A model generated the notes under the pieces. That model did no database searches. It saw nothing but the letters and a program-made list of their open reading frames with translations, and had not been told where the DNA came from. Positions 1-60,943 of a DNA stretch of 60,943 nucleotides are shown piece after piece. Location of the stretch: the IMG/VR virus record IMGVR_UViG_3300037483_000373, positions 1 to 60,943 of that record. The stretch is one strand, 5' to 3'. The translations under genes were made by a program, and so were the position numbers. This stretch comes from a virus. Its lineage: Duplodnaviria; Caudoviricetes. Each line of letters starts with the position of its first letter. The first letter of the stretch is position 1.

Positions 1-127
1 AGGTGGTCCGGAGGGTGGCGTATCCTGACCCTCCGCAGATCATTTCCGCCGTGTGGCGTAGTGCCGTTGATGTGGAATTCGATCCCGATGGATTCCAGTT
101 GCTCGATGATCTCGTCAGGCAGCCCCC
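1..127. repeat. Terminal overlap, copy 1 (circular contig)
   Basis: Identical to 60817-60943; the ibrA-like ORF reads through the junction in frame. Confidence 0.97.
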
Positions 128-1148
128 GCCCCACCCGGCCCCAGAATGCAATGGATTGGATGAAGCGTTGCTTAAAATTTTCTGCCACCTCTTTCGGCAG
201 AGTATCGAGCAAGAATTTGACGAATGACTTCCACGTATGCCCCTTAGGCAGGGTGAAGCTACGATAGCTTAGCTGCTTGCCGTAAGTCGCGATGAAGTTC
301 GCTCCCTGCACTCTGGCGCAGAGCCGTGCCCAGACTTGTGGATCGATCACCCGGTACATGCCAAGGCTGGATTTAGACTCGCTCATAAATGGCGAAGCTA
401 CGCGCATATTGTGGACCGGTATCCCGGCCTTATAAAAGATGTCGTAGAGTTTGTTGTAGTCCCAACCGAATAGCTCGTTGGCGGTCCAGACGTCCTCTGT
501 CTGCCAATCGTAGATTGGATAGCAGTTGAATACGTGAGGAGCGTTCCGCTTGGTCCACATCATGCCGTCGCGTTGCTCGGTGCGAGTGTTCATGATCGCC
601 CGGAACCGGTTCAGCGACTCGGACGCCCTGATGCCAATCAGGTTGGCGGTGGTCCTGCCCTGCGCATACCACTCGCCGAACCCGTCCCAGAACCGGCCGT
701 AGTCCATGTTCTCTTCAAAAAAGTCGAACGGCGAATTGTCTATGTTTACCACGTATTCGTCGTCTGGCATAGGCCGAATCCACCGGTCCTCGTCCTCTCG
801 CCCCCAGCATTGCCAGTCGACAGCGTAGGAGCTAACCGTGCAAGGTAGAGTGATGGGCAGGCAACACCAATACACATCGAGGATGTCCAGGTCTGCCCGC
901 AGTATCTTGTGCATGAACTCCAGCGAGTCGGTGTAGTTCGCCTCGTTGTCCAAGATCATTATCCCGACCTTGCGGTCTGGGCAGTACTCTCTCACGTGGG
1001 CTATGACCAGGTTGAGCAGAACTCCACTATCCTTGCCACCAGAGAACGACACGTAGACTCGCTCGAACTGATCGAAGATCCACGCGATGCGCTCTCGCGC
1101 CGCTTCGTACACGTTCTTGTCTGGGTTGTAGACTCTGCGTGCTCTCAT
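1..1148 (-). CDS. ibrA: IbrA-like PAPS-reductase/DUF3440 protein, 5' part (wraps the origin, ends at 60657, ~435 aa)
   Basis: Absent from the ORF track; hand translation from ATG 1148 gives MRARRVYNPDKNVYEAARERIAWIFDQFERVYVSFSGGKDSG (PP-loop SFSGGKDS). Confidence 0.9.
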   Translation of the reverse strand, partial: MRARRVYNPDKNVYEAARERIAWIFDQFERVYVSFSGGKDSGVLLNLVIAHVREYCPDRKVGIMILDNEANYTDSLEFMHKILRADLDILDVYWCCLPITLPCTVSSYAVDWQCWGREDEDRWIRPMPDDEYVVNIDNSPFDFFEENMDYGRFWDGFGEWYAQGRTTANLIGIRASESLNRFRAIMNTRTEQRDGMMWTKRNAPHVFNCYPIYDWQTEDVWTANELFGWDYNKLYDIFYKAGIPVHNMRVASPFMSESKSSLGMYRVIDPQVWARLCARVQGANFIATYGKQLSYRSFTLPKGHTWKSFVKFLLDTLPKEVAENFKQRFIQSIAFWGRVGRGLPDEIIEQLESIGIEFHINGTTPHGGNDLRRVRIRHPPDH

Positions 1149-1238
1149 GCCCTGTCGTCCTTCGACGCATGTTCGTCGATTCTGCGGCACACTGACTCGT
1201 CCATTACGCGTCTCCCTTTAGTTCGCGATCAATGGCGC

Positions 1239-1293
1239 CACTTGACGCCGTGAGGGGTGAAGTGTACGCTACATCCAGCGCGGGCGTCAAGTG
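1239..1293. promoter_or_regulatory. Bidirectional promoter with overlapping -10 boxes
   Basis: + TTGACG(1242)-17-TACGCT; - TTGACG(1290)-18-TACACT; 11-bp inverted repeat CACTTGACGCC/GGCGTCAAGTG; lies between divergent operons. Confidence 0.75.
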
Positions 1294-1326
1294 CGGACCG
1301 CGCAACAAATCCACAAGGAGCTACCA

Positions 1327-1485
1327 ATGAACCTGAAAACCGACACAGCACACGATCACGCGCTACGCGTGGCAGCGGCCAAGGAGGGCGTATCCTGTCA
1401 GGAGTACGTCAGCCGCCTGCTCGCGGAGAAGTTCGCCAGCAAGCCCAGGCCCGCCACCCTCAAGTGCCTGGATGGTGAAAAGTGA
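1327..1485 (+). CDS. Small ribbon-helix-helix-type regulator
   Basis: SD AAGGAG; MNLKTD..HALRVAAAKEGVSCQEYVSRLL. Confidence 0.65.
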   Translation: MNLKTDTAHDHALRVAAAKEGVSCQEYVSRLLAEKFASKPRPATLKCLDGEK

Positions 1486-2384
1486 CCCTCGCCATCATCC
1501 CGGCGTCCGAGCCGATCCCGGTCGACCAAACGGCCATCATGATCTATGGCGAGCCCGGAGCATGGAAGACGAGCACGGCATTCACCTCTGAATCGCCGCT
1601 CACCCTCGATTTCGCCGGGCAGGGTGGCGTGTACCGCTCTGCCTTCCGCAAGGATTCCGTCATGGTCAACACCTGGGCCGATGTGGCTGCACTATCGCCG
1701 GCCGACCTGAAGCCGTTCAAGACGATCGTGATCGACACGGTAGGTGGATGTCTCGACTTGATGTCGCTAGACATCGTGAAAAACAGCGACGCCAAACTGG
1801 TCACCTCGTTCGGCGGTCTGACCCTCCAGGGCTACGGCGCCTTGAAGAGTCGATTCTCCGACTGGGTGCGCCAGCTCAAGAACTACGGGCTCGACATCGT
1901 CTTCGTGGCACACTCCAAAGAGAAGGAGTCGAACGATCGCACGGTGTACCGGCCCGACATTACCGGTTCGTCCTACGACCTCGTCTTCGGCGTGGTGGAC
2001 AGCGTCGGACACCTCTACATGAGCGGCACGGATCACGTGCTGAGCTGGGATCCTACGGGGCAGTCTGTCGGTAAGAACCCAGCGCAGCTCCCGACGCAGG
2101 TGGTTCCGCACTTCGGAGAGGAGCCGAACTTCCTGGCGAACAAGATCTCGGCGGTCAAGATCGCGCTCGGCCGCATGTCTACCGAAGGGCGGGAGATCGC
2201 CAAGGTGGTCGGCGAGTGGGTCGGCGAGGTCAAGGCTGCCGAGACTGCCGAGGCCGTCAACGCCCTGGTCGTGAAGGCCAAGGCGCTCGGAGGTGGCGCG
2301 TCGACACAGATCAAAGCCATGGTGGCGAAGCGGGCTACCGATCTCAAACTCAAGTGGGACAAGAAAGAGGCGTGCTATGCCTGA
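1482..2384 (+). CDS. AAA_24/Sak4-like phage recombination ATPase
   Basis: Walker A YGEPGAWKT, Walker B IVIDT, FVAH; context with nuclease and SSB-like gene. Confidence 0.85.
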   Translation: MTLAIIPASEPIPVDQTAIMIYGEPGAWKTSTAFTSESPLTLDFAGQGGVYRSAFRKDSVMVNTWADVAALSPADLKPFKTIVIDTVGGCLDLMSLDIVKNSDAKLVTSFGGLTLQGYGALKSRFSDWVRQLKNYGLDIVFVAHSKEKESNDRTVYRPDITGSSYDLVFGVVDSVGHLYMSGTDHVLSWDPTGQSVGKNPAQLPTQVVPHFGEEPNFLANKISAVKIALGRMSTEGREIAKVVGEWVGEVKAAETAEAVNALVVKAKALGGGASTQIKAMVAKRATDLKLKWDKKEACYA

Positions 2385-2553
2385 AGTCAAGCTCCATTTC
2401 TTGCACTGGCCCGGGCGTGTGGGGCGCGAGGACGTTCTACACAACGCCCCTGACGATGCCCGGTTCCAAGCTGGGCAGGCCAGCAAGTCGATACGAGCCA
2501 TCGTAGGAGCCCTAGCGGGGGCTGGAGTCCCGGCGACCAATGCTCAGCCTTAG
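2377..2553 (+). CDS. Small hypothetical protein
   Basis: Fills the gap and overlaps both neighbours; SD-like AAAGAGG. Confidence 0.45.
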   Translation: MPEVKLHFLHWPGRVGREDVLHNAPDDARFQAGQASKSIRAIVGALAGAGVPATNAQP

Positions 2554-3184
2554 TCCATCCCTCGTCGACCAGTACCACTACTGGCGATACAACGACCACT
2601 ACTCACCCGAGCACGAAGCCTCCGCGCTCGAAGACCTCTACGCGCAGATCAAGAAAGAGAAGCGCGAACCAAACGAGCACATGCTCAGGGGCCGAGGATG
2701 GGGTGTAGCAATCGAAGGCGCCGGGCAAGAGCGGGACGGCGTCATTACAGATCCAGACAGCTGTACCTCATTCGAGGCCGAAGGCGTGATCGAGGTGCAG
2801 CGGGCGATCGGTCCTGGTGTTGTCTTCGAGGCCTGGGGCACCCTGGAGCTGCCTGAGATCGGCGTGCGGATGCGACTCCGCGCGGATGGCCTGGCGGTGC
2901 CTACCGTCCACGAGGTGAAGGCGCCGACGAAGGTGTCCACGGAGAAATACGCGGACTCGTGCCAGTGGCGAGCGTACCTCGAAGCCTTCGGATGCGATGA
3001 GGTGGAGTACCACATCTGCCGGCTCGGCACGCGCCGAGGCAAAGGCGTCTACTACCTGGCCGAGTACCGGCCATTCTCGCTCTACCGATACCCAGACATG
3101 CGCGGCGACCTGATTTCGCAGGTGGCCGAGTGCAAAGCGTTCATCGAGGCCCAGGGCCTTACTCAATACCGACAGGAGATCTGA
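2540..3184 (+). CDS. PD-(D/E)XK (RecB/Cas4-like) exonuclease
   Basis: LSPS, RADG..HEVK, QWRAY motifs. Confidence 0.75.
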   Translation: MLSLSPSLVDQYHYWRYNDHYSPEHEASALEDLYAQIKKEKREPNEHMLRGRGWGVAIEGAGQERDGVITDPDSCTSFEAEGVIEVQRAIGPGVVFEAWGTLELPEIGVRMRLRADGLAVPTVHEVKAPTKVSTEKYADSCQWRAYLEAFGCDEVEYHICRLGTRRGKGVYYLAEYRPFSLYRYPDMRGDLISQVAECKAFIEAQGLTQYRQEI

Positions 3185-3187
3185 ATC

Positions 3188-3676
3188 ATGGCACGTACAA
3201 TCCCGAAAAGCGACATCTCAGGGGGTGGGGACTTCGACTTGATCCCGCAGGGCTGGCAAAGACTGCAAGTGACGCAGTGCGACGAGAAGCGATCAGGGAA
3301 GGGGCATCTCATGTACAACCTCACGCTTGAGTCGCTCAGCAACAGCACTCTCAAAATGTGGGACATCATCATGCTCGAAGGTGCGGGCAACGGCATCGGC
3401 ACCTCCAAACTGCTGGCCTGTGGCGGTGCGACCGACCTCGGCGAAGAGCTTTCGGTCCTCGAAGCCCACGAGATGGTCGGTGTTCGCATGTGGGGCTACG
3501 TGGCCCACGAGAAGTACGAGGGCAAGGACCGCGCCAAGATCGATATTCGGTTCGGCGAGGCAGGGTATCAGCCGATCACCTGGACGCCTTCCGGCACCGG
3601 GGTCGGTGGCGCGGTGGTGCAGATTGGCGGTGCACAGGGTGTCGTCGGACCGGACGATGACGACATCCCTTTCTAG
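3188..3676 (+). CDS. DUF669-like single-stranded DNA-binding protein
   Basis: FDLIPQG start motif, acidic DDDDIPF C-terminus. Confidence 0.75.
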   Translation: MARTIPKSDISGGGDFDLIPQGWQRLQVTQCDEKRSGKGHLMYNLTLESLSNSTLKMWDIIMLEGAGNGIGTSKLLACGGATDLGEELSVLEAHEMVGVRMWGYVAHEKYEGKDRAKIDIRFGEAGYQPITWTPSGTGVGGAVVQIGGAQGVVGPDDDDIPF

Positions 3677-3698
3677 GACACCTCAAGAAGGACGCGAA

Positions 3699-4094
3699 AT
3701 GGAGAAGAACAAGAACCAAACCACGATCGGGGGAATTTCCGGTCCGGAGCCTATCGAAGTGCTCCGCACACCGCAGCGTGAGTTCCACGTCGGTCAGCTC
3801 GTCAGCTACGAACGGAGCGGCAAGTTGACCGAGATGAAGTTCAACGCGAAGATCATCGGACTCATCGTGCGCCTGGTAGCGACGAAGCTCGGCGTGTCAG
3901 TCTACCTCGACACGTCGCCGTTTCGAACCGGAGATGAGATCAGGTACACGGCCGGAGAACTCTTCGCCGTCTACCCTCCAAAGGTGCCGAACGCAAAGGT
4001 GTCGGGCCTGATCCTCAGGCTTCCGGACGGGGCGGATCTAACAATCATGCCGCGGCATGCGCACTACGAAGGACTGAGGGTGTCCGGTGCCTAG
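3699..4094 (+). CDS. Hypothetical protein
   Basis: SD GAAGGA before ATG 3699. Confidence 0.55.
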   Translation: MEKNKNQTTIGGISGPEPIEVLRTPQREFHVGQLVSYERSGKLTEMKFNAKIIGLIVRLVATKLGVSVYLDTSPFRTGDEIRYTAGELFAVYPPKVPNAKVSGLILRLPDGADLTIMPRHAHYEGLRVSGA

Positions 4095-4527
4095 TCCGCG
4101 GACCTGGAAGACGAGCTGCGACACTCTTGGAGCCCTCCCGCGCGCCGTGTCCGAAGAGATCAGAGATATGCTGCGGATGTACGCGGACTCGGCCGTGGAG
4201 ATCACCGTGAGGAAGCCCAAGCGGTCGTCACTGGCCAACCGCTACTACTGGGGCGTGGTGCTTGCGACGATCCGCAGGGCGGCCCTAGAGAGCGGGCAGA
4301 CGGTGTCCTCAGACGCCCTGCACGGCTACTTCAAATCCAGATACCTGGACCCTGACGTCACTGTGGTGGCAAGCTTCCCGATCGTCACGTACTCGTCGAA
4401 AGACCTGGACTCTACGTCTTTCTTCGACTACGTAGAGAACATCCGGCACGATCCGGTAGTGATGGCGCTCGGGTGTCACGTCCCGGACCCGTCCGAGCCG
4501 TTCGATTCATTCGCGATTGGAGATTGA
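4087..4527 (+). CDS. NinB/YbcN-like recombination protein
   Basis: KRSSLANRYYWG, LHGYFKSRYL, SSKDL..F.DYVENI. Confidence 0.7.
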   Translation: MPSPRTWKTSCDTLGALPRAVSEEIRDMLRMYADSAVEITVRKPKRSSLANRYYWGVVLATIRRAALESGQTVSSDALHGYFKSRYLDPDVTVVASFPIVTYSSKDLDSTSFFDYVENIRHDPVVMALGCHVPDPSEPFDSFAIGD

Positions 4528-4554
4528 ACTGTCCGGAATCTCCGGACAGTTCAA
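4524..4554. repeat. Perfect 14-bp inverted repeat
   Basis: TTGAACTGTCCGGA-ATC-TCCGGACAGTTCAA. Confidence 0.85.
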
Positions 4555-4607
4555 AGTCGGAGAGGTGGTGTGCATGTAGACCCAAGAGTAGATGCCAGGC
4601 AGCAACG

Positions 4608-4641
4608 GCCCGTCGCGGATTCCCACTGCGGCGGGCTTTCT
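4608..4641 (+). terminator. Probable intrinsic terminator
   Basis: GCCCGTCGCGG/CTGCGGCGGGC stem followed by TTTCT. Confidence 0.55.
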
Positions 4642-4773
4642 GATAAGTAGGAGTCAGAGTGCACAAAGGATTGTTTAGGATGCATGCTTTTTGGCATGCC
4701 GTAGGCAATAAATGTCAAGCGGGGCGCGAAGCGAGACAGTACTACCTGCTTCCCTTGAGGTAGAATACCCGGC

Positions 4774-4950
4774 ATGTTGAAGTCACTCAAAATCCCCGAG
4801 CGGTCGCACGTAGAGCTGCAAGAGTTCTGCCAGGTGACCAAAATGCCACTCGGCAGAGCTGCCGAGATCGCCATCTCTCGTTTCGTCTCTAGCGAAGAGG
4901 CTCAGCGTATCGTCTCCGTTCATCGTGGCGTAATGGCCGGTGCCCAGTGA
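4774..4950 (+). CDS. 58-aa RHH-like protein, probably leaderless
   Basis: MLKSLKIPERSHVELQEFCQVTKMPLGRAAEIAISRFV; ATG 7 nt after TAGAAT; below the ORF-track cutoff. Confidence 0.55.
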   Translation: MLKSLKIPERSHVELQEFCQVTKMPLGRAAEIAISRFVSSEEAQRIVSVHRGVMAGAQ

Positions 4951-5306
4951 GCGGGCAACACCTGTTCCGCAACGATGCTAGGAAACGCAAGCAAAAGCAT
5001 AGATCTCGACTCACTGCCAGTGCTGCGGGCATGGACGAATACGCCCCGGGCAAGGTCGCCAAGGATCTGGCGGACATCGAGTCCGAGGCCGAGGCCGGCG
5101 GGTGCGTCTCATGCGGATTGTGCAACAGCCGCAGCACCGCGGTTTTCGGCAGCGGCGATCCCGATCCCCGGCTGATGTTCGTGGGTGAGGGGCTAGGGGC
5201 TGAAGAGGATCGTCAGGGCCTACCCTTCGTGGGCGCCGCGGGCGAACTCCTGACCAAGATCCGCACGACCTACCATCCGGCAGCCCTGCTGCGGTATCCG
5301 AAGTAA
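4947..5306 (+). pseudogene. Family-4 uracil-DNA glycosylase with internal deletion
   Basis: CxxCxL, MFVGEG.G.EED.QG.PFVG.AG.LL joined directly to TYHPAALLR. Confidence 0.8.
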
Positions 5307-5315
5307 GGCGGGTGG

Positions 5316-6569
5316 ATGATGGCTAAGGCAAGCCGCAAGGACTTTGACGGAGTTCCAACAGATAAGCTCATCGAAGCCGTGGCCATGGCCGAAGGGTCGG
5401 GCTATACCTTCGAGGGATATGTTAGGCTCCCGCGGATCTTTCTATCCGATCCGAAGGTGAGTTTCGCGCCGGTCGAGGCGATCGGAGTTCACGCGCTCTT
5501 GATGGACATGGCATGGACTGAGACGCCGGCCTGTTCGGTATCGGAGGAGATCATGGAGCTGGTCCTAGACCGTGCCTCAGATCGCGCGATGGCGGAGAGG
5601 TGGGTCCTAAAATCGTGGCAGCTCATAGGTGGGCGGTGGTGGCAACGCGGGTTGCTCAAATCATTCCTCTCGGCAGCCGTGTCGAACGCGTTCAAGGCGT
5701 GGGGTAGGGGTGACCGCGACAAGCTGCGCGAGTTCTTCCACCTCGTCGGGGTGTCGGCACCTGGTGGTGACTCATCGGCAAATCGCTATGAGTCATCAAA
5801 TTCTGATGATGACTCATCGGCAAATCGCTATGAGTCATCAAATTCTGATGATGACTCATCAGAGACATTAGATGAGTCATGTATCAAAGATGATGACACA
5901 CGACAGAATATGAATGGGAATATGAATATGAATGAAGAAGGATGCATCCAAGACACCAAGGCATGCGCGGAGCCGGCCGAGCCGGCTCCCACGCCGGAGG
6001 CACCTCCGGTGCTCTCGTTCCCGATCATCAAGGGCAAGAAATCATCGAAGTCTGAGTGGCACCTGACGGAGGAGCTACTCGACGAGCTGATGGAGTGCTA
6101 CGAGGGAACTCCGTTTGGCGATCGGGATAGGATCCTCGAAGCCATCCGGCAGTCAAAAGCATGGATCCTGGCAAACATGGCCAAGCGAAAGACGGCATCG
6201 GGGATGCCAAGGTTCATCACCGGATGGCTTCAGCGGGAGCAGAACTCAGGCAAGAACGGATCCTCGGGCAACGGCAAAGCGATCGGCAAGCCGTGCTCAG
6301 ACTGTGGCAGAGTCTCAGAGAGCCCAGAAGGCTGGCAGCCGTTCGGCATGTGCCTAGCATGCTCAACCAAGATGGAGTATCGCCCACACGGTTGCCCGCA
6401 CATAGACGGGAGAAGCCGATGGGATTCAATCCAGGAGAAGCACATCGTCAACGACGAGTGGGTGGCGCTCTACGGCGAGCCACCTGAGGGAGACACGATG
6501 GAAGTCAAGAGGCAGTTCCTACGCGGCGAGCTGCCGCCTAACCCGAAACCTGAGCAGGTTACACATTGA
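5316..6569 (+). CDS. Putative replication initiator (lambda O-like organisation)
   Basis: Precedes primase-helicase; central iteron region; C-terminal RFITGWLQREQ motif. Confidence 0.6.
   Translation: MMAKASRKDFDGVPTDKLIEAVAMAEGSGYTFEGYVRLPRIFLSDPKVSFAPVEAIGVHALLMDMAWTETPACSVSEEIMELVLDRASDRAMAERWVLKSWQLIGGRWWQRGLLKSFLSAAVSNAFKAWGRGDRDKLREFFHLVGVSAPGGDSSANRYESSNSDDDSSANRYESSNSDDDSSETLDESCIKDDDTRQNMNGNMNMNEEGCIQDTKACAEPAEPAPTPEAPPVLSFPIIKGKKSSKSEWHLTEELLDELMECYEGTPFGDRDRILEAIRQSKAWILANMAKRKTASGMPRFITGWLQREQNSGKNGSSGNGKAIGKPCSDCGRVSESPEGWQPFGMCLACSTKMEYRPHGCPHIDGRSRWDSIQEKHIVNDEWVALYGEPPEGDTMEVKRQFLRGELPPNPKPEQVTH
5768..5937. repeat. Iteron cluster, putative replication origin
   Basis: 42-bp unit x2.2 with GACTCAT/ATGAGTC inverted half-sites, then AT-rich GAATAT repeats. 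Confidence 0.7.
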
Positions 6570-8062
6570 GCCATCTCAAGTGGGCCCTGGCCTACGCGGA
6601 GTCAGCTCGACTCTCGGTATTCCCGGTCAAGGTAGGCGGCAAGTCTCCGCTCACCAAGAACGGATTCAAGGACGCCACTACCGACAGCGGGCAGATCACC
6701 GAGTGGTGGTCAAAGATGCCCATGGCGAACATCGGCATACCGATCCCGGCGGGGATTATGGTGCTCGACGTGGACTCGCTCGAAGCGTTGCACATGCTGA
6801 AAGCCATGGACTTGGTCTTGCCGTCCACGGTGAACGCCAAGACGCCGAGAGGGTGGCACATGTGGTATCTGGCGGACGGCATCAAGCCATCTACAGGGCT
6901 GCTCCCAGGGCTGGACGTGCGAGCGCCCGGTAGCTACGTGGTGGTGCCGCCGTCGAAGGCGCACAACGGGCTGAGGTACGACTGGCTGGTCCCGCCTCGC
7001 GAGAACGACTTCACCGACGCGCCCGAGTGGCTGATCGAGATGGCGAAGGATACCAAGCTCTCGTCAGACGGGCCGACGAACGGCAGGGTCAAGCCCGAGA
7101 GCGTGCTCGAAGGTGTCGCCGAAGGGTCGAGGGATAACACCCTGTTCCGCTACGCGTGCAGGCTCCGGGCCCTGGACTACCCGCGGGCCGAGGCGGAGAT
7201 TCTCGTAGGCCATGCCGCCTCGTCGTGCTCGCCTCCGATGTCGGACTTTGTCGCTCGCCAGAAGGTGGAGTCAGCTTGGAAGTACGAGCCCACGGTCGCC
7301 AAGGACGGCCCGGCATCGAAGGAAGAAATCAAAATCTGGTCGATGCAAGAGTTCATGGCGGCGAAGTTCCCGGATCCCTTCTGGATCATCGGCGAGATCT
7401 TGCCCGAGGGCCTCACCCTGCTCTACTCCCGAAGCAAGGCCGGCAAGAGCTTCCTAGTCGGAAAGCTGTGCCAGAACATTGCAAACGGAGAATGGGCCCT
7501 CTCGAAGTATCCAACGGCAGGGTGTGAGATTCTCTACCTGGACTTGGAACAGTCCGAAGGCTTGGCGCAGAAGCGGTGGGAGGCAGTCATAGGCGGGACT
7601 CCGATGCCTTTCAAGCTGAGCCCCGTGTTCAAGTGGCCGAGGATGGATGAGGGCGGGCTCGAAAAGATCGATGCCTACCTCGAAGAGCATTCAACATGCC
7701 GCATGGTAGTGATTGACGTGCTCTCGATGTTCTGGCCGGACGACGCGAAGGCGAACGGCAACGCGTACCACTGGGAGTACAAGCAGCTCTCAAACATCCG
7801 CAACATCGCCCACAAGCACGGCGCCAACATCACGCTCATTCATCACACCAAGAAAGGCGCAAGCCTGGATCCGCTCGACATGGCATCAGGCACACGGGCG
7901 ATGACGGGCGTGCCTGACACGATCTGGGTGCTTGAACGCGAGAGTGGGAGCCAGGAGGGCAAGCTCATGGTGACGGGCAAGAACGTCATCGAGCAGACCG
8001 TGAGGATGTCCTTCCAGCCCGAGCACGGCGGGTGGACCTACGGCGGGTTGCCGCCGTGGTGA
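6566..8062 (+). CDS. Prim-Pol + PriCT + AAA_25 helicase
   Basis: VFP, ANIG, VLDVD, TPRGWH, DVR..G.YVVVPPS; EGSRDNTLF; KAGKS, YLDLE, VVID, IHH. Confidence 0.92.
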   Translation: MSHLKWALAYAESARLSVFPVKVGGKSPLTKNGFKDATTDSGQITEWWSKMPMANIGIPIPAGIMVLDVDSLEALHMLKAMDLVLPSTVNAKTPRGWHMWYLADGIKPSTGLLPGLDVRAPGSYVVVPPSKAHNGLRYDWLVPPRENDFTDAPEWLIEMAKDTKLSSDGPTNGRVKPESVLEGVAEGSRDNTLFRYACRLRALDYPRAEAEILVGHAASSCSPPMSDFVARQKVESAWKYEPTVAKDGPASKEEIKIWSMQEFMAAKFPDPFWIIGEILPEGLTLLYSRSKAGKSFLVGKLCQNIANGEWALSKYPTAGCEILYLDLEQSEGLAQKRWEAVIGGTPMPFKLSPVFKWPRMDEGGLEKIDAYLEEHSTCRMVVIDVLSMFWPDDAKANGNAYHWEYKQLSNIRNIAHKHGANITLIHHTKKGASLDPLDMASGTRAMTGVPDTIWVLERESGSQEGKLMVTGKNVIEQTVRMSFQPEHGGWTYGGLPPW

Positions 8063-8466
8063 CCGAGCCGCAGCAGTCGCCGCTACCGTTCGTCAAGTGC
8101 CTTGACCTGTTCTGCTGCGCCGGCGGGGCCGCTACGGGCTTAAGTCGAGCCGGGTTCGATGTGACTGGGGTGGATATGGTTGACCAGCCAAGATATCCGT
8201 TTAGATTCGTCACCGGAGACGCGATGACTCAGCGCCTCGACGACTACGACTTTGATGTCCCTATGACATGCGACCACAAAAGCCCGGTTATGGGTGTCTA
8301 CGGGGCGAAAGTCCGCGACACAGCAAAAGAGAAGCGGCACTACCGGAAACCTGGAGATACCCGCGGCAAGCCGAAAGGTGTGGTGCTGCCGCAACGGTGG
8401 GGACTACCGCCCGCGTATTCAGAGTTTATTGGGCACCAAGCAATGGAACACCTTCTCAATGCTTGA
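8059..8466 (+). pseudogene. C5 cytosine DNA methyltransferase remnant
   Basis: Motif I LDLFCCAGG and C-terminal PPAYSEFIG present; catalytic PPC motif missing. Confidence 0.75.
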
Positions 8467-8629
8467 GCCCGAACCCGCCGGCTACGTAGCCTGGCACGAA
8501 TGGGCTAAGTCTCGGGTTAAGGCCGGATGGCGACAGACCCGATGCACGAAGTGCAGGCTCTGGAAGGTTTGGACGAAGAGGCCCGCGGCACCTGAGAAGA
8601 TCTGCGATGCATGCCGCTTGACAGCCTGA
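8459..8629 (+). CDS. Small Cys-rich hypothetical protein
   Basis: PAGYVAWHEWA..QTRCTKCRLW. Confidence 0.55.
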   Translation: MLEPEPAGYVAWHEWAKSRVKAGWRQTRCTKCRLWKVWTKRPAAPEKICDACRLTA

Positions 8630-8646
8630 CAAGGATGGAGTAGGCT
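8618..8646 (+). promoter_or_regulatory. Motif promoter P1
   Basis: TTGACAGCCTGACAA; TTGACA-17-TAGGCT. Confidence 0.8.
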
Positions 8647-8683
8647 CTTCCTGCCAGAGCAACTACCGAAGGGAGACCACGCC

Positions 8684-8878
8684 ATGGACACCACCGAGAA
8701 GAAAGTGATAATCACGATGTCGCCAGAGCTCAGCGGCGGGACGCACTACGTGCTGAGCACTCCGCGCGGCGTGACCTTGTCGAGCGGGTGGACGAAGGGT
8801 GGCACTCGCCAAGCGAAGCAAAGCGGCCTCGATGCCGCCCGCAGCATGGGATTCGCCGACTGCCAGGTGAAGCCATGA
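8684..8878 (+). CDS. Hypothetical protein
   Basis: First gene after P1, SD GGGAG. Confidence 0.6.
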   Translation: MDTTEKKVIITMSPELSGGTHYVLSTPRGVTLSSGWTKGGTRQAKQSGLDAARSMGFADCQVKP

Positions 8879-8964
8879 TCCGGCGCGGCACCACAACCCA
8901 CCGGAAGATCTACATCCCAACCCGCCCGCCAGGGCCGAACAGCTACGTCACGAGGTGAGCGAAG

Positions 8965-9186
8965 ATGCAATTCACAGCATGGATCAGCGGACCGGCCAAG
9001 AACCCGAGCGCATGCGCGCGGAAAAACGTGAAAGTCAGCGTCGAGAGAACTACCGCCGGCACCGTCCGTTTCGAGATCGAATTTAAAGACGGAAAGACTC
9101 AATGGCTGACGATGAGGGCCGACGCTGCTGCAACGGTCGCAGACCACGTTCACCTGGCGTCGTTCAAGATTGAAGTGGACGAATGA
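8965..9186 (+). CDS. Hypothetical protein
   Basis: SD GAGGTG; coupled to next ORF. Confidence 0.6.
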   Translation: MQFTAWISGPAKNPSACARKNVKVSVERTTAGTVRFEIEFKDGKTQWLTMRADAAATVADHVHLASFKIEVDE

Positions 9187-9368
9187 TGCCCGGCTACACC
9201 CCGCCAACCGAAGAGCCACAGACCGACGAGCCGTGTCCGGACTGCGGGGGCGACTGTAGGTCGGCAGAAGAGTGCGACCACAATCGATTCTTGATGGTAA
9301 GGCGGCACATGGTCGAGATCGTCGACCGCCGCCGAGAGACCCACAACGCAGGGGAAGGAGTGCTGTGA
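9183..9368 (+). CDS. Small Cys-rich hypothetical protein
   Basis: CPDCGG; ATGA coupling. Confidence 0.5.
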   Translation: MMPGYTPPTEEPQTDEPCPDCGGDCRSAEECDHNRFLMVRRHMVEIVDRRRETHNAGEGVL

Positions 9369-9553
9369 TGGCCAGAAGATGCGCATCGTGCGACGGGATC
9401 CTCGGAGTCGACTGCTTCAACGAATCCGAGTGCCTGCGGATCGAGTACCAGCAAGAGCAGGACAGACGACGGCACCAGGAACAGCGGATTGCCGACCTGG
9501 AGGAACGAACCAGAGAGCCGGAGTCCACAGCAGGGGAAGGAGCGCCGTTCTGA
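9368..9553 (+). CDS. Hypothetical protein
   Basis: SD GGAAGGAG, TGATG coupling. Confidence 0.55.
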   Translation: MARRCASCDGILGVDCFNESECLRIEYQQEQDRRRHQEQRIADLEERTREPESTAGEGAPF

Positions 9554-9801
9554 TGGGCAACGCCGTAGACACCGCCAAAGAGCTGCTCTTCTCCCTCGTG
9601 TGGGTCGGCAGCTCGGCCTACCACCACGAGAACGCCCTGCGCATCCTAGAAGGCTTCGGGGCCGCGGACTGGAAGGCGGTGCTTGAGGAGTTCGTCCGCT
9701 TGCGCGACAAGAAGCCGGGACTAGGGGACCCGCGCCTGATCACCGGAACCGAGGATTGGGCGGACGCGCGTCACCTTGACAGACTAGCGCCGCTAGGCTA
9801 G
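9553..9801 (+). CDS. Hypothetical protein
   Basis: SD GGAAGGAG, TGATG coupling. Confidence 0.55.
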   Translation: MGNAVDTAKELLFSLVWVGSSAYHHENALRILEGFGAADWKAVLEEFVRLRDKKPGLGDPRLITGTEDWADARHLDRLAPLG

Positions 9802-9804
9802 ACT
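9776..9804 (+). promoter_or_regulatory. Motif promoter P2
   Basis: TTGACAGACTAGC; TTGACA-17-TAGACT. Confidence 0.75.
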
Positions 9805-9838
9805 TGCTCAGGCGAGAGGGAAGCAAAGGACACTGCAC

Positions 9839-10189
9839 ATGAAAGACACCGATACCACCGATACCACCGATACCAGGCCACGGCGCCTATCGCACTTCAT
9901 CCTGAGCCCGCTTGGCAGGATCCGCGAAAGCGCTGGATACTCCCAGGACCAGGTAGCGCGGGCGCTCGTAGAAGGCGTGAAGTTGCCAGGCTCTGGCGAG
10001 CGCCTGCCCGGGCCGATGGAGAAGTGTTCGCGCTCATCCTGGTCAGGGATGGAGCGCGGACTGTTCAAGATCGACGGCACGGGGTACGGTGTGGACTTAC
10101 GCCCGTTCCTGTCCAAGATCTTCTCGACTCCGCCGATCAAGCTCATGGCTGCGTGGGAAGCGGCGAGGGACGGAGTACGCGGTGGCTGA
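9839..10189 (+). CDS. XRE-family HTH regulator with an insertion in the HTH
   Basis: LGRIRESAGYSQDQVARAL...CSRSSWSGMERG. Confidence 0.65.
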   Translation: MKDTDTTDTTDTRPRRLSHFILSPLGRIRESAGYSQDQVARALVEGVKLPGSGERLPGPMEKCSRSSWSGMERGLFKIDGTGYGVDLRPFLSKIFSTPPIKLMAAWEAARDGVRGG

Positions 10190-10427
10190 GTTCATCGCCT
10201 GGGTGCTCGTCGTAGTCTTCGGAGCTGGATCCGCCATCGCCTTGGCCGGTAGCGGGCATATGAGCCTCGCCTGGGGCTCTACGCTGTCCACAGCGGCCTT
10301 TCTCGCCGGAACCTGGTACCTACCCTCCCGAGCCGGCAGAGGCGCTCTAAGCCTGCCTGAGTGGCTCCTGACGCTGTCTGGTGCTGCCGGGTGGCTGGCG
10401 TGCTGGGTGTGGAGCTTGAAGCCGTGA
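10182..10427 (+). CDS. Small membrane protein
   Basis: Three hydrophobic segments. Confidence 0.55.
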   Translation: MAEFIAWVLVVVFGAGSAIALAGSGHMSLAWGSTLSTAAFLAGTWYLPSRAGRGALSLPEWLLTLSGAAGWLACWVWSLKP

Positions 10428-10600
10428 AGAAGAATTTTGACATAGACGGCCTGCTCGACAAGCTGTCAAATCCGACCGATAGTAGGTGCAAGCTGTGCGG
10501 AGGGCAACTGAGCGAACACCGGATGGTGACGAACACGCCAGGCAGGACGTTCGGCGGCCGAGGCATGCCGCACTACTTCGTTTCGAAGAGTTCCACGTGA
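10424..10600 (+). CDS. Small hypothetical protein
   Basis: GTGA coupling, CxxC..H motif. Confidence 0.45.
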   Translation: MKKNFDIDGLLDKLSNPTDSRCKLCGGQLSEHRMVTNTPGRTFGGRGMPHYFVSKSST

Positions 10601-10604
10601 AACG
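10589..10604. promoter_or_regulatory. parS-like site
   Basis: aGTTCCACGTGAAACg, 14/16 match to TGTTNCACGTGAAACA. Confidence 0.55.
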
Positions 10605-10699
10605 TACAAGACACGGCACTCCAGGAGGCGGCAATGGCTCCGGTGTCACGAGTCGTGTCGGTGGGGCGTAATTGGGGTTAGAGAAAGGAGCCGCAGGTT

Positions 10700-10975
10700 A
10701 TGAGAGGCGAGATTCGATCAGAAAAGGCCGTCGCAGGACGCCAAACCTCAAGCGTGCTGTGGCCCGGAGCCATGGGTTACGTATGCGTGACGCTGCAAGG
10801 GTTTGTTATAGCTACGGTCTGCGACCGGAAATGCGACCTGGAGATCGTTCTGGCTGGTCGCAGGTACCGTACAAGACACAAGCTCCGGGAGGAGCCGACG
10901 TTCACCGGCGTGGTGAGGATGGCGGGGCGTTTCGCGAGTGAAGCAGCTGCCCTGGCCGAGGTCTGGAGTAAGTAG
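10700..10975 (+). CDS. Hypothetical protein, paralogue family member 1
   Basis: GRRYR...TGVVRMAGRFA; SD AAAGGAG. Confidence 0.65.
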   Translation: MRGEIRSEKAVAGRQTSSVLWPGAMGYVCVTLQGFVIATVCDRKCDLEIVLAGRRYRTRHKLREEPTFTGVVRMAGRFASEAAALAEVWSK

Positions 10976-11061
10976 CTAGCTAGAACCGCGCCGGCACGGC
11001 GCATGAACAAGTCAAGGAAGAAGCGGTTCGAAACGATCCTCCTTAGGCGAAAAGGAGTGTC

Positions 11062-11697
11062 ATGGACAGTTCGGAACCTCATGCGAGACCCTGGAACCAA
11101 GAAACCCACATGCCAAGACCTAAGATAGCGAAGCCCTGCAAGCTCTGCGGAGAGCTGCTCACCTGCAACGAGGCAAAGCACGCGGCCGACTCTTGCGGCG
11201 CCAAGCTCCGCTCCTACGCGAGGAATCACGGGCCAGAGTTCTACCGCCTGTGCCCAGAGGCCCCAGGGTGGAAGACTGACCACGAGGGGCAGGGAAAGTG
11301 TAAGAGGCATGGTGGCCTAACTCCGTCGAAGCACGGCCTCTACTCCTCGATCCAGCGCCCCAGGCTTCAGGAGATCATCAAGGAGATTCAGGAATCGGGT
11401 GCCGACCCTTTCGACTTGGTGCCGGAGATCGAGCTTTTACGGGCCCATATCCGCGACTATCACGAGCGATGCGAGGGGGAGCCGGAGGCTGAGGCAGTGT
11501 CCATGCTGATCGATCGCACCTCCAAGGTGATCGAGCGAGCCGCGAAGGTGCGGGACAACTCGCCTTTGACGATCGAGTCGGTGTCGCGCAGCTACGAAGG
11601 CATGGCTCAGATCGTTGCGAAGAGATGCGGAGAGGCAGGCCAGCATGAGCTAGCCTCCAAGATCCTCGCCGACTGGCAGAAGATCCCGGTGGGCTAG
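11062..11697 (+). CDS. terS: Terminase small subunit (HGGxSTG-type)
   Basis: C..HGG.TP.KHGLYS, EIELLRA. Confidence 0.7.
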   Translation: MDSSEPHARPWNQETHMPRPKIAKPCKLCGELLTCNEAKHAADSCGAKLRSYARNHGPEFYRLCPEAPGWKTDHEGQGKCKRHGGLTPSKHGLYSSIQRPRLQEIIKEIQESGADPFDLVPEIELLRAHIRDYHERCEGEPEAEAVSMLIDRTSKVIERAAKVRDNSPLTIESVSRSYEGMAQIVAKRCGEAGQHELASKILADWQKIPVG

Positions 11698-11903
11698 TAC
11701 AGCAGCACGACCGGATGTCGCAGGCAGGCGTCTGTAGCGGTAGCCACTCCGCCGCATATGCAGCAGGCAGAGGACGGGACCCGTCCTCTGCTCGGTCGTC
11801 TCCAGCCTGGATCTACTCACGATTTCGGTATCCCGACTCCGCGTAGACCCGAGACTCGTTCAGATTGTGACGGTTCGAGTCGATGTAGCGCTGGCACGCC
11901 TGC

Positions 11904-12143
11904 TTACGCTCCGAATCCATGGGCGTAGACAGCCAGGACCATCCGAGCAAGCGCCTTCGCCTCGTCGAGAGCGTCACACGCGATCTCGGCCGTGTACATG
12001 ACCTCGCCGGCGACGACCACCTCCAGTGCGTCCGGACCTTCTTCGTAGCCCCCAAGATCCGCCGTCCTCACCTCCACGCCGTCTGCGATTTTGATCGTGA
12101 TCCTCACCTCCACGCCGTCTGCGATTTTGATCGTGATGCTCAT
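11904..12143 (-). CDS. Hypothetical protein with 12-aa tandem duplication
   Basis: SD GGAGG; ITIKIADGVEVR x2 (36-bp tandem at 12065-12136). Confidence 0.55.
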   Translation of the reverse strand: MSITIKIADGVEVRITIKIADGVEVRTADLGGYEEGPDALEVVVAGEVMYTAEIACDALDEAKALARMVLAVYAHGFGA

Positions 12144-12397
12144 TGCCTTCCTCCATCGTTGATCAGTTGATCGCACTCTTCGGCGGTGAGCACGAGCCCG
12201 CCGGTGTACGCGGCGACACCGCGCAAGAAGGCGACGTGCACCCCGCCACATCCCAGAGCCTTGGAGCGCGCCTGGGCGGCGGCGCGCAGCCGGTCTTGCT
12301 CCGCACGCTCCAGGCGATCCTTTTCCTTTGCCGTTTCACGCTTCTTCGAACACTGGTTCTCCAGGCTCTTCATCTCGGTTCTCCGTGGTTGGTTCAT
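12140..12397 (-). CDS. Hypothetical protein
   Basis: Downstream of the minus arm of P3; coupled to next ORF. Confidence 0.5.
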   Translation of the reverse strand: MNQPRRTEMKSLENQCSKKRETAKEKDRLERAEQDRLRAAAQARSKALGCGGVHVAFLRGVAAYTGGLVLTAEECDQLINDGGRQ

Positions 12398-12463
12398 GAG
12401 TCGGCGCGGGTGGCGGCGCGGCGACGAGACGCCATGCCAGGTCAGTTATCCTCCAACAATCCA

Positions 12464-12506
12464 AGCCTACCATAGATTTGACAGGCTGACAAGTGTGTGG
12501 CATACT
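12464..12506. promoter_or_regulatory. Motif promoter P3, bidirectional
   Basis: + TTGACA(12478)-17-CATACT; - TTGTCA(12492)-17-TAGGCT, both from TTGACAGGCTGACAA. Confidence 0.8.
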
Positions 12507-12643
12507 GAGCGAAGGCGAGGCTGATAGGACAGCCGGCGTGGCCAAGTGCCTGTCCGGAACCGCGGCCAGGGAGCGGCGAGGACTACTGAACACTTCGCCG
12601 CTCCCGAGTACTTCACTCCACCGAGAGATAGGAGAGAGACGCT

Positions 12644-13228
12644 ATGAACATGAGCGATAAAGTCGAAGCCCTGAGGGCGGCTGAAGCCCTGATCAAGGAA
12701 TGGGCTTGGGAGTGTACGATTTGCGAAGAGCGCCTTTGCTTCGAGTGGGCGTTCTGCCCATGGTGCGGGGAAGAGTGCTCGACGATCGTGTTTGATGGCG
12801 TAGAGCACCAGGTAGAGCATGAAGCCGTGCCGGCGATCTCGATAGAGTCAATCGAGGACTGCGCGCCGGGTTTCCCCAGGCTGCCCGATGACCTGCCCGA
12901 TGGATTCGGCAGGCGTGAGATATCGGAGTTTTACGAAGGCGCGGAGATGTACCGCGCGGGTCGCGCTGGCAGCGACTGCTCAACGGAAGCCATGTGGCTT
13001 GGCTGGAAAGCAGAGTGCGAACGTTTGCGATTACCGGACAGCATCCCCACGCCAGTCATCCTTGGAGCCAAGGACGGGCGGGACACTCAGGATTTCCTCG
13101 ACGGGCAGAGGGACAGGAGAGACGGATACGACTTCAACCCCACGCAGCCCACAACCTGGCAGCTCGGATGGCTTGCGCAAGACTACTACTACGCAACAGG
13201 GCGGAAGCTCCCACAAGGAGGTAGGTAG
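12644..13228 (+). CDS. Hypothetical Zn-ribbon protein
   Basis: CxxC...CPxCG; SD AGGAGA. Confidence 0.6.
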   Translation: MNMSDKVEALRAAEALIKEWAWECTICEERLCFEWAFCPWCGEECSTIVFDGVEHQVEHEAVPAISIESIEDCAPGFPRLPDDLPDGFGRREISEFYEGAEMYRAGRAGSDCSTEAMWLGWKAECERLRLPDSIPTPVILGAKDGRDTQDFLDGQRDRRDGYDFNPTQPTTWQLGWLAQDYYYATGRKLPQGGR

Positions 13229-13471
13229 ATGGCAACGCTCAAACAGGTAGGAGAGCCGGAATACGAACTGACCATGAACCAAGAGGAGCTGGACGTGCTT
13301 ACGTTTGTGTTGGGGCAAGTTGCAGGGCCTGCGGATGGCCCGAGAGGCACCGTTGCGAAGATCAGCGCCGCGCTCGAAATCGTGCGAACGTACGAGATGG
13401 TGCGTAGGCGATTCTTGGCGAGAGTGGCCAGTGATCGCGGCGTATTGATCATTGAGGATCGACTTCCATGA
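13229..13471 (+). CDS. Hypothetical protein
   Basis: SD AAGGAGGT. Confidence 0.6.
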   Translation: MATLKQVGEPEYELTMNQEELDVLTFVLGQVAGPADGPRGTVAKISAALEIVRTYEMVRRRFLARVASDRGVLIIEDRLP

Positions 13472-14262
13472 TCATCTCAATAGACGCCGACCACATGGTC
13501 TACCGCCACCCGGACACGCTCGCAGATGACACCGAGAAGCTCCAGGCGCTCTACGACGAGAACCGCGTGATCCTGCGGATAGGCGGAGTCTTACGGCGTG
13601 CCGAAGTCTACGATTGGGTGGGCAACTCGAAACACCCGGTAAGCTTCCCTCTCGGCTGGTGCCGTGTGGACGACTACGGCGCTCGGTTCGTTGAAGACTC
13701 CAGGGGTCTAGCCGAGGCGATACGGAAGTACAACGAAGGTATCGATCAGGAGCTGAGAGAACGCGACGCGTGGGCCCGTGATGCGGCACCGGTTGCGGAT
13801 GCCGTAGACAGGGCCAACATGTTGGAGCCGTTCCGTGAGGTGCTGACGGAGCTTCACAGGCGCGCGGAAGCTGAGGCGCAGGGGTCGAACCGCAGGCTTG
13901 TCTACCTGACTTCAGGCAGGCTGCTCGAAGCCGCTATCGAGAGGGCAGAGAGCCTTACATCCCTCGCCTCGGTCGAACAAGTGAACGAGGCCCTCAGGCT
14001 GATATCTCAGGTAGAGCCCGCTCTGCGCGTGGCAGCAGCGGGCCGGATTGGCTGGAAAGCAGAGTGCGAACGTTTGCGAGCGCGCGTTGCGGAGCTGGAG
14101 GGGGAGGCGGAGGATTGGAAGCGAGTCAGGAAGCGAGTCAGCTTGGATCTCGAAGCCTTGATGTCGGCCCTTGGCTTTCAGTGGTCGGCCCTTGGCTTTC
14201 AGTGGGAGATCGATGAGGCTCGCAGAGACCTACTCCCAAGAAAGGGAACGAATACCGATTGA
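13468..14262 (+). CDS. Hypothetical coiled-coil protein (mosaic)
   Basis: Coupled at both ends; contains duplicated patches. Confidence 0.6.
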   Translation: MIISIDADHMVYRHPDTLADDTEKLQALYDENRVILRIGGVLRRAEVYDWVGNSKHPVSFPLGWCRVDDYGARFVEDSRGLAEAIRKYNEGIDQELRERDAWARDAAPVADAVDRANMLEPFREVLTELHRRAEAEAQGSNRRLVYLTSGRLLEAAIERAESLTSLASVEQVNEALRLISQVEPALRVAAAGRIGWKAECERLRARVAELEGEAEDWKRVRKRVSLDLEALMSALGFQWSALGFQWEIDEARRDLLPRKGTNTD

Positions 14263-15725
14263 ACACCCTCGGAGACCTACTCAGCGGCAAGACCTCGAAA
14301 GAGCCGGAGCGCTTCGCTCCGCTTGCCGCTGCATGTAGCACGCTCACGGCAGAACTGAGCAGGTTCGAAGCGGCACTCGTGTCGAGATCTCCAGGCGCGT
14401 TGATGGATTCCCTGCCTGAGTTCGCGGAGCCTTCCTGGGCCTGTTGGCGGGAGATCGTGTCCGAGGTGACCGACGAGACCCGCGAGGTGTGGGTGATCTG
14501 CGGCCGAGGGGCAGGCAAGTCCCGGGTAACCTCGGTGATTGCGGCATCCTACGCGTCGAGGACCTACAAGCGCGTGGCCGGAGAGAAGATCTTCGTCCAG
14601 GTGATCGCTCCGGATAGGCGGCAGGCGAAGATCACGTTCTCCTACATCTCCGGGCTCATCAGCGAGCACCCGGATCTGTTTCCGGGGGTAACGCACTCCC
14701 TACGCGAGTCGATGGAGCTGTCGAACGGCGTGGTGGTCGAGGTGGGCACTGCGTCCGTCGCTGCGCCTCGTGGCCGGTCCTACGCCTGTGTCCTGCTGGA
14801 GGAGGCTGCATTCCTGCCACAGGACGAGTCAGCGAACCCTGACACGGAGATTCTTCGCGCCCTGCGCCCTGGCTTGGCTCGTGTCCCTGGTTCGATCCTG
14901 TGCGTCCTCTCGTCGCCGTATGCCAGGAAAGGCGAGCTGTACCGAGCCTATGAGAAGTACCACCTGCACGCGCCTAAGGATGTGGTGTTCGTCAAGGCGC
15001 CTACGCTGGAGCTGAACCCGAGCTTCGACGCCTCTGCGATCGAAAAAGCCATGGAAGATGACCCGGCAGGTGCGCGTGCTGAATATCTGGCCGAGTTCAG
15101 GACCGATGTCGAATCGTTCGTGTCCATCGAGTCTGTCAGGGCCTGCGTGATCCCCGGCAGGACGGAGCTAGCGCCAGCAGGCATGGTGGATCGGAAGATG
15201 ACGACCTACCACGCGTTCACCGATCCTTCAGGCGGGTCTCAGGACTCGTTCACCCTGGCCATCGGGCACCTAGAAGAACGAGGCGGTCAGAGCATAGGAG
15301 TTATCGACGCGGTGCGCGAAACCCGGCCCAAGTTCTCACCTGACAGTGTGGTGGCCGAGTACTGCGACCTGTTGCGCAGTTATGGGATAAAAACGGTGGT
15401 GGGCGACAGGTACGGAGGAGAGTGGCCGGTAGAGGTGTTCTCTAGGCATGGCGTTATCTACTCACAGAGCGCAAAGGTGAAGTCTGACATCTACCGAGAC
15501 TGCTTGCCGCTCATCAACGCGAAGCGTGCCGAGCTGATCGACAGTCGCCGACTCGTGGATCAGTTCGTCGGGCTTGAGCGCAGGGTAGCCAGGGGCGGCA
15601 AGGACAGCATTGACCACGGCACCGGCGGGCACGACGACGTGGTCAACGTAGTGGCTGGGGTGCTGGTCGAGATGCTCACCGGAAAACCCAAGGTCAGCGC
15701 GGTGTGGGGGCGGAGTCGGGGTTAG
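14259..15725 (+). CDS. terL: Terminase large subunit
   Basis: Walker A GRGAGKS, APDRRQA, RG, Walker B VLLEE, SSP, AEY.AEF, nuclease AFTDPSGG and HDD. Confidence 0.93.
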   Translation: MNTLGDLLSGKTSKEPERFAPLAAACSTLTAELSRFEAALVSRSPGALMDSLPEFAEPSWACWREIVSEVTDETREVWVICGRGAGKSRVTSVIAASYASRTYKRVAGEKIFVQVIAPDRRQAKITFSYISGLISEHPDLFPGVTHSLRESMELSNGVVVEVGTASVAAPRGRSYACVLLEEAAFLPQDESANPDTEILRALRPGLARVPGSILCVLSSPYARKGELYRAYEKYHLHAPKDVVFVKAPTLELNPSFDASAIEKAMEDDPAGARAEYLAEFRTDVESFVSIESVRACVIPGRTELAPAGMVDRKMTTYHAFTDPSGGSQDSFTLAIGHLEERGGQSIGVIDAVRETRPKFSPDSVVAEYCDLLRSYGIKTVVGDRYGGEWPVEVFSRHGVIYSQSAKVKSDIYRDCLPLINAKRAELIDSRRLVDQFVGLERRVARGGKDSIDHGTGGHDDVVNVVAGVLVEMLTGKPKVSAVWGRSRG

Positions 15726-15825
15726 CACTTGACCTCGACCACGTACGTCTCGCCATCGATCTCGATGCTGATGCTGGAGTACATACCAGGCTCAGGCAGT
15801 CCGATCGCGTCGCGTACTCCGCGTT

Positions 15826-16167
15826 TCAGGAATCCCAGAAGCTAATTCCGTCTATGGCAACAGGATCTCCACACTTGATGCTATCTCGCCATCTCTCGGC
15901 AACTGCCAGCGCAGCGAACTTTCCAGCCATTCTGGCAACGCCTGTTTTGGTCGGCATGCGGCGGAGCTTGTTACTCACCCTGTAGCGCCTGCCTCCAAGG
16001 ATGATTTCCATCCTGTAACGGGGTTTCCGTTTGTTACTCCATGTCGTGTCTACTACGAACACCTTGACGAACCCATTGCGAGTCGCAATCCAGTGCTCCT
16101 GGGCGCCATCCCACGGATGGAAGACACACTCCCACGATGTTACCGCCTTCTCCGAGTAGATCTTCAT
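15826..16167 (-). CDS. Hypothetical protein, paralogue family member 2
   Basis: GGRRYR...TGVARMAGKFA. Confidence 0.65.
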   Translation of the reverse strand: MKIYSEKAVTSWECVFHPWDGAQEHWIATRNGFVKVFVVDTTWSNKRKPRYRMEIILGGRRYRVSNKLRRMPTKTGVARMAGKFAALAVAERWRDSIKCGDPVAIDGISFWDS

Positions 16168-16418
16168 CTCTCGTTCCCTTTACGCTCTGCGATGTTGATC
16201 AAGCAGTCTGCCTGATTCCACCCAACACGGAACGATTCGATGACCTCCATTCGGTTCGCGCGGTTCACGTGTTTGTGGTACACGTCCACTGGCATACCCA
16301 TCTCTCGGCAGTACCAGCCGGCCAAGAACGGCCCGATCCTCGGTATGCATTCACCGAGATTTTTCCATTCCTGACAGATTACCTGCCATCTCATAAGCGC
16401 TTGGTCGATGGTCGTCAA
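16164..16418 (-). CDS. Hypothetical protein
   Basis: SD AGGAGAGG; ATGA coupling. Confidence 0.55.
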   Translation of the reverse strand: MTTIDQALMRWQVICQEWKNLGECIPRIGPFLAGWYCREMGMPVDVYHKHVNRANRMEVIESFRVGWNQADCLINIAERKGNER

Positions 16419-16528
16419 GACGCCTCTCCTTCCGTAAAGCTAGACCGTGACACTGGTACCATCGAATAACCGCACTCGCACACCCTGTCGCCAGCCATTG
16501 GCTTCGGCCCATGGCCAAATCTTCCGCA

Positions 16529-17140
16529 CTACGTGTGCACGAAGTGCGTCGGCTCTTCCTCCTCTTCCTCCTCTTCCTGTTGACCTGCGCTGGCCATGGC
16601 GAATTTTCCATCGCGCCAACACACTGGGTCTTTGCCGTCAGTAGCTTCATTGAACTCGTCGATCGCATCAACCAGCCAATCAGGAGATTCCCCGCCCTCT
16701 GGCAAGTCATCTGCGAAGTCTTCAATCTCCAGTCTTCGCAGATGAACCGGATCGCACAACACTAGGCGCAGGTCGACATCACTGTCTAGACCGAGGCATT
16801 CCGCTTCGTCTAGAGCATCTCCAGGTGTGCTGAAAAATTCATCGAGAACCTGCGAGAACACCATCTGCTCGCCGTCCCACTCTTTGCGCGGCATGGCCTC
16901 CCACCGCTTGGTGTCTCGCTTCTCCCAGCAGTCGACGCAAACCGTGAGGCCACGTTTCTTGACGGGGCTGCCGCAGTCCTCGCACCGCACGTGAGTGGCC
17001 CCAGCCCATCTGGCTACTTGCTCTTCCTCCCCGTAGAAGTGGCCACGGCGAGACACCCATCCGTCTACGGATTGATAGCTAGCCGCCTCGTCTGAATCAG
17101 GCAAGACTACTAGGTCTGTTTCGAGTTCTGCGGTGGTCAC
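16529..17140 (-). CDS. Acidic phage hypothetical protein with CxxC pairs
   Basis: SD AAAGGAG; GWVSRRG.FYG..E..ARW.GATH..C. Confidence 0.65.
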   Translation of the reverse strand: MTTAELETDLVVLPDSDEAASYQSVDGWVSRRGHFYGEEEQVARWAGATHVRCEDCGSPVKKRGLTVCVDCWEKRDTKRWEAMPRKEWDGEQMVFSQVLDEFFSTPGDALDEAECLGLDSDVDLRLVLCDPVHLRRLEIEDFADDLPEGGESPDWLVDAIDEFNEATDGKDPVCWRDGKFAMASAGQQEEEEEEEEPTHFVHT

Positions 17141-17407
17141 GTCAGATCTCCTTTCGCGCCATTTCTGGCGTTGTCAGTCAGTAGTTACGAGTCCCATAGC
17201 CATCGTTCGTTGACCAGATTCTTGCCCTTCTGATCGTATTGGTAGCAGGCTACCGAGCCGCGGTGCTTCGCGTCATCCCTGGCCTCGGACTCCGTATCAC
17301 AAACACAAACACAGGCCACTGAGGCGCCGTGTCCGTCTTCATAATGATCGCGCTTCGTGTGCTCATGTGATTCTCTCCGGTGCGGTTGGTTTCTCTCGAC
17401 AACTGAG

Positions 17408-17483
17408 ATCGTATCAGGTGAGCGACAGCCTGTCAAGTGTTAGGGGCAAGATACTTGACCACCTGCCGGATATTTGCTAGGCT
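17408..17483. promoter_or_regulatory. Motif promoter P4 (-) and divergent leaderless promoter (+)
   Basis: - TTGACAGGCTGTCG, TTGACA(17436)-17-TACGAT; + TTGACC(17455)-17-TAGGCT-6 nt-ATG(17490). Confidence 0.75.
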
Positions 17484-17700
17484 GTCGGTATGAGATACAA
17501 GCTTCTAGTGCTAGCCCTGTTTGCCCTTGCCGCGGTGCTAGTGGCTCGGTCCTACGGAGACTCGGTACGCGTGCTCCAGCGCTCCCCGTCTAGGGCGTCC
17601 TGCATCGGGCTCGGTGGACTGCGCTCGGCCGAGCCATGGACCAGGCAGGCGTTCAATTTACAAGGCTTGCAGATATTCCAACCACTGACAGGAGAACTCC

Positions 17701-18129
17701 ATGAGACCCTCAATGCCCGCAGACCGAGATTGGCTGAGAAGCAAACGCACATCACGAGGCGCCTGGCGATGGATGCTCGCCGTCATCGCTACCGGGGCAG
17801 CGTACGGGCTGTCCATCAACCTCGACGGAGCGGTGCCGCCTGCCAGCCTGCACGAGATCGCCAGAGTTTGGCACCTGTTCGTGGCGCTCTCAGCGGTCAC
17901 CTACGCCGCGTACCTCCCTATCTGTGGCTCGCGGTACCAGACGGCGTTCAAGTCTGCCCTAGCGCTACTCGCCATCGGTCCAGGCATCAACTGGCTCATC
18001 TTCTTCGCCACCAGCGGAGAGATGCACGCGCGCGGTCTCGATCTGTCCGGCGGGTTGTCTCTCGCGGTGCTGGCGACCAACGGGCTCGGCGTGGTGCTTC
18101 TCACCTGGGTTGCCTGGAGTCAGAAGTAA
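17701..18129 (+). CDS. Four-helix membrane protein
   Basis: SD AGGAG; four hydrophobic segments. Confidence 0.65.
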   Translation: MRPSMPADRDWLRSKRTSRGAWRWMLAVIATGAAYGLSINLDGAVPPASLHEIARVWHLFVALSAVTYAAYLPICGSRYQTAFKSALALLAIGPGINWLIFFATSGEMHARGLDLSGGLSLAVLATNGLGVVLLTWVAWSQK

Positions 18130-18196
18130 CTAGGAGGCAGCGTGTTTGATCGGAGTCGGGGTGTGCATCGTGATTTTGGTCGTATACCTTCGGTTC

Positions 18197-18445
18197 CTAA
18201 CCTTGAACCCTGTGATTCGCGACAACAACCCAGGCTTGTAGGGGGCTGAGCATAGGTCGATCAGATCGCGCACCTCTTCGAGGCTTGCGTCGCCTCCTGG
18301 TTGCGACCTTGGCTATCACGTACACATCGCCGGCTGATATAGCCTTCCGGCAAATGACGCAGCGCCGCCTGATTCCGCGCTTGCTCTTCTTGCGAACGGC
18401 TATTTCGCAGGGTCGCCAGTCGATCCAGGCTTCAGCGGGGGTCAT
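18197..18445 (-). CDS. Basic hypothetical protein
   Basis: RRCVICRKAISAGDVY; ATGA coupling. Confidence 0.5.
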   Translation of the reverse strand: MTPAEAWIDWRPCEIAVRKKSKRGIRRRCVICRKAISAGDVYVIAKVATRRRRKPRRGARSDRPMLSPLQAWVVVANHRVQG

Positions 18446-19050
18446 CGGTACAGACCGCCGGGGTTTCGATCAGTCACCATCCCGGCTATGTCGATGGGCA
18501 CCAGGCATGCAAGCCTGTCGGTGTCGAGCATGGCCGCTACAATCTCCGCTGCCGGCCACCCCTCCATCCCGCAGTGGTTCACCAGGCGAGCCCACCCCTC
18601 GGCGTGCAGCGGCCCTAGGGCCGACAGAAACGCGCGGGCATCCTGAGATAGCATGACGGACGGCGTCAGCTCCACGACCATGTCATCCGGCCCCGGCGGC
18701 GCCGGCCGTCCCGTCTCCCAGATGGAGCCTCGACCGTGCGGCATGTGCCGCGGGTGGCACTCCATGGTGCCCACCCACACCTGGGGCGGGGCGCCGGTGT
18801 AAGACCACAGGGACACGTCGATGATCGTGGCATCCTCATCGTAGCAGTCTTCTCCCACGACCGCCCAGGAGTGCTGTCCCAGTACCGCCTCACACCAGCC
18901 GCGGGCGACACGGGTAGCCAAGCCGGCGCGGACCACGGCCAACGCTCCATTGTGGCAATCCTTCGCATAGGCCGCCGGGTTGACAACAGCGGACACGCTC
19001 ACGCTCAACTCCATCGGAGCTTCCGTGGCGTCGTCAGTGATCGAGGACAT
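18442..19050 (-). CDS. Phage hypothetical protein
   Basis: SD AGGAG; first gene after P5. Confidence 0.65.
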   Translation of the reverse strand: MSSITDDATEAPMELSVSVSAVVNPAAYAKDCHNGALAVVRAGLATRVARGWCEAVLGQHSWAVVGEDCYDEDATIIDVSLWSYTGAPPQVWVGTMECHPRHMPHGRGSIWETGRPAPPGPDDMVVELTPSVMLSQDARAFLSALGPLHAEGWARLVNHCGMEGWPAAEIVAAMLDTDRLACLVPIDIAGMVTDRNPGGLYR

Positions 19051-19071
19051 AGTTAGTCTTCTCCTGCTAAG

Positions 19072-22056
19072 ATGGCGAACGGTGGAATCCGCACCGCCTG
19101 CACCTATCCTAGAACACAACTGCTAGCCTGTCAAGCCACATTGAACGCACCAGAACATCCTCTCATCTTCGACCCTGCCAATCGGCCGGTGTCGTCCTCG
19201 CCTACAGTGCAGAAGCAAATGCGGGCGATGTCCGCCGAGCTGTCGAGGGTGAAGGGTTGGATGGACCTCGGCGGGCGTGGCTTCTGGGACGCGGCAACAG
19301 GCCTGCACAAGCGCAACATCTGGAAAGAGTGCGGGTATCCAGACGTTCTCACGATCGCGAACTACCGCAGCCTCTACGATCGAGGCGGCATCGCGAGCCG
19401 GATCGTCAGCGTCTATCCCAAGGCAGCGTGGCCCGGGATGTACATAGAAGAGGACGAGGATCCGAAGAACGTAACGCCGTTCGAAGCCTCTGCCGCGGCC
19501 CTGGAAGAGCGCTTGTCGCTCCTCAGCAGGGTCACTAAGTGCGACGTCCTGCGAGGCCTGGGGAGCTATTCAGTGCTTCTGATCGGAGCACCTGGCAAGA
19601 AGGGACAGAGTCCGGAAGAGATCCTCATGTCCGAGCTGACGAAGTCCAGCCGGCCAGAGACTCCCGACAAGCCCTCGGATCTGCTCTACCTCCAACCGGT
19701 GGCCGAAGATCGGGCCAAGATCGTCGAGTACAACTCCGATCCGACCTCACCGCGGCACGGCATGCCGGAGTTCTACGACATCACCCTCGGTGGCTCAACC
19801 GCTGACGGTGGCAACCTCGGCATCGGCACCCGTGGGATCTCTACCGGTAAGGTGTACAAAGTCCATTGGTCCCGCTTGATCCACATGGCCCGCAACTGTT
19901 TAGAGGACGAGGTTCTCGGCGAGCCTGAGCTGAAATCCGTGTGGAACTATTTCTGGGATCTTCTCAAGATCCATGGAGGTGGTGCAGAGGCAGCATGGAA
20001 GCGAGCGGATCCAGGCAGGCATATCGACATTCCACCGGACCTTGAGTTCGATACCACTGCCCAGAATGCGCTTCTCGACCAGTTCGACAGCCTTGACCAT
20101 GGGTTGAGCAAGAACATCACGACGCGTGGCGCCTCGCTTGCATTGCTTGGTGCTGGCGCAAAGGTGCAGGACTTCGGCAGCAACGCAGACGCGCTCCTGA
20201 AACTGATCGCAGGCACCAAGAACATCCCTATGCGCAAGCTGGTGGGCAGCGAACGCGGCGAGCTAGCTAGCTCCCAGGATGATGAGAATTGGTGGGACGC
20301 GGTCGATGACTTCAGAGACGAGCACTGCAAGCCCATCCTCAAGGGCAACGGCCGCGGGCTCTACGACCGCCTGATCACCTACGGGTACCTAGAGCCACCG
20401 GAGAAGTATGAGATCAAGTGGCCCCTCCGCGACGAGGACACGCTCGAAGCCAAGGCCGCGGTATGCGTCCAGCTCTCGACCGCCAACAAGGCGCAGTTCG
20501 ACGCAGGCGGTACCCCGCTCCTCAGTGGCGACGAGATCCGCGACCTGGTTCTCGACATGGAGCCGGGACAGATGCAGTCTCCACGCGAGGGTGAGAGCGG
20601 CTCCGGCTCATCCTCTGGCGACCGTGCCAGTGCAGACGACGAGGAAGCGGCAGGGGCCCGGTCTCTCGCACTCTACGACGTACAGGGACTGGAGCTACTC
20701 CCGCGGTTGACGGGGATGCCTGTTGTTGATAGGCTGTCTTCGCCGCCTGGTTGCTCGGTGCACTCCGGGTATGAAGGGACAGTGCAGAGACCTGAAAACG
20801 ATCCTGGCCTACCAGACCGCTGGGACGGCGCCTCAGTTGCCAGAGTAGCGAGTAGGGAATCTCCCGCCCAGGCGGCGCTTGCCTTCGAGGACGTGACCAA
20901 GGCGTCTCCCGAGCCTTCATGGAAGGCAGTACACCGCGCAGCCGACGCGAACGTCGATCCGCTCTCCGCCGCAGCCTTTGCCTACTACCAGGCAGTCCGC
21001 GATGAGGTCGACGAAGACGTGCTGGCGGAGGCATTCCTGCGCCTATCCGTCGCCGACGCGAACCACGAGCTAAACAGAGCCCTTGAGACCGTTTTGCCGG
21101 ACGCTCAGCGCCAGTTCGCCGCGCTCCTGAACATGGCCCTACTCGATGGCGCGCTTGCCTCCAGCCGCTCCTACAGAGCCCGAGGGCTGGCATCCTCCAC
21201 CAGTTTGCTCGACGAGGTAGCACCGGGCAGGCTTGAAGGCGTGGTGAATGGTCAGTTCGTCATCGCTACCGAGGTGATCGGCCCACTGCGGACGGGCAGG
21301 TACTACGAGATCGTGGTCAACGGTGAGCTGCGCTCCCACACCCGTACAGCAGCCGGCGCGCAGTCCTTCGCTGCAACGATACTCAATCAGCGAGACTTGC
21401 CGAAGTGGGCGATGGACGTGACGAATCCGAAGTCTCTCGCGTGGGCACGTACGCGCGCGGCCGAACTGATTACCGAGATCACGCCGGATACCAAGCTCGC
21501 CGTCCGCGCGATGATTGGCAACGGCTTCGAGTTGGGCATCCCTCCGCGCAAGCTGGCACAATCGATCAAGCAAGCGGTAGGCCTACGTACCGACCAGGTT
21601 GCTGCAATCCGCAACCTCCGAAAGGAAATGCAGGATGCGCGCGTGGGCGACTATATCACGCGCTTCCCGATCCGCCCCGGTGTCCGCGCCTCGCCGGGCT
21701 TCCGCGTCCGCGTGCCTGCGGGAGACCGTACCGCGTGGATTGAGAAGCAGACGGCGCGGTACACCCAGATGCAGCACCGGTATCGCTCGGTCATGATCGC
21801 CAGATCCGAGACGATGCGAGCCAGCGGGCAAGGTCAACGGGACATGTGGCGCCAGAACCGAGACCGCGGGTATCTCGACGCGGGGCAGAAACGGTTCTGG
21901 ATCGTGACGCCTGACAGTAGGCTACGCGAAGAGCATGCAGCCCACGAGGGCGAGCAGGTAGGACTTGATGAGCCTTGGCCCTGGGGCTACGAAGTCGGCG
22001 AGGAAATTCATTGCAGGTGCGGAGAAGGCCTGGTAGACCCTGAGGCGGCGAGCTAA
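19072..22056 (+). CDS. Portal (DUF1073-type) fused to Mu gpF/SPP1 gp7-like head morphogenesis protein; true start probably 19141-19219
   Basis: GYP..Y.RGGIA.RIV, G.PEFY, VHWSR, IP.RKLVG.ERGELAS..D; C-terminal IARSET, W....D.R.R..H, HCRC. Confidence 0.88.
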   Translation: MANGGIRTACTYPRTQLLACQATLNAPEHPLIFDPANRPVSSSPTVQKQMRAMSAELSRVKGWMDLGGRGFWDAATGLHKRNIWKECGYPDVLTIANYRSLYDRGGIASRIVSVYPKAAWPGMYIEEDEDPKNVTPFEASAAALEERLSLLSRVTKCDVLRGLGSYSVLLIGAPGKKGQSPEEILMSELTKSSRPETPDKPSDLLYLQPVAEDRAKIVEYNSDPTSPRHGMPEFYDITLGGSTADGGNLGIGTRGISTGKVYKVHWSRLIHMARNCLEDEVLGEPELKSVWNYFWDLLKIHGGGAEAAWKRADPGRHIDIPPDLEFDTTAQNALLDQFDSLDHGLSKNITTRGASLALLGAGAKVQDFGSNADALLKLIAGTKNIPMRKLVGSERGELASSQDDENWWDAVDDFRDEHCKPILKGNGRGLYDRLITYGYLEPPEKYEIKWPLRDEDTLEAKAAVCVQLSTANKAQFDAGGTPLLSGDEIRDLVLDMEPGQMQSPREGESGSGSSSGDRASADDEEAAGARSLALYDVQGLELLPRLTGMPVVDRLSSPPGCSVHSGYEGTVQRPENDPGLPDRWDGASVARVASRESPAQAALAFEDVTKASPEPSWKAVHRAADANVDPLSAAAFAYYQAVRDEVDEDVLAEAFLRLSVADANHELNRALETVLPDAQRQFAALLNMALLDGALASSRSYRARGLASSTSLLDEVAPGRLEGVVNGQFVIATEVIGPLRTGRYYEIVVNGELRSHTRTAAGAQSFAATILNQRDLPKWAMDVTNPKSLAWARTRAAELITEITPDTKLAVRAMIGNGFELGIPPRKLAQSIKQAVGLRTDQVAAIRNLRKEMQDARVGDYITRFPIRPGVRASPGFRVRVPAGDRTAWIEKQTARYTQMQHRYRSVMIARSETMRASGQGQRDMWRQNRDRGYLDAGQKRFWIVTPDSRLREEHAAHEGEQVGLDEPWPWGYEVGEEIHCRCGEGLVDPEAAS
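19106..19134 (-). promoter_or_regulatory. Motif promoter P5
   Basis: TTGACAGGCTAGC; TTGACA-17-TAGGAT. Confidence 0.8.
20707..20735 (+). promoter_or_regulatory. Internal promoter within the portal ORF linker
   Basis: TTGACG-17-TAGGCT. Confidence 0.65.
20741..20877 (+). ncRNA. Putative structured ncRNA nested in the portal ORF
   Basis: Begins at the predicted TSS; closing stem CGCCGCCTGG/CCAGGCGGCG, inner TTGCTCG/CGAGTAG and TGCACT/AGTGCA. Confidence 0.55.
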
Positions 22057-22094
22057 CATCCTGACCCCGGTTGTCCTGCCCTGTAACGCAGGCT

Positions 22095-22373
22095 TCATGA
22101 CCTCATCCTCCGTTCGTACTGTCGTTCCGCGAATCGAACCAAGTGCGCGGGGGTGGCCGTGGTGGCGAACCCGCCACCTGGGAACAGAAGCCGGTACCGC
22201 GCCCGCCCCTGCTGAATGGTCACGGTGTACCCGAGGTCAGTCAACATCTTCGCCGCGGCTGCCGCGTTCTTCGGCGGTCCGGTGAATCGGCCCAGCGCGT
22301 TGCGACACCTGCGGACCGCGGGGTCCCATGTCGCACTCGTCGGGGTGGGCGTGTCGAGCATGGCGAAATCCAT
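22095..22373 (-). CDS. Hypothetical protein
   Basis: Second gene of the P6 cassette. Confidence 0.5.
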   Translation of the reverse strand: MDFAMLDTPTPTSATWDPAVRRCRNALGRFTGPPKNAAAAAKMLTDLGYTVTIQQGRARYRLLFPGGGFATTATPAHLVRFAERQYERRMRS

Positions 22374-22376
22374 CTC

Positions 22377-22529
22377 TCAGCTCCGGCTGGCAAGGTGCGC
22401 ATCAAGACGGGCACGGGTGGCGATCAAGCGCGCGTGGGCGGTGGGTTGGCGGTCGAAGTCCTCGATACGAAGAGCGGGGATGTCGGTCTCGGTGCCGTTG
22501 TCGTCGAGTTCGTATTCGGTGGCGGTCAT
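22377..22529 (-). CDS. Small hypothetical protein
   Basis: SD GGAG; first gene after P6. Confidence 0.5.
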   Translation of the reverse strand: MTATEYELDDNGTETDIPALRIEDFDRQPTAHARLIATRARLDAHLASRS

Positions 22530-22566
22530 GGCGTATCTCCGGTCGGGTGTTTCTCTGTCTGAACCC

Positions 22567-22595
22567 AAGATACCGCACTACTGACAGCCTGTCAA
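22567..22595 (-). promoter_or_regulatory. Motif promoter P6 (perfect palindrome TGACA-GCC-TGTCA)
   Basis: TTGACA-17-TATCTT. Confidence 0.8.
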
Positions 22596-22625
22596 GAGGG
22601 TTGGGGTGAAATACCTCACTCCAGG

Positions 22626-22655
22626 CAAAGAAGAAGCCCGCCAACGCGGCGGGCC
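22626..22655 (-). terminator. Intrinsic terminator of the P7 cassette
   Basis: GCCCGCC/GGCGGGC hairpin followed by TTCTTCTTT on the minus strand. Confidence 0.65.
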
Positions 22656-22831
22656 TGATCTCTCCGGACCTGTGAAACACCAGGAGGTGAGTTGGTGGCG
22701 AGGGGTCTGTTTGTGGGTAGGGATTGTGGAGGCGAGGCGAACCGATGAATCCTGGATCGCGGTATTATGGGCAGGTGACTAGGATGGCTGTAGCAGGGCC
22801 TCCGAGTGCCTCACAGGTCCGGAGAGGTCTG

Positions 22832-23221
22832 TTAGAGGACTGTCGCGTCGTACGTCTTCGTCGGCCCCCGGTATCCGCTCTTGAGGATCGCGGTCTGTTC
22901 GACCGTGTACCCGCCCGCGGGGAGACCGGTGAAGGTGAGTTCGCCACCCGGCGCAGTCGTGCCGCTGTCGGCACTGCTGCCGGTAGGGGCACGAACAACC
23001 CACTGCACCTGCGCGATCTCGTTCGCCGGGATGGTAGAGCTGTCGTCTTCAACGGCGATGCGGCCGGGCGCCGGGGAGGTGACACGGCCGGAGGTCAGAA
23101 CCGTCACGTAGACGGGCTCCTCGTCCGGCTGCGTGGGAGTTCTCGTGTCCTTGATCTCGCAGCCGGGCAGCAGGAAGATCGCGCAGATCAGGATGATGAT
23201 GTAGTAGTGGATGGGTTTCAT
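22832..23221 (-). CDS. Lipoprotein, beta-rich (PKD/Ig-like)
   Basis: Signal peptide with lipobox LPGC. Confidence 0.65.
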   Translation of the reverse strand: MKPIHYYIIILICAIFLLPGCEIKDTRTPTQPDEEPVYVTVLTSGRVTSPAPGRIAVEDDSSTIPANEIAQVQWVVRAPTGSSADSGTTAPGGELTFTGLPAGGYTVEQTAILKSGYRGPTKTYDATVL

Positions 23222-23277
23222 GGGTTTCCCTCGGTTGGTTGCAGGTGGTGGCTACGGATCTTCGACGCGGAAGCGTC

Positions 23278-23949
23278 TCACGGTCGGTTGTCGCCGCCAT
23301 TCAGGAAGCTGAACGACTCAGACTCGGCGGAGATGGTGTAGTTGTTGCGGCAAACGTCGGTGTCTAGGACCGAGCCCAGCGCACGTTGCGCTCGTCTGAG
23401 TACGGCACGGCACTCCACCGGCTCAGGGCATGTCGTAGTGCGCAAGAGTGCCGGCGAAGCCGATGCCGCTGGCGAGGTGAGAGCGACCGGACCGGTTTTG
23501 TTCGCAGCAGGCGGGTCACAGAGCCCCTCGGCCACTGCTTTGATCACCGCGCCCGCGGTGTCGGTAGGCAGGTCATCTTTCTTGAGGGTCAGTTCCCGAG
23601 CGGCAAACACATCGCCAGAGAATCGACCGTTGGCCGACACCAGACGGCCCAGCGACCCTCCGGCTACCAGCTTGTCTCCCAGGGGGCCGCTTGCCTGAAT
23701 CACGATCGGCTTCATGATGTCCACGTGCTCGCGGAAGCTCGTCTTCACGTCCTCGAATTCGTAGCCGGTGGCGCAGTAGGTGTCAACGCCACACGCGACC
23801 GCAGGGCAGGCGAGCACGGCGACGACATCGGGCCCGGCTTGCACCATGCGCAGGCCAGAGAGGCCGTTGCCAGATGCGCAGCCCGTGGAGAGAATCGCCA
23901 GGGCGCACATCGCGCCGGTAGCGATCCGGTGTTGGAGTCTGTGTTTCAT
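23278..23949 (-). CDS. Putative lipoprotein
   Basis: Signal peptide ending LSTGC; Cys pairs. Confidence 0.6.
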   Translation of the reverse strand: MKHRLQHRIATGAMCALAILSTGCASGNGLSGLRMVQAGPDVVAVLACPAVACGVDTYCATGYEFEDVKTSFREHVDIMKPIVIQASGPLGDKLVAGGSLGRLVSANGRFSGDVFAARELTLKKDDLPTDTAGAVIKAVAEGLCDPPAANKTGPVALTSPAASASPALLRTTTCPEPVECRAVLRRAQRALGSVLDTDVCRNNYTISAESESFSFLNGGDNRP

Positions 23950-24140
23950 CGTTCAGGTTCCTCGGTTGTTGGCTGACGTTCTTCTTGGACGTAGCCGCGG
24001 GTTAATTCGGCAAGTCTGGCGGACAGGATCATGAGTTCTTCGCAGGCCGTTAGCTTGTACCCTCTCATTGCATCGCTAAGGGCAAGGCTGGCGTCGACTA
24101 CTGCGCCGTGGCGTGGATGAATCTTAGGCAGGTTGCTCAT
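23946..24140 (-). CDS. Small hypothetical protein, leaderless
   Basis: ATG 6 nt after the -10 box of P7. Confidence 0.55.
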   Translation of the reverse strand: MSNLPKIHPRHGAVVDASLALSDAMRGYKLTACEELMILSARLAELTRGYVQEERQPTTEEPER

Positions 24141-24146
24141 AGGCAG

Positions 24147-24247
24147 ATCCTACAGCATACCTGTCAGCCTGTCAAGATTTCTCATTCACTGACATTTCTC
24201 GTCATATGCTGCCGAGATTTGCCACCCGGTGACAAAAAGTGTAGCAT
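24147..24247. promoter_or_regulatory. Motif promoter P7 (-) and head-operon promoter (+)
   Basis: - TTGACAGGCTGACA, TTGACA(24175)-17-TAGGAT; + TTGCCA(24219)-17-TAGCAT; TGACA-N5-CGTCA at 24190. Confidence 0.75.
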
Positions 24248-24256
24248 CGTGCCTGT

Positions 24257-25903
24257 ATGGGTGAAATCTCCACATCCACTGCGCTCGAAAGCCAGCCGCG
24301 CACGTGCCGCTACGTGGCGCGCGGTCTCGCGTTCCCTACCGGCTCGAAGATCCGCATCGCGCAGCTCTACGGCCGGGATCACCTAGTGGTGCCCGTGGTC
24401 GCCCTCATCGGCGGCGCTGTCGTGCGCCCGATGGGTTCGGATGGTTGGGAGTACGTACCGCCGAACGTGCTGTCGGAGTCTCCGCACCTGTGGAACGGCC
24501 GCCCGGTCGTACCTGTGCACCCGCTCAACGGCACCAGCTCGGCGAACACCCCGCAAATCCTCAGCACCCACGGCTTCGGCTCCCTCTTCAATAGCCGGTT
24601 CGAGGGCGGTCGCCTGCTGGTCGACGCGTATATCGACAAGGATCGGGCGGAGGGCGTAGGCCGAGGGGCCGACAAGGTCGTCGCCGCCGCGTTGCGAGCC
24701 CTAGCGGGCGAGGATGTCGCGCCTGTTGAGATCTCCGTCGGCGCCTACGTAGCTATGGTCGAGGACCCCGGCACGTCGCCGAAAGGCGAGGCCTACACGT
24801 ACCGCTGGCTCAGCGTGGCACCCGATCACCTGGCTCTTGGCCTCGACGGCGCAGAGGGCGCGTGCTCGGTAGAGATGGGCTGCGGAGCCCTACGAGCTGC
24901 CGAGAGAAAGGCTCTTACTCCGATGAAAGACCGCCGATCCGAGGGCCCGAAGTCACTAATCCTCGCGTCCAACCTCCGCCAGATGCTCGAAGCTGCTCTG
25001 TCGGAGATGGAGAGCGCAGAGTGGCTCTCTGTCGAAGACGTGGACGACACCTATTGCTTCTACACGCTCCGCATGGAAAACGAGGCCTCGAAGATGTACC
25101 GCAGGCCTTACGAAATGGCGCAAGACGGCACCATCACGATTGGCGGCCCGCGAGAACAGGTAGTCCCTCAGCGTGCATACGTCCCAGTAACGATCGATTC
25201 GGAGCCATCGGCCATGGCAGAAGACACTCAAGATTCACCAGAGACGGAGCAAGCTGCTCTCGAATCTGGTGCAGACGCAGGCGCCCCGTGTTCATGCGGT
25301 GGCGGCACTCACTCACTCGCTACCACCCCGGAGCAATCTATGGAAAAGAAAGTGCTCGTCGCGGGGCTCATCGCCTGCAAGGATAGCCCCTTCACCACCG
25401 AGTCCCAGCTCGCCGAGTTTGACGAGAAGACGCTTCAGTCTCTCTGCCAGGCCTACGGAGCTGGAGAGAAGCCTGCGCCTGTCGCGCCGGAGCCGATCAC
25501 GGCCGAGGTCGAGGCTTCCGCGTCGGCTCCCGGCACCGCCGAGAAAGTCACCCTCACTCGTGCCGATTTCGACCGGCTCCAGCGAGCCGTGCAGGCTCTC
25601 GAAGCGAACGAGTCGGCCAGTAAGGCCAACCTCGTCGCATCCCTCGTCGCTGCTCAGTCCCACCTGGAGGCCCCGGTCTACGACCAGGCCGCGCTCGAAG
25701 CGATGGACCTGGCGACCCTTCAGGGTACCCAGCGCCTCGTGGGTGCGCTCCAGCCGCAGACCCAGGGCTACCAGGGCGACCAGCCCGCCTACATCGGGCA
25801 GACCGGACCGATCGCCACCGCACCCAAGGAGCCAGCCCTTCGCACGTTTGAGCAATGGCTGCCACTTGCCCAGTCCAGGGCCAAGGCAAAGGAGGCTAAC
25901 TAA
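24257..25903 (+). CDS. DUF2213-type prohead protease/scaffold
   Basis: HLVVPVV, WNGRPV...HP, EISVG, PDHLA, GACS...GCG. Confidence 0.85.
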   Translation: MGEISTSTALESQPRTCRYVARGLAFPTGSKIRIAQLYGRDHLVVPVVALIGGAVVRPMGSDGWEYVPPNVLSESPHLWNGRPVVPVHPLNGTSSANTPQILSTHGFGSLFNSRFEGGRLLVDAYIDKDRAEGVGRGADKVVAAALRALAGEDVAPVEISVGAYVAMVEDPGTSPKGEAYTYRWLSVAPDHLALGLDGAEGACSVEMGCGALRAAERKALTPMKDRRSEGPKSLILASNLRQMLEAALSEMESAEWLSVEDVDDTYCFYTLRMENEASKMYRRPYEMAQDGTITIGGPREQVVPQRAYVPVTIDSEPSAMAEDTQDSPETEQAALESGADAGAPCSCGGGTHSLATTPEQSMEKKVLVAGLIACKDSPFTTESQLAEFDEKTLQSLCQAYGAGEKPAPVAPEPITAEVEASASAPGTAEKVTLTRADFDRLQRAVQALEANESASKANLVASLVAAQSHLEAPVYDQAALEAMDLATLQGTQRLVGALQPQTQGYQGDQPAYIGQTGPIATAPKEPALRTFEQWLPLAQSRAKAKEAN

Positions 25904-26349
25904 TGCCGCTAGCTGCACGAACTCCTACGATCGTCCGTCTGCGCCTCCAGCGCGACCCGATCGAACGCTCCGACCTGGCAGCGATCGAGACCATCACGCC
26001 GGGCATGATCATCGAGTATCACGACAACAGTGGCGCGCTCACTTGGGGAGTCCACGACTCCGCAGACGGGGCGGTCCAGCGTGTCGTAGCCCTCGACCAG
26101 CCGGCCCTCAATCTCGGCCTGGCCGATACCTACGCCGCTGGCGATCTCGTCCGCGCGTGGTACGTGCAGACCGGCGATCAGTTCTACGGCCTGATCCCCT
26201 CGGGGCAGTCCATCACGCAGGGTGCATACCTGCAAAGCAACGGTAACGGCATGCTGAAAGCCCTGGCCTCCGGCACAGGCGCATTCATCGCGGCCGAAAC
26301 CATCGGCACAGTCGCAGCCACTACGCGCTGCCGAATCGAGGTGGTGTAA
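25903..26349 (+). CDS. Capsid decoration/cement protein
   Basis: ITPGM, YAAGD.V, L.SNGNG.L; lies between protease and capsid genes. Confidence 0.75.
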   Translation: MPLAARTPTIVRLRLQRDPIERSDLAAIETITPGMIIEYHDNSGALTWGVHDSADGAVQRVVALDQPALNLGLADTYAAGDLVRAWYVQTGDQFYGLIPSGQSITQGAYLQSNGNGMLKALASGTGAFIAAETIGTVAATTRCRIEVV

Positions 26350-27389
26350 TGGAAGGCCTTCCGCAATTCTCCGGATTCCAGGTTCTCAACGCGAACCCTG
26401 GCAGTCCTGATCCCGCCAACCTGGCCGGCGCCACCTCTGGCGCCGACATCTTCGAGCGGCTCCGTGCCGCGTCGAAGCTACGTTCCTTGACTCCGCTCCC
26501 CAAGCGGACCGAAGAGATCATGGACGACCAGATGATCGAAGTAGGCCTTGACCGCCTCACGGTGGCCGGGGACCTGATCGAAGATCCTCAGCGTCGCCGA
26601 CTGTTGCCGAACTGGATGGCTATCCCCACCCTGACGGCCCACAAGCGGACCCGTGCCGGGCGCGCGGCCATGGCGATGGTGCCGACTCCTTCGGCGGAGA
26701 ACAGTGCCCCTGAACTGACTCCGTACACCCTGCCGATCTACGCAACTTTCGCGTACTTCAGCTACGACATCCGCGTCCTGCTGGCAGCGGCGCGTGTCGG
26801 GTATCAGCTCGACACCAACGCCGTCCGCGAAGCCACGCTCAACGTGAATGAGACCATCGAAGACGTGACGATCAACGGTGGGCCGACGATCAACGGTTTC
26901 GGCGTCAACGGCTACCAGGACACGACCAACACCAGCGCCTACAGCTCGGGTACCTCGTGGACAACCGCCACCGGCAGCGTCATCGTGACGAACATCATCA
27001 ACATGAATGGCGTTCTCGAAAACGATAGCTTCCGCGGCGCAAAAGACCTCTACATCAACGGGGCGTACAACAACGCGCTGAACCGCCCGTGGTCCGATGG
27101 TGTGACGACCTTCGACAAGACCATCCGCCAGTACTTGGAAGGCATGAGCTTCGGAGGCCAGAACCTACGGATCCGCGTGGCCGATCAGCTCGGCACGGAT
27201 CGCACCTTCATGGTGGACCGCACCACGCCGGGCGTAGCTCGCATGCTCATCGGTCAGCAGGCGCAGCTCCTGAGCTTCGACTCGCTGGACGGCATGACGA
27301 AGCACTTCTACGTGATCGCCTGCATGGTGCCCGATGTCCAGAGCAATAGCTCCGGCAACTTCGGCATCGTCTCCGGCTTCACGAGCTAA
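26349..27389 (+). CDS. Major capsid protein (HK97 fold, linocin/encapsulin-like)
   Basis: Position, 346 aa, LPI....F..DIR.L.A, LDT....EA...V.E.IE. Confidence 0.85.
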   Translation: MEGLPQFSGFQVLNANPGSPDPANLAGATSGADIFERLRAASKLRSLTPLPKRTEEIMDDQMIEVGLDRLTVAGDLIEDPQRRRLLPNWMAIPTLTAHKRTRAGRAAMAMVPTPSAENSAPELTPYTLPIYATFAYFSYDIRVLLAAARVGYQLDTNAVREATLNVNETIEDVTINGGPTINGFGVNGYQDTTNTSAYSSGTSWTTATGSVIVTNIINMNGVLENDSFRGAKDLYINGAYNNALNRPWSDGVTTFDKTIRQYLEGMSFGGQNLRIRVADQLGTDRTFMVDRTTPGVARMLIGQQAQLLSFDSLDGMTKHFYVIACMVPDVQSNSSGNFGIVSGFTS

Positions 27390-27397
27390 CACCTCAC

Positions 27398-27431
27398 GGG
27401 AGAGGGTTCACACCGGGCCCTCTCCCTTTTT
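27398..27431 (+). terminator. Intrinsic terminator after capsid gene
   Basis: GGGAGAGGGT/GCCCTCTCCC followed by TTTTT. Confidence 0.85.
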
Positions 27432-27461
27432 CCCTACCTCACCTACCCAACAGGAGACCAC

Positions 27462-27770
27462 GTGTACCGATTCGTCCATGTGATGAAGCACGGCCAGAAG
27501 GACCCAGTGATCCGCTCACCCTCGTACAGCGAAGGCGAGCAGATTACGGTAGTCACCGAGGACTCGGCCGCAGCCCTGAACCCCGACCTGCGCGCCGAGC
27601 CCGGCGTATACTTCGAGATCGTAGGCAAGAACCCGGACACCGGGCAAGCCATGCCGAGCTACCACCTGCCGACAGATGGCGACGAGATCTACGTGATGGA
27701 AATCGTCAACGGGCAGAAGATCACCATCGCCAGCCACCGTTGGCCACTCACTGAAGGAACCAAATCATGA
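27462..27770 (+). CDS. Hypothetical protein
   Basis: SD AGGAG, GTG start. Confidence 0.6.
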   Translation: MYRFVHVMKHGQKDPVIRSPSYSEGEQITVVTEDSAAALNPDLRAEPGVYFEIVGKNPDTGQAMPSYHLPTDGDEIYVMEIVNGQKITIASHRWPLTEGTKS

Positions 27771-28132
27771 GCGAACCAGTCCGCAACATCCGAGTACGTC
27801 TCCTCACCGGATCCTTTGGCCGGGTAGAGGATGGCGCGCATGTAATCTACAAGTCCGGCAGCGAACCGTTCCTCGTGTCTCAGGCCGAGTTCGAAGAGCA
27901 CAGCAAGCAGCTCGAAGTCGTCGACCGCGACGCCAAGCCAGCACCCGCCGCTCCGCTTGCCACGGAGACAGGCTCCGAGCCCACGGACCACTGGCGAGCC
28001 GCGGTGTCCCAGGTGAGGGCCCTCGGCGATGTCGACGAGGTCCGCGCATTCCTCGCCGCAGAAGAGGCCGGCAAGGCGCGAGACAGCGTGATCGAGGCCG
28101 CAGAAGCGCGGATCAAGGAACTCGGAGGCTAA
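27767..28132 (+). CDS. Head-associated hypothetical protein
   Basis: C-terminal EE.GKAR.SVI.A..ARI motif of the type often found after capsid genes. Confidence 0.6.
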   Translation: MSEPVRNIRVRLLTGSFGRVEDGAHVIYKSGSEPFLVSQAEFEEHSKQLEVVDRDAKPAPAAPLATETGSEPTDHWRAAVSQVRALGDVDEVRAFLAAEEAGKARDSVIEAAEARIKELGG

Positions 28133-28171
28133 TCGCCTCATCGGGGTAATCACCTGAAAGGATCTGGTTCA

Positions 28172-28360
28172 ATGAACGAGAATGAAAACGACGACGCCCT
28201 GGATATTCACAGCACGTTGAAGCTCGATGTGACAAATCTGCTCGTTCACGCGGAAGAACTCCGCGAGCAGGCCGGTAGGTCTGAGAAGGGGCGCCTACTG
28301 GCGATCGCCTGCACCGAGATCCAGAAGGTGAAGGCGTTCATCGGATACGAAGGGCTTTAA
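28172..28360 (+). CDS. Small hypothetical protein
   Basis: R.LAIA.TE.QK motif. Confidence 0.55.
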   Translation: MNENENDDALDIHSTLKLDVTNLLVHAEELREQAGRSEKGRLLAIACTEIQKVKAFIGYEGL

Positions 28361-28388
28361 GCCATCTCCGCCACCTACACTAACTCGC
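28328..28388 (+). repeat. 61-bp exact direct repeat, copy 1
   Basis: Identical to 30152-30212. Confidence 0.9.
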
Positions 28389-28744
28389 TGCCTACCGACC
28401 TGGATTGGGTACGCTACCTGATCCAGGATACCGATATCACCTCGCCCAAGATGCAGGACGAGGAGATCACGGCAGTGCTGGCAGATCAGCTTGCGAGCGG
28501 AGACGGTGCCAAGTACTACGCGGCGGCAGACTGCCTCTCCTCGCTCCTGGCCTCTTGGGTGTCCAAGGGAGACGGGGTCCTAGAGAAGGAAGTCGACGAT
28601 CTGCGGATCAAGTACGGCGCGGGATCCTCGGCAGCCGAGGCCGTCAACGCCATGATCCAGCGATACCGGGCACGCGGCGCCGATCGCTCCATAGCGACCG
28701 GATCGCGGATCATGATGGTAAGCCCGAGGGTCTCGACGGTATAG
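28364..28744 (+). CDS. Head-tail adaptor (neck) protein; no canonical start for its conserved N-terminus
   Basis: SATYTNSLPTDLDWVRYLIQDTD....MQDEEI, VDDLRIKY; candidate ATC start at 28364. Confidence 0.7.
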   Translation: MSATYTNSLPTDLDWVRYLIQDTDITSPKMQDEEITAVLADQLASGDGAKYYAAADCLSSLLASWVSKGDGVLEKEVDDLRIKYGAGSSAAEAVNAMIQRYRARGADRSIATGSRIMMVSPRVSTV

Positions 28745-28822
28745 GCACTACTCCTCGGGCTGGATCATGGCGTTGACGGCCTCGGCTGCCGAGGATCCCG
28801 CGCCGTACTTGATCCGCAGATC
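28598..28822. repeat. 64-bp perfect inverted repeat (28598-28661 / 28759-28822) with ~30-bp diverged extension
   Basis: Direct comparison of the two arms. Confidence 0.9.
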
Positions 28823-28908
28823 CCCTACCTCTTTCTCTACGATCCCATCCCCTTGAGGGCCGGCCGGGTCGGTTTCGAGGCCGGTGCCGTAGCAGATGGG
28901 GCAGGTCA

Positions 28909-29505
28909 TCAATACCGTTTCCCGCCCGCCTCGTTGCGCGCCTTGGCCTTATGGTCGGCGCGTTCGCGGTTGAACGCCATCTTTTCGACGATGGCTCCGC
29001 CGAGGTCGAGCCCCTCGCGGTGCGCCAGGTGGCCGATGCGTATCACGGCGTCGGCAAGCTCGACCTCCAGCATCTTCCGGTGCGGTAGCTTGTCGTCCAT
29101 GAGGTTTTTTCTGTGGCCCTCCATAGCCTCAGCCAGCTCCGATACGATCAGCATCAGAATCGTGGGCACCTCGGGCGAGGGCTCCCACCCGGCCACCCTG
29201 GCGGCGTGGTAGCACTCCATCGCGAAATCGTTGATGTCGTGGTCGGTCCATGCGTGCGTCGCTTTCTCGGCCGGCTTCAGCTCTTTCAGCGTCGCCTTGA
29301 ATCTGCGATTGCCGAGATTGAAGTCGAGGCCAACGCGGTTGTCGGTCCCCTCAAATCCGTCGAACATCATCTCGACGAAAGACTCCATCACCTCGCTTTG
29401 AACGTCCCTGCGATCCTGGACCGTGGCATGCTTCTTGCCCATGCGCACGCGGACGATCTCGAAGCGCTTGGACAGCCGCGCGTAGCGGACGTGGTAGTTC
29501 TTCAT
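28909..29505 (-). CDS. MazG-like NTP pyrophosphohydrolase
   Basis: LIVSELAEAMEG.RK, EVELADAVIRI, EKMAFN..R.DH. Confidence 0.85.
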   Translation of the reverse strand: MKNYHVRYARLSKRFEIVRVRMGKKHATVQDRRDVQSEVMESFVEMMFDGFEGTDNRVGLDFNLGNRRFKATLKELKPAEKATHAWTDHDINDFAMECYHAARVAGWEPSPEVPTILMLIVSELAEAMEGHRKNLMDDKLPHRKMLEVELADAVIRIGHLAHREGLDLGGAIVEKMAFNRERADHKAKARNEAGGKRY

Positions 29506-29732
29506 CAGAACGGCGCTCCTTCCAGGCTCCTGGCCGCTTGAATGCGCAGGCACTTCTGGCAATCTTTCTCGCTCCCGCTGGCAGCAGTCCACCCGGCGCT
29601 CATCCTCCCGTACGTGGCTTGGCACAGGGCGCGCGCCTTTCCAACCTCCACCAAATGCGCCACCTTGCCGCCTCCGCGCTGAGCGCCGTTTGAGCACCTG
29701 CCGAGCAGCACTAGCCGCTGCGGCCCGCTCAT
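29505..29732 (-). CDS. Small Cys/His hypothetical protein
   Basis: AH..ALC..CQKC; TGATG coupling. Confidence 0.55.
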   Translation of the reverse strand: MSGPQRLVLLGRCSNGAQRGGGKVAHLVEVGKARALCQATYGRMSAGWTAASGSEKDCQKCLRIQAARSLEGAPF

Positions 29733-30133
29733 GGGCGCACCACGTGGGCGGCGTAGAACTCGCGGGCGATGGCATCCTGGGCTTTCCAGCCCTGCACCTG
29801 CCAGCCGTGCGCCGCCGTGTCTTCGGCCATCTTCCCTGCCAGCCTACATTCACTGCCGACAACAAACTCCGCCGCTGAGACGGTAGTCGGTTGATACGGC
29901 TGCCGTGGCCTCTCCATCCACTCCGGCAGCGGATCGCGGTGCTTGGCCGGGTTCCTCATGGTGAGGATGTAGAGAGCCTTCTCGGTGTCGGCCAGCTCAA
30001 TACCATGGCCTAACCGTCCAACCACGAGCAGGGTAGTCCCGCTCTGAATCGGCCAGACTCCGGCTCCAGCAACCTTCTTCGGGTTGACGTACCAGGTGGC
30101 GCCGTGCTTGTCGGTGATCTTACGCAGGTTCAT
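29729..30133 (-). CDS. Hypothetical protein
   Basis: SD AAAGGAG before ATG 30133. Confidence 0.55.
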   Translation of the reverse strand: MNLRKITDKHGATWYVNPKKVAGAGVWPIQSGTTLLVVGRLGHGIELADTEKALYILTMRNPAKHRDPLPEWMERPRQPYQPTTVSAAEFVVGSECRLAGKMAEDTAAHGWQVQGWKAQDAIAREFYAAHVVRP

Positions 30134-30151
30134 CACAGCTCCTTTCTCAAC

Positions 30152-30212
30152 GTGAAGGCGTTCATCGGATACGAAGGGCTTTAAGCCATCTCCGCCACCT
30201 ACACTAACTCGC
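30152..30212 (+). repeat. 61-bp exact direct repeat, copy 2
   Basis: Identical to 28328-28388. Confidence 0.9.
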
Positions 30213-30228
30213 GGATCATCCAACTCGA

Positions 30229-30765
30229 TCACTTGCTTTGCTCTCGGCGAGCTAGCGCCGCGACGGCGATCGCCCGTAGGTCTTCATCTGTCGCGGCGCG
30301 GGGATCGAGGAAGGCCAGCGAAGGGACCGCGGGCTGTGGATCTTTCCACGCGGACGGACACGTGCGGCGGTCCATGGCAGACATGATCGCGCAGATCAGG
30401 TCACCGGTAGCCACCTGGCCCAGCCCGAGCAGGACGCGTGCGATCCGTATCCGCAGCTGCCGCTCCCCATCCAGCCGACGATCTTCCAGGTGCCTTCGTG
30501 GTGGCAAGAGGCGCGCCGGCACGATCGTCCACCGGCACTCGACCCACCCATCTCGGAGGATGTGGTGGCCGAGAATGCCAGTCGCTGTGAGCGCGCTGAG
30601 CACGAGCGGTCCAGGATCGCGAAGGCTCATGCACGGTGACCGCCTGGCGGCCAGCCGGGCCACGATGTCATCGTAGCGATCGACTTCGGCAGCGATCTCG
30701 GCGCGCTTTGCTCTCTCACTGGTCATGTGGCAGCTCCTGTTGATTGTGGTCTGTGCGGTGGTCAT
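30229..30765 (-). CDS. Hypothetical protein
   Basis: First gene after P8. Confidence 0.55.
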   Translation of the reverse strand: MTTAQTTINRSCHMTSERAKRAEIAAEVDRYDDIVARLAARRSPCMSLRDPGPLVLSALTATGILGHHILRDGWVECRWTIVPARLLPPRRHLEDRRLDGERQLRIRIARVLLGLGQVATGDLICAIMSAMDRRTCPSAWKDPQPAVPSLAFLDPRAATDEDLRAIAVAALARREQSK

Positions 30766-30803
30766 GGCTTGCCCCGTGGCGGGTTGTTTCTCTCTCTAGG
30801 AAC

Positions 30804-30832
30804 AGACTACTACGTCTTTGCCAGCCTGTCAA
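30804..30832 (-). promoter_or_regulatory. Motif promoter P8
   Basis: TTGACAGGCTGGCAA; TTGACA-17-TAGTCT. Confidence 0.8.
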
Positions 30833-30940
30833 GACCCTGGGGCGAAGTTTCTGCTAGAATATTGCCAGGTCGGGCGGATCTCCTGCGCGTCGAGCGCTCT
30901 CACCCGCTCCGCGTACCCTCTCCGCCCGGCCTCTTTTTAC

Positions 30941-31294
30941 ATGGCAGCCTTCATCACAGCCGATCTCCGAGACCTCTGCACCGACACGGTGACCGCGTAT
31001 ACGATATCTGTGGACGGCTTCGGCAGGCCCACAGTGACCGGCTCCACCGTGTTCACGTCCTGTCGGGTGTCGGGCTCCAACAAGCTGGTGCGCGACGCCT
31101 CCGGCGCTGAGGTGGTGTCCACCGTCCAGGCGCTCATACTGGACGACGGGGCCGCAGATGTCGCTCTCGGCACCACCGGGTATCAGTATTCAATCCCTGA
31201 TCGCTACGCACGGAACACCGGCCTCGAAGCCATTTCGGTTAGTCGAGTGACCGACGAGAACGGCGGCCACCACGTGAAAGTGGCCTTCCCCTAA
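30941..31294 (+). CDS. Head-closure (stopper) protein
   Basis: DGFGRP, CRV, LVRDASGAEVVS, DENGGHHVKV. Confidence 0.75.
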   Translation: MAAFITADLRDLCTDTVTAYTISVDGFGRPTVTGSTVFTSCRVSGSNKLVRDASGAEVVSTVQALILDDGAADVALGTTGYQYSIPDRYARNTGLEAISVSRVTDENGGHHVKVAFP

Positions 31295-31311
31295 CCTGAC
31301 CGGAGACCGCA

Positions 31312-31626
31312 ATGAACCCCATCACCTCCCTACTCGCGCGCCTGTTCACTGCCACTGACATCGAGACCGGAGAAGTCCGTGCCTCTGTCGAAAAACTAGT
31401 AGCCGGGCTGCTCGCCGTCCTGCCAGGGCTGATCGCCCTGCTCTCGACTACCGGCCTGATCGGCCCTGACCAGAGTGTCGCGGTGTCGCAGAATCTGAGC
31501 ACCATCCTTGCGCACTCTGCCGAGCCTCTCACGCTACTGGTCGTTGGCATCCTCTGGTGGCGCAAGCGCGACAAGCACGACCAGCTGGTCAAGGCCGACG
31601 TCGTCGAAGTCGTGAGCAAGCCTTGA
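31312..31626 (+). CDS. Holin-like two-TM protein
   Basis: Two hydrophobic helices, basic C-terminal region. Confidence 0.5.
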   Translation: MNPITSLLARLFTATDIETGEVRASVEKLVAGLLAVLPGLIALLSTTGLIGPDQSVAVSQNLSTILAHSAEPLTLLVVGILWWRKRDKHDQLVKADVVEVVSKP

Positions 31627-31651
31627 CAGGCTGACACACTCCTGGTAGGCT
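31623..31651 (+). promoter_or_regulatory. Motif promoter P9
   Basis: TTGACAGGCTGACA; TTGACA-17-TAGGCT. Confidence 0.8.
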
Positions 31652-31687
31652 GTCGCAGTCAGCGCTCAATGCAGGGCGCAGGCAGGC

Positions 31688-32125
31688 ATGGAGAAGGTAA
31701 TGCATAGCGAAGCCGTGCAAGATTCGATCGGGGCCGAGACGGTCGTGCCAACTTGGAAAACCAGGGCCGGGCGGCTTATCCCTATTTGCGACTTGGAGGA
31801 TGGGCACTTGCTGAACATTCTCTGTATGATCAGGCGTGCCGCTGTCAATCTTAGCGCTGCCAGGACCGTTCGCGCCCTCTTGACTCCCGGTCCGCAGGGA
31901 GAGATGGCTCAGATGGCATTCGAACAAGAGGTGGGCGAGCAGATCGACGCCACTTGGCGAGATGCCCTGCCGAAAGACTGGCCAGCGCTGTACGAGGAGG
32001 CGGAAAGTAGACCGCACATCGCCGCAGCAGCTCGGGCAATTCGTGCTGACGACATGGGAGAGATGCAGTTTGCGCTAGAGCTGGCAGCCCTGGCGCGTCG
32101 TGGAGAGTGCAATGACCGGCCTTGA
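31688..32125 (+). CDS. Hypothetical protein
   Basis: WKT..G..I.I.DL.D.HL.NI phage motif. Confidence 0.6.
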   Translation: MEKVMHSEAVQDSIGAETVVPTWKTRAGRLIPICDLEDGHLLNILCMIRRAAVNLSAARTVRALLTPGPQGEMAQMAFEQEVGEQIDATWRDALPKDWPALYEEAESRPHIAAAARAIRADDMGEMQFALELAALARRGECNDRP

Positions 32126-32711
32126 CGTGACCCTCGAATCCCAAGAGCGTGAGAAGTACACCCAGGCATGGGCTACGCCTGAATACCGGGAAGCCTGCCA
32201 CGGGCTGGCCCTGCTTCAGGCACGGCCGGAGTTGTTCAGGCTTAACCCTGATATGCGCATCCTCGATATCGGGTGCGGTACGGGCCGCTTGTTCGGGTAC
32301 CTGAACGAGAACGGCTACAACTGCTGGGCCATAGACATCGCGTCGAACTGTCTAGACGAGGACGTACAGGCCAGGTGGGGTTGCGATCTGTACGTAGCTC
32401 CGCTGTGGGTTAAGGTGTTCGGCTACAGCGAATTCGAACTCGGCATCTGCACCGACGTGATGGAGCACATCCCGCCCGAGAAGGTCGACGACACCCTCGC
32501 CGAGATCGGACGATGCTGCGATCGGGTGATCTTCAAGATCGCGCATGTGCCGGATGTCTGCGGAGGTGGTTCGTACCACCTCACGGTGCAACCGGTGAAC
32601 TGGTGGATGGGCCGCATGGGTTCCGCGGTGTCCGGCTCTGTGGTGACGATGCATGGCCACGTAGAGCGGTCAGGCTACGAAGACTCTATCCTTGAGTGGG
32701 TGGTTCGGTGA
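32112..32711 (+). CDS. Class I SAM methyltransferase
   Basis: ILDIGCGTG, CTDVMEHIP. Confidence 0.9.
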   Translation: MTGLDVTLESQEREKYTQAWATPEYREACHGLALLQARPELFRLNPDMRILDIGCGTGRLFGYLNENGYNCWAIDIASNCLDEDVQARWGCDLYVAPLWVKVFGYSEFELGICTDVMEHIPPEKVDDTLAEIGRCCDRVIFKIAHVPDVCGGGSYHLTVQPVNWWMGRMGSAVSGSVVTMHGHVERSGYEDSILEWVVR

Positions 32712-33058
32712 CAAAGTCGGAGCGCCTTCGCCGCCGCATCATCTGGCACCTTCGCCACGTCTGGATATGGTACGAGGGCAACAGATGGGAATCATTCTTC
32801 GCCCTTGCCAGTGAGCTTGGAGAGACGGTACCCGTGATCAAGAGGGAGGTCCACCGCCTGCAACGGTCTGGAGCCCTGAACTACTCTTTCATGGTGGACT
32901 ACGACTGCCGCGTCTACGGGAGCGGTTACTTCCTGGCCGGACCGTGGACGACTCACTGCCCTGGACGTGCCGAGGATCCATTACCGGATGAATTCGAAAT
33001 CAGCCCGTCGGAAGCTGCGGTCGCCCTGAGCATCTTGCTCAGACGGAGCGAGCCATGA
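32708..33058 (+). CDS. Hypothetical winged-helix-like protein
   Basis: LASELG...IKREVHRL...G; coupled at both ends. Confidence 0.5.
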   Translation: MTKSERLRRRIIWHLRHVWIWYEGNRWESFFALASELGETVPVIKREVHRLQRSGALNYSFMVDYDCRVYGSGYFLAGPWTTHCPGRAEDPLPDEFEISPSEAAVALSILLRRSEP

Positions 33059-33702
33059 GCATCTACCTCCTGAACCTCTACGCGGAGAACTCCCACCCCC
33101 ACCCGGTTCTATTCGTGCATATCCCGAAGACAGGCGGGACGAGCATCCGCGACAACCCGAAGGTAGAGCAGGTGAACGCTGACGGGTGGCTGCATGCGCC
33201 GCCATGGATGAAGATGGGCAATGAGCGGGCTATCTACGATGCAGGCGGCAGTCTTCGCCCCTTCGAGGATTTCCCGCTGGAATGGCACTACCCGTCCTTC
33301 GCCTTCGTGCGCGACCCGTGGGACCGCCTGGTGAGCTGCTGGAAGGATTTCCACTATCTGCGAGCACAGACTGAACTGCAATTCGGCGAGTTCGTCGAGT
33401 TGGCGCGATGGGTGGGCCTGCCAGAGCAACACGTAGACAACCGAGAACACATCCTCCACCACCTAGCCCCGCAGACACACCCGGTCCACGGGCTCCAGCA
33501 CGCGAAGTCCATCGGCCGATACGAGACGCTAGAGACCGATCTTGACCGCTTCTGCGACGAGAACGGCCTGCCACGAATCACACCCCTCCCGAGACACCGC
33601 GACAGCTCGGCGCATCCCTCTCCGGAGCGCACGCCCGAGCTTGAGCGACTGGTGCGTGAGATGTACGCGGAGGATTACAAGATGCTGGAGCACCTCCCAT
33701 GA
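33055..33702 (+). CDS. Sulfotransferase family 2 (carbohydrate sulfotransferase)
   Basis: FVHIPKTGGTSI (5'-PSB), FVRDPWDRLVS (3'-PB), H..PQ, IGRYE, Y.ED. Confidence 0.9.
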   Translation: MSIYLLNLYAENSHPHPVLFVHIPKTGGTSIRDNPKVEQVNADGWLHAPPWMKMGNERAIYDAGGSLRPFEDFPLEWHYPSFAFVRDPWDRLVSCWKDFHYLRAQTELQFGEFVELARWVGLPEQHVDNREHILHHLAPQTHPVHGLQHAKSIGRYETLETDLDRFCDENGLPRITPLPRHRDSSAHPSPERTPELERLVREMYAEDYKMLEHLP

Positions 33703-33784
33703 GACTGTTTGTCGCAATAATGTATGGCGTTGCAGCCTATCTGCTTGTCCACACAGGAGTTGCTTACGGAATGGAAAAACCTCG

Positions 33785-34390
33785 ATGAGCATTGCAATGG
33801 AAATGAGATCGGATCTCGGCTACGTCATCGTCGGCTCTGCCCCCGGGGCGATCGAGCCCGACGCGACATTCGCTCATCACACCATTGCCGCGAACGGCGG
33901 TGGTGCCCTCTGCGCGCAGTGGGGAATCCCGGTGGACTACCTATGCACCACCTCGCATCTGTTCAGGAACTCGGCATCTGAGGCTGAGCGGCTCACGGCC
34001 GGCTCGCTCTGGAACCTGAAGGTCAGGAGTCGAGTCTTCGTCGACGTCGCCAGCTACCCAGAGGTGACGATGCGCGTGCATGCGGCGATTCGGTGTCGAG
34101 ATTTCGAGATTGTTGACAAGACGGGCCGAGAGGTGGTCGTGCGCGTGGCTATGGGTATGGCGAGGACCCGCCCTGCCATCCTCGACATGACCCGCGTATC
34201 CACCGGAGTCTGGGCCGTGTGTCTCGCAGTGGCTTCAGGCTCGCCGCGCGTGCTCGTCACGGGTATCGATCCAGACTCACAAGGCCATTGCGGGATCGAA
34301 GCGGATGGGCCACCGAGAGACCACGTGGCAGAAGATCGAGCCGTACTGGGAGCCCTAGAGGCTGCTGGACTCGTGGAGGTGCTGAGGTGA
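33785..34390 (+). CDS. GT29/DUF115-like glycosyltransferase-fold protein
   Basis: IVGSAP, IAANG, STG.WA, V.VTGID, H..ED. Confidence 0.55.
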   Translation: MSIAMEMRSDLGYVIVGSAPGAIEPDATFAHHTIAANGGGALCAQWGIPVDYLCTTSHLFRNSASEAERLTAGSLWNLKVRSRVFVDVASYPEVTMRVHAAIRCRDFEIVDKTGREVVVRVAMGMARTRPAILDMTRVSTGVWAVCLAVASGSPRVLVTGIDPDSQGHCGIEADGPPRDHVAEDRAVLGALEAAGLVEVLR

Positions 34391-34770
34391 AGCTGGTGTG
34401 GAAGGATGAAACCGGGTGGTCTCAGGGCGAAGACAAGTCAGAGCCGCGAACCTGGAAGGCCAAGGCGGCAGGTATCACCCTCTGTGTAACCAGGCATATC
34501 CATTGCGCTCCCGACCAGTGGCTTGGCAAATGCTACGGGCTTGCGATCTCAGAGGCTGAACTTGGGCCCGACCTGGAGGAAGCTAAGCGCAGGCTCATCT
34601 CAACAGCCCAAAGCGCGGCCGCGGCCATTGTTGCCGCCTTGGCCGATGATGAGACTGCGGCGGTACCGTCCCTTGCAAAGGACTCGCCACGCCCCAAGGA
34701 GGAAAGGCTACTGTGTGATGTGGAAGAGATGAACCGGATACTCAGGGAGGATGTTGTGTGGAAGACCTAA
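34387..34770 (+). CDS. Hypothetical protein
   Basis: SD GGAGG, GTGA coupling. Confidence 0.55.
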   Translation: MKLVWKDETGWSQGEDKSEPRTWKAKAAGITLCVTRHIHCAPDQWLGKCYGLAISEAELGPDLEEAKRRLISTAQSAAAAIVAALADDETAAVPSLAKDSPRPKEERLLCDVEEMNRILREDVVWKT

Positions 34771-35405
34771 CCAGGCTCGCCTACCAGCAGAGCGCAGACA
34801 CCGCGGAGGAGTCCACGCGTTGCCTCCTGGCGGCATTCGCCTACCTGGGCATCCCTGAGTCCATGATCGATCTCGGATGCGGAGACGGGCACCTGGTGCA
34901 AGTGGCAGGCAGCGTTGACAGGCTTACCCCTCGTGGGTGGGGGCGGTGCGTGGCGTATGGTGTTGACGCAAACGCCGATTCATTACGCGGCGGCGGCACT
35001 TACGATCAGTGGCACGTAGAGAGGGGTGATCTATCCAAGCCGCTGAACTTGGATACACTCTTCAAGTATGCGGACCCGAAAAGGCACGTGTTTGACATGG
35101 CCCTCTGCTGGGAGGTAGCAGAGCACCTGCCGCCCGCGACCGGGCCTACCCTATGTGACACTGCGGTGTCCGTGCTCAAGCCCGGAGGCTGGCTCCTGTG
35201 GACCGCTGCGGTGCCTGGGCAAGGCGGGAGCGGGCACCTTGCGGAATTCCCACATTCACATTGGAAATTCCTACTCACTGAGCGCGGGCTACTCTACCAG
35301 CCTGGGATCACGAACACGCTCCGCCGAGTGTGGGCAGAGGTGGCGCCTAAGGCCTTTTGGTACGGGCAGAATCTTCTCGTATTCAAGAAGCCGGAAGCGG
35401 CATAG
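34758..35405 (+). CDS. Class I SAM methyltransferase
   Basis: IDLGCGDG, EVAEHL, AAVPGQGG.GH. Confidence 0.88.
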   Translation: MEDLTRLAYQQSADTAEESTRCLLAAFAYLGIPESMIDLGCGDGHLVQVAGSVDRLTPRGWGRCVAYGVDANADSLRGGGTYDQWHVERGDLSKPLNLDTLFKYADPKRHVFDMALCWEVAEHLPPATGPTLCDTAVSVLKPGGWLLWTAAVPGQGGSGHLAEFPHSHWKFLLTERGLLYQPGITNTLRRVWAEVAPKAFWYGQNLLVFKKPEAA

Positions 35406-35466
35406 CACAACCAAGGACCAAGCCAACCATGACCGAACCTAACCGAGACATACACGAGGTGAAGCG

Positions 35467-35673
35467 ATGAGCGCAGGAATGCTTTGTTTGAAGTGTCGAG
35501 AATACATGGCAAGGTGCAAGTGTGTGCAGCCAGCGCCGTCCACGGACGCCAAGAGGCCGCACAGCGGGGGAGATCTGGCGGTGATGATCAGAGACGCGTA
35601 CGCCGGGGCCGCAGCAGACGATATCCACTTGGACAAGTACGTCCCGTGGACTGGCGTCAGAGGTGGGTTCTAA
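35467..35673 (+). CDS. Small hypothetical protein
   Basis: SD GAGGTG, TAATG coupling. Confidence 0.5.
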   Translation: MSAGMLCLKCREYMARCKCVQPAPSTDAKRPHSGGDLAVMIRDAYAGAAADDIHLDKYVPWTGVRGGF

Positions 35674-38444
35674 TGCAAGACATCGCCGCAGTCCTACTCA
35701 CCTTCGACCGCTCACCGGGGCGGAACTACCTCGCCGAGACGCTGGGGAATCTCAAGCCGTCTCTTGATCTGGCGACGCGGCTGGAAGGGCCCGCCTCGAT
35801 TGTCGAGAACGGCGACTCGTGCGCCTTCGCGAGCGCTACCAAGATGCAGATATTCGGTCCAGGCGGGATCTTTTTTTGCTCTATCAAGGGGCCGCCTAAC
35901 GAAGCGGTGGCAGGCGCGCTAGACCTAACATCAGATTCGAAGTGGATCCTCTTCCTCGAAGACGACATCGACGTCTGCGGCAACTTCGTCGACAGCGCGG
36001 GCGCCTGGCTCGACGACTACGCAGACCCGGATATCCCGGTATACGCCCTCGGCGTGAACTCGCCGGCAGTGATGCAGCACGCGCGCAAGGGCATCCACGC
36101 CTGGCGGTACCCTACGGCTGACTTCTACGGCACCCAGGCGGTAGCCATCCGCGCCGAAGCTGCGCCCGAGATCGCCGCATACCTTCGCGAGCACTGCTAC
36201 CGCTACGGCGAACGAGGCGCGCAGTATGACCACCTGATCCGTGACTGGTTGCTTGAGCAGGGAGTAGATGAGCTGATCACGCCTTGCCCGAGCTTCGTGC
36301 AGCACATCGGGCGCACTAGCTCAATCGATCCGCGCGCGGTGATCCACATCTTCCCGAGCTTCCCAGGCAAGGCGTGGAGCTACCTTGCGGCGCGGCGAGG
36401 ATTCCACGGCGCGCGGGTGATGCAGGGAGAGTTGGACCGCGTCCACAATGTAGCTGTGCTGACTCCGTTTCGCAACGCTCGGGCCACCCTGCCGAAGTAC
36501 TTCTCACAGATCGCTGACCTACAGGGGGCGCTGCCAGGGCACATGACGTTGCGCCTCGTCGCGGCCGAGGGCGACTCACAGGACGGCACGCGAGAGCGCA
36601 TTCAAGAGTTGGCAGAACATCACCATGTATCACTCCAGCTTATCCCCACCGACCACGGTGGCGGCCCCTGGGGCAGTGTCGAGGACCCGGAACGGCTGCG
36701 CGCCATGTCTGGCGTGATGAATGCTGCGCTCGAAGCTGTGACCGAAGACGACGGCATCGTGGTATGGGTAATGTCCGATCTGGAGTGGGACGTGGAGACG
36801 ATGCTTCGGTTGATCGCGCAGGTGTCGAACCGCGAAGAGTGCCGCACCGATTCGGGTTACCCGATAGACATCGTCGCACCGATGACGTACATCAACGGCA
36901 TCTTCTACGACACTTGGGCCTATCGGGCTGGTGGCGAGCGGTTCACGATGGCCCCTCCGTACCACCCGGAACTGGTCGGCGCTGATCTTCCGGTTGAGAT
37001 CGACTCTGCCGGATCCTGCCTCGTGATGTCTGCCACCGTGGCGAAGTCTGCCCGCGCCAGCGACCTGGAAGCGGTGTCGTTCTGCAATCATGCACGTGGC
37101 ATGGGATTCACGGTCGCGGTAGATCCATCGCTCTCCATCCACCACCGGAGCCCGATCCAGGGCAAGTCGCTGCTTATCTTGGGCCAAGGTCCGTCGCATT
37201 GCACCGGGCTCTCGCGACCCATCCGCTACCTGCTCCCTGAACTGGCAGAGCGTGGCATCTCTCCTACCTTGATCGCCATCAACTACGACGGAGAGCCCCA
37301 CCCCCTGCCCTACAAGATCTGGCCGGCAGCGGTGAACGGTCAGCTTCCCATGGGTGAGCAGCGGCTCCTCAATCTCCTAGCCTCCGAGCACTTCGACGGC
37401 GTACTGATCCAGGCCGAGCCATGGAATATGCCTTCGTACCTTCGAGCTATCGACGCGCTTCCTGAAGGTGCGCCGCGTCCTCCGGTCATCGGATGGATCG
37501 GAGTGGACGGGGTGAACAACGACGGCGAGGCGCTCAACGGCCTTGACCACGTCGTGACCTGGACGCAGTTTGGCGCCGAAGATCTGCGCAAGGGTGGATA
37601 CGCTGGACCCATCTCGGTCGTGCCTCTCGGCGTGGACCTCGCCACCTATTACCCAGTGGACAAGACCGAGGCACGGGCCACGGTGCTGCCCAACCTGCCA
37701 GAAGGTGCGTTTGTCGTCGGCACGGTGGCCCGCAATCAGCGCAGGAAGAGAATCGACCTCATCGTCGAAACGTTCGCCCGGTGGATCGAGGCTGGCGGGG
37801 AGAACACAGAGAACGCCATTCTCTACCTGCATCTGTCCGGTGCCCGCGAGGGGTACGGCTACGACATCGGCGCACTCGTGCGGCATTGGGGCCTACGGGG
37901 CCGCGTGATGGTGTCTAACGGTCAAGAGCTGCCAGAGGCGACTCTCTGCTATCTCTACAGCTGCTTTGACGTGTACATCAACCTCAGCGAGGCCGAGGGG
38001 TGGGGGCTGCCAGCGATGGAGGCTGCGGCATGCGGAGTGCCGATCATCGTCCCAGAGTGGGGCGGGATCGCCGAATGGGCGCCAGACGAGGCGAAGATCT
38101 TCGTAGACTCCGCTTCCGCGTGCATGCCACTGCACCCGCAAAAGCGCTCAGGAGTGATCGGGATGACGCCGAACGTCGAGTCAGCCGTCGGGGCGATTAC
38201 CGTCAATGCGATTACCGATGCAGCCAAGGGCACACTGTGGCGCGACTCCGTCTCCGCCTACACCTGGGAGCGCTCTATTGCTGGTATACTGGCAGTCATA
38301 GAGGAGGTGATATCGGCCGCGCAGGGCTGCCCAGGCTCTCTAGCTGCCTCGAAAGCGCCCGCGAGGTCTACGGCTGGGATAGGCAAGACGAACTCGCCAG
38401 GTCTGAAGGATTCGCATGAAAGATCTGCCCAGAGGAGGTGCTAG
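35673..38444 (+). CDS. Three-domain glycosyltransferase (two GT-A domains + GT-B/GT4)
   Basis: FLEDD..VQHIG; TPFRN..EGDS.D.T..FYDTWA..SAGSC; GVD, VARNQRRK, EGWGLP.MEA. Confidence 0.88.
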   Translation: MQDIAAVLLTFDRSPGRNYLAETLGNLKPSLDLATRLEGPASIVENGDSCAFASATKMQIFGPGGIFFCSIKGPPNEAVAGALDLTSDSKWILFLEDDIDVCGNFVDSAGAWLDDYADPDIPVYALGVNSPAVMQHARKGIHAWRYPTADFYGTQAVAIRAEAAPEIAAYLREHCYRYGERGAQYDHLIRDWLLEQGVDELITPCPSFVQHIGRTSSIDPRAVIHIFPSFPGKAWSYLAARRGFHGARVMQGELDRVHNVAVLTPFRNARATLPKYFSQIADLQGALPGHMTLRLVAAEGDSQDGTRERIQELAEHHHVSLQLIPTDHGGGPWGSVEDPERLRAMSGVMNAALEAVTEDDGIVVWVMSDLEWDVETMLRLIAQVSNREECRTDSGYPIDIVAPMTYINGIFYDTWAYRAGGERFTMAPPYHPELVGADLPVEIDSAGSCLVMSATVAKSARASDLEAVSFCNHARGMGFTVAVDPSLSIHHRSPIQGKSLLILGQGPSHCTGLSRPIRYLLPELAERGISPTLIAINYDGEPHPLPYKIWPAAVNGQLPMGEQRLLNLLASEHFDGVLIQAEPWNMPSYLRAIDALPEGAPRPPVIGWIGVDGVNNDGEALNGLDHVVTWTQFGAEDLRKGGYAGPISVVPLGVDLATYYPVDKTEARATVLPNLPEGAFVVGTVARNQRRKRIDLIVETFARWIEAGGENTENAILYLHLSGAREGYGYDIGALVRHWGLRGRVMVSNGQELPEATLCYLYSCFDVYINLSEAEGWGLPAMEAAACGVPIIVPEWGGIAEWAPDEAKIFVDSASACMPLHPQKRSGVIGMTPNVESAVGAITVNAITDAAKGTLWRDSVSAYTWERSIAGILAVIEEVISAAQGCPGSLAASKAPARSTAGIGKTNSPGLKDSHERSAQRRC

Positions 38445-38699
38445 GTGGATGAGGTCATTGCAAATCTTGAACGAGCCTCGGCGGAGATCCAGGCAGCTAC
38501 CGAGAGACTGCTGAGACGTAGAAACTCGACAGCAGAGCGCGAGTTCAGGATCAAGAAGCGCCTCCTCAAAACCGAAGAGATAGCGGACGAACTGGAATCC
38601 ATGGGCCTTGACCCTGCCCTGGCGTATGAGGCTCTATGGGCCGAAGTCGTGGCGGAGATCAACGAGGCTGCTGAGTATTTATCGGAAGGCTTCTTATGA
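38445..38699 (+). CDS. Hypothetical helical protein
   Basis: SD GGAGGT. Confidence 0.55.
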   Translation: MDEVIANLERASAEIQAATERLLRRRNSTAEREFRIKKRLLKTEEIADELESMGLDPALAYEALWAEVVAEINEAAEYLSEGFL

Positions 38700-38980
38700 A
38701 GATCTGCCCAGAACACATCGCGCAGCTCTCCGAAGCCCTCGAAAAGGCTGGCCTCGACGGAGCGCAGAAAGCCAGGCTCGGCAGCCGGCACAGCCACTGG
38801 TCCGCAGCGGAGTGGGAGATCCGTAACCGCGGGTATCAAGCCTTCGGAAAGCGCGTGCTGACGGATGACATCTGCCCGCTCTGCGAGATGTCAGAGGACA
38901 GCGAAAGCCACGTGCAGCGCAAGTGCATCGCGGACACGGTCAAGAACGTGGCGGCGAAGCATGGAAGGAGTCTGAAGTGA
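38696..38980 (+). CDS. Hypothetical protein
   Basis: MK.C..H...L..A, CPLC. Confidence 0.55.
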   Translation: MKICPEHIAQLSEALEKAGLDGAQKARLGSRHSHWSAAEWEIRNRGYQAFGKRVLTDDICPLCEMSEDSESHVQRKCIADTVKNVAAKHGRSLK

Positions 38981-39291
38981 ACATCACCGCTAGAACAGGC
39001 CGCAGCCTGGGCATATGCCCAGGCATCAGTGTCTGTGTCAATGGCGAAGAGGTCGCGGATCGCTGCTTCGAGTACGATGTCAGCGCCGGGCGCGTGGGAT
39101 TATACCTGCACCGAGGCGGCGGGCCGTACTACGACGAGACGATCGGAGGCGCTGCGTATGAGATTAGGTACGGCAAGGTGGAGACCTCTTGGCCACTGCT
39201 CCGCGTGATCGCCCTGAACCTTTACAACTACTGGGTCCGGTCGCTCTCTGCGCGCACATGGAGGATCAGAAAGGCGCTCCGTGTCTGGTAG
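38977..39291 (+). CDS. Hypothetical protein
   Basis: SD AAGGAG, GTGA coupling. Confidence 0.5.
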   Translation: MNITARTGRSLGICPGISVCVNGEEVADRCFEYDVSAGRVGLYLHRGGGPYYDETIGGAAYEIRYGKVETSWPLLRVIALNLYNYWVRSLSARTWRIRKALRVW

Positions 39292-39740
39292 CTTTACACT
39301 CACCGGAGATCGGGAGATGGCGCGTAGGATTCGCGCATTCGCCGCTCTGTTCCCGAAGAAGGTAGGCAAGGCTCTCTACATGGAAGCCGAGCTGGTTGCC
39401 GCAGACTCGAAGGATAATTACGTGCCGAAGCGTGACGGGATCCTGGGCGGCTCTATTCATGTCGAAGGACCCGGAAACGCAGGGCAGTTCGGTGGCCGGT
39501 TCAATGTAGGCTAGGCAAATGCAGGGGCGAAACATCACTGTTCGAATCGTTGCGGGTGGAGCATCGGCGCCTTACGCCTTGGCAGTACATGAGAATCCAT
39601 CCGCGCATGATCCGCCCACGTGGAAGGGAAAGACGATCACGTTTGGCCCGCCCGGGCGCGGGCCTAAGTTCCTCGAAAAGCCTCTGCGAAAGATCAAGGG
39701 CGACTTAGCCCAGCGGCTCGCTAACCGCCTGAAGTTCTAG
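39281..39740 (+). CDS. HK97 gp10-like tail completion protein, split into 39281-39514 and 39519-39740
   Basis: ALY.EAE, VP.RDG.L..SI in part 1; GGASAPYA.AVHE, KFLEKP in part 2, in a different frame. Confidence 0.75.
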
Positions 39741-39750
39741 GGATCCTCGC

Positions 39751-40164
39751 ATGTCCACCTACCTACAGATCCTCAGCATGCAGCGGCCGTTCCCGTTCGG
39801 CACAGATTCGAACAACCCGCCGCGCACGGTGTTCTCGTGCAACTTCGAGGCGATATCTCAAGGCGCGGTAACGGACTGGGAGCAGGAGATCGTGCAGATT
39901 CTCGAAAACGCGTCTCTCGCCACCTTCGGCACGGATACATGGATAGGACCACTGGCTCCGATGCCTACAGGAGACGGGCCGTATATCCGAGTGGTCGATA
40001 CAGGTGGCAGCTCTCCGGACAGACCGCACGACAACAGCGTGTACGAGAACCTATCGATTCAGATCCTGGTCCACGCGCTGGACTATGTCGCAGGGCGGAC
40101 CAGGGCGCTAGCTATCTGGCGTCTGCTCGACGGACAGTATGGGATCAGCATCTCGGCTGCGTAG
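39751..40164 (+). CDS. Tail terminator/minor capsid-type protein
   Basis: DTGG, SIQILV.A.DY. Confidence 0.7.
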   Translation: MSTYLQILSMQRPFPFGTDSNNPPRTVFSCNFEAISQGAVTDWEQEIVQILENASLATFGTDTWIGPLAPMPTGDGPYIRVVDTGGSSPDRPHDNSVYENLSIQILVHALDYVAGRTRALAIWRLLDGQYGISISAA

Positions 40165-40563
40165 GAGCTTTCGGATTCCGCCAAGGACTTCCTGTGAGAC
40201 GATCCACCCAGCCCTTGAGAGATGACTGGTTATCTCGTACACCGTGCTCGATGAGAACTCGCCTACAGTCGCGGTAACACGGACACCGCCCTCTACCCTG
40301 TCGAGGGCGATCGAGTCGACTGTCGGGAAGATATAGCCAATGGCCGTGCCAAGCTCCGTGACGTAGGTTTCCGACATCTGCCCGTCCCATTCGGGCTCAG
40401 GGCGCGGTGGTGGCGTCTCTCCCGAGGATGTCGACCTTTCGCACATCCTGCATTCCAGGGCGCCGACATCCTCCTTCGCCACGGTGGCGCGCTGTTGAAT
40501 AGAGCCGCAGAAATCGCAGCCGTAAATGGTCTCGTTCTCGTTCACCTTCGATCGTACGTGCAT
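40108..40563 (-). CDS. Hypothetical Zn-ribbon protein
   Basis: SD AGGAG; CDFC..CRMC; follows the ncRNA array. Confidence 0.55.
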   Translation of the reverse strand: MHVRSKVNENETIYGCDFCGSIQQRATVAKEDVGALECRMCERSTSSGETPPPRPEPEWDGQMSETYVTELGTAIGYIFPTVDSIALDRVEGGVRVTATVGEFSSSTVYEITSHLSRAGWIVSQEVLGGIRKLLRSRDADPILSVEQTPDS

Positions 40564-40594
40564 TGGATTCTCCTGGTTGTGATGTGATGAATCG

Positions 40595-40718
40595 CACCCG
40601 CCTACCTCGATTCGAACGAGGATCCGTTAACCGCCTATGGTTTGGGCGCTCGACTTGGAGACAGGCGGCGGATGCCGTTCCCCTTCGACGTGTCTGCCAT
40701 TTCCACCAGAGGCAGGTG
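40595..40718 (-). ncRNA. tRNA-like RNA B (Leu-type D arm, T arm, enlarged centre)
   Basis: CACCTGCCT/AGGCGGGTG acceptor-like stem, TGGTGGAAATGGCAGACAC, CCTCG-TTCGAAT-CGAGG; no canonical anticodon arm. Confidence 0.7.
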
Positions 40719-40726
40719 AGAACTTG

Positions 40727-40830
40727 TGAGCGATGGGCTCGAAGCGGAGGACACGAAGTACGAAGGAAACCGGGGAATGTCGCCCCCTTGACGCCTCGCA
40801 TCTCGTGCCCTCCTTCCAACCCATCGCTCA
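40727..40830 (-). ncRNA. 104-nt rod-like structured RNA
   Basis: TGAGCGATGGG/CCCATCGCTCA closing stem, nested stems to a GGGG/CCCC apex. Confidence 0.6.
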
Positions 40831-40844
40831 GTTGTCAGGGATCT

Positions 40845-41030
40845 AATTCGCGCCCTCCAAACAGTCGGATCCACACCCAGGACGGATTTCCCACGTCGCT
40901 CGGTTCGTCCAGCGCGCCAGAGTGCTATCAACGCTTGCGCGGAAAGGGCCGTCAACGCCGTTACGCCGACGAGGCCGCTGGAAGGTCGTGCTTTTTTAAT
41001 GCGAGCCCGACTGTTTGCAAGGCACGAGTT
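40845..41030 (-). ncRNA. ~185-nt multibranch structured RNA
   Basis: CAAACAGTCGG/CCGACTGTTTG, TCCAGC/GCTGGA, GTCGGCGT/GCGTTGAC stems. Confidence 0.6.
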
Positions 41031-41042
41031 GTCAGAGATCAA

Positions 41043-41136
41043 GCCTCAGAGGGTCCGCTGAGGCGCCGGAAAGGTGAAGAGTCGGCGCAGGGGACCTGAC
41101 AGGTCCGGTTTTTTCCCGGGGCTCCAGCCCTGCGCC
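41043..41136 (-). ncRNA. Three-way-junction RNA (41084-41136) plus hairpin (41043-41064)
   Basis: GGCGCAGGG/CCCTGCGCC closing stem; GCCTCAG/CTGAGGC. Confidence 0.5.
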
Positions 41137-41138
41137 TA

Positions 41139-41231
41139 GCCGAGACGGCAACGGATTCGAACCGCTGACAAGCGACTTTCGCCTGCGCCCTCCTTCCGAT
41201 GACATCAGATCCGGGCTGTACAACCCTCGGC
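41139..41231 (-). ncRNA. tRNA-like RNA A
   Basis: GCCGAG/CTCGGC stem, CAGCGG-TTCGAAT-CCGTTG T arm, 8-bp extra arm; no canonical anticodon loop. Confidence 0.65.
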
Positions 41232-41264
41232 ATCAATCGTCGGGACCTCGTCTCCGCTTCGCAC

Positions 41265-41334
41265 AGCCTACCGCACTCGCCGCTAGCCTGTCAAGGCTTT
41301 GACATTCGACAATTTTTGTCAGCCAGCCTATAAT
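41265..41334. promoter_or_regulatory. Motif promoter P10 (-) and tail-operon promoter (+)
   Basis: - TTGACAGGCTAGC, TTGACA(41294)-18-TAGGCT; + TCGACA-17-TATAAT containing CGACA-N5-TGTCA. Confidence 0.8.
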
Positions 41335-41430
41335 GCACGTACCGCACCTAATCTGACCTGGACACTGCCGACCGCCGAGAGTGCGCGCGCGTCCTCTCGG
41401 GATTTTCCACGCCTCTCAGGAGACAGCCAC

Positions 41431-41889
41431 ATGTCCAATTCCGCGGTTTCAGGTCACGGAGCAACGTTCGCGATCACTCTCGATCCCGTCAACTCGGCCT
41501 CCACCTACACGTCGGTCGCTGAGATCACCAGCGACATCATGCACGAGTACAAGCGTGACAGCGAAGGCCACGCTGCGCACGCCGACACGGTCGTCAGCTA
41601 CATCATGGATGGAGCTTTCGATCAGTCGGAGATCCCGCTGACGTGCAACTTCATCTACAACAACTCGACCCACGATCACACCACGGGCGTCCAGAGCATT
41701 TTCAAGGCCGGGACCTTGATCGGCTTCCGCCTCCGCTCCCCGCTGGGCACCACGGACACCAACGAGGTGATCGGCTCGTGCTTCGTCAGCTCGTTCAAGC
41801 GCACGTTCCCGAACCGCACCGGAGCCCAGTCCGCTGAGATCGGCTTCCGTCCCTCCGGCACGTTCAAGATCGACGGCGTCACCTTCTGA
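41431..41889 (+). CDS. Major tail tube protein
   Basis: SD AGGAG; AVSGHG, VAEI, C-terminal FRPSG; position. Confidence 0.8.
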   Translation: MSNSAVSGHGATFAITLDPVNSASTYTSVAEITSDIMHEYKRDSEGHAAHADTVVSYIMDGAFDQSEIPLTCNFIYNNSTHDHTTGVQSIFKAGTLIGFRLRSPLGTTDTNEVIGSCFVSSFKRTFPNRTGAQSAEIGFRPSGTFKIDGVTF

Positions 41890-41940
41890 GCCTCTCTCAC
41901 CTCACCTACCACCATCTAACCAACCGAGGAACCTCACCAC

Positions 41941-42357
41941 ATGGCAATCAAGAAAAAGGCAACCAAGCCAGCCGTAGCCAACGACACGGCCGAAGAGGCA
42001 GCCGAGCCCACCACTATCTGGACATCCGCTCACTTCGCAAAGGGCCTTGCGCGGAAGGCGAAGCTGATCCACGTCAAGTCCCTGAACATCGACGTGTATT
42101 GCAAGCCTATCTCCGGCCGATCCATGCAGGTGCTGCGGAAGTTTCACGCCGCGGTCAAGGGTGCTCAGGCTGGCGACGAAGGCGCCGACATCTTCGGGCA
42201 GATGGAGGAGCTGACGAAGATTCTCTCCGTATCCTTCTGCAACCCGGACAGCTCGCCGCTGGCGTCGGCAGATGACTGGCTCGATGCCGACTTCGAGCTG
42301 ATGATGGAGCTGATCACCGCGTCTATCACGCCCTCGAAAGCAGCAAAAAACGCCTGA
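41941..42357 (+). CDS. Tail assembly chaperone G
   Basis: Between tail tube and tape measure; ends GCA AAA AAC GCC TGA. Confidence 0.8.
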   Translation: MAIKKKATKPAVANDTAEEAAEPTTIWTSAHFAKGLARKAKLIHVKSLNIDVYCKPISGRSMQVLRKFHAAVKGAQAGDEGADIFGQMEELTKILSVSFCNPDSSPLASADDWLDADFELMMELITASITPSKAAKNA

Positions 42358-42776
42358 AGCGGGACGACGTGCTGGGCATCACGGCACGTCGCCTCGCCCT
42401 ACACACCGGACACCTGCCCTACATCCTCGACCCGGAGTCGCTCCTAGATGACATATCAGCCGAGAGCCTCTACGACTGGGCCGAGTATTTTCACATCGAC
42501 CCAGACTATCGGGCCGATCTGCGAGCAGGGCGACAGCTCCAGCTGCTCGTCAACATCAACAGCAAAAAAGGCGCACGCCCGATCAAGCTCCGGGACCTGG
42601 GGCTACCTGCGCTTGTCGACGACACGCCGATGGAGCCGCTCAAGGATCTTTCACCGATCATCGGCGCCATGCTCCCGCCACCCGCAGTGGTGGCCGACGC
42701 CAAGGCAAAGGCTACACAGGATCGGGCCGACCAGCGCGCTGCGTTCGACCGGGCACGAGAGGCTGCGGGGCTGTAG
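42345..42776 (+). CDS. Tail assembly chaperone T via -1 frameshift at A-AAA-AAC (42345-42351)
   Basis: Slippery heptamer; -1 frame open to 42776; W.EY..IDP..RADLR.G. Confidence 0.8.
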   Translation, partial: KKRLKRDDVLGITARRLALHTGHLPYILDPESLLDDISAESLYDWAEYFHIDPDYRADLRAGRQLQLLVNINSKKGARPIKLRDLGLPALVDDTPMEPLKDLSPIIGAMLPPPAVVADAKAKATQDRADQRAAFDRAREAAGL

Positions 42777-45700
42777 ATGGCTGTAAACATCGGCGCACTA
42801 GAGGGGACGATCAGCCTCAGGGACCTGTTCACCGGAAAGCTCGACAAGGCCGCCGATGGGCTTGAGACCTTTGCGCAGAAGTCGGAAAGGATCGGCCGGA
42901 AACTGTCGTCTACCGGGCAGTCTCTAACGCTTGCACTGACTGCTCCAATCGCCGCGGCCGGCGTTACTCTGGCCAAGCTGGCAGCGGATGCTGTCGAGTC
43001 TGAGTCCCTGTTCGAGGTCTCGTTTGCCGGGATGTCTGGAGCCGCAAGACAGTGGTCAGAGGACACATCCAAGGCACTCAAGCTGAATCAGTTCGAACTG
43101 CGGCGCTCAGTGGGCGTGATCTACACCATGACCGAGGCTATGGGGCTGAATCAGCAGGCGGCATTTGACATGTCTACGGGCGTGGTCGAGCTGGCCGGGG
43201 ATCTCGAATCGTTCTTTAACCTCAGAGCCGGCGAAGGCTTTCAAAAGCTCCAGTCTGGCCTGGTGGGCGAGACCGAGCCGCTCCGCGCGCTCGGCGTGGT
43301 GATCGACGAAGCGACGATCAAGGCCAAGGCGTACGAGGTGGGCATTGCCGCAGCAGGTGCCGAACTGACCGCGGCCCAGAAGGTTCAAGCTCGGTGGGCT
43401 ACGATCCTTGCCCAAACCTCAAAGGCGCAGGGCGACCTGGCCCGCACCCTGGAAAGTCCGGCAAATCGGCTGCGAGCGCTGCGCACAGAGCTTGTGCAGA
43501 CGCTGACGTTGCTCGCAATGAATCTGCTACCGATTTTCGAGAGAGTGCTCTCGGCGCTCGAAGGCATGGCGAAGATGATCGGCAAGCTCGCCGAGTGGTT
43601 CGGCAATCTGCCGCCCCCGGTTCAGCAGGTGACTGCTGCCGTTCTCGCACTGGTGGCAGCGCTGGGGCCTGTGCTTTTTATCGCAGGCCAGATCGCTATC
43701 GCGCTCAGCGCCCTTGGCGTGACTATGGCAGGTGTAGCAACTGCGTCATCTGCAACTATTGCCGTTCTTCTGGGCCCTGTCGGATGGGTGGCGGCTGGGA
43801 CAGCTCTTCTGCTTGCCTGGGAGCCGTCGAGAGAACTGATCCTCGATATCGGCGGCAGGGTGATCTCGACTCTGGTGTCTGCCGTGAAGGGCCTACTGTC
43901 CACCTTGGCAGACTGGTGGGAGTCAACCGAGAGGGTTCGCGCAGTTTTGCTCGAACTTGGCAAGATCGTAGGCGTCAAACTCGTCCGCGAGCTGTCCGCA
44001 GTCGTCCAAGTGGTCAAGGATGCCGCGAAGTGGATAAAGGATTTCTCGGCAGGCGTCGTGATCCTGGTAGAGGATTCAGAAGCGCTCGCAAAGGTAAACG
44101 GCAAGGTCGATAAGGCTTTCAGGGTTTTGGATGACTCTGCGGCCAGGCTGCTCGACACAATAAAGAAGATGGAGTATATCAAGACTGCGACCCATTTTTG
44201 GACGCAGTTCTTCAACAACATCAACGGCAAACTCGATTTCGCCGAGAGGTTCGGCGGAGCCGTGAAGGTCACCGAGGATGCTATAGCCGCTGCCAAGGCT
44301 GAACTCGTCGATTGGCATGCGCGTCTCGATGCCGCTGGGGTGCCGACCAAGAAAGCCGCAGATGACATCAAAGAGCTGGGCGGAGCGTTTGTCGATCTGA
44401 AGGCCCAGGTCAGCGACATGGAAGAGCAAGTGTCGCTGATGACGAGGTACGCCCTGAGCGCCGAGCAGGCGGCCATTGCGGTATCGATTCTCCACGATGC
44501 GGAGAGCGGTGGGGCGACGATCGAAATGATCCTCGATCAGCTTCGCGCCATGGAGTTGTTCGAGCAACAGGTCGAGGCGGTCACTGAGCGCTTCGCGGAG
44601 TTGCGCGCCGAGATCGGGCAGCTAGGGGCGTGGAAGGCGGTTGAAGCGATCGCGCTGCCAGTGCTTACCGTGGAGACCCCGTCTCTGACGATGAGTGATG
44701 CCGGGCAAGAGGAGATCTGGGCAGCCATCCTAGACGGAGTCAAGGAAGTCGACGAGGCCCAGAAGAAGCTCAACAAGACGGCAGAAGAAAATCTCCAACT
44801 CGCGTACCGGCAGGCCGAAATCTGGACCGATGTCGGCGACGTGCTCGCCGACGTGTTCGACGATCTGGAAAATGGATTGGGAGATCTCATCTATGATCTC
44901 GGCAAAGCGGCTGTAGCGTGGGAAAAGTACGCGGCAGCGAAGCAATACGGGACCGATGCAGATATCGCGGCCGCGCGCCAACAGCTAGCCAACTCGGTTG
45001 GCTCGGCAGTCGGCAACTACCTCGGCGGCGCCCTTGCCGGTGGTGGCCAGTCGGGCTTCGGTGGCGAGCAAGCCGGCTCCTACTCGGATGAAGGGGCTGA
45101 ACTCGGCTCCTACTTCGGTGGCATTTGGGGTGCTGTCGGCGCCGTCTTGGGTGGGTTGATCTCCAAAAGCGGGGATGAGGCGCGCGTGGCCATCGAGCAG
45201 TTCGGCTCGACGATCCAGGCTGCTGTCGTATTCGCTGAAGGCGGCCTCGGCGACGCCGCGAACGAGCTTGCTGCCGGATTCTCGGCCTTTATGTCGGATA
45301 TCCAGGCTCAGTTCGGGCTCGCAATTCAAAACACCGGCGGGATCCAGTTCGACTTCACCGACCGGGGCCTTCTCCAGGTATCCGGAGCCGAGATCGGCAC
45401 GGCCGCGTTCGAGACTATGGGAGAGGCCGCAGCCTACGCCGCCGAGCAAATCTTGGGCTTGAATGCGGGCACGAACAATCTCGGCGACAACATGACCGCT
45501 CTACTCCAGTCGTTGGGTGGAGAGGCCACCTTCGACAGCCTTGAGGAGCTAGGCACCGCGCTACAGCTCGCCGCTGAGGCAGACGGCCAGGCGATGAACG
45601 GAGAGTCTTCTGCCATCGCAGCGGTCACCCGGGCCCGAGAAGCTGAGATGGAGATCGCGACCAAGACCGGCATCGCCTACTCGGCCGTGATCGCCGTGGC

Positions 45701-48700
45701 CGATCGGCGCCTTGCTCAGATCCGCGAAGAGGTCGAGGCGACCCGGGATTCCATTTTCGGCGTGAGCAACAACCTGTCGGCGCTCCAGGCAGCATCGGCC
45801 AGCATGCTCAGCTACAACGCCGGGATCGAGGCTGAGACAAATGCCCGCATGGCGGCGATCACCTCCTCCGAAGGCTATGCCGTTGCACTGGCAGCGGCGG
45901 CCGGCGACGCCGAAGCCGCCATCGCGAGTCTGCGCTCGGGCTCCGCAGCAGGGGCTGGACCGGTGGGCGGCGAAAGCGCCGGCGTCACCGACAGCATGAG
46001 CGGACTGACCGACTCTCTCGTCGCACTGAACAACGCCGCCATTGACGCAGCGGAGTCTGCGTATCACGCGAGCCTGGAGCAGAGCGGGCTCGCCGGGTGG
46101 ATGGCCGAGTCGGCGGCCGCGGCCGAAGCCGAGGCTGCCGCTCGGGCAGTGGCTGCACAGGCGGGAGAAGAGTCGGCATCTGGCGTTGCCGCCGTGATCG
46201 ACAACGTCCTCGGCTTCATCGACGCCCTGCGCACCGGCCTGGATGGCCTTGCGTCCGGGACTGACGGGATCACGCAGGCCATGATCGACGCTGGCGGGGC
46301 CGCGGGCACCATGGAGGGGTTCCTCAATCAAGGCGCAGACGCCATGGGATCTTGGATCCAGGCCACCGGTATGGCTGACATCTACAGCGACCAAAAGGAG
46401 GCTATGCACCAGCAGCGGCGGGATATCCGCGAGCAGATCAATGACACAGAGCGGGCCCGAGAGGCGACTGATGCCCTTGTCGACTCCCTGGGCGACATCC
46501 CCCAGGCGTTCTCCATGGACGAGATCGCCGCGATCTGGGAGAAAGGCGCAGCCGACGCCGGGCTAGCACTCCTCAGCATGATTCGCCAGGTGCGCGGCGA
46601 GGAATGGGGCGCGGCTCAAGAACGCCTCCTGATGGCCTCGGTATTCAAGCTCCAGCTTGCGGTGCAATTGCAGTCGGTCTATCAGCTGTTGGCAGCGACA
46701 GAGCTCCTCTCTGAGGCTACGCGCGCGGTATTGACGGGCTTGGCGGCGGAAGCTGAGCGGATCCTCGGCGACAACAGCATCAACATCCGTGTGGGTGGCA
46801 GACCCAGAGGGGGCGGAGGCGACAACGGAGAAGCGCAAAGGCGGCAGGAGTTCCGCGACCAATTCGCGCTGGACGTGGCGGATACCGCCGAGCTTCTGAA
46901 TGGCTGGGGCGCCGCGCTGGTGGACATGCGCCAAGGCTTGCGCGACATCACGGCTGGAGCCCAGGAAGCTCGCGAGATGGGCGTATCGGAAGCCCTGATC
47001 GCACAGTACCGCGCTCAGCAGCTCGACATCCTCCGCAACACGATGGAGGAAGGGCTCAGGAACACGATATCGGGAGGTGGCGACTCGGCCGGAGGGATCT
47101 TCGACCGCTATCAAGAAGCGGCCACAGCGGCCTGGGAGCTGGCCGGAGATCGCGCTGCGGAGTTCGGCACCGAGGTTTGGCAGGAAATGGCGCCGATTGC
47201 CGAGCTGATACGTCAAGCGTTCGGTGTCGAGCTGACAGATTTTGTCAGCGACCAAGTTAACGGCCTGGTCAGTGCGGGAGATCTCGACGGCATAGTTGCC
47301 TTGCAGGGTGAGCTTGAGCGTATGTCCCATGGAGTACGCCGAGTAGGGGACATGATCGTCGGCACGCTAGGGGGCGACGCCCTGACGATGTCGGCAGCGG
47401 AATACGCCGCAGCAATCGAGGCAACGCAGGAAGGTATCCGCCAACTCGGTCGCAGCCTGGTCGACAGCTTCGAGACTCCGCTGCTCGACGCGCAAGCCAG
47501 CGCCGACGACTTTGCCGAGCGGCTGGAGATGCTGCGCGAGATCTTCGCCCTGACCGGCGAGGGCGCCGAGGCTCTTGGAGAGATCGCCGACCATGCGAAT
47601 CAGTCGCTACTCGGCTCGATTGCCGGGCTCTACGATCAGCTTGGGGCGACCGAGGAAGCTGAGGCGATCAAGCAGCAGTTGGCTAGGGCCACCTTCGAAC
47701 TGCAACTGAATCAAATGCGTATCCTGTATGAGAGTCAGCTTGCGCTGGGTATCGTCTCGGAGTCGACACAGGCCGCGATGGAATCGTTCTTCGAGTACGT
47801 GGCGGGTGTGAATCTGGACGACATCTTCGCTCCTGGCGCGGGGAGTGGCCCCTCCTACGGGGGCGGTGGCGGGACTCCATACGACCCGCAGCAGTACACC
47901 GACTCGATTGATGGCCTATTCAACGCCATCACCGACACGATCGACGGATGGCTGCGAGTAGGCCAGGGGCCGCTTCTCAGCCAAGCGCTGCAAATGAACA
48001 GCGACCTTGAGCGGGCGCGCCAGCAGATGACCGACCTGCTGGAGATGGAGAACAGCCCGCGGACACGCGCGTTGCGCGACCAGATGGAGGGCGCGTTTGC
48101 GGAGATGTCGCAAGCGTGGGCCGACGAAGTGCTCGCCAGCTTGACCGACGCGGGAACCGGGCTTCAGTCGGAATTCGACGACCTCATCGAGCACTTTGCC
48201 GACATCTCGGCAGCCTTTGCCGAACTCGGCATCCTGGCAGAGAACGCAGAGGTCCTTGCCGCGGCACAGGCTGCCGCCCTGCAAAACTTCTGGGACAACG
48301 CGACCTCTGGCATTCAGGGGATCATTGATCGGCTCACGGGGGTGGAGAGTGGCCGAGCGCCCGTGGATCTGCTTGCGGAGCAGCAGGCCGTGGTGCAGGA
48401 TCTCTTCGAGCGCGCGATGGGTGGCGACCTGTCGGCGCTGGAGCAGCTCGACGCGCAGTCCGAGGACTTCCTCGACCTCATCGGCGAGGTGTTCGGCTCT
48501 GGGCGGGCCGGTGGGATCCTGCGGGACCAGCTCTTGGCGATGCTCCAACAGGTAGCCGGGATTGATCCCAGCGCAATCCTCGGCGCGGACGGCGCACCGA
48601 TCGGCGGAGGTGACGGTGGTGGCGTATTCGATCCGCCAGGCGATGGCGGGCGGGGTGATATCCTAGGTGGGCTGATTGAGGAGCCGTACGTGTTGCGCGG

Positions 48701-48950
48701 CTCAGACCTCATTGCCCAGCCTTTCAACCTGGCCGGGTACCTCGAAGGTGGTCCGTCATTCGAATTCAGACAGGCCCTCAAGGAGAACCGACGCGAGATG
48801 GAAAAGGCAGAGAGAGACAGGGAACGGGAGCGCATCCGTAGAGACCAGATCCGCATGGAGGTAGACACGTCGCAGCGCGGCGCCTTGATCCGTGCCACGC
48901 GTGGAATCGGCGTGCGACCCATCAACGAATCCATCAGGTACGGCGCGTGA
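42777..48950 (+). CDS. Tape measure protein (2057 aa)
   Basis: Length, Ala-rich helical composition, GETEPL..LG, QGD.ART..S.AN, hydrophobic segment. Confidence 0.93.
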   Translation: MAVNIGALEGTISLRDLFTGKLDKAADGLETFAQKSERIGRKLSSTGQSLTLALTAPIAAAGVTLAKLAADAVESESLFEVSFAGMSGAARQWSEDTSKALKLNQFELRRSVGVIYTMTEAMGLNQQAAFDMSTGVVELAGDLESFFNLRAGEGFQKLQSGLVGETEPLRALGVVIDEATIKAKAYEVGIAAAGAELTAAQKVQARWATILAQTSKAQGDLARTLESPANRLRALRTELVQTLTLLAMNLLPIFERVLSALEGMAKMIGKLAEWFGNLPPPVQQVTAAVLALVAALGPVLFIAGQIAIALSALGVTMAGVATASSATIAVLLGPVGWVAAGTALLLAWEPSRELILDIGGRVISTLVSAVKGLLSTLADWWESTERVRAVLLELGKIVGVKLVRELSAVVQVVKDAAKWIKDFSAGVVILVEDSEALAKVNGKVDKAFRVLDDSAARLLDTIKKMEYIKTATHFWTQFFNNINGKLDFAERFGGAVKVTEDAIAAAKAELVDWHARLDAAGVPTKKAADDIKELGGAFVDLKAQVSDMEEQVSLMTRYALSAEQAAIAVSILHDAESGGATIEMILDQLRAMELFEQQVEAVTERFAELRAEIGQLGAWKAVEAIALPVLTVETPSLTMSDAGQEEIWAAILDGVKEVDEAQKKLNKTAEENLQLAYRQAEIWTDVGDVLADVFDDLENGLGDLIYDLGKAAVAWEKYAAAKQYGTDADIAAARQQLANSVGSAVGNYLGGALAGGGQSGFGGEQAGSYSDEGAELGSYFGGIWGAVGAVLGGLISKSGDEARVAIEQFGSTIQAAVVFAEGGLGDAANELAAGFSAFMSDIQAQFGLAIQNTGGIQFDFTDRGLLQVSGAEIGTAAFETMGEAAAYAAEQILGLNAGTNNLGDNMTALLQSLGGEATFDSLEELGTALQLAAEADGQAMNGESSAIAAVTRAREAEMEIATKTGIAYSAVIAVADRRLAQIREEVEATRDSIFGVSNNLSALQAASASMLSYNAGIEAETNARMAAITSSEGYAVALAAAAGDAEAAIASLRSGSAAGAGPVGGESAGVTDSMSGLTDSLVALNNAAIDAAESAYHASLEQSGLAGWMAESAAAAEAEAAARAVAAQAGEESASGVAAVIDNVLGFIDALRTGLDGLASGTDGITQAMIDAGGAAGTMEGFLNQGADAMGSWIQATGMADIYSDQKEAMHQQRRDIREQINDTERAREATDALVDSLGDIPQAFSMDEIAAIWEKGAADAGLALLSMIRQVRGEEWGAAQERLLMASVFKLQLAVQLQSVYQLLAATELLSEATRAVLTGLAAEAERILGDNSINIRVGGRPRGGGGDNGEAQRRQEFRDQFALDVADTAELLNGWGAALVDMRQGLRDITAGAQEAREMGVSEALIAQYRAQQLDILRNTMEEGLRNTISGGGDSAGGIFDRYQEAATAAWELAGDRAAEFGTEVWQEMAPIAELIRQAFGVELTDFVSDQVNGLVSAGDLDGIVALQGELERMSHGVRRVGDMIVGTLGGDALTMSAAEYAAAIEATQEGIRQLGRSLVDSFETPLLDAQASADDFAERLEMLREIFALTGEGAEALGEIADHANQSLLGSIAGLYDQLGATEEAEAIKQQLARATFELQLNQMRILYESQLALGIVSESTQAAMESFFEYVAGVNLDDIFAPGAGSGPSYGGGGGTPYDPQQYTDSIDGLFNAITDTIDGWLRVGQGPLLSQALQMNSDLERARQQMTDLLEMENSPRTRALRDQMEGAFAEMSQAWADEVLASLTDAGTGLQSEFDDLIEHFADISAAFAELGILAENAEVLAAAQAAALQNFWDNATSGIQGIIDRLTGVESGRAPVDLLAEQQAVVQDLFERAMGGDLSALEQLDAQSEDFLDLIGEVFGSGRAGGILRDQLLAMLQQVAGIDPSAILGADGAPIGGGDGGGVFDPPGDGGRGDILGGLIEEPYVLRGSDLIAQPFNLAGYLEGGPSFEFRQALKENRREMEKAERDRERERIRRDQIRMEVDTSQRGALIRATRGIGVRPINESIRYGA

Positions 48951-51886
48951 TCCTCCTCATGATTTTCCTCCTTGACCTCAGCTACAACCTGCTCTCCGAT
49001 GCCAGCGCCGTGGCCACGGTGTACTACTCGACCGGCACCTATGGCACCCGCGCTGCTGTGGACTCTCCGGCAAGCCAGCAATATACGCCTGCGCTCCGCT
49101 CCCAAGCCCTGGACAAATCGCTGTCGCTGGGGCTTGCGATCGGCGAGGACGGACGAACTACCGGCCCCACCGCACCAAACGACGTGACGGTGTCCATCCT
49201 TCACGAGGTGGCCGGGGACAACCGGGTATCTGCTATCGACCCGGAGACGGTCAACCTGCTGGGCCAGTCTGCCTACTTGCGCGGCGTAGGCGTAGGCGGG
49301 GACGGTACCGTCTACACCCTGGCCTCCCCGTTCACCATCGCCAACGGCAAGGTCATCTCACGCAAGCGGGTCGGCAAATCGCACGACGAGATCACGATGC
49401 GCCCGCACTCCGCCGCGTTTCGGGCTACGGTGCCGAGCGGGCGCTTGGTCGGGTACAACAACGCGCTCCGCTTCGCTACCACCTCAGACCAAGCCGAAAT
49501 CACCGGGTACACCTCGACGCCTGCCACATTCACTCTCGGCTCCCGAGTGATCATGCCTCGGGTGTGGGGCTCGGCCACGTCTTGGACGATCGCCGGCAAC
49601 CAGTCCTGCCGCCTGTACATCAAGCAGACCACCGGCACCGGGCGACAACTCCACCTCGACTACGAGAAGGCAGGACCGACGATCGTAACGATCGACGGGC
49701 CGACCTTCGAGGCCGCAGAAGATATCCCAGCAATCACGGCGCGGGTGGACACCACGTACAGCTCCGGCACTGGAGTCTCCGTCATCTTCGGCATCGATGG
49801 CGCCTTCACCACCGCGACAAGCACCTCGGGCGCGTTTCTCGACTCGTCGACCGCCTGGAAGCTGGGAAGGTGGAAGACCTCGACTGTCGACACAGCCGAC
49901 ACGATCATCGGCGCATGGTACCTGTTCGATTCGGCCCTGACCGACACCGAGACGATCTCTTTCAACTCCCAGCGACTCACGGGCGACGAGGACGGGCTCA
50001 TCTGGTTCTTCCCAGGTGTCAGCGTAGGTGGCCTGCTGCTGGACTATGCTGCCGCGAACGCCTCAGCTCCGTTGGACGCCACGATCACGAGCGCCGTGGC
50101 CGCCCCGCTGTTACTCGGGACCCCCGAGCTTGCCGGCGTGACCATGTCTGCCGTCATCGGCTATGTGCAGAATGCGCCCGCCACCTCGATTGATCCGCCA
50201 AGAAAGATCTACCGCATGGCAGGCGAAGACGTCTGCTATATGCCGACAGTGGTTGACCGCCAGGTTCCGTATGAGATTGAGGCTTCGTATGATTCTCTGC
50301 TAGACTTCGCCGACTTCCCGCCCACGATCTCGGGGAAAGTCACGGTATGCCCGTACGGGGGTGGCCTCTTCCGTGTCCACACAGAGGTTGATGGAGTTGA
50401 AAACAGCGCGGACGTCCTTGGCCACAGCGTGCAGGACTGGGCCATCGCTTACGGCATAGAGCGCGGCGTCGCATATTCAACCAGGTCTGGATTTCATCCA
50501 ACAGCGGGGGGCGATTTCTCCTTTGAGATTTCGTTCCTATACGGCGGAGATAACCTGGGCTTTGTCTTCCAAAGCGGGGACGGCCTCCTTACCGCGAGCG
50601 ATGGCTTCGTTCACATTACGTCATCTGTCGGATCCGTAGCGTCAGACGGATATGGCTGGTTTGATGTTAGGATCGTTACCACTGGTGCCGATCTTCTCAT
50701 CCCAATGGGTATTTTGTGGAAGAATTCCACATACCATGTAAAGGTGGATGCCTGGGAGGATGGAGCCGATGTTAAGGGACGGGTCTTGGTCAACGGCAAG
50801 GTGGTAGCATCTGGCACAAAATCCTCTGTTTCGTTGGCTACGACAGCCAGCAACCCAACATTTTCTGGCACAGTATCGGGCGTCTCATTTGACCGCCTGA
50901 TTGTGGGGCGTGCCATGATGTGGAACTTCGTAGAGGCCACGGATGCTCTCGCCGAAGCTGCGCAGCGAGAGTACATGTACACCAACCCTAGCCCCTCGGA
51001 AACCGGGCTCGTTGCCCTTTGGTACCGGCACTCGGGAGATGTTGCCACGCTGGTAGATGAGACATCAAACGGCTACGACTTTACTGTTTCAGGAGATGCG
51101 ATCTACCTACCTGGCATCGCTGCAACCGATCGACTTTCCGCCGCTACCTATCTCCTACTCAACAAGTCAGGCACCGCGGTTAACTATGACGAGACCGCCT
51201 ACGACTACGAACCCTCCGCCATCTCCTACCACATTGCAGGCGGAGCGACGACACAGGACCCGAATCAACCGAGCGGCATCTCAGTTGCTTCTGCTGCCGC
51301 TGCTGTGCTCTCTGGCGGTGGCCTGTACCTGCTCACGGACCCATCGGGGTCCGCAACCATAGGGCAGGCGCAAGACCCTGCCACAGCAACCCCTGCGGCG
51401 TCTGTGCGGGTGGAGTTCGTCAACGAGCTGGACACCGCGGGCTATGAGTTCCAGCCGAGCGTGGTCGAGGCTTTGTACGCTCCGAACCCGACTGTTCAAT
51501 CCTCCGTCCTGGCGGGTGCGGACACTGACCGCAGGAGCTTTGCCGAGCGGCCCTATCGATCGGTAGAGAAGCCGGTCGGAGATAACCGCGCACGGTACGC
51601 AGACGACGCGGCGCCGCTGGGACGCCGAACGATCTTGGATACGAAGTTCGTGAACCGGTCACCTGCTGCCACCGAAGCGGCAAGGGTCGCCGCACAGTTC
51701 GACTCGCCACGTCCGATGCGCTCCTTTGCCATCATCGGCTCGGATGGCGCGGACCAGGGCTACACGTCCTACCAGCCGGGGAACGTGCTGACGATCCAGA
51801 ACGAGCGCCTGCCGGGTGGGTCGGTCAACGTGCTGATCTTGTCGACATCGAAGAGCCGAACGATGGACCTGTTCACGGCGCGGTAG
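48947..51886 (+). CDS. Tail tip/hub protein with LamG-like insertions
   Basis: Follows tape measure; beta-rich; FDSALT..E, LVALW, DETSNGYD. Confidence 0.7.
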   Translation: MILLMIFLLDLSYNLLSDASAVATVYYSTGTYGTRAAVDSPASQQYTPALRSQALDKSLSLGLAIGEDGRTTGPTAPNDVTVSILHEVAGDNRVSAIDPETVNLLGQSAYLRGVGVGGDGTVYTLASPFTIANGKVISRKRVGKSHDEITMRPHSAAFRATVPSGRLVGYNNALRFATTSDQAEITGYTSTPATFTLGSRVIMPRVWGSATSWTIAGNQSCRLYIKQTTGTGRQLHLDYEKAGPTIVTIDGPTFEAAEDIPAITARVDTTYSSGTGVSVIFGIDGAFTTATSTSGAFLDSSTAWKLGRWKTSTVDTADTIIGAWYLFDSALTDTETISFNSQRLTGDEDGLIWFFPGVSVGGLLLDYAAANASAPLDATITSAVAAPLLLGTPELAGVTMSAVIGYVQNAPATSIDPPRKIYRMAGEDVCYMPTVVDRQVPYEIEASYDSLLDFADFPPTISGKVTVCPYGGGLFRVHTEVDGVENSADVLGHSVQDWAIAYGIERGVAYSTRSGFHPTAGGDFSFEISFLYGGDNLGFVFQSGDGLLTASDGFVHITSSVGSVASDGYGWFDVRIVTTGADLLIPMGILWKNSTYHVKVDAWEDGADVKGRVLVNGKVVASGTKSSVSLATTASNPTFSGTVSGVSFDRLIVGRAMMWNFVEATDALAEAAQREYMYTNPSPSETGLVALWYRHSGDVATLVDETSNGYDFTVSGDAIYLPGIAATDRLSAATYLLLNKSGTAVNYDETAYDYEPSAISYHIAGGATTQDPNQPSGISVASAAAAVLSGGGLYLLTDPSGSATIGQAQDPATATPAASVRVEFVNELDTAGYEFQPSVVEALYAPNPTVQSSVLAGADTDRRSFAERPYRSVEKPVGDNRARYADDAAPLGRRTILDTKFVNRSPAATEAARVAAQFDSPRPMRSFAIIGSDGADQGYTSYQPGNVLTIQNERLPGGSVNVLILSTSKSRTMDLFTAR

Positions 51887-51932
51887 GATGGCTGCCGACC
51901 CACCACGAACAACCGACCAGGAGAACTACCCC

Positions 51933-52418
51933 ATGCGCAAACTCATTCTCACCCTGGCTCTAGGCCTGATGGCCGTCCATGCCTTCGCACAATCCAAGGG
52001 CGTCGACGACAACCCCTACGTCCGCGTACGCGCGCTTGCCTGGACCGCTCCGGCAGGCTCTGGCCACACGGGCGCCTATGCCGTCACCTGGGGCGAGGCC
52101 CTCGACGATCAGACCGGGATATGGAATCCCGCTACGCCGAAGAAGATCACGGTCCCCGCTGGCTTCACCAAGGCTCGGATGCACGTCCTGTGGCAGCGCA
52201 ACCGATTCGATCTCGCCGGCCGCGGACTCCTCTATCCGACGATCAACAATCTCCCCGGAGCCTTCGGAGGAGCCAAGAGCGTCGGAGGCGATGAGATCGA
52301 CATGTGCCAAGGCTACTGGGTACAGGTGCAAGCTGGGGATGCGATCCGCCTTGCGTTCGACCTATGGGACCAGCCGGCGCTTTTCGACACCGTGCACCTC
52401 ACTGTCGAATTCCGCTGA
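51933..52418 (+). CDS. Exported C1q/TNF-like beta protein
   Basis: Signal peptide MRKLILTLALGLMAVHAFA; W....P.KITVPAG, VQAGD.I. Confidence 0.55.
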   Translation: MRKLILTLALGLMAVHAFAQSKGVDDNPYVRVRALAWTAPAGSGHTGAYAVTWGEALDDQTGIWNPATPKKITVPAGFTKARMHVLWQRNRFDLAGRGLLYPTINNLPGAFGGAKSVGGDEIDMCQGYWVQVQAGDAIRLAFDLWDQPALFDTVHLTVEFR

Positions 52419-52426
52419 AATAGAGT

Positions 52427-52792
52427 ATGCCAGGGCGACAAAGATTCAAGATCTCAGCAACCGGCTCAGGGGGTTCTCCGCAGTCCCTGGAGGCCAGGCT
52501 GTCCGCTGCCCTGGGAAGGCTTGCCGTCCACGCTCAGGACTCCCCTCTCCAGCGCACCGGAGACACGGTGCAGGTGGACGCGAGGCTATCCCGCAGCCAG
52601 GACAGGACATCTGCGCGAGCAGAGATGCGAGGCGTGTTCGCATCTTTGGCAAACCTTGACGCCGAGCTGTACGAGCACGAGTGCTTCCACGAGCTGGAGG
52701 ACGAAGAAGACTACGCGCCATGTGGGCATACCTTTTCCGCCACCAAGTTCGTAGACGGAGAAGAGCGGGTGAGGGGCAAGAATGGACAATAG
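52427..52792 (+). CDS. Hypothetical protein
   Basis: H.C.H....PC motif; lies in the tail module. Confidence 0.55.
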   Translation: MPGRQRFKISATGSGGSPQSLEARLSAALGRLAVHAQDSPLQRTGDTVQVDARLSRSQDRTSARAEMRGVFASLANLDAELYEHECFHELEDEEDYAPCGHTFSATKFVDGEERVRGKNGQ

Positions 52793-54998
52793 CTTCCTCG
52801 GTATCGAAAACGCGGTCAACTCGGCGACCACGTTTCGCCGCAACTACACCACGCCCACGCCGAGCCAGCAGACCGGCTACGAGGCCACGTATCTGAGGGA
52901 TCAGCATCTCGGCAAGCGGTGGCGTGGTGCAACGGCGGACGTGCGATACACGCCTCTGCTGGCCCGGTTCGATGATGTGTATCGAATAGGGGCGCTTGGC
53001 GGGCTCGGACACAATCTGTCCCCGTCCGCCACCTGGCATGCGACTCTCGGAACTACTGGTGTGCGCCCTGCGGTGCGCCCGGTGCTGATCACGGACGGGA
53101 TCGACGATAAGGGCATCAGCGGTGACACGATTCCAGCGGTCACCAATTACACGATCCTCTACCGCGGGTATCTCCCGGCTCCGGGGATTAACTCCGAGGC
53201 CGCAGGTGTGCCGATCTTTCGCCTGATGAACACGGCTTCCGGCAATCTCGCGAGGGTGAGTGTCGGTGCTGCGAACAGCGCCGCTCCGCTCCAGCTTTTT
53301 CTCTTCGCCTCGCACTACGGGACGCCGACCGTGTTCAACACCTCGGCTGTCCGGCCCGGAGGCGAGTGGTTCGACATGTGGGTGCGCTATCGCACCTCAG
53401 ACCATCGCGTCGACTGGGGCATCAACGGCGTCGAAATCGGCAACGGTACCGCACCGGCCCTGACGGGCGCAGAGGGCGCCTTCCGCGTCGAGCTTTCGAC
53501 CCTGAACGGAACGTCCTTCCTGCCGGCCTGGCACCAGAGCCTGCATATCTACGGCCGCCGGTTCGGCGACGCGGAGGTCCAGGCCTACTCGCACAGCATC
53601 CTTACAGGAAGCGAGCGGGATCTAGTCGAGGGATTCAATTTCACCGAGGGCACCGGAAACCCGGCCGGCGTTAAGGGTACGACGACGATCACTTTGACCG
53701 GTGGGACTTGGCGCGACGTCGCGAATCCGTTTCCGGCACACTCCGCCGGCATGCTCGAAGCGATCGGACAGTGGTACCGGCGCCAAGCCCTGCGGATCGG
53801 CACCGGGACGGTGATCACCTCCCCGAGCCTGGGCACTGCGACGCGGGATCTGACGGTCTCCTTTACGGTCCGATGCGACGACGACCACATCACGGGCAGC
53901 GACACCCCGATCCTCGCGATCGGCCCGTCAGCAGCGAACGCCGAGGCCCTTTTGAACCTCATCGACGGCGTGATCGACCTCACGTCCTTTCGCGGGACAC
54001 CGGACACCGTGACCGGTAGCTCGATCCGTGGCCTGGGCTTGGCACGGGGGCGCGCGACGCTGGTGTCGGTAGACAGCACGTCTTCGAACCTATCGCTATG
54101 GATGGCCACCGGCGCCAACGCCGAGACCCTGGTAGGCACGGTCGCAGTCGGCCCGTACGACGCCGTTGCCGCGTGTCTTTTGCAGCTTGGCGACGTCAAC
54201 GCCGGGGGCGATAACTCAAACTGCATTTTCGGTGAGGTCAGGTACTTCGGTGCGCTCCGCCTTGAAGCGGACGACGACCTGCTCGGCCCATGCGATCTCT
54301 CCGACCCCGCCCTGATCGAGTGCCTGGTGCTCGACAGCGAGGTCGTCTCAGAGGTTGACCCGACACGGGTGTTTACTACCGCGTCGCTGACCTATGAATC
54401 CATCGACAACCCGAACGTCACCCGGTCGGCACCTGGCCGCGAGGGGCTCGGCTACCCGTACACCAGCGGCCGAGGGCAGATCGAGGCCGAGCTGCTGGAC
54501 TTCGTGGCGAACGCGGATGTCGAGGTGTCGGAGATCTTTCTAGAGATCTGGGACCGCAAGAACGCGGACGGCTACGTGTCCCTCGGCACGCTCTGCTGCT
54601 GGGCCACCTTCAGGCCCGACGAGAACCGCGTCACAGGCTCTGAGCGCACCTGGAAGATGCGCAAGGCCATGCGCACCGACGTGGGGGGAATCCCGTACTT
54701 GGAGGACGCGTACGAGGCGCCCGTGGGCAAGATCTCACTCAAGTACCTGGACATCATCGACGAGCAGGATGAGGTCTACCGACGAGTGCTCAGGGCGCGT
54801 AGGGATAAGCTCGTACTCCTGGCGACCGAACCCCGGCGCCTGGTAGGGCAAACGAAGACAGCCACGCCTCAGCACCTCTTCGTCGACTACTTCGTCGCAG
54901 GCACGCTCACACCGACCACCGAGACCATCAAAGAAGGCAACGAACGGCACGTAGAGATCGATCTTGAGGTCGAAGGCGTGCGGAGGCAAACGGCATGA
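52782..54998 (+). CDS. Tail protein with two LamG-like domains
   Basis: KRWR, GHNLS..A, FNFTEGTG, GEVRYF, D..NADGYV.LG. Confidence 0.7.
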   Translation: MDNSFLGIENAVNSATTFRRNYTTPTPSQQTGYEATYLRDQHLGKRWRGATADVRYTPLLARFDDVYRIGALGGLGHNLSPSATWHATLGTTGVRPAVRPVLITDGIDDKGISGDTIPAVTNYTILYRGYLPAPGINSEAAGVPIFRLMNTASGNLARVSVGAANSAAPLQLFLFASHYGTPTVFNTSAVRPGGEWFDMWVRYRTSDHRVDWGINGVEIGNGTAPALTGAEGAFRVELSTLNGTSFLPAWHQSLHIYGRRFGDAEVQAYSHSILTGSERDLVEGFNFTEGTGNPAGVKGTTTITLTGGTWRDVANPFPAHSAGMLEAIGQWYRRQALRIGTGTVITSPSLGTATRDLTVSFTVRCDDDHITGSDTPILAIGPSAANAEALLNLIDGVIDLTSFRGTPDTVTGSSIRGLGLARGRATLVSVDSTSSNLSLWMATGANAETLVGTVAVGPYDAVAACLLQLGDVNAGGDNSNCIFGEVRYFGALRLEADDDLLGPCDLSDPALIECLVLDSEVVSEVDPTRVFTTASLTYESIDNPNVTRSAPGREGLGYPYTSGRGQIEAELLDFVANADVEVSEIFLEIWDRKNADGYVSLGTLCCWATFRPDENRVTGSERTWKMRKAMRTDVGGIPYLEDAYEAPVGKISLKYLDIIDEQDEVYRRVLRARRDKLVLLATEPRRLVGQTKTATPQHLFVDYFVAGTLTPTTETIKEGNERHVEIDLEVEGVRRQTA

Positions 54999-55339
54999 CC
55001 AAGACCGGATTGAAGCTAAGGCTGCGAGCCCTAAGATCTGAGGGGGTGCAGGGACTCCGGCTCTACCTGTCGGTGTCTCTCGCGGCGGCTTCGGCCATAG
55101 CTGCGCAGGCGGCACCATCCGCGCAGGCCGACTCGTCGATCGACCTATGGAAAACTGTGGTCACCTTTCTGGTGATTGGCTCTCTTGGGTGGGTGGGAGC
55201 TGAGATACGGTCGCTACAGAAAGCCAGACTGGACCAGATGGGCAGCCAGGCTGCAAGGGAGCTTGAGCTAGAGAAACGCCTTGGTCGGATCGAGCACCTT
55301 GTCGAAGATCGCTACCGGGGGCCAGAGGGGGGCGCATAG
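54995..55339 (+). CDS. Membrane protein
   Basis: Two hydrophobic segments and a coiled C-terminus. Confidence 0.55.
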   Translation: MTKTGLKLRLRALRSEGVQGLRLYLSVSLAAASAIAAQAAPSAQADSSIDLWKTVVTFLVIGSLGWVGAEIRSLQKARLDQMGSQAARELELEKRLGRIEHLVEDRYRGPEGGA

Positions 55340-55385
55340 TCTTTCGATGTCGACATTTGCAATATCTGCTAAGCTCTGGGACACA

Positions 55386-55775
55386 ATGAGCGAGACAAAA
55401 GACAAGGTCGACGCCCGCTCCCTGTGGCTTCCCGCATCCATGGTCGTCGTCTGTGTGGCTGCGATCGGCGGCGCGCTGCTCATGTCCGGGATGTGGATCC
55501 AGCAAATCAACGACAGCCGTGACGCAACCGCCTCCATGGCGGGGAAGCTGGACTCCCTGATCTCCCAGCAGTCCACCATGCAGGGCTCGCTCAACGCGCT
55601 CATGGAGATGCAGGCGACGCTCTCTCGTACCAGCGCCGAGGTGGGCAGCCTAGAAAGCCGCATGGACTCCTTTGAGGTGAGACTACAAACACAAGAGGCA
55701 TGGATTCAGACAACGAGGCAAAAGCTGATAGAACAGGGCTTCAAGTCGCCCGATTTTCGGGCGCCTGAGGACTGA
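55386..55775 (+). CDS. TM-anchored coiled-coil protein (lysis-accessory-like)
   Basis: N-terminal TM plus heptad repeats. Confidence 0.55.
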   Translation: MSETKDKVDARSLWLPASMVVVCVAAIGGALLMSGMWIQQINDSRDATASMAGKLDSLISQQSTMQGSLNALMEMQATLSRTSAEVGSLESRMDSFEVRLQTQEAWIQTTRQKLIEQGFKSPDFRAPED

Positions 55776-55784
55776 GAAGGGTAA

Positions 55785-56123
55785 GTGAAAATGTGTGCAC
55801 CTTGCAAAGTAGTCATCAATAGCCGCTACAGGCAGTCGGCGAAGCTGGCGGACCTGACTCGCGACCAGATCGAGGAGAACGCCTTCGAAGAGACGACGCA
55901 GGCCGATCCGGAATCGCCATCCTATAGCGGGGACGGTACGGGCGCCGACGAAGGGCTCTACGCTCTGGCTCTTGCAGAGGTCGAAGCGATCGAGCGGGTG
56001 AACGCCTGCGCCAAATCGGCCTTGCTCGACCACCTGTCTCTGTCGACGAAGCGCAAGAAGGATCCGCGCAGCAAGGAATCCGCAGCCAAGTGGGCGGCCC
56101 TGGTAGAACGGCTGTTCAGATAG
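55785..56123 (+). CDS. Hypothetical protein
   Basis: Last + strand ORF before the convergent endolysin. Confidence 0.5.
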   Translation: MKMCAPCKVVINSRYRQSAKLADLTRDQIEENAFEETTQADPESPSYSGDGTGADEGLYALALAEVEAIERVNACAKSALLDHLSLSTKRKKDPRSKESAAKWAALVERLFR

Positions 56124-56673
56124 GCTTCGATTCCCACCGCTGCCGCATCTTCCGGTCGACCCGCTGCCAGTCGCCGCCAAACGCCGAGAGCACGCCTGCC
56201 TTGCGCTGCTGGACGTGTGGCCAGTCTTTGAGGCTGTGCCACATGCCTCCAGCGGTGAGCCCCATCACTACGGCTGTCTGCGCGTAGATCCAGTACCCGT
56301 TCTCTCCTCCGCCGAGGGCGGACTTCCGAGCAGACCACTCTGCCTCGTTCGGCACGCGCTCCCAGAAGCAGTCAACGGCCTCGCCCCACTGATGCCAGGA
56401 CAGCCCGGGGATGGCCCCGGTGACCCGCGGCCCGTGCTGCGGACCGGCATCCACAAGACACTGCGAAAGGTAGTCTGCACCCATGGCGCGCAGCTCGGCA
56501 ATCTTCACGTCGATCTGGTGCGTGGTACGCGACTGGCGCCATAGCCGCGCCTGCTCTACTGGGTGGCGGGTGGTAAAGTACGGGCGCACGACTACACCGC
56601 GGAGACGACAGCGAGACAGCAGAGTTTCGACGTGTGCCTGAAACTCAGGCGCGAGTTCGGATAGAGATCTCAT
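56116..56673 (-). CDS. Endolysin, M15-family L-Ala-D-Glu peptidase
   Basis: R...EQA.L, PG.SWHQWGEAVD, DWPHVQ; SD GAGGT. Confidence 0.9.
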   Translation of the reverse strand: MRSLSELAPEFQAHVETLLSRCRLRGVVVRPYFTTRHPVEQARLWRQSRTTHQIDVKIAELRAMGADYLSQCLVDAGPQHGPRVTGAIPGLSWHQWGEAVDCFWERVPNEAEWSARKSALGGGENGYWIYAQTAVVMGLTAGGMWHSLKDWPHVQQRKAGVLSAFGGDWQRVDRKMRQRWESKPI

Positions 56674-56681
56674 GGTGTACC

Positions 56682-57011
56682 TCAGTGCTTCGTCTGGTTC
56701 ATCGTGGCCGCCGTAGCGAGGAGAGTCAGCACGTCCTTGGTGCTCTTCTGGGCTACGCCGGAGGTGATCATAGACCATGTCGCGGGGAGGGCCTTGAAGG
56801 CGTAGAGAAGGAATGCCAGGCCTGCGACAGTGGCTGTCCACGAGTCGGACGAAGCTCCGTATCCAAGAAACAGCATTGCAGCCCATGGTGCTGTCGCCGT
56901 ACCAAGCGTGAATGCTCCAAGGCATGCGAGGAAGAGCCTGTTCCACTCGACGGGGCCGGCTGCCGGGCTATCTGGCGGCGTTGCGGTTGCGACATCTGCT
57001 TTCTCTTTCAT
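56682..57011 (-). CDS. Holin candidate
   Basis: 2-3 TM segments directly upstream of the endolysin. Confidence 0.6.
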   Translation of the reverse strand: MKEKADVATATPPDSPAAGPVEWNRLFLACLGAFTLGTATAPWAAMLFLGYGASSDSWTATVAGLAFLLYAFKALPATWSMITSGVAQKSTKDVLTLLATAATMNQTKH

Positions 57012-57634
57012 CGGGTTTCTCCATGTTCTTCCAGCCCGCTTGCCAGCTCGTGGCCGCCAAGATCAAGCCACTCCCGGTAGCGCTTCGCCGCCAGCGCGCG
57101 AAGGTCGACGCCGGCCACCTGCTCGAAGGTGCGTTTCCCAAACGTGTGGACCTCGCCGTGGCAGCCAGGGCACAAGGTCACCTGATCGGCTGCCTTGCCA
57201 CCAGCACCGCGCGACGGCTCGTGGTGGTTCTGGTTCGGCGAGCGCGCAGTCGCCTTCCTGCCGCACACGTCGCATGGGCGCATCCACCCAAAAGTCACGC
57301 AGTCCTTGCCGCCGAAGCCTTCTTCAAAGCGCTTGGCCTTGCGGTCTCGGCGGGCCTGCTTCTCCGCCTGGCGGAGTCGCTGCCGGTAGCCCTTCTCTGC
57401 GGCGGCGAGGATGCGGCGCACGTTCTCTTCGTCGGAGAGGCCGTCGCGGACGCGGGCAAGGCGCCCCTTCTGGCGTGGCCGCACCGACAGCGATTCGAGC
57501 CTGATCCGGACCCAGTCCCCGTTAACTGGTCGGATCCACAGCGCAGCTCCGGTCGGGATAGCGCCCGCCATCCACCCCGGCCACGCTTCGCGGTGGCGCT
57601 CCAAGAGGGCTACTGCTTCAGAGTGGGTCATCAT
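57008..57634 (-). CDS. HNH-like nuclease
   Basis: PCDVCG, NHH, LCPGCHGEVH..G..TF. Confidence 0.7.
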   Translation of the reverse strand: MMTHSEAVALLERHREAWPGWMAGAIPTGAALWIRPVNGDWVRIRLESLSVRPRQKGRLARVRDGLSDEENVRRILAAAEKGYRQRLRQAEKQARRDRKAKRFEEGFGGKDCVTFGWMRPCDVCGRKATARSPNQNHHEPSRGAGGKAADQVTLCPGCHGEVHTFGKRTFEQVAGVDLRALAAKRYREWLDLGGHELASGLEEHGETR

Positions 57635-57935
57635 GCTGCGCCCTCCACCTGCGGATCCACTCGCGTAGCCTGCGGCGAGCCGTCGCAGCCTTCTGCAACT
57701 GGCGCTCACGGTATTTGCAGACCTGACACCAATCCTCTTCGCCGGGCTGTTCCGGCCCTGGTGTCCGACATGGTGGCGTGCCGTCATCCCCGGATACCCG
57801 GTGTGGCTCGAAGTGCTCGCAGTCCGTTGCCGCGGGAGTACGCCAGCGGGTCGCTTCGATCCGGATCGCCAGAAGGCCGATGTCTTCGGCGGTCGGTGCG
57901 CGGTTCATGATCGCCGGTAAAGATTCATAGCTCAT
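57618..57935 (-). CDS. Hypothetical protein
   Basis: SD GAGGT. Confidence 0.5.
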   Translation of the reverse strand: MSYESLPAIMNRAPTAEDIGLLAIRIEATRWRTPAATDCEHFEPHRVSGDDGTPPCRTPGPEQPGEEDWCQVCKYRERQLQKAATARRRLREWIRRWRAQHDDPL

Positions 57936-58068
57936 CGTGCCACCTCACTTTCCCAGTGGAGACCCGCCGTCACCCAGTCCCCAAGGTGGATCGTCTTGCC
58001 GTGCTTGTCTGACTTCGGCGTCGGCGTCCACACGCGCCACTCGCCGTCGACGAAACGGATCTTCGGTG

Positions 58069-58287
58069 TCATGACTTGCCCTCCGTCCACGCCTTGAACG
58101 CCCGTGTCCGGCGGCAGTTCCCGCAGGTAATGGCTTCAGGGGTGCTATGCGCCGCGGATCGGAGCGTGTGATTCGAGATCATAAGCGGCGATCTGCCGCA
58201 CGCCCAATCGTTCCAACCCTCTCCATACCCGCGCCCCGGCGGGATAGAGACGACAAGATGCCCATTGTCGATCGGCATGAGTTTCAC
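58069..58287 (-). CDS. Small Cys-rich hypothetical protein
   Basis: SD GGAGG; ACG, ITCGNC. Confidence 0.5.
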   Translation of the reverse strand: MKLMPIDNGHLVVSIPPGRGYGEGWNDWACGRSPLMISNHTLRSAAHSTPEAITCGNCRRTRAFKAWTEGKS

Positions 58288-58763
58288 GGGAAATCCTCCA
58301 GCAGGTCGGGACGGTCGGAGGCGGTCACAGCCACCGCGAGAGCGGCCCAAAGGTGGGACTTGACGCCGTACAGTGGGCCAGGCGCTTTCTTCAGGCCGAT
58401 GGCTTGGCCTTTCGACGGACCGAAGCGGTCGATAAGCGCTTGGCGGATGTTGGCGTCCTTGGCCCTCATGCTGCCACACAGGTGAAGCTTGACGCCCGAC
58501 CGGTAGATGCGTTTCGGCCCGAACGACCGGATCGATTGGCAGCTCTGCTCGGCAAAGCGGCCGATCCAGCACACGGTCTCGAAAGTCGTCTTGCCCACTG
58601 CCATGCCTTGGCTTGCGATCATCTCGATCACGACCAGGGCCGAGACGTTGTGCAGGTCTCCCAGCAGTTCGTAGTTGGGAGAGATGCCCATGGCGAGGAT
58701 CCGGCCCTCGTCGTACTGGATCCACGCGGACTTCTCGGTGCCTGGGTCGATTGCGAGGATCAT
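58284..58763 (-). CDS. RuvC-like Holliday junction resolvase
   Basis: ILAIDPG, VVIE, F.T..WIGRF, AKDANIRQALID. Confidence 0.8.
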   Translation of the reverse strand: MILAIDPGTEKSAWIQYDEGRILAMGISPNYELLGDLHNVSALVVIEMIASQGMAVGKTTFETVCWIGRFAEQSCQSIRSFGPKRIYRSGVKLHLCGSMRAKDANIRQALIDRFGPSKGQAIGLKKAPGPLYGVKSHLWAALAVAVTASDRPDLLEDFP

Positions 58764-59137
58764 GGCGCGTCCCGCCACTTCTCGGCCCTGGCCTGCCCTT
58801 CGGCATACGCAGTGACTGTGTCCATGGTGAGACTACCCGCATAGATGAAGTAGCACTCCCGAGCGAACTTCGCCGCGAGCCGAGACTTGCCGTTGCGGGT
58901 GAGCCGGGAGTCTCGATCTAGTCGGCATGCGTATCGCCAGCCTTCGAGGACCATAGCGAGAAAGTACGTCCCACCGGCGCCACGGGGCTTGCTAGCGCCG
59001 TTGCCGTGGATGGCAGTGGAGTAGTTCTTACCGAGCCTCTGAACCTCTTGTACGTCTACGTATCCGACAGGCGTCTCCACGATGAACGTGGCGCCATGCT
59101 GGAAGGTCTTCGCGCACGCTGTGCGGGTGATTTTCAT
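58760..59137 (-). CDS. Hypothetical protein, paralogue family member 3
   Basis: GWRY...NGKSRLAAKFA. Confidence 0.55.
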   Translation of the reverse strand: MKITRTACAKTFQHGATFIVETPVGYVDVQEVQRLGKNYSTAIHGNGASKPRGAGGTYFLAMVLEGWRYACRLDRDSRLTRNGKSRLAAKFARECYFIYAGSLTMDTVTAYAEGQARAEKWRDAP

Positions 59138-59370
59138 CTGTTTTCTATCTCCATTCTTTTGATGGCGTTGTACCACTCATTATGCCTTGGCTGGAAGCCA
59201 AGCGACAAGAGTTGCGTATCGTTATTCAGAAGCGCAAGGGTAATTGCCCGATACGAGGGGGCAAGCCCTTCATGCTCCAAAACTTCCGGTACCTCGTCGG
59301 GGATGTCTTCTGGGTATCCTTGCCGGGACCACTTCGACACGTATTTGGCAACACGTTTCCCAACTCCCAT
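59134..59370 (-). CDS. Stand-alone IbrA C-terminal-like domain
   Basis: Y..KW.RQGYPEDIPDE, APSYR.I..ALL.ND, LGF. Confidence 0.75.
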   Translation of the reverse strand: MGVGKRVAKYVSKWSRQGYPEDIPDEVPEVLEHEGLAPSYRAITLALLNNDTQLLSLGFQPRHNEWYNAIKRMEIENR

Positions 59371-59711
59371 GCAGTAACTACCTCCTGCGCAACTCTGTTT
59401 GCCGCGGCTTGTTCTGAGCCTGTTAGGTACCGGAATCCGTAACGAAACCTCCTTGGCACCGACGTTGCCAGGCACATCGATGACTGCCCTATCCAGGCTA
59501 CTCGGTTCATTCTGACGTTGCTAAGAAAGTGCTCGCACGAATGGCGCCACGTTTTTACCACGCGCCGGGCAGAGTCTCGGAACCATTCGCTGTCGCGCAG
59601 GAAGTACGCGTACAGCTCTGCGGCTTCGTCGTCTGCCAAGTCGCAGGTGGTCGAATACATGCCGTGTCGGTAGCACTCCCACAGCCACCACGGGCGCCAG
59701 ATCCGCCTCAC
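59226..59711 (-). CDS. IbrAB-associated hypothetical protein
   Basis: W.WEC...GM, W..SCEHFL, NR.AWIGQ; overlaps next gene by 145 bp. Confidence 0.65.
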   Translation of the reverse strand: MRRIWRPWWLWECYRHGMYSTTCDLADDEAAELYAYFLRDSEWFRDSARRVVKTWRHSCEHFLSNVRMNRVAWIGQSSMCLATSVPRRFRYGFRYLTGSEQAAANRVAQEVVTAWELGNVLPNTCRSGPGKDTQKTSPTRYRKFWSMKGLPPRIGQLPLRF

Positions 59712-60649
59712 TCTTCACCGTCCAGATCTATCCAGTCGTCGCCTAGCTCATCGCCGCCCTCTATCTCGGCTTCCCAGCTAGCCGAAAAGTCTCGGTTCTG
59801 AAACAGCGAAGCCAGTCCGGTGATCTGCTTTAGCCGGAGAAGTTCGTCCTGGCTCATTCCGATGTGCTTGCAGATCCACCGGTCGCCTTTCCCCATCTCG
59901 ACCAGTTCCAACACGATGGTCGACATCAGCTCGATATTGTGCGTGCCCCTGGCCCTGTTGTGGCGAATGGTCGACGCCATGCGGTCGCCCATCTCTTTGT
60001 CGATCACGACGACCGGCAGCATGCCGCGCTCGCGCTCTCGGATGCGCTCACTGTTCTTCAGTATCAGGAACCGGTGGAACCCGTCGACGACGATGTACTT
60101 GTCGTTCTTTTCGTCATAGAAGGTGACTACGGGCTGGGTGTAGCCATCCTCCCAGATAGACGTTTCCAGCAACTCCATCTCGGGCGGCGCCACCGTGTTC
60201 GGGTTGTAGTCGTTCGCTTGCACCTTGTCGATCGGTACCGGGACCACGCCATAGACCGGCGAGACGAATGCCCCATATGACCTGTTCTCGTCATGCAGCT
60301 CGTCGCCCACCAGCGCGGGGCGGAAAACAGAGATCAGGACACTGTCCTCCAGGGCCTGGAACGTGTGCGGGTCGGACTTGCCTACGGCGTAGGCCACGCC
60401 TGGCTCGATCAGGTGCGACTCGTCAGTTATCTCGTTGATCAGCATCCCGGCGCCTTCAACACAGAAACACACTTCAGCATGGTTCGTGTAATGCCACCTC
60501 TGTGGCTCTCCCTTCGGCACCTCGGTTTTGAGCACCGAGAACCCTAGTTCGTCCGATTCGAGAAACGCTCGGAGGCTAACGAATCCGCCATTGGGGCAGA
60601 CAACCTCTCTCGTGGTTCCGCGAAGCTCTTCGGTGTCTACTACTTTCAT
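59708..60649 (-). CDS. ibrB: Ectoine-synthase-like cupin fused to IbrB (ParB/Srx) domain
   Basis: N: GFS, HY.NH.E..CVEG.G, PG..YA...D.H, VF.P.L.G.E.HDE; C: SPVY.V, ANDYNPN.VAPPEM, DGYTQP, VDGFHR, ASTIRHNRARG.H. Confidence 0.88.
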   Translation of the reverse strand: MKVVDTEELRGTTREVVCPNGGFVSLRAFLESDELGFSVLKTEVPKGEPQRWHYTNHAEVCFCVEGAGMLINEITDESHLIEPGVAYAVGKSDPHTFQALEDSVLISVFRPALVGDELHDENRSYGAFVSPVYGVVPVPIDKVQANDYNPNTVAPPEMELLETSIWEDGYTQPVVTFYDEKNDKYIVVDGFHRFLILKNSERIRERERGMLPVVVIDKEMGDRMASTIRHNRARGTHNIELMSTIVLELVEMGKGDRWICKHIGMSQDELLRLKQITGLASLFQNRDFSASWEAEIEGGDELGDDWIDLDGEE

Positions 60650-60656
60650 GATCGCC

Positions 60657-60943
60657 TCACAGGTTTTTGTATTTCTGGCTGATTTCACGCTGGCGTTGTT
60701 GCTGAGAAAGCGTGGGCTGGAGTCCAAGGTACTTGCACGTGTGGTCGTTCTTCATGATCGCCATGGCAAACCGTTTCCATGAAGTCACCATCGAGGGGTG
60801 AGTCTTCAGCTCGTCCAGGTGGTCCGGAGGGTGGCGTATCCTGACCCTCCGCAGATCATTTCCGCCGTGTGGCGTAGTGCCGTTGATGTGGAATTCGATC
60901 CCGATGGATTCCAGTTGCTCGATGATCTCGTCAGGCAGCCCCC
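60657..60943 (-). CDS. ibrA: IbrA-like protein, 3' part
   Basis: ...VTSWKRFAMAIMKNDHTCKYLGLQPT...KYKNL*, the typical IbrA C-terminus, in frame with 1-1148. Confidence 0.9.
   Translation of the reverse strand, partial: GLPDEIIEQLESIGIEFHINGTTPHGGNDLRRVRIRHPPDHLDELKTHPSMVTSWKRFAMAIMKNDHTCKYLGLQPTLSQQQRQREISQKYKNL
60817..60943. repeat. Terminal overlap, copy 2
   Basis: Identical to 1-127. Confidence 0.97.

What the first reader, a model, noticed from the sequence alone, without database searches (positions are those of the whole stretch)
40570..41294. Promoter-driven array of structured ncRNAs with two tRNA-like elements
Seen: a ~690-nt stretch with no convincing ORF, downstream of promoter P10 (minus strand), is tiled almost end to end by self-closing modules. 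These are tRNA-like A (41139-41231), a three-way junction, a hairpin, a ~185-nt multibranch RNA, a 104-nt rod and tRNA-like B (40595-40718). Both tRNA-like units keep a perfect TTCGAAT T-loop and an acceptor-like stem but lack an anticodon arm. Several stems pair better on the minus strand through G-U pairs. Inference: a polycistronic RNA cassette, possibly processed by RNase P/Z at the tRNA-like units, acting as decoys for anticodon nucleases, Ro/Y-RNA-type mimics or protein sponges. This is my best candidate for an undescribed system.
Basis: partly seen in the sequence, partly recalled or inferred. Interest (0 to 1): 0.88.

Follow-up and report, generated by a model that had tools for sequence, protein, structure and literature searches.

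The report
Remodelled tRNA-Leu relics in phage leader
A 0.7-kb non-coding stretch behind a phage promoter holds two elements descended from leucine tRNA genes that can no longer decode, set around a long hairpin and other folds that a natural variant of the same phage lacks, so it is a modest curiosity and not a clearly new RNA system.

Summary
The window is a 60.9-kb phage record with terminal repeats, from sediment and soil metagenomes. Positions 40564-41430 are a real non-coding gap between an orphan zinc-ribbon ORF (minus strand) and the major tail gene (plus strand).

Confirmed:
- The promoter is real. It is one of 12 copies of a phage-wide motif, against about 1 expected.
- Two T-arm hairpins with a TTCGAAT loop are the only two in the window. 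Shuffles give a mean of 0.02.
- A 105-nt rod hairpin folds far better than shuffles (z -7.4).
- Folding is better on the minus strand.

New: both tRNA-like units descend from tRNA-Leu. B carries an exact 20-nt tRNA-Leu D-arm. The 3' half of A aligns with tRNA-Leu. Neither passes as a tRNA by ARAGORN or Rfam.

- Apart from the rod, local folding is ordinary for this genome.
- A near-identical natural variant lacks 228 nt, including half of the rod and half of the multibranch module. What remains of it shows no excess structure.
- No homologues were found, so covariation could not be tested.
- No RNA data were available.
- The phage has no YrlA match and no Ro60 gene.

Best reading (0.45): the stretch is a remodelled tRNA-gene cluster that serves as a transcribed leader. 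A and B probably still act as RNase P/Z processing signals.

The parts
41265..41295 (-). The start site is inferred near 41258.
   Evidence: Exact member of a 12-copy motif family, 1.06 expected. The other copies carry TAnnnT-like -10 boxes, and at least 6 of the other 11 are followed by an SD-like site plus ATG within the 75 nt shown.
41139..41231 (-). tRNA-like A. It has a 7-bp acceptor-like stem, no D-arm, an irregular arm, a variable-arm-like hairpin (41168-41186) and a T-arm (41150-41166). Three extra nt lie between the T-stem and the acceptor 3' strand.
   Evidence: Fold -38.9 kcal/mol, z -2.26 on minus and -0.98 on plus. T-arm motif. The 3' half aligns with tRNA-Leu, score 28 against 19.2+-2.4, with 3 of 200 shuffles as good; the 5' half shows no similarity, with 179 of 200 shuffles as good. 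Not found by ARAGORN, RF00005 or model R1.
41175..41179 (-). Loop of A's variable-arm-like hairpin. It differs in letters and length between the window and runs X3, X4 and X6, while the 5-bp stem stays unchanged.
   Evidence: Tables 3 and 4. It is the only place in the 2101 nt laid with more than two haplotypes. Depths are only 2-7.1.
41080..41138 (-). Three-way junction closed by a 9-bp stem. On the plus strand its inner hairpin (41092-41116) reads as a terminator-like site.
   Evidence: z -3.30, 1 of 200 shuffles as good. Plus and minus energies are equal. Terminator-like hit on plus, but 3 found against 1.9 expected in the 3 kb scanned.
41027..41079 (-). Small hairpin module plus the first copy of the motif GATCYCTGACAACT (41027-41040). 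All but two of its bases (41027-41077) are absent from the X3 variant.
   Evidence: z -1.04, not significant. Motif. Deletion.
40832..41026 (-). Multibranch module closed by an 8+12-bp stem. A second motif copy at 40830-40843 straddles its 3' end and the first bases of the rod.
   Evidence: -86.2 kcal/mol, z -3.46 on minus, against -67.4 on plus. Its 3' half is deleted in X3, and 13 nt of the closing stem are missing in X6.
40727..40831 (-). Rod: a 105-nt hairpin with 40 pairs (34 Watson-Crick, 6 G-U, one A.C mismatch).
   Evidence: -67.1 kcal/mol, z -7.35 on minus; -50.8, z -5.68 on plus. Pair counts. Third most extreme of 3042 genome windows. Its 5' arm is deleted in X3.
40595..40718 (-). 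tRNA-like B. It has an acceptor (6 of 7 pairs, or a 9-bp extended stem), an exact tRNA-Leu D-arm 20-mer (40689-40708), a 4-bp/8-nt-loop hairpin at the anticodon position, a 52-nt variable arm and a T-arm (40605-40621).
   Evidence: The 20-mer is found exactly at 62 places in 61 genome loci, and 57 of the 62 are called tRNA-Leu, at tRNA positions 8-27. B is the top hit of the tRNA-Leu model R1 in the window: 22.6 bits, E 0.0024, next best 13.4 bits. The cloverleaf constraint gives -38.0 against an MFE of -41.4 kcal/mol.
40108..40563 (-). ORF151, an orphan protein with an N-terminal CxxC...CxxC. An SD-like AGGAG lies 7 nt upstream, and the start codon is 31 nt after B.
   Evidence: GC3 0.70. Translation. 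Only one 99% identical database entry. No Pfam, PHROG or PADLOC family.
41306..41334 (+). Divergent plus-strand promoter-like site for the tail genes (major tail gene 41431-41889).
   Evidence: TCGACA-17-TATAAT, 11 of 12 matches. phrog_158 major tail protein, E 1.5e-5.

Best explanation
The stretch is the transcribed non-coding leader of a reverse-oriented insert placed between the head and tail modules of a siphovirus-like phage. The insert consists of a promoter, a 0.7-kb leader and the orphan zinc-ribbon ORF151. The leader descends from tRNA genes. Units A and B both derive from tRNA-Leu. They keep the parts that tRNA-processing enzymes read: acceptor stem plus T-arm in both, and in B also the D-arm that forms the elbow. 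They have lost a working anticodon arm, so they cannot decode. Between them lies a fast-changing, dispensable spacer whose strong folds (rod, multibranch) are young inverted repeats, not conserved RNAs. Inferred mechanism, not shown: host RNA polymerase starts near 41258. RNase P and RNase Z cut at A and B, which releases tRNA-shaped stable pieces and sets the 5' end of the ORF151 mRNA 31 nt before its start codon.
For: Promoter family and the unusually long leader. The stretch is non-coding. The only two T-arm hairpins in the window are both here, on the transcribed strand. B carries an exact tRNA-Leu D-arm at the correct distance from the acceptor strand, and its acceptor 3' strand abuts the T-stem as in tRNAs. 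A's 3' half aligns with the tRNA-Leu variable arm and T-arm. Both are rejected as tRNAs. Minus-strand folding is better without the rod: 427 nt give z -2.49 on minus and -0.15 on plus. A, the junction and B are kept in the X3 variant, which lacks 228 nt of the middle. In 3 of 5 viral relatives (L003, L005, L006) the tail gene follows plus-strand genes without a large gap, so the module looks inserted. The record behind one of these five relatives, at another place in its genome, has one true tRNA followed by degenerate tRNA-like units.
Against: There is no expression or processing data. No homologue of the RNA was found, so no covariation test was possible. At >=99% identity, retention of A and B in variants says little. 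A has 3 extra nt between the T-stem and the acceptor strand, which would disturb the 12-bp minihelix that RNase P and the CCA enzyme measure. B does not fold better than shuffles (z -1.26), and its cloverleaf is 3.4 kcal/mol above the MFE. The R1 hit to B is partly circular, because all 37 seed tRNAs were picked for holding B's 20-mer. All 3 substitutions seen inside ORF151 fall on first or second codon positions (positions worked out by hand), so even ORF151 is not shown to be under purifying selection.
Confidence: 0.45

Rival explanations
1. Pure relics. A and B are tRNA-Leu pseudogenes recently broken by insertions and deletions. The rod and multibranch are accidental inverted duplications. 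The whole 0.7 kb is decaying spacer with no role beyond separating the promoter from ORF151.
For: Strain variation is dominated by indels that cut through stems (177, 51, 13 and 2 nt). The X3-like form has no excess structure (z -0.86). The region is ordinary against genome background except for the rod. A is geometrically compromised. No homologues were found anywhere.
Against: Two separate units both keep a perfect T-loop, T-stem and acceptor pairing while losing decoding parts. B's D-arm is 20 of 20 identical to real tRNA-Leu. Phage genomes rarely carry 0.7 kb of junk behind a consensus promoter. Minus-strand bias in pairing.
Confidence: 0.25
2. Decoys or sponges. A and B are tRNA-Leu-shaped (type II, long variable arm) RNAs kept to soak up a host factor that reads the tRNA elbow, acceptor or variable arm. 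One example would be a defence nuclease of the kind that cuts the variable loop of a type II tRNA.
For: Type II architecture with an intact variable-arm hairpin in A and a greatly enlarged one in B. The loop of A's variable-arm hairpin is the only site with four haplotypes among the window and 3 runs, with the stem unchanged. [quoted passage not shown]
Against: No defence system or host is known for this phage. The loop variants rest on contigs of depth 2-7.1 and could be a quasi-palindrome mutation hotspot. Real tRNA-Leu variable loops also vary freely (alignment A2). The known cases concern whole, functional tRNAs and not decoding-dead mimics.
Confidence: 0.12
3. Y-RNA-like module. One or more units are bacterial Y RNAs (YrlA/YrlB type) that tether a Ro60 protein.
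For: Y RNAs mimic tRNA, come several to one precursor and occur in phages (PMC4201824: abstract and passages read). The viral record behind L003, a distant relative, has a YrlA-like match (57.3 bits, E 3.4e-12, below Rfam's cut-off of 69) right after a true tRNA. Two matches to the paper's short motif GNCGAAN0-1G can be read in A and B (by eye).
Against: No YrlA match in this phage at E<=10. No TROVE gene in this phage or in 5 viral relatives. The order T-arm, acceptor hairpin, D-arm inside a long closing stem is absent. The YrlA model also gives sub-threshold hits in 13 of 14 control genomes. About 0.3 chance matches to the short motif are expected in 700 nt (my estimate).
Confidence: 0.04
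4. DNA-level or plus-strand function. The gap is a divergent control region. Its junction is the terminator of the upstream plus-strand late operon, and the inverted repeats are protein-binding or recombination sites. A related idea is that the tRNA pieces mark an attachment site.
For: Back-to-back promoters at 41265-41334 and a plus-strand terminator-like hairpin with a T-run at 41092-41116. The junction folds equally on both strands.
Against: Terminator-like hits are not enriched (3 against 1.9 expected). A, the multibranch and the rod are 11-19 kcal/mol better on minus. No tyrosine integrase in the genome, and none among the 30 ORFs scanned with Pfam. B holds the 5' D-arm of a tRNA, which attachment sites do not carry. 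A likely origin with three 42-nt repeats lies elsewhere, at 5761-5886.
Confidence: 0.08

Closest known systems
Phage tRNA gene clusters with pseudo-tRNAs and extra stable RNAs (for example the T4 tRNA region with its small stable RNAs of unknown role; this example is recalled, and no passage on it was found)
   Same: A promoter-driven run of tRNA-shaped units on one transcript, expected to be cut by RNase P and 3' processing enzymes, with non-tRNA structured pieces in between.
   Different: No unit here is a working tRNA. The units are tRNA-Leu derivatives with replaced D or anticodon parts. The array is the leader of a protein gene.
Bacterial and phage Y RNAs YrlA/YrlB (Rfam RF02553; PMC4201824)
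   Same: tRNA mimicry with a T-arm, several units from one precursor, presence in phages, and RNase P cleavage of the 7-bp-acceptor form in M. smegmatis (passages read).
   Different: No model match. No Ro60 gene. The arm order is that of a tRNA, not the permuted YrlA order.
tRNA-like domain of tmRNA
   Same: Acceptor stem plus T-arm kept, and the anticodon arm replaced by other RNA.
   Different: ARAGORN and Rfam find no tmRNA. There is no tag reading frame. The ancestry is tRNA-Leu, not tRNA-Ala (the latter is recalled).
Phage tRNAs that supplement or decoy tRNAs cut by defence nucleases (Septu PtuAB, retron-Eco7; PMC13096335)
   Same: A type II tRNA shape with the variable arm as the contested part, and a variable loop that differs between strains here.
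   Different: The known cases are complete, decodable tRNA-Tyr genes. Here the units cannot decode, and no defence partner is known.
tRNA-like processing signals such as mascRNA at the MALAT1 3' end (recalled)
   Same: A tRNA-shaped element used only as an RNase P/Z cutting signal on a longer transcript.
   Different: That case is eukaryotic. No processing has been shown here.

Membership tests
Canonical tRNA gene | Recognised by ARAGORN at default settings or by Rfam RF00005 | tested here: not met
   0 genes in the window. No RF00005 hit at E<=10. Relaxed ARAGORN calls are unspecific, with 81 in the window at ps80.
Canonical tRNA gene | Acceptor stem closing the molecule and a 5-bp T-stem with a 7-nt TTCRANT loop | tested here: met
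   Both units. A has 3 extra nt between the T-stem and the acceptor strand. B has 6 of 7 acceptor pairs.
Canonical tRNA gene | D-arm with G18 G19 | tested here: inconclusive
   B: met, with 20 of 20 identity to tRNA-Leu positions 8-27. A: not met, since its 5' half shows no similarity (179 of 200 shuffles as good).
Canonical tRNA gene | 5-bp anticodon stem with a 7-nt loop (U33, purine 37) | tested here: not met
   B has 16 nt with a 4-bp stem and an 8-nt loop without U33. A has a 4-bp stem above an internal loop; a 7-nt loop reading is possible only by eye.
tRNA-Leu descent (homology, not function) | Sequence blocks shared with real tRNA-Leu in the right order and spacing | tested here: met
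   B. A's 3' half: (3 of 200 shuffles as good). The R1 score for B is partly circular.
YrlA / bacterial Y RNA | Match to Rfam RF02553 | tested here: not met
   None at E<=10.
YrlA / bacterial Y RNA | Encoded beside a Ro60 (TROVE) gene | tested here: not met
   No PF05731 match at E<=1 in the phage; the control genomes give the expected matches.
tmRNA | ARAGORN or Rfam tmRNA model and a tag peptide frame | tested here: not met
Phage attachment site in a tRNA gene | An integrase in the genome and only the 3' part of the tRNA copied | tested here: not met
   No PF00589 match. Serine recombinases were not searched on their own. B carries the 5' D-arm.
Described large structured RNAs (GOLLD, ROOL, group I/II introns and others in Rfam 15) | Match to any of 4227 Rfam models | tested here: not met
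   0 at gathering score. Only 3 chance-level microRNA rows at E 2-3.1.
Conserved structured ncRNA (any) | Covariation among homologues | not testable with these tools
   No homologue of the RNA was found. Closer relatives exist only as proteins in unreachable contigs. Near-identical strains show stem-breaking deletions instead.

The most novel reading that the evidence does not exclude
A and B are purpose-kept, decoding-dead tRNA-Leu mimics expressed from a host-type phage promoter as decoys or sponges for a host factor that reads the elbow, acceptor or long variable arm of type II tRNAs. One candidate is a defence nuclease of the Septu/retron-Eco7 kind. On this reading the strain-to-strain turnover of A's variable-arm loop is the trace of an arms race. 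This would be the first RNA-only tRNA-mimic counter-defence.
Probability: 0.1. Interest if true: 0.8.

Novelty: new variant of a known kind. Interest (0 to 1): 0.4.

Why it matters
Phage tRNA genes are now seen as players in the contest with tRNA-cutting defences. Units that keep only the parts of a tRNA read by enzymes and drop the decoding parts would extend that picture from spare tRNAs to pure mimics. If they are only relics, the locus is still a clear snapshot of how a phage tRNA cluster decays by block replacement and indels instead of point mutation, and of how strong hairpins can be young and dispensable. It also warns that a string of good-looking folds in a GC-rich genome is not evidence of function: here only one module beats the genome's own background.

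Tried and rejected
Expression: the look-up of sequencing runs listed 9 DNA holders and no RNA holder. This says nothing either way.

Cover: in the runs laid, parts of 40539-40893 have no contig cover in X4, X5 and X6. This is not usable as evidence. One X4 contig runs on, unlike the window, left of 40821. That hints at a shortened rod and a diverged B, but only 30 letters were shown.

Homologue hunts that found nothing:
- blastn of 1301 nt against isolated phages
- tblastn of ORF151 and the tail protein against phages
- single-protein scans of viral contigs
- four DNA patterns in viral contigs
- blastn of the gap against loci of relatives

Profile scans gave only 36-40% identical tail proteins.

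Relaxed ARAGORN finds A and B but also 81 places in the window at ps80, so I rejected it as evidence.

The long-range pairs of the global MFE were not trusted.

ORF151: the atlas gave only sub-0.9 leads. The AlphaFold model had mean pLDDT 47.9, so no fold search was run.

No reverse transcriptase. No PADLOC family for ORF151 or 4 neighbours.

The 65-aa ORF with a strong SD inside the rod (40627-40824) was rejected. It has no family, and its start lies in the segment deleted in X3.

Split or permuted tRNA and group I intron readings were rejected. Each unit closes on its own acceptor stem, and Rfam finds no intron.

Papers: the searches turned up no report of decoding-dead tRNA mimics in phages. 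These were four word searches only.
Full report
Setting. The window is a complete-looking viral record of 60,943 bp with 127-bp direct terminal repeats. It is held by sediment and soil metagenome runs. Pfam and PHROG hits give the following: a replication module (AAA_24, primase-polymerase/helicase); a portal-MuF fusion; a capsid protein; a methyl-, sulfo- and glycosyltransferase cluster; a major tail protein at 41431-41889 followed by a 2057-aa ORF at 42777-48950 (the tape-measure reading rests on size and position only and was not searched); a VanY-like lysin; and an ectoine-synthase-like gene. The finding lies in an 867-bp gap, 40564-41430. On one side is a minus-strand ORF of 151 aa (40108-40563). 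On the other is the plus-strand major tail gene.

Is the stretch non-coding? Yes. ORFs inside it have GC3 of 0.53-0.65, whereas neighbouring genes have 0.70-0.86. Six internal ORFs gave no Pfam family at E<=0.01. The longest, 178 aa on plus, matched only a 100% identical database entry. The 135-aa minus ORF matched none of 1.84 billion representatives.

Is it promoter-driven? The minus-strand site at 41265-41295 is an exact copy of CTTGACAGGCT. That motif has 12 copies at <=1 mismatch, against 1.06 expected, and 0 of 100 shuffles reach 12. The copies carry TAnnnT-like -10 boxes. At least 6 of the other 11 are followed by an SD-like site and ATG within the 75 nt shown. This copy is instead followed by about 700 nt before the ORF151 start. 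A plus-strand promoter-like site (11 of 12 matches) lies back to back with it at 41306-41334. Transcription itself is inferred, since no RNA run was listed.

Are the tRNA-like units real? A 5-bp stem with a TTCGAAT loop occurs exactly twice on both strands of the window. Both are on the minus strand inside this gap. 200 dinucleotide shuffles give a mean of 0.02 and never 2. Each is enclosed by an acceptor-like stem. Neither is a tRNA gene by ARAGORN, by Rfam at gathering score, or by RF00005 at E<=10. Relaxed ARAGORN settings do call them but are unspecific, with 81 calls in the window at ps80.

What are they? Unit B holds a 20-mer (40689-40708) that occurs exactly at 62 places in 61 loci of diverse bacterial genomes. 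ARAGORN of the 62 tRNA-Leu, 3 other tRNAs and 2 nothing. The 20-mer covers tRNA positions 8-27, that is the D-arm. As in those tRNAs, B's acceptor 5' strand ends right before it and the acceptor 3' strand follows the T-stem directly.

From the 44 distinct tRNAs I aligned 37. I dropped 3 not called Leu and 4 with shifted 5' ends. I then built covariance model R1. Over the whole window with filters off, B is the top hit: 22.6 bits, E 0.0024, model positions 8-76, with the next best at 13.4 bits. It has 14 nt where the anticodon arm should be and a 42-nt insert in the variable arm. This score is partly circular, because all seeds share B's 20-mer. A constrained cloverleaf for B costs -38.0 kcal/mol, against an MFE of -41.4.

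Unit A is not hit by R1. Its 3' half does align with tRNA-Leu, from the 3' side of the anticodon loop through the variable arm and T-arm. The score is 28, against 19.2+-2.4 for shuffles, and 3 of 200 shuffles do as well. Its 5' half shows nothing, with 179 of 200 shuffles as good. On its own A folds as a cloverleaf with three arms. So both units descend from tRNA-Leu. Blocks have been replaced, not worn down, and neither unit has a canonical anticodon arm.

Are the other modules more than chance? Against shuffles:
- rod: z -7.35 on minus, -5.68 on plus
- junction: z -3.30
- 53-nt hairpin: z -1.04, B: z -1.26
- multibranch: z -3.46
- the 427 nt upstream of the rod: z -2.49 on minus, -0.15 on plus

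The rod has 34 Watson-Crick and 6 G-U pairs and one A.C mismatch. Over the six modules the minus strand has 29 G-U pairs and the plus strand 21.

Against the genome's own 3042 windows of 120 nt, however, only the rod is an outlier (z -5.13). The block as a whole ranks 510 of 3013 on minus and 1605 of 3013 on plus, and the strand difference ranks 845 of 3013. The 'end-to-end tiling' is therefore largely what any 61% GC sequence shows.

Natural variants. I laid contigs of four runs on 39900-42000. One X3 contig (1452 nt, depth 7.1) is otherwise nearly identical but skips 40787-40963 (177 nt) and 41027-41077 (51 nt). This removes the small hairpin, the 3' half of the multibranch module and the 5' arm of the rod. 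An X6 contig (depth 2) lacks 13 nt of the multibranch closing stem. An X4 contig lacks 2 nt at 40942.

A model of the X3 form has no excess folding (467 nt, z -0.86), against z -4.93 for the window form under the same mononucleotide-shuffle test. The strong central folds are therefore not conserved even among near-identical strains. A, the junction and B are kept in X3, but at this level of identity that is weak evidence.

The loop of A's variable-arm-like hairpin (41175-41179) shows four haplotypes among the window, X3, X4 and X6, with the stem unchanged. It is the only such site in the 2101 nt laid. Depths are low (2-7.1), and the tool warns that single-contig differences under depth 5 may be errors.

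Relatives. Eight loci hold tail proteins 36-40% identical: five from viral contigs and three from metagenome contigs. Their flanks have no DNA similarity to the gap (run on the five viral loci only). In three of the five viral loci the tail gene follows plus-strand genes without a large gap, so the reverse-oriented module here looks like an insertion. The viral record behind L003 carries, at another place in its genome, a true tRNA (64.4 bits). It is followed by a match to Rfam YrlA (57.3 bits, E 3.4e-12, below the cut-off of 69, with 13 pairs in its closing stems) and a further T-arm. The YrlA model also gives sub-threshold hits in 13 of 14 control genomes, so this is a candidate only. No TROVE gene was found in that record or in four others.

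Tests of named families for this window:
- YrlA: no match at E<=10, and no TROVE gene.
- tmRNA: none.
- Attachment site: no tyrosine integrase, and B carries a 5' tRNA part.
- Retron or DGR: no reverse transcriptase.
- Other Rfam families: none.

ORF151 is an orphan, with one 99% identical entry and no family. Its structure model is unreliable.

Reading. The best-supported account is a remodelled tRNA-gene cluster that now forms the leader of a promoter-ORF151 insert. A and B keep what RNase P, RNase Z and the CCA enzyme recognise: the acceptor-T-arm helix, plus the D/T elbow in B. This rests on established knowledge of tRNA processing. They probably act as cutting signals and may persist as stable tRNA-shaped RNAs. 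The middle is dispensable and young.

The main rival is plain decay. A bolder rival is a decoy role against factors that read type II tRNAs. It is prompted by the variable loop turnover and by passages in PMC13096335 on variable-loop cleavage of tRNA-Tyr by Septu and retron-Eco7. None of these readings is shown. The deciding data are homologues for covariation and RNA end mapping.

Verdict. The tRNA-Leu ancestry and the deletion variant are new facts that make the finding more ordinary than proposed. Novelty: a new variant of a known kind. Interest: 0.4.

Noticed in passing
L071:1501-1820 (viral record behind L003): A distant relative carries a true tRNA (64.4 bits; ARAGORN reads anticodon CGA). 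It is followed by a YrlA-like RNA (57.3 bits, E 3.4e-12, below Rfam's cut-off of 69) and another T-arm. No TROVE gene is in the 42.7-kb fragment, and the downstream ORF of more than 341 aa has no Pfam family.
   Followed up: partly
window:5761-5886: Three tandem 42-nt repeats, each holding a palindrome, lie inside ORF 5316-6569 just upstream of the primase-helicase gene. These are the most extreme folding windows of the genome on both strands. It is likely the replication origin.
   Followed up: no
window:28325-30229: 81-nt direct repeats (89% alike) at 28325-28405 and 30149-30229 bracket minus-strand genes. A 94-nt inverted repeat (90% complementary) lies at 28568-28661 / 28759-28852. It could be a duplicated or invertible segment.
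   Followed up: no
window:8617-41295 (12 sites): Promoter family CTTGACAGGCT with TAnnnT-like -10 boxes on both strands. Two copies overlap head to head at 8617-8633. The conserved bases beyond TTGACA suggest that a regulator also binds there.
   Followed up: partly
window:59708-60727 (-): A 339-aa ORF with an ectoine synthase domain (E 3.6e-30) in a phage genome. It may be an auxiliary metabolic gene.
   Followed up: no
window:32100-38444: Two methyltransferases, a sulfotransferase and a 986-aa glycosyltransferase-like protein lie between the capsid and tail genes. They may modify the virion.
   Followed up: no
window:40807-40817 and 41187-41197 (-); 40830-40843 and 41027-41040 (-): Two short exact repeats lie inside the gap. 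GGAAGGAGGGC is SD-like; one copy is in A and one in the rod's 5' arm, where it pairs with a CCUCC stretch. GATCYCTGACAACT has one copy just before the multibranch module, and a second that ends 1 nt into the rod. Their meaning is unknown.
   Followed up: partly
window:41626-41628 and 41665-41667: Two three-base substitutions (TCG to AGC on the plus strand) in the major tail gene. The first (41626-41628) is shared by runs X3, X4 and X5. The second (41665-41667) is seen in X3 and X5 only; X4 has no cover there. They look like whole-codon swaps between strains.
   Followed up: no

Follow-up and report, generated by a model that had tools for sequence, protein, structure and literature searches.

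A phage gene joining an ectoine synthase-family cupin to IbrB, within a conserved four-gene IbrAB cassette

Ectoine synthase (EctC) cyclises N-gamma-acetyl-L-2,4-diaminobutyrate to ectoine. Pairs of the IbrA/IbrB type, in which a PAPS reductase-like protein is encoded with a ParB-like one, rank with the most frequent of the gene pairs in phages and prophages that lack an explanation, and the chromosomal YbdN and YbdM have been likened to them by annotation; the accessible text of PMC9068703 gives YbdN as a PAPS reductase/DUF3440 protein and YbdM as ParB-like. Proteins of the ParB family are also known beside enzymes that modify DNA: according to the available portion of PMC13229309, a phage ParB activates the 5mYOX thymine dioxygenase on dsDNA, and in that of PMC12839542 DpdB works with DpdA. 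In the literature outside subscription papers no description was found of a cupin-IbrB fusion, nor of a biochemical function for IbrA/IbrB. The fusion architecture is already annotated in GenBank, in Mycobacterium phage Gaia (gp104) and in Pseudoalteromonas phage XCL1123, and the gene analysed here is one more member of that family; the fusion is therefore less new than the first-pass annotation of this DNA had implied.

The window, that is, the whole stretch analysed, is a circular phage record of 60,943 bp with a 127-bp direct terminal repeat, 60817..60943 being a copy of 1..127. Because this repeat closes the record, IbrA runs from 1148 to 1 and then from 60816 to 60657. It is the first gene of a translationally coupled four-gene phage cassette, followed in order by the cupin-IbrB fusion, ORF161 and ORF78 (Table 1). 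The IbrA stop codon, TGA, lies 7 nt ahead of the fusion ATG, with IbrA (PAPS_reduct and DUF3440 domains) directly upstream, so the first-pass description of an IbrAB locus was right. The cassette is surrounded by replication and recombination genes, namely those for an AAA_24 protein, a primase/polymerase, a RuvC-like resolvase and an HNH protein. Neither ectA nor ectB was found anywhere in the 60,943-bp record (profiles TIGR02406 and TIGR02407, no match), in agreement with the earlier reading.

Table 1. Positions of the cassette genes and of the parts of the fusion protein in the window.
Feature	Position	Strand	Basis or remark
Cupin-IbrB fusion ORF	59708..60649	-	313 aa, start MKVVD
EctC-family cupin, fusion residues 1-128	60266..60649	-	Pfam Ectoine_synth, 5bxx, AF2 fold
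IbrB (ParB/Srx-type) half, residues 129-313 and stop codon	59708..60265	-	phrog_2159, PhiR5_2 IbrB
Conserved IbrB C-terminal tail, residues 278-297	59759..59818	-	predicted IbrA dock; invariant L282, F283, F288, S291, W292
ORF161, conserved cassette partner	59226..59711	-	GTG start overlaps fusion TGA (GTGA); tail overlaps next gene
ORF78, small gene in another frame over ORF161 tail	59134..59370	-	AGGAGG 10 nt upstream of ATG at 59370
IbrA N-terminal 382 aa	1..1148	-	ATG at 1148 (GTG at 1190 possible); PP-loop SGGKDS, PAPS_reduct, start of DUF3440
IbrA C-terminal end (DUF3440 tail) and stop	60657..60943	-	DUF3440 50.1 bits; frame continuous with 3..1190

A single uninterrupted ORF joins the EctC-family cupin to the IbrB-type ParB/Srx protein. 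A longer form of 339 aa, starting at a TTG and extending to 60727, was rejected because it would overlap the IbrA stop and because relatives begin at the ATG. That the fusion might be an artefact of assembly or frameshift was likewise ruled out, since the same uninterrupted ORF is present in 68 of 80 independent loci (the best 80 viral ones).

The N-terminal domain was assigned by several comparisons. Pfam Ectoine_synth (PF06339) matched it at 105.2 bits (E 3.6e-30, cut-off 27) over profile positions 1–124 of 127, corresponding to residues 27–152 as numbered on the 339-aa form of the fusion, whereas the generic Cupin_2 model scored 23.6 bits, under its cut-off of 27.2. Because of this difference the domain is read as a specific EctC-family cupin and not as a generic one, which disposes of an objection that the first-pass annotation had raised against itself. 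The EctC structure 5bxx was matched at E 1.6e-17, and identity to EctC structures was 32–36%. Structure prediction, which the same annotation had proposed, gave the EctC fold: the AF2 model of the cupin (pLDDT about 90) had a TM of 0.95 and an rmsd of 1.2 to 5bxx_B over 115 columns, and the top structural match by VIA was EctC 5ono_A (Z 18.1, rmsd 1.9, 121 residues), the next cupin having Z 13.4. As for the EctC motifs first picked out from the sequence, WHYTNHAE and VFRPALVGDELHDE conform to the patterns as written, but the remaining one reads YAVGKSDPH, that is, YA....D.H, and had been given with a spacing off by one residue.

Active-site positions were compared across 121 family members, with the roles of the EctC residues (iron triad, substrate contacts) taken from the accessible part of PMC6344544. 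By alignment to 5bxx and 5onm, the equivalents of the iron triad Glu57, Tyr84(85) and His92(93) are E59, Y87 and H95; E59 was kept in 120/121 members, the exception being N-terminally truncated, and Y87 and H95 in 121/121. The substrate and product contacts S25, R27, T42 and Y54 were retained in 120/121, and F109 in every member. The EctC substrate-residue set Trp21/Arg25/Asn38/Thr40/Tyr52 was nonetheless incomplete, its Arg, Thr and Tyr being kept and its Trp and Asn replaced: the Trp21 position is Phe (F23) in 120/121 members, and that of Asn38 is Leu in the window cupin and Thr in 109/121 relatives. Trp21, in the text available from PMC6344544, is completely conserved across 437 bona fide EctC proteins, and the W21A variant has 9.7% activity. 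Two cysteines that follow the metal-binding Glu, C61 and C63, are invariant additions (120/121) and, with F23, make up the clade-specific residues of the cupin; C18 is near-invariant.

The cupins linked to IbrB formed one clade, within which fused and stand-alone forms were interleaved. (A word-based search recovered just six short stand-alone relatives, and the diversity set was taken instead from an exhaustive search.) Against NCBIfam PRK13290, which carries the name 'ectoine synthase', the fusion scored 106.2 bits, short of the curated cut-off of 128, compared with 177–198 bits for five representatives bearing the EctC signature, and with 142 and 155 bits for two stand-alone members of the clade (P0122 and P0129, respectively). 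The fusion gene thus encodes an EctC-clade cupin that is, judging from its residues, predicted to be catalytically competent, but one that departs from standard EctC in its Trp21-to-Phe replacement, its added cysteines, its PRK13290 score below cut-off, its membership of an IbrB-linked clade and the absence of ectAB.

The combination was not a one-off, a second objection that had been raised at the outset. The Ectoine_synth domain was present in all 120 of the closest listed database relatives of the fusion and in all of the best 80 viral-contig loci, where it belonged to a single fused ORF in 68, was split from IbrB exactly at the linker in 11 and was cut by a contig end in one. The search for neighbours at these viral loci covered IbrA, the fusion, ORF161, ORF78, ORF138, the RuvC-like gene and AAA_24; IbrA was found in 79/80, an ORF161-like gene in 77/80 and an ORF78-like gene in 76/80, and although gene order was permuted in seven of the 80, the genes were still together. 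As to how common such gene pairs are, 227 of 50,697 phage records were matched, and the numbers of loci listed from viral contigs and from bacterial genomes are lower bounds. Among the bacterial-genome matches listed, the closest was a 59,709-bp Planctomycetota MAG contig (79% identity), which shares with the window neither terminase-portal DNA nor a terminase protein. Of the 80 best loci in bacterial genomes, 77 had no cupin, and the cassettes of phages Mwe-JY13 and Amjad_SA lack it while having an ORF161-like gene. From its sequence distribution, the cupin is an accessory part of the cassette.

These data bear on one account of the gene, that it is an auxiliary metabolic gene through which a phage EctC boosts ectoine synthesis by the host, its fusion to IbrB being incidental. 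Such an account would fit an Ectoine_synth score far over cut-off, and the fact that both stand-alone clade members named above pass the PRK13290 threshold. It is hardly credible, however, for a phage that has neither ectA nor ectB, in a clade where all but one of the best 80 viral loci have IbrA together with the cupin and where the Trp needed for EctC activity (in the accessible text of PMC6344544) is Phe in 120/121 members; moreover, the window protein itself falls under the NCBIfam cut-off, and the hosts of cultured carriers of the cassette include Mycobacterium smegmatis. The linkage, the missing ectAB and the Trp-to-Phe replacement together support the first-pass suggestion of a role other than in making an osmolyte.

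The IbrB half was complete, with a phrog_2159 match of 277 bits, and follows the cupin without an intervening stop codon, as had been noticed from the ORF at the start. It was 50% identical (E 7e-49) to the protein annotated as IbrB in Escherichia phage PhiR5_2, and the IbrB proteins of Streptococcus phages were 59–63% identical across fusion residues 123–295. An invariant D189-G190-x-H192-R193 box is followed by a helical, HTH-like region. Pfam ParB_N scored 18.9 bits here, under its cut-off of 26.3, and the ParB structure 4umk was matched at E 0.0055; in the weak matches to ParB, Noc and SbnI (E 0.0055 to 0.13) the DGFHR box aligned with GERR of ParB and DGVHR of SbnI, and the weak ParB alignment extended through the HTH region. 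The box resembles that of ParB no more closely than that of SbnI, which is a small-molecule kinase with a ParB/Srx fold. The C-terminal tail, modelled with low confidence in the monomer, is also conserved in IbrB of an E. coli phage. The AF2 model of the whole fusion (pTM 0.42) gave no confident arrangement of the domains.

The likeness to SbnI opens the way to a pathway acting on small molecules or the nucleotide pool, in which the cassette would make or destroy a diffusible metabolite and would touch no polymer directly. The metabolite could be, for example, a signalling molecule of the host, a cyclic amidine derived from an amino acid, or a modified nucleotide precursor. In such a scheme IbrB would be a kinase of ParB/Srx fold, IbrA a ligase acting by adenylation, and the cupin a cyclase or hydrolase. 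The EctC contacts for a free alpha-amino-acid-type ligand are retained in the cupin (R27, T42, Y54; 120/121), so that a substrate attached to a polymer fits no better than a small molecule would. The DGVHR that aligns with DGFHR belongs to a protein that NCBIfam names O-phospho-L-serine synthase, and the cupin is a stand-alone gene in 11 of the best 80 cassettes, compatible with a diffusible intermediate. Yet the SbnI match was not significant (E 0.049 to 0.13), IbrB also aligns, if weakly, with ParB through the HTH region, the cassette sits in DNA replication and recombination modules, and no conserved adjacent gene for a transporter or for precursor supply was seen in the 80 loci, where the search took in the cassette genes, ORF138, the RuvC-like gene and AAA_24. 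On this balance a metabolite pathway is unlikely.

The HTH-like region would also fit regulation, with IbrA and IbrB activating phage or prophage gene expression and the cupin serving not as an enzyme but as a ligand sensor that tunes DNA binding by IbrB. GenBank does name the PhiR5_2 and phiAQ113 proteins 'Co-activator of prophage gene expression IbrA/IbrB', and regulators that combine a cupin with an HTH, such as 1y9q, were among the structural neighbours. A mere sensor, however, would not need the EctC triad and substrate contacts that 120 or 121 of the 121 members share, the PP-loop of IbrA is invariant too, and an effect on expression could itself stem from DNA modification; a purely regulatory cassette is distinctly improbable.

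IbrA was recognised from its N-terminal part by PAPS_reduct (41.8 bits) and DUF3440 (146.7 bits) and was 37% identical to the annotated IbrA of PhiR5_2. Its SGGKDS motif was invariant in 24/24 sequences, as were Cys95, Cys96, Cys103 and Cys277, with Cys114 nearly so. Matches to two DndC models were weak and partial (E 2.6e-8 and 7.6e-7; 31 bits over about 70 profile positions), BrxP too was matched weakly and in part (E 7e-5), and among solved structures the matches were to the PP-loop motif only (LarE, E 0.15; CysH, E 0.96). The invariant SGGKDS, the conserved cysteine cluster and the weak partial match to DndC point to IbrA being an ATP-using enzyme.

Sulfur chemistry of the Dnd type, with IbrA inserting sulfur into the backbone or a base of DNA, IbrB in the role of DndB and a Cys-rich cupin aiding sulfur or redox handling, would account for those DndC and BrxP matches, for the three invariant cysteines Cys95, Cys96 and Cys103 of IbrA (and its nearly invariant Cys114), and for the cysteines peculiar to the cupin (C61 and C63, with C18 close behind). 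But the DndC match spans only about 70 positions of the profile, no homologue of a cysteine desulfurase, DndD or DndE was seen among the cassette genes, and it is not obvious what a Lewis-acid dehydratase of the EctC type would do in inserting sulfur. Chemistry of this kind is very improbable.

A model of the IbrA-IbrB complex supports docking of the C-terminal tail of IbrB on IbrA. The pair scored 0.74, whereas none of three controls exceeded 0.00; the mark in question was reached by 58/80 solved complexes and 2/110 mismatched pairs, counts that apply here only approximately, since custom alignments were used for this model. Runs had at least 58% of contacts in common, with a partner pLDDT of at least 72. 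Confident interface residues on the IbrB side were 278–284, 286–297 and 305–310, so that the confident interface comprised the IbrB tail only, with no confident contact between the cupin and IbrA. IbrA domains were also found in 10/20 of the longer relatives, as single-chain IbrA-IbrB fusions of 549–601 aa.

ORF161 has a conserved all-helical domain at residues 1 to about 120 (AF2 pLDDT 95–98 over 1–120), and among its homologues are gp106 of Gaia and the neighbouring gene in XCL1123. It had no match in Pfam, NCBIfam, PHROGs or PADLOC, and no solved relative of its fold was found, the top hits being at E 1.3 in a Foldseek search of PDB and at Z 4.7 when 48,161 chains were compared by VIA-align; BFVD gave one match, an unnamed 116-aa viral protein. 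Weak ESM Atlas leads (0.84–0.85) to an integrase N-terminal domain received no support from the fold searches. ORF78 is paralogous to the tail at the C-terminus of IbrA/DUF3440 (BLASTP against the IbrA tail of the window, E 3e-7). It matches Gaia gp107, an unannotated frame in XCL1123 and the C-terminal end of the proteins annotated as IbrA in PhiR5_2 and Mwe-JY13, and belongs to phrog_15645, which has no function assigned in PHROGs.

The reading we tentatively prefer, while putting it at a little under an even chance, is that the cassette is an ATP-dependent module for nucleic-acid modification in which the cupin would be an accessory tailoring enzyme and not an osmolyte enzyme; its target, chemistry and order of steps are inferred. 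IbrB, a protein with an HTH-like region that would bind nucleotides through a ParB/Srx-type domain, would recruit the other components to nucleic acid, in all likelihood the DNA of the phage itself, and its conserved C-terminal tail would hold IbrA. As a PP-loop ATP pyrophosphatase, IbrA could then use adenylation to activate a site either in a base or in the group to be attached, and the cupin, tethered in the same complex, might carry out an iron-dependent step of the EctC type on the attached or donor moiety, either cyclocondensing amide and amine or hydrolysing in the reverse direction. The domain identities, active-site residues, gene linkage and pattern of fusion and fission underlie this model, and the binding of IbrA to IbrB does so at the level of a structural model. 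By analogy, ParB homologues that serve DNA-base modifiers may be taken as precedent (available portions of PMC13229309 and PMC12839542). On the other side, a nucleotide or small metabolite could equally be the target of the cassette, the likeness of IbrB to ParB and HTH proteins is weak by sequence and its DGFHR box is SbnI-like too, and record annotation has historically made of IbrA/IbrB a 'co-activator of prophage gene expression'.

The tRNA-modifying PP-loop enzymes TilS, ThiI and MnmA adenylate a base carbonyl. A more specific version of the modification model would have the cassette install an undescribed hypermodification on phage DNA or tRNA, IbrA adenylating a base carbonyl, an amine-bearing group being added, and the cupin closing or opening an amidine ring; this we consider unlikely. 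Were it true, it would be the first role of ectoine-synthase chemistry in nucleic-acid modification and would tell what the IbrAB/YbdNM family, long without an explanation, does biochemically. More generally, modification of DNA or RNA by the cassette would mean a new enzyme class in phage nucleic-acid modification and an explanation of IbrAB, and if nucleic acid is not modified, the result would still give a function bearing on the 'orphan EctC' problem (accessible text of PMC6344544). The cupin branch is an unusually good handle on the chemistry of IbrAB, since the family of the cupin has a single reaction, and that one is well understood, its active site is predicted to be intact, and it occurs in both fused and split forms; phage Gaia, on Mycobacterium smegmatis, is a cultured model carrier that is not pathogenic.

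Compared with known systems, the window cupin has the same fold as EctC of Sphingopyxis alaskensis (5BXX/5BY5) and Paenibacillus lautus (5ONM/5ONN/5ONO) and conserves its iron ligands Glu/Tyr/His together with Ser23, Arg25, Thr40, Tyr52 and Phe106, but whereas the partners of EctC are EctA and EctB, those of the window cupin are a fused or linked IbrB and IbrA. The IbrA/IbrB pairs of E. coli prophages (PhiR5_2) show the same adjacency and the same conserved IbrB tail as the window; they are without the cupin, an ORF161-like gene was not found beside them by tblastn, and the segment resembling ORF78 lies within IbrA itself. In DndB/DndC, DpdB/DpdA and phage ParB/5mYOX a ParB/Srx-fold protein is encoded beside a DNA-modifying enzyme and works with it (PMC13229309 and PMC12839542, in their accessible text), an arrangement that the ParB-like IbrB next to IbrA resembles, although these pairs have other catalytic partners, none with an EctC-type cupin, and IbrAB has no known modification. 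PADLOC matched no protein of the cassette other than IbrA.

The closest likeness is to Mycobacterium phage Gaia, the host and remaining genome of which are unrelated to those of the window. Gaia gp104, entered in GenBank as 'ectoine synthase/ParB multidomain protein', is the same fusion (66.6% identity, residues 1–295, 94% of the query) and lies within gp103–gp107 as in the window, with a PAPS-reductase/IbrA gene directly upstream and the ORF161-like gp106 and ORF78-like gp107 downstream; an extra small gene of Gaia, gp105, stands between the fusion and gp106 and has no counterpart in the window. Phage Nebkiss has the same type of cassette (gp103–107), its gp105 being annotated as GIY-YIG-like, and neither it nor Gaia has a function on record for the cassette. 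In Pseudoalteromonas phage XCL1123 the order is that of the window, PAPS reductase, cupin, IbrB and ORF161-like gene, and an unannotated ORF78-like frame occurs there as well, but two genes encode the cupin (130 aa) and IbrB (178 aa) separately, both of them annotated 'ectoine synthase/ParB multidomain protein'.

The cupin and IbrB are joined without a stop in one frame, as the first-pass annotation had proposed. Ectoine_synth (Pfam) matches the N-terminal ~128 residues at 105.2 bits (E 3.6e-30, profile positions 1–124 of 127; cut-off 27 bits), while Cupin_2, the generic profile, falls short of its own cut-off at 23.6 bits: the domain is EctC-specific rather than a generic cupin. Residues ~129–313 form an IbrB-type ParB/Srx protein, matched by phrog_2159 at 277 bits, 50% identical to the protein annotated as IbrB in Escherichia phage PhiR5_2 and 59–63% identical to Streptococcus phage IbrB. 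Two of the three EctC motifs originally listed read as written, and the other was off by one residue. Profile models of ectA and ectB gave zero matches in the 60,943-nt window record, and that the gene is an auxiliary gene for ectoine is barely credible. Since the ORF, cupin, IbrB, IbrA placement and absence of ectA and ectB all check out, the initial observation was correct.

Coordinates of the cassette and of other genes in the window
Feature	Position	Strand	Remarks
IbrA	1148 down past the low end, finishing at 60657	-	PAPS_reduct + DUF3440
cupin–IbrB fusion	59708..60649	-	313 aa, uninterrupted
ORF161	59226..59711	-	GTG start overlaps fusion TGA stop as GTGA
ORF78	59134..59370	-	other frame, inside ORF161 tail; AGGAGG 10 nt 5′ of ATG
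417-aa ORF	5316..6569	+	a Ser/Asp-rich unit of 14 residues is duplicated exactly, in tandem; Pfam search, zero matches
994-aa protein	19072..22056	+	portal + head-morphogenesis parts (phrog_146 + phrog_3517); unusual structural gene
986-aa protein	35484..38444	+	glycosyltransferase-like C-terminal part (phrog_2170); unusual structural gene
2057-aa ORF	42777..48950	+	unusual structural gene

The window spans an entire viral record, which is a circular assembly, because an exact 127-bp direct repeat forms its ends (1..127 = 60817..60943). The arbitrary record start cuts the IbrA gene in two, so that a linear-record annotation would list two IbrA fragments; only 7 nt separate the end of IbrA from the fusion ATG.

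The fusion is recurrent. In a word-indexed protein search with at least 8000 scored candidates, PF06339 was present in all of the best 120 relatives and PF02195 in most, at 64–85% identity across most of the query. A scan of IMG/VR returned at least 577 pattern matches (at least 574 confirmed), and the cupin part was found in 80/80 of the best confirmed loci: 68 carry a single ORF of 295–313 aa, 11 are split exactly at the linker, before a conserved SPVY motif, where genuine stop codons occur together with an ATG and its ribosome-binding site, and one is truncated by the edge of its contig. In one split locus (L083:3144-3506 and downstream) the post-cupin gene has an extra ~40-residue N-terminal segment before the usual IbrB start. 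Among cultured phages, 4/227 matching records reached at least 80% query coverage (Gaia, two records; Nebkiss; XCL1123). GenBank annotation already recognises this architecture, naming the proteins of Gaia and XCL1123 ‘ectoine synthase/ParB multidomain protein’, and the window adds one more member; a search of open-access literature found no paper on the family. Species-representative bacterial genomes gave at least 581 confirmed matches, the best 80 loci comprising 77 with plain IbrB and three, all MAGs, with the cupin. Given 80/80 best viral against 3/80 best bacterial loci, fusion of the two domains belongs essentially to phages. Among the matches listed from bacterial genome bins, the fused homologue nearest to the window protein (79% identity) lies on L089, a Planctomycetota MAG contig of 59,709 bp, about as long as this phage; the contig has neither terminase protein nor terminase–portal region DNA in common with the window, and hence gives no host assignment.

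Structure and sequence both place the cupin closest to EctC. EctC structures were its sole strong PDB sequence matches (5bxx, E 1.6e-17; 1e-31 with a profile), and the suggested structure prediction also returned EctC as the best fold match (5bxx_B, TM 0.95, rmsd 1.2; 5ono_A, Z 18.1, next cupin 13.4). Residue roles were taken from PMC6344544 and mapped by HMMER alignments. On that basis E59, Y87 and H95 of the fusion are equivalent to the iron ligands Glu57, Tyr84 and His92, and S25, R27, T42, Y54 and F109 to Ser23, Arg25, Thr40, Tyr52 and Phe106; each is kept in 120 or 121 of the 121 sequences compared (the window protein and its 120 best relatives). A regulatory role, in which the cupin would act as a sensor, is improbable given the invariance of these catalytic residues. 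Departures from EctC also occur: Trp21, which that paper reports to be required for activity and to occur without exception in 437 bona fide EctC proteins, is Phe in 120/121 family members, and the Asn38 position is Leu in the window protein and Thr in 109/121. Two cysteines (C61, C63) in the strand that follows the metal-binding Glu are invariant in 120/121. We read the cupin as probably an active iron enzyme of the EctC type that acts on a related yet distinct substrate.

An exhaustive cupin-only search gave 327 cluster representatives (E ≤1e-3). In a FastTree topology of 117 cupin domains, built after four gappy domains were dropped and read without support values, IbrB-linked cupins formed a single clade in which fused proteins are mixed among stand-alone ones, apart from a group with a W / H-or-N / E-V-C signature. 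Five tested members of that group scored 177–198 bits with the NCBIfam ectoine synthase model (cut-off 128); the window protein scored 106, and two stand-alone cupins of the IbrB-linked clade exceeded the cut-off (142, 155). Mean pairwise identity was 63% for the cupin versus 81% for IbrB, the cupin evolving the faster of the two. A separate group of proteins of 250–280 aa (P0134, P0137, P0138, P0169, P0174 and others) has two EctC-like cupins in tandem, in which the metal-binding Glu is followed by an E-N-(I/V) signature.

The fusion travels with its neighbours. By tblastn (E ≤1e-4), the 80 best viral loci contained IbrA in 79, an ORF161-like gene in 77 and an ORF78-like gene in 76, several misses being loci that end shortly 3′ of the fusion; seven had a permuted order with the genes still together. 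Counterparts of ORF161 and ORF78 are Gaia gp106 and gp107 and neighbours in XCL1123, where the ORF78-like frame carries no annotation. ORF161 represents a conserved phage family that always adjoins IbrA/IbrB, confidently predicted all-helical (pLDDT 95–98 over residues 1–120; overlapping tail disordered); no solved relative was found (top hits at E 1.3 with Foldseek and Z 4.7 with VIA), and its only BFVD match is unnamed. ORF78 matches the tail of the window's own IbrA (E 3e-7) and the C-terminal ~70 residues of the short IbrA proteins annotated in PhiR5_2 and Mwe-JY13, where this segment is part of IbrA itself; by these alignments it is a paralogue of the IbrA C-terminal tail. Because Microcystis phage Mwe-JY13 and Pseudomonas phage Amjad_SA have IbrB, ORF161-like and IbrA genes without a cupin, the cupin is an accessory module added onto a core cassette.

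IbrA and IbrB are predicted to contact one another. All 24 IbrA sequences (24/24) have SGGKDS and a conserved Cys cluster; no close relative was found among solved structures. The match to DndC is weak and partial, and Dnd-like sulfur chemistry is a decidedly unlikely account of the cassette. Modelled as a complex with the fusion, IbrA (382 aa) gave a score of 0.74, and the best of three controls 0.00. The mark of 0.74 was reached by 58/80 solved complexes and 2/110 mismatched pairs, counts that apply only approximately here because custom alignments were used. Runs had at least 58% of contacts in common (partner pLDDT ≥72). The confident interface lies between the conserved IbrB C-terminal tail (278–297, 305–310) and the IbrA N-terminus plus residues 179–245, with the cupin not placed; the model supports binding but is no demonstration of it. 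Natural proteins of 549–601 aa that unite IbrA and IbrB in one chain lend independent support, 10/20 longer relatives carrying the IbrA domains. Others among the longer IbrB relatives (P0278-P0296) join IbrB to LAGLIDADG endonuclease domains (P0285-P0288), MutS domains III–V (P0289) or DUF4379 (P0281).

IbrB has an invariant D-G-F-H-R box, whose counterparts in weak alignments (E 0.0055 to 0.13) are GERR in ParB and DGVHR in SbnI; with H. pylori ParB the aligned region runs on through the HTH, again with weak E-values. The SbnI-like box, and the contacts for a free amino-acid-like ligand that the cupin retains, speak for a small-molecule pathway, which we think possible but unlikely. Alongside the observed domain identities, intact active sites, linkage and pattern of fusion and fission, we tentatively prefer an IbrB-targeted, IbrA-activated nucleic-acid modification, of which we infer the target, chemistry and step order: IbrB would carry the complex to nucleic acid, IbrA would use ATP to activate a position, and the tethered cupin would perform an EctC-type condensation or hydrolysis on an attached or donor group. 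ParB homologues serving DNA-base modifiers have precedents in two reports: on dsDNA, a phage ParB homologue switches on a thymine dioxygenase (PMC13229309), and DpdB acts with DpdA (PMC12839542).
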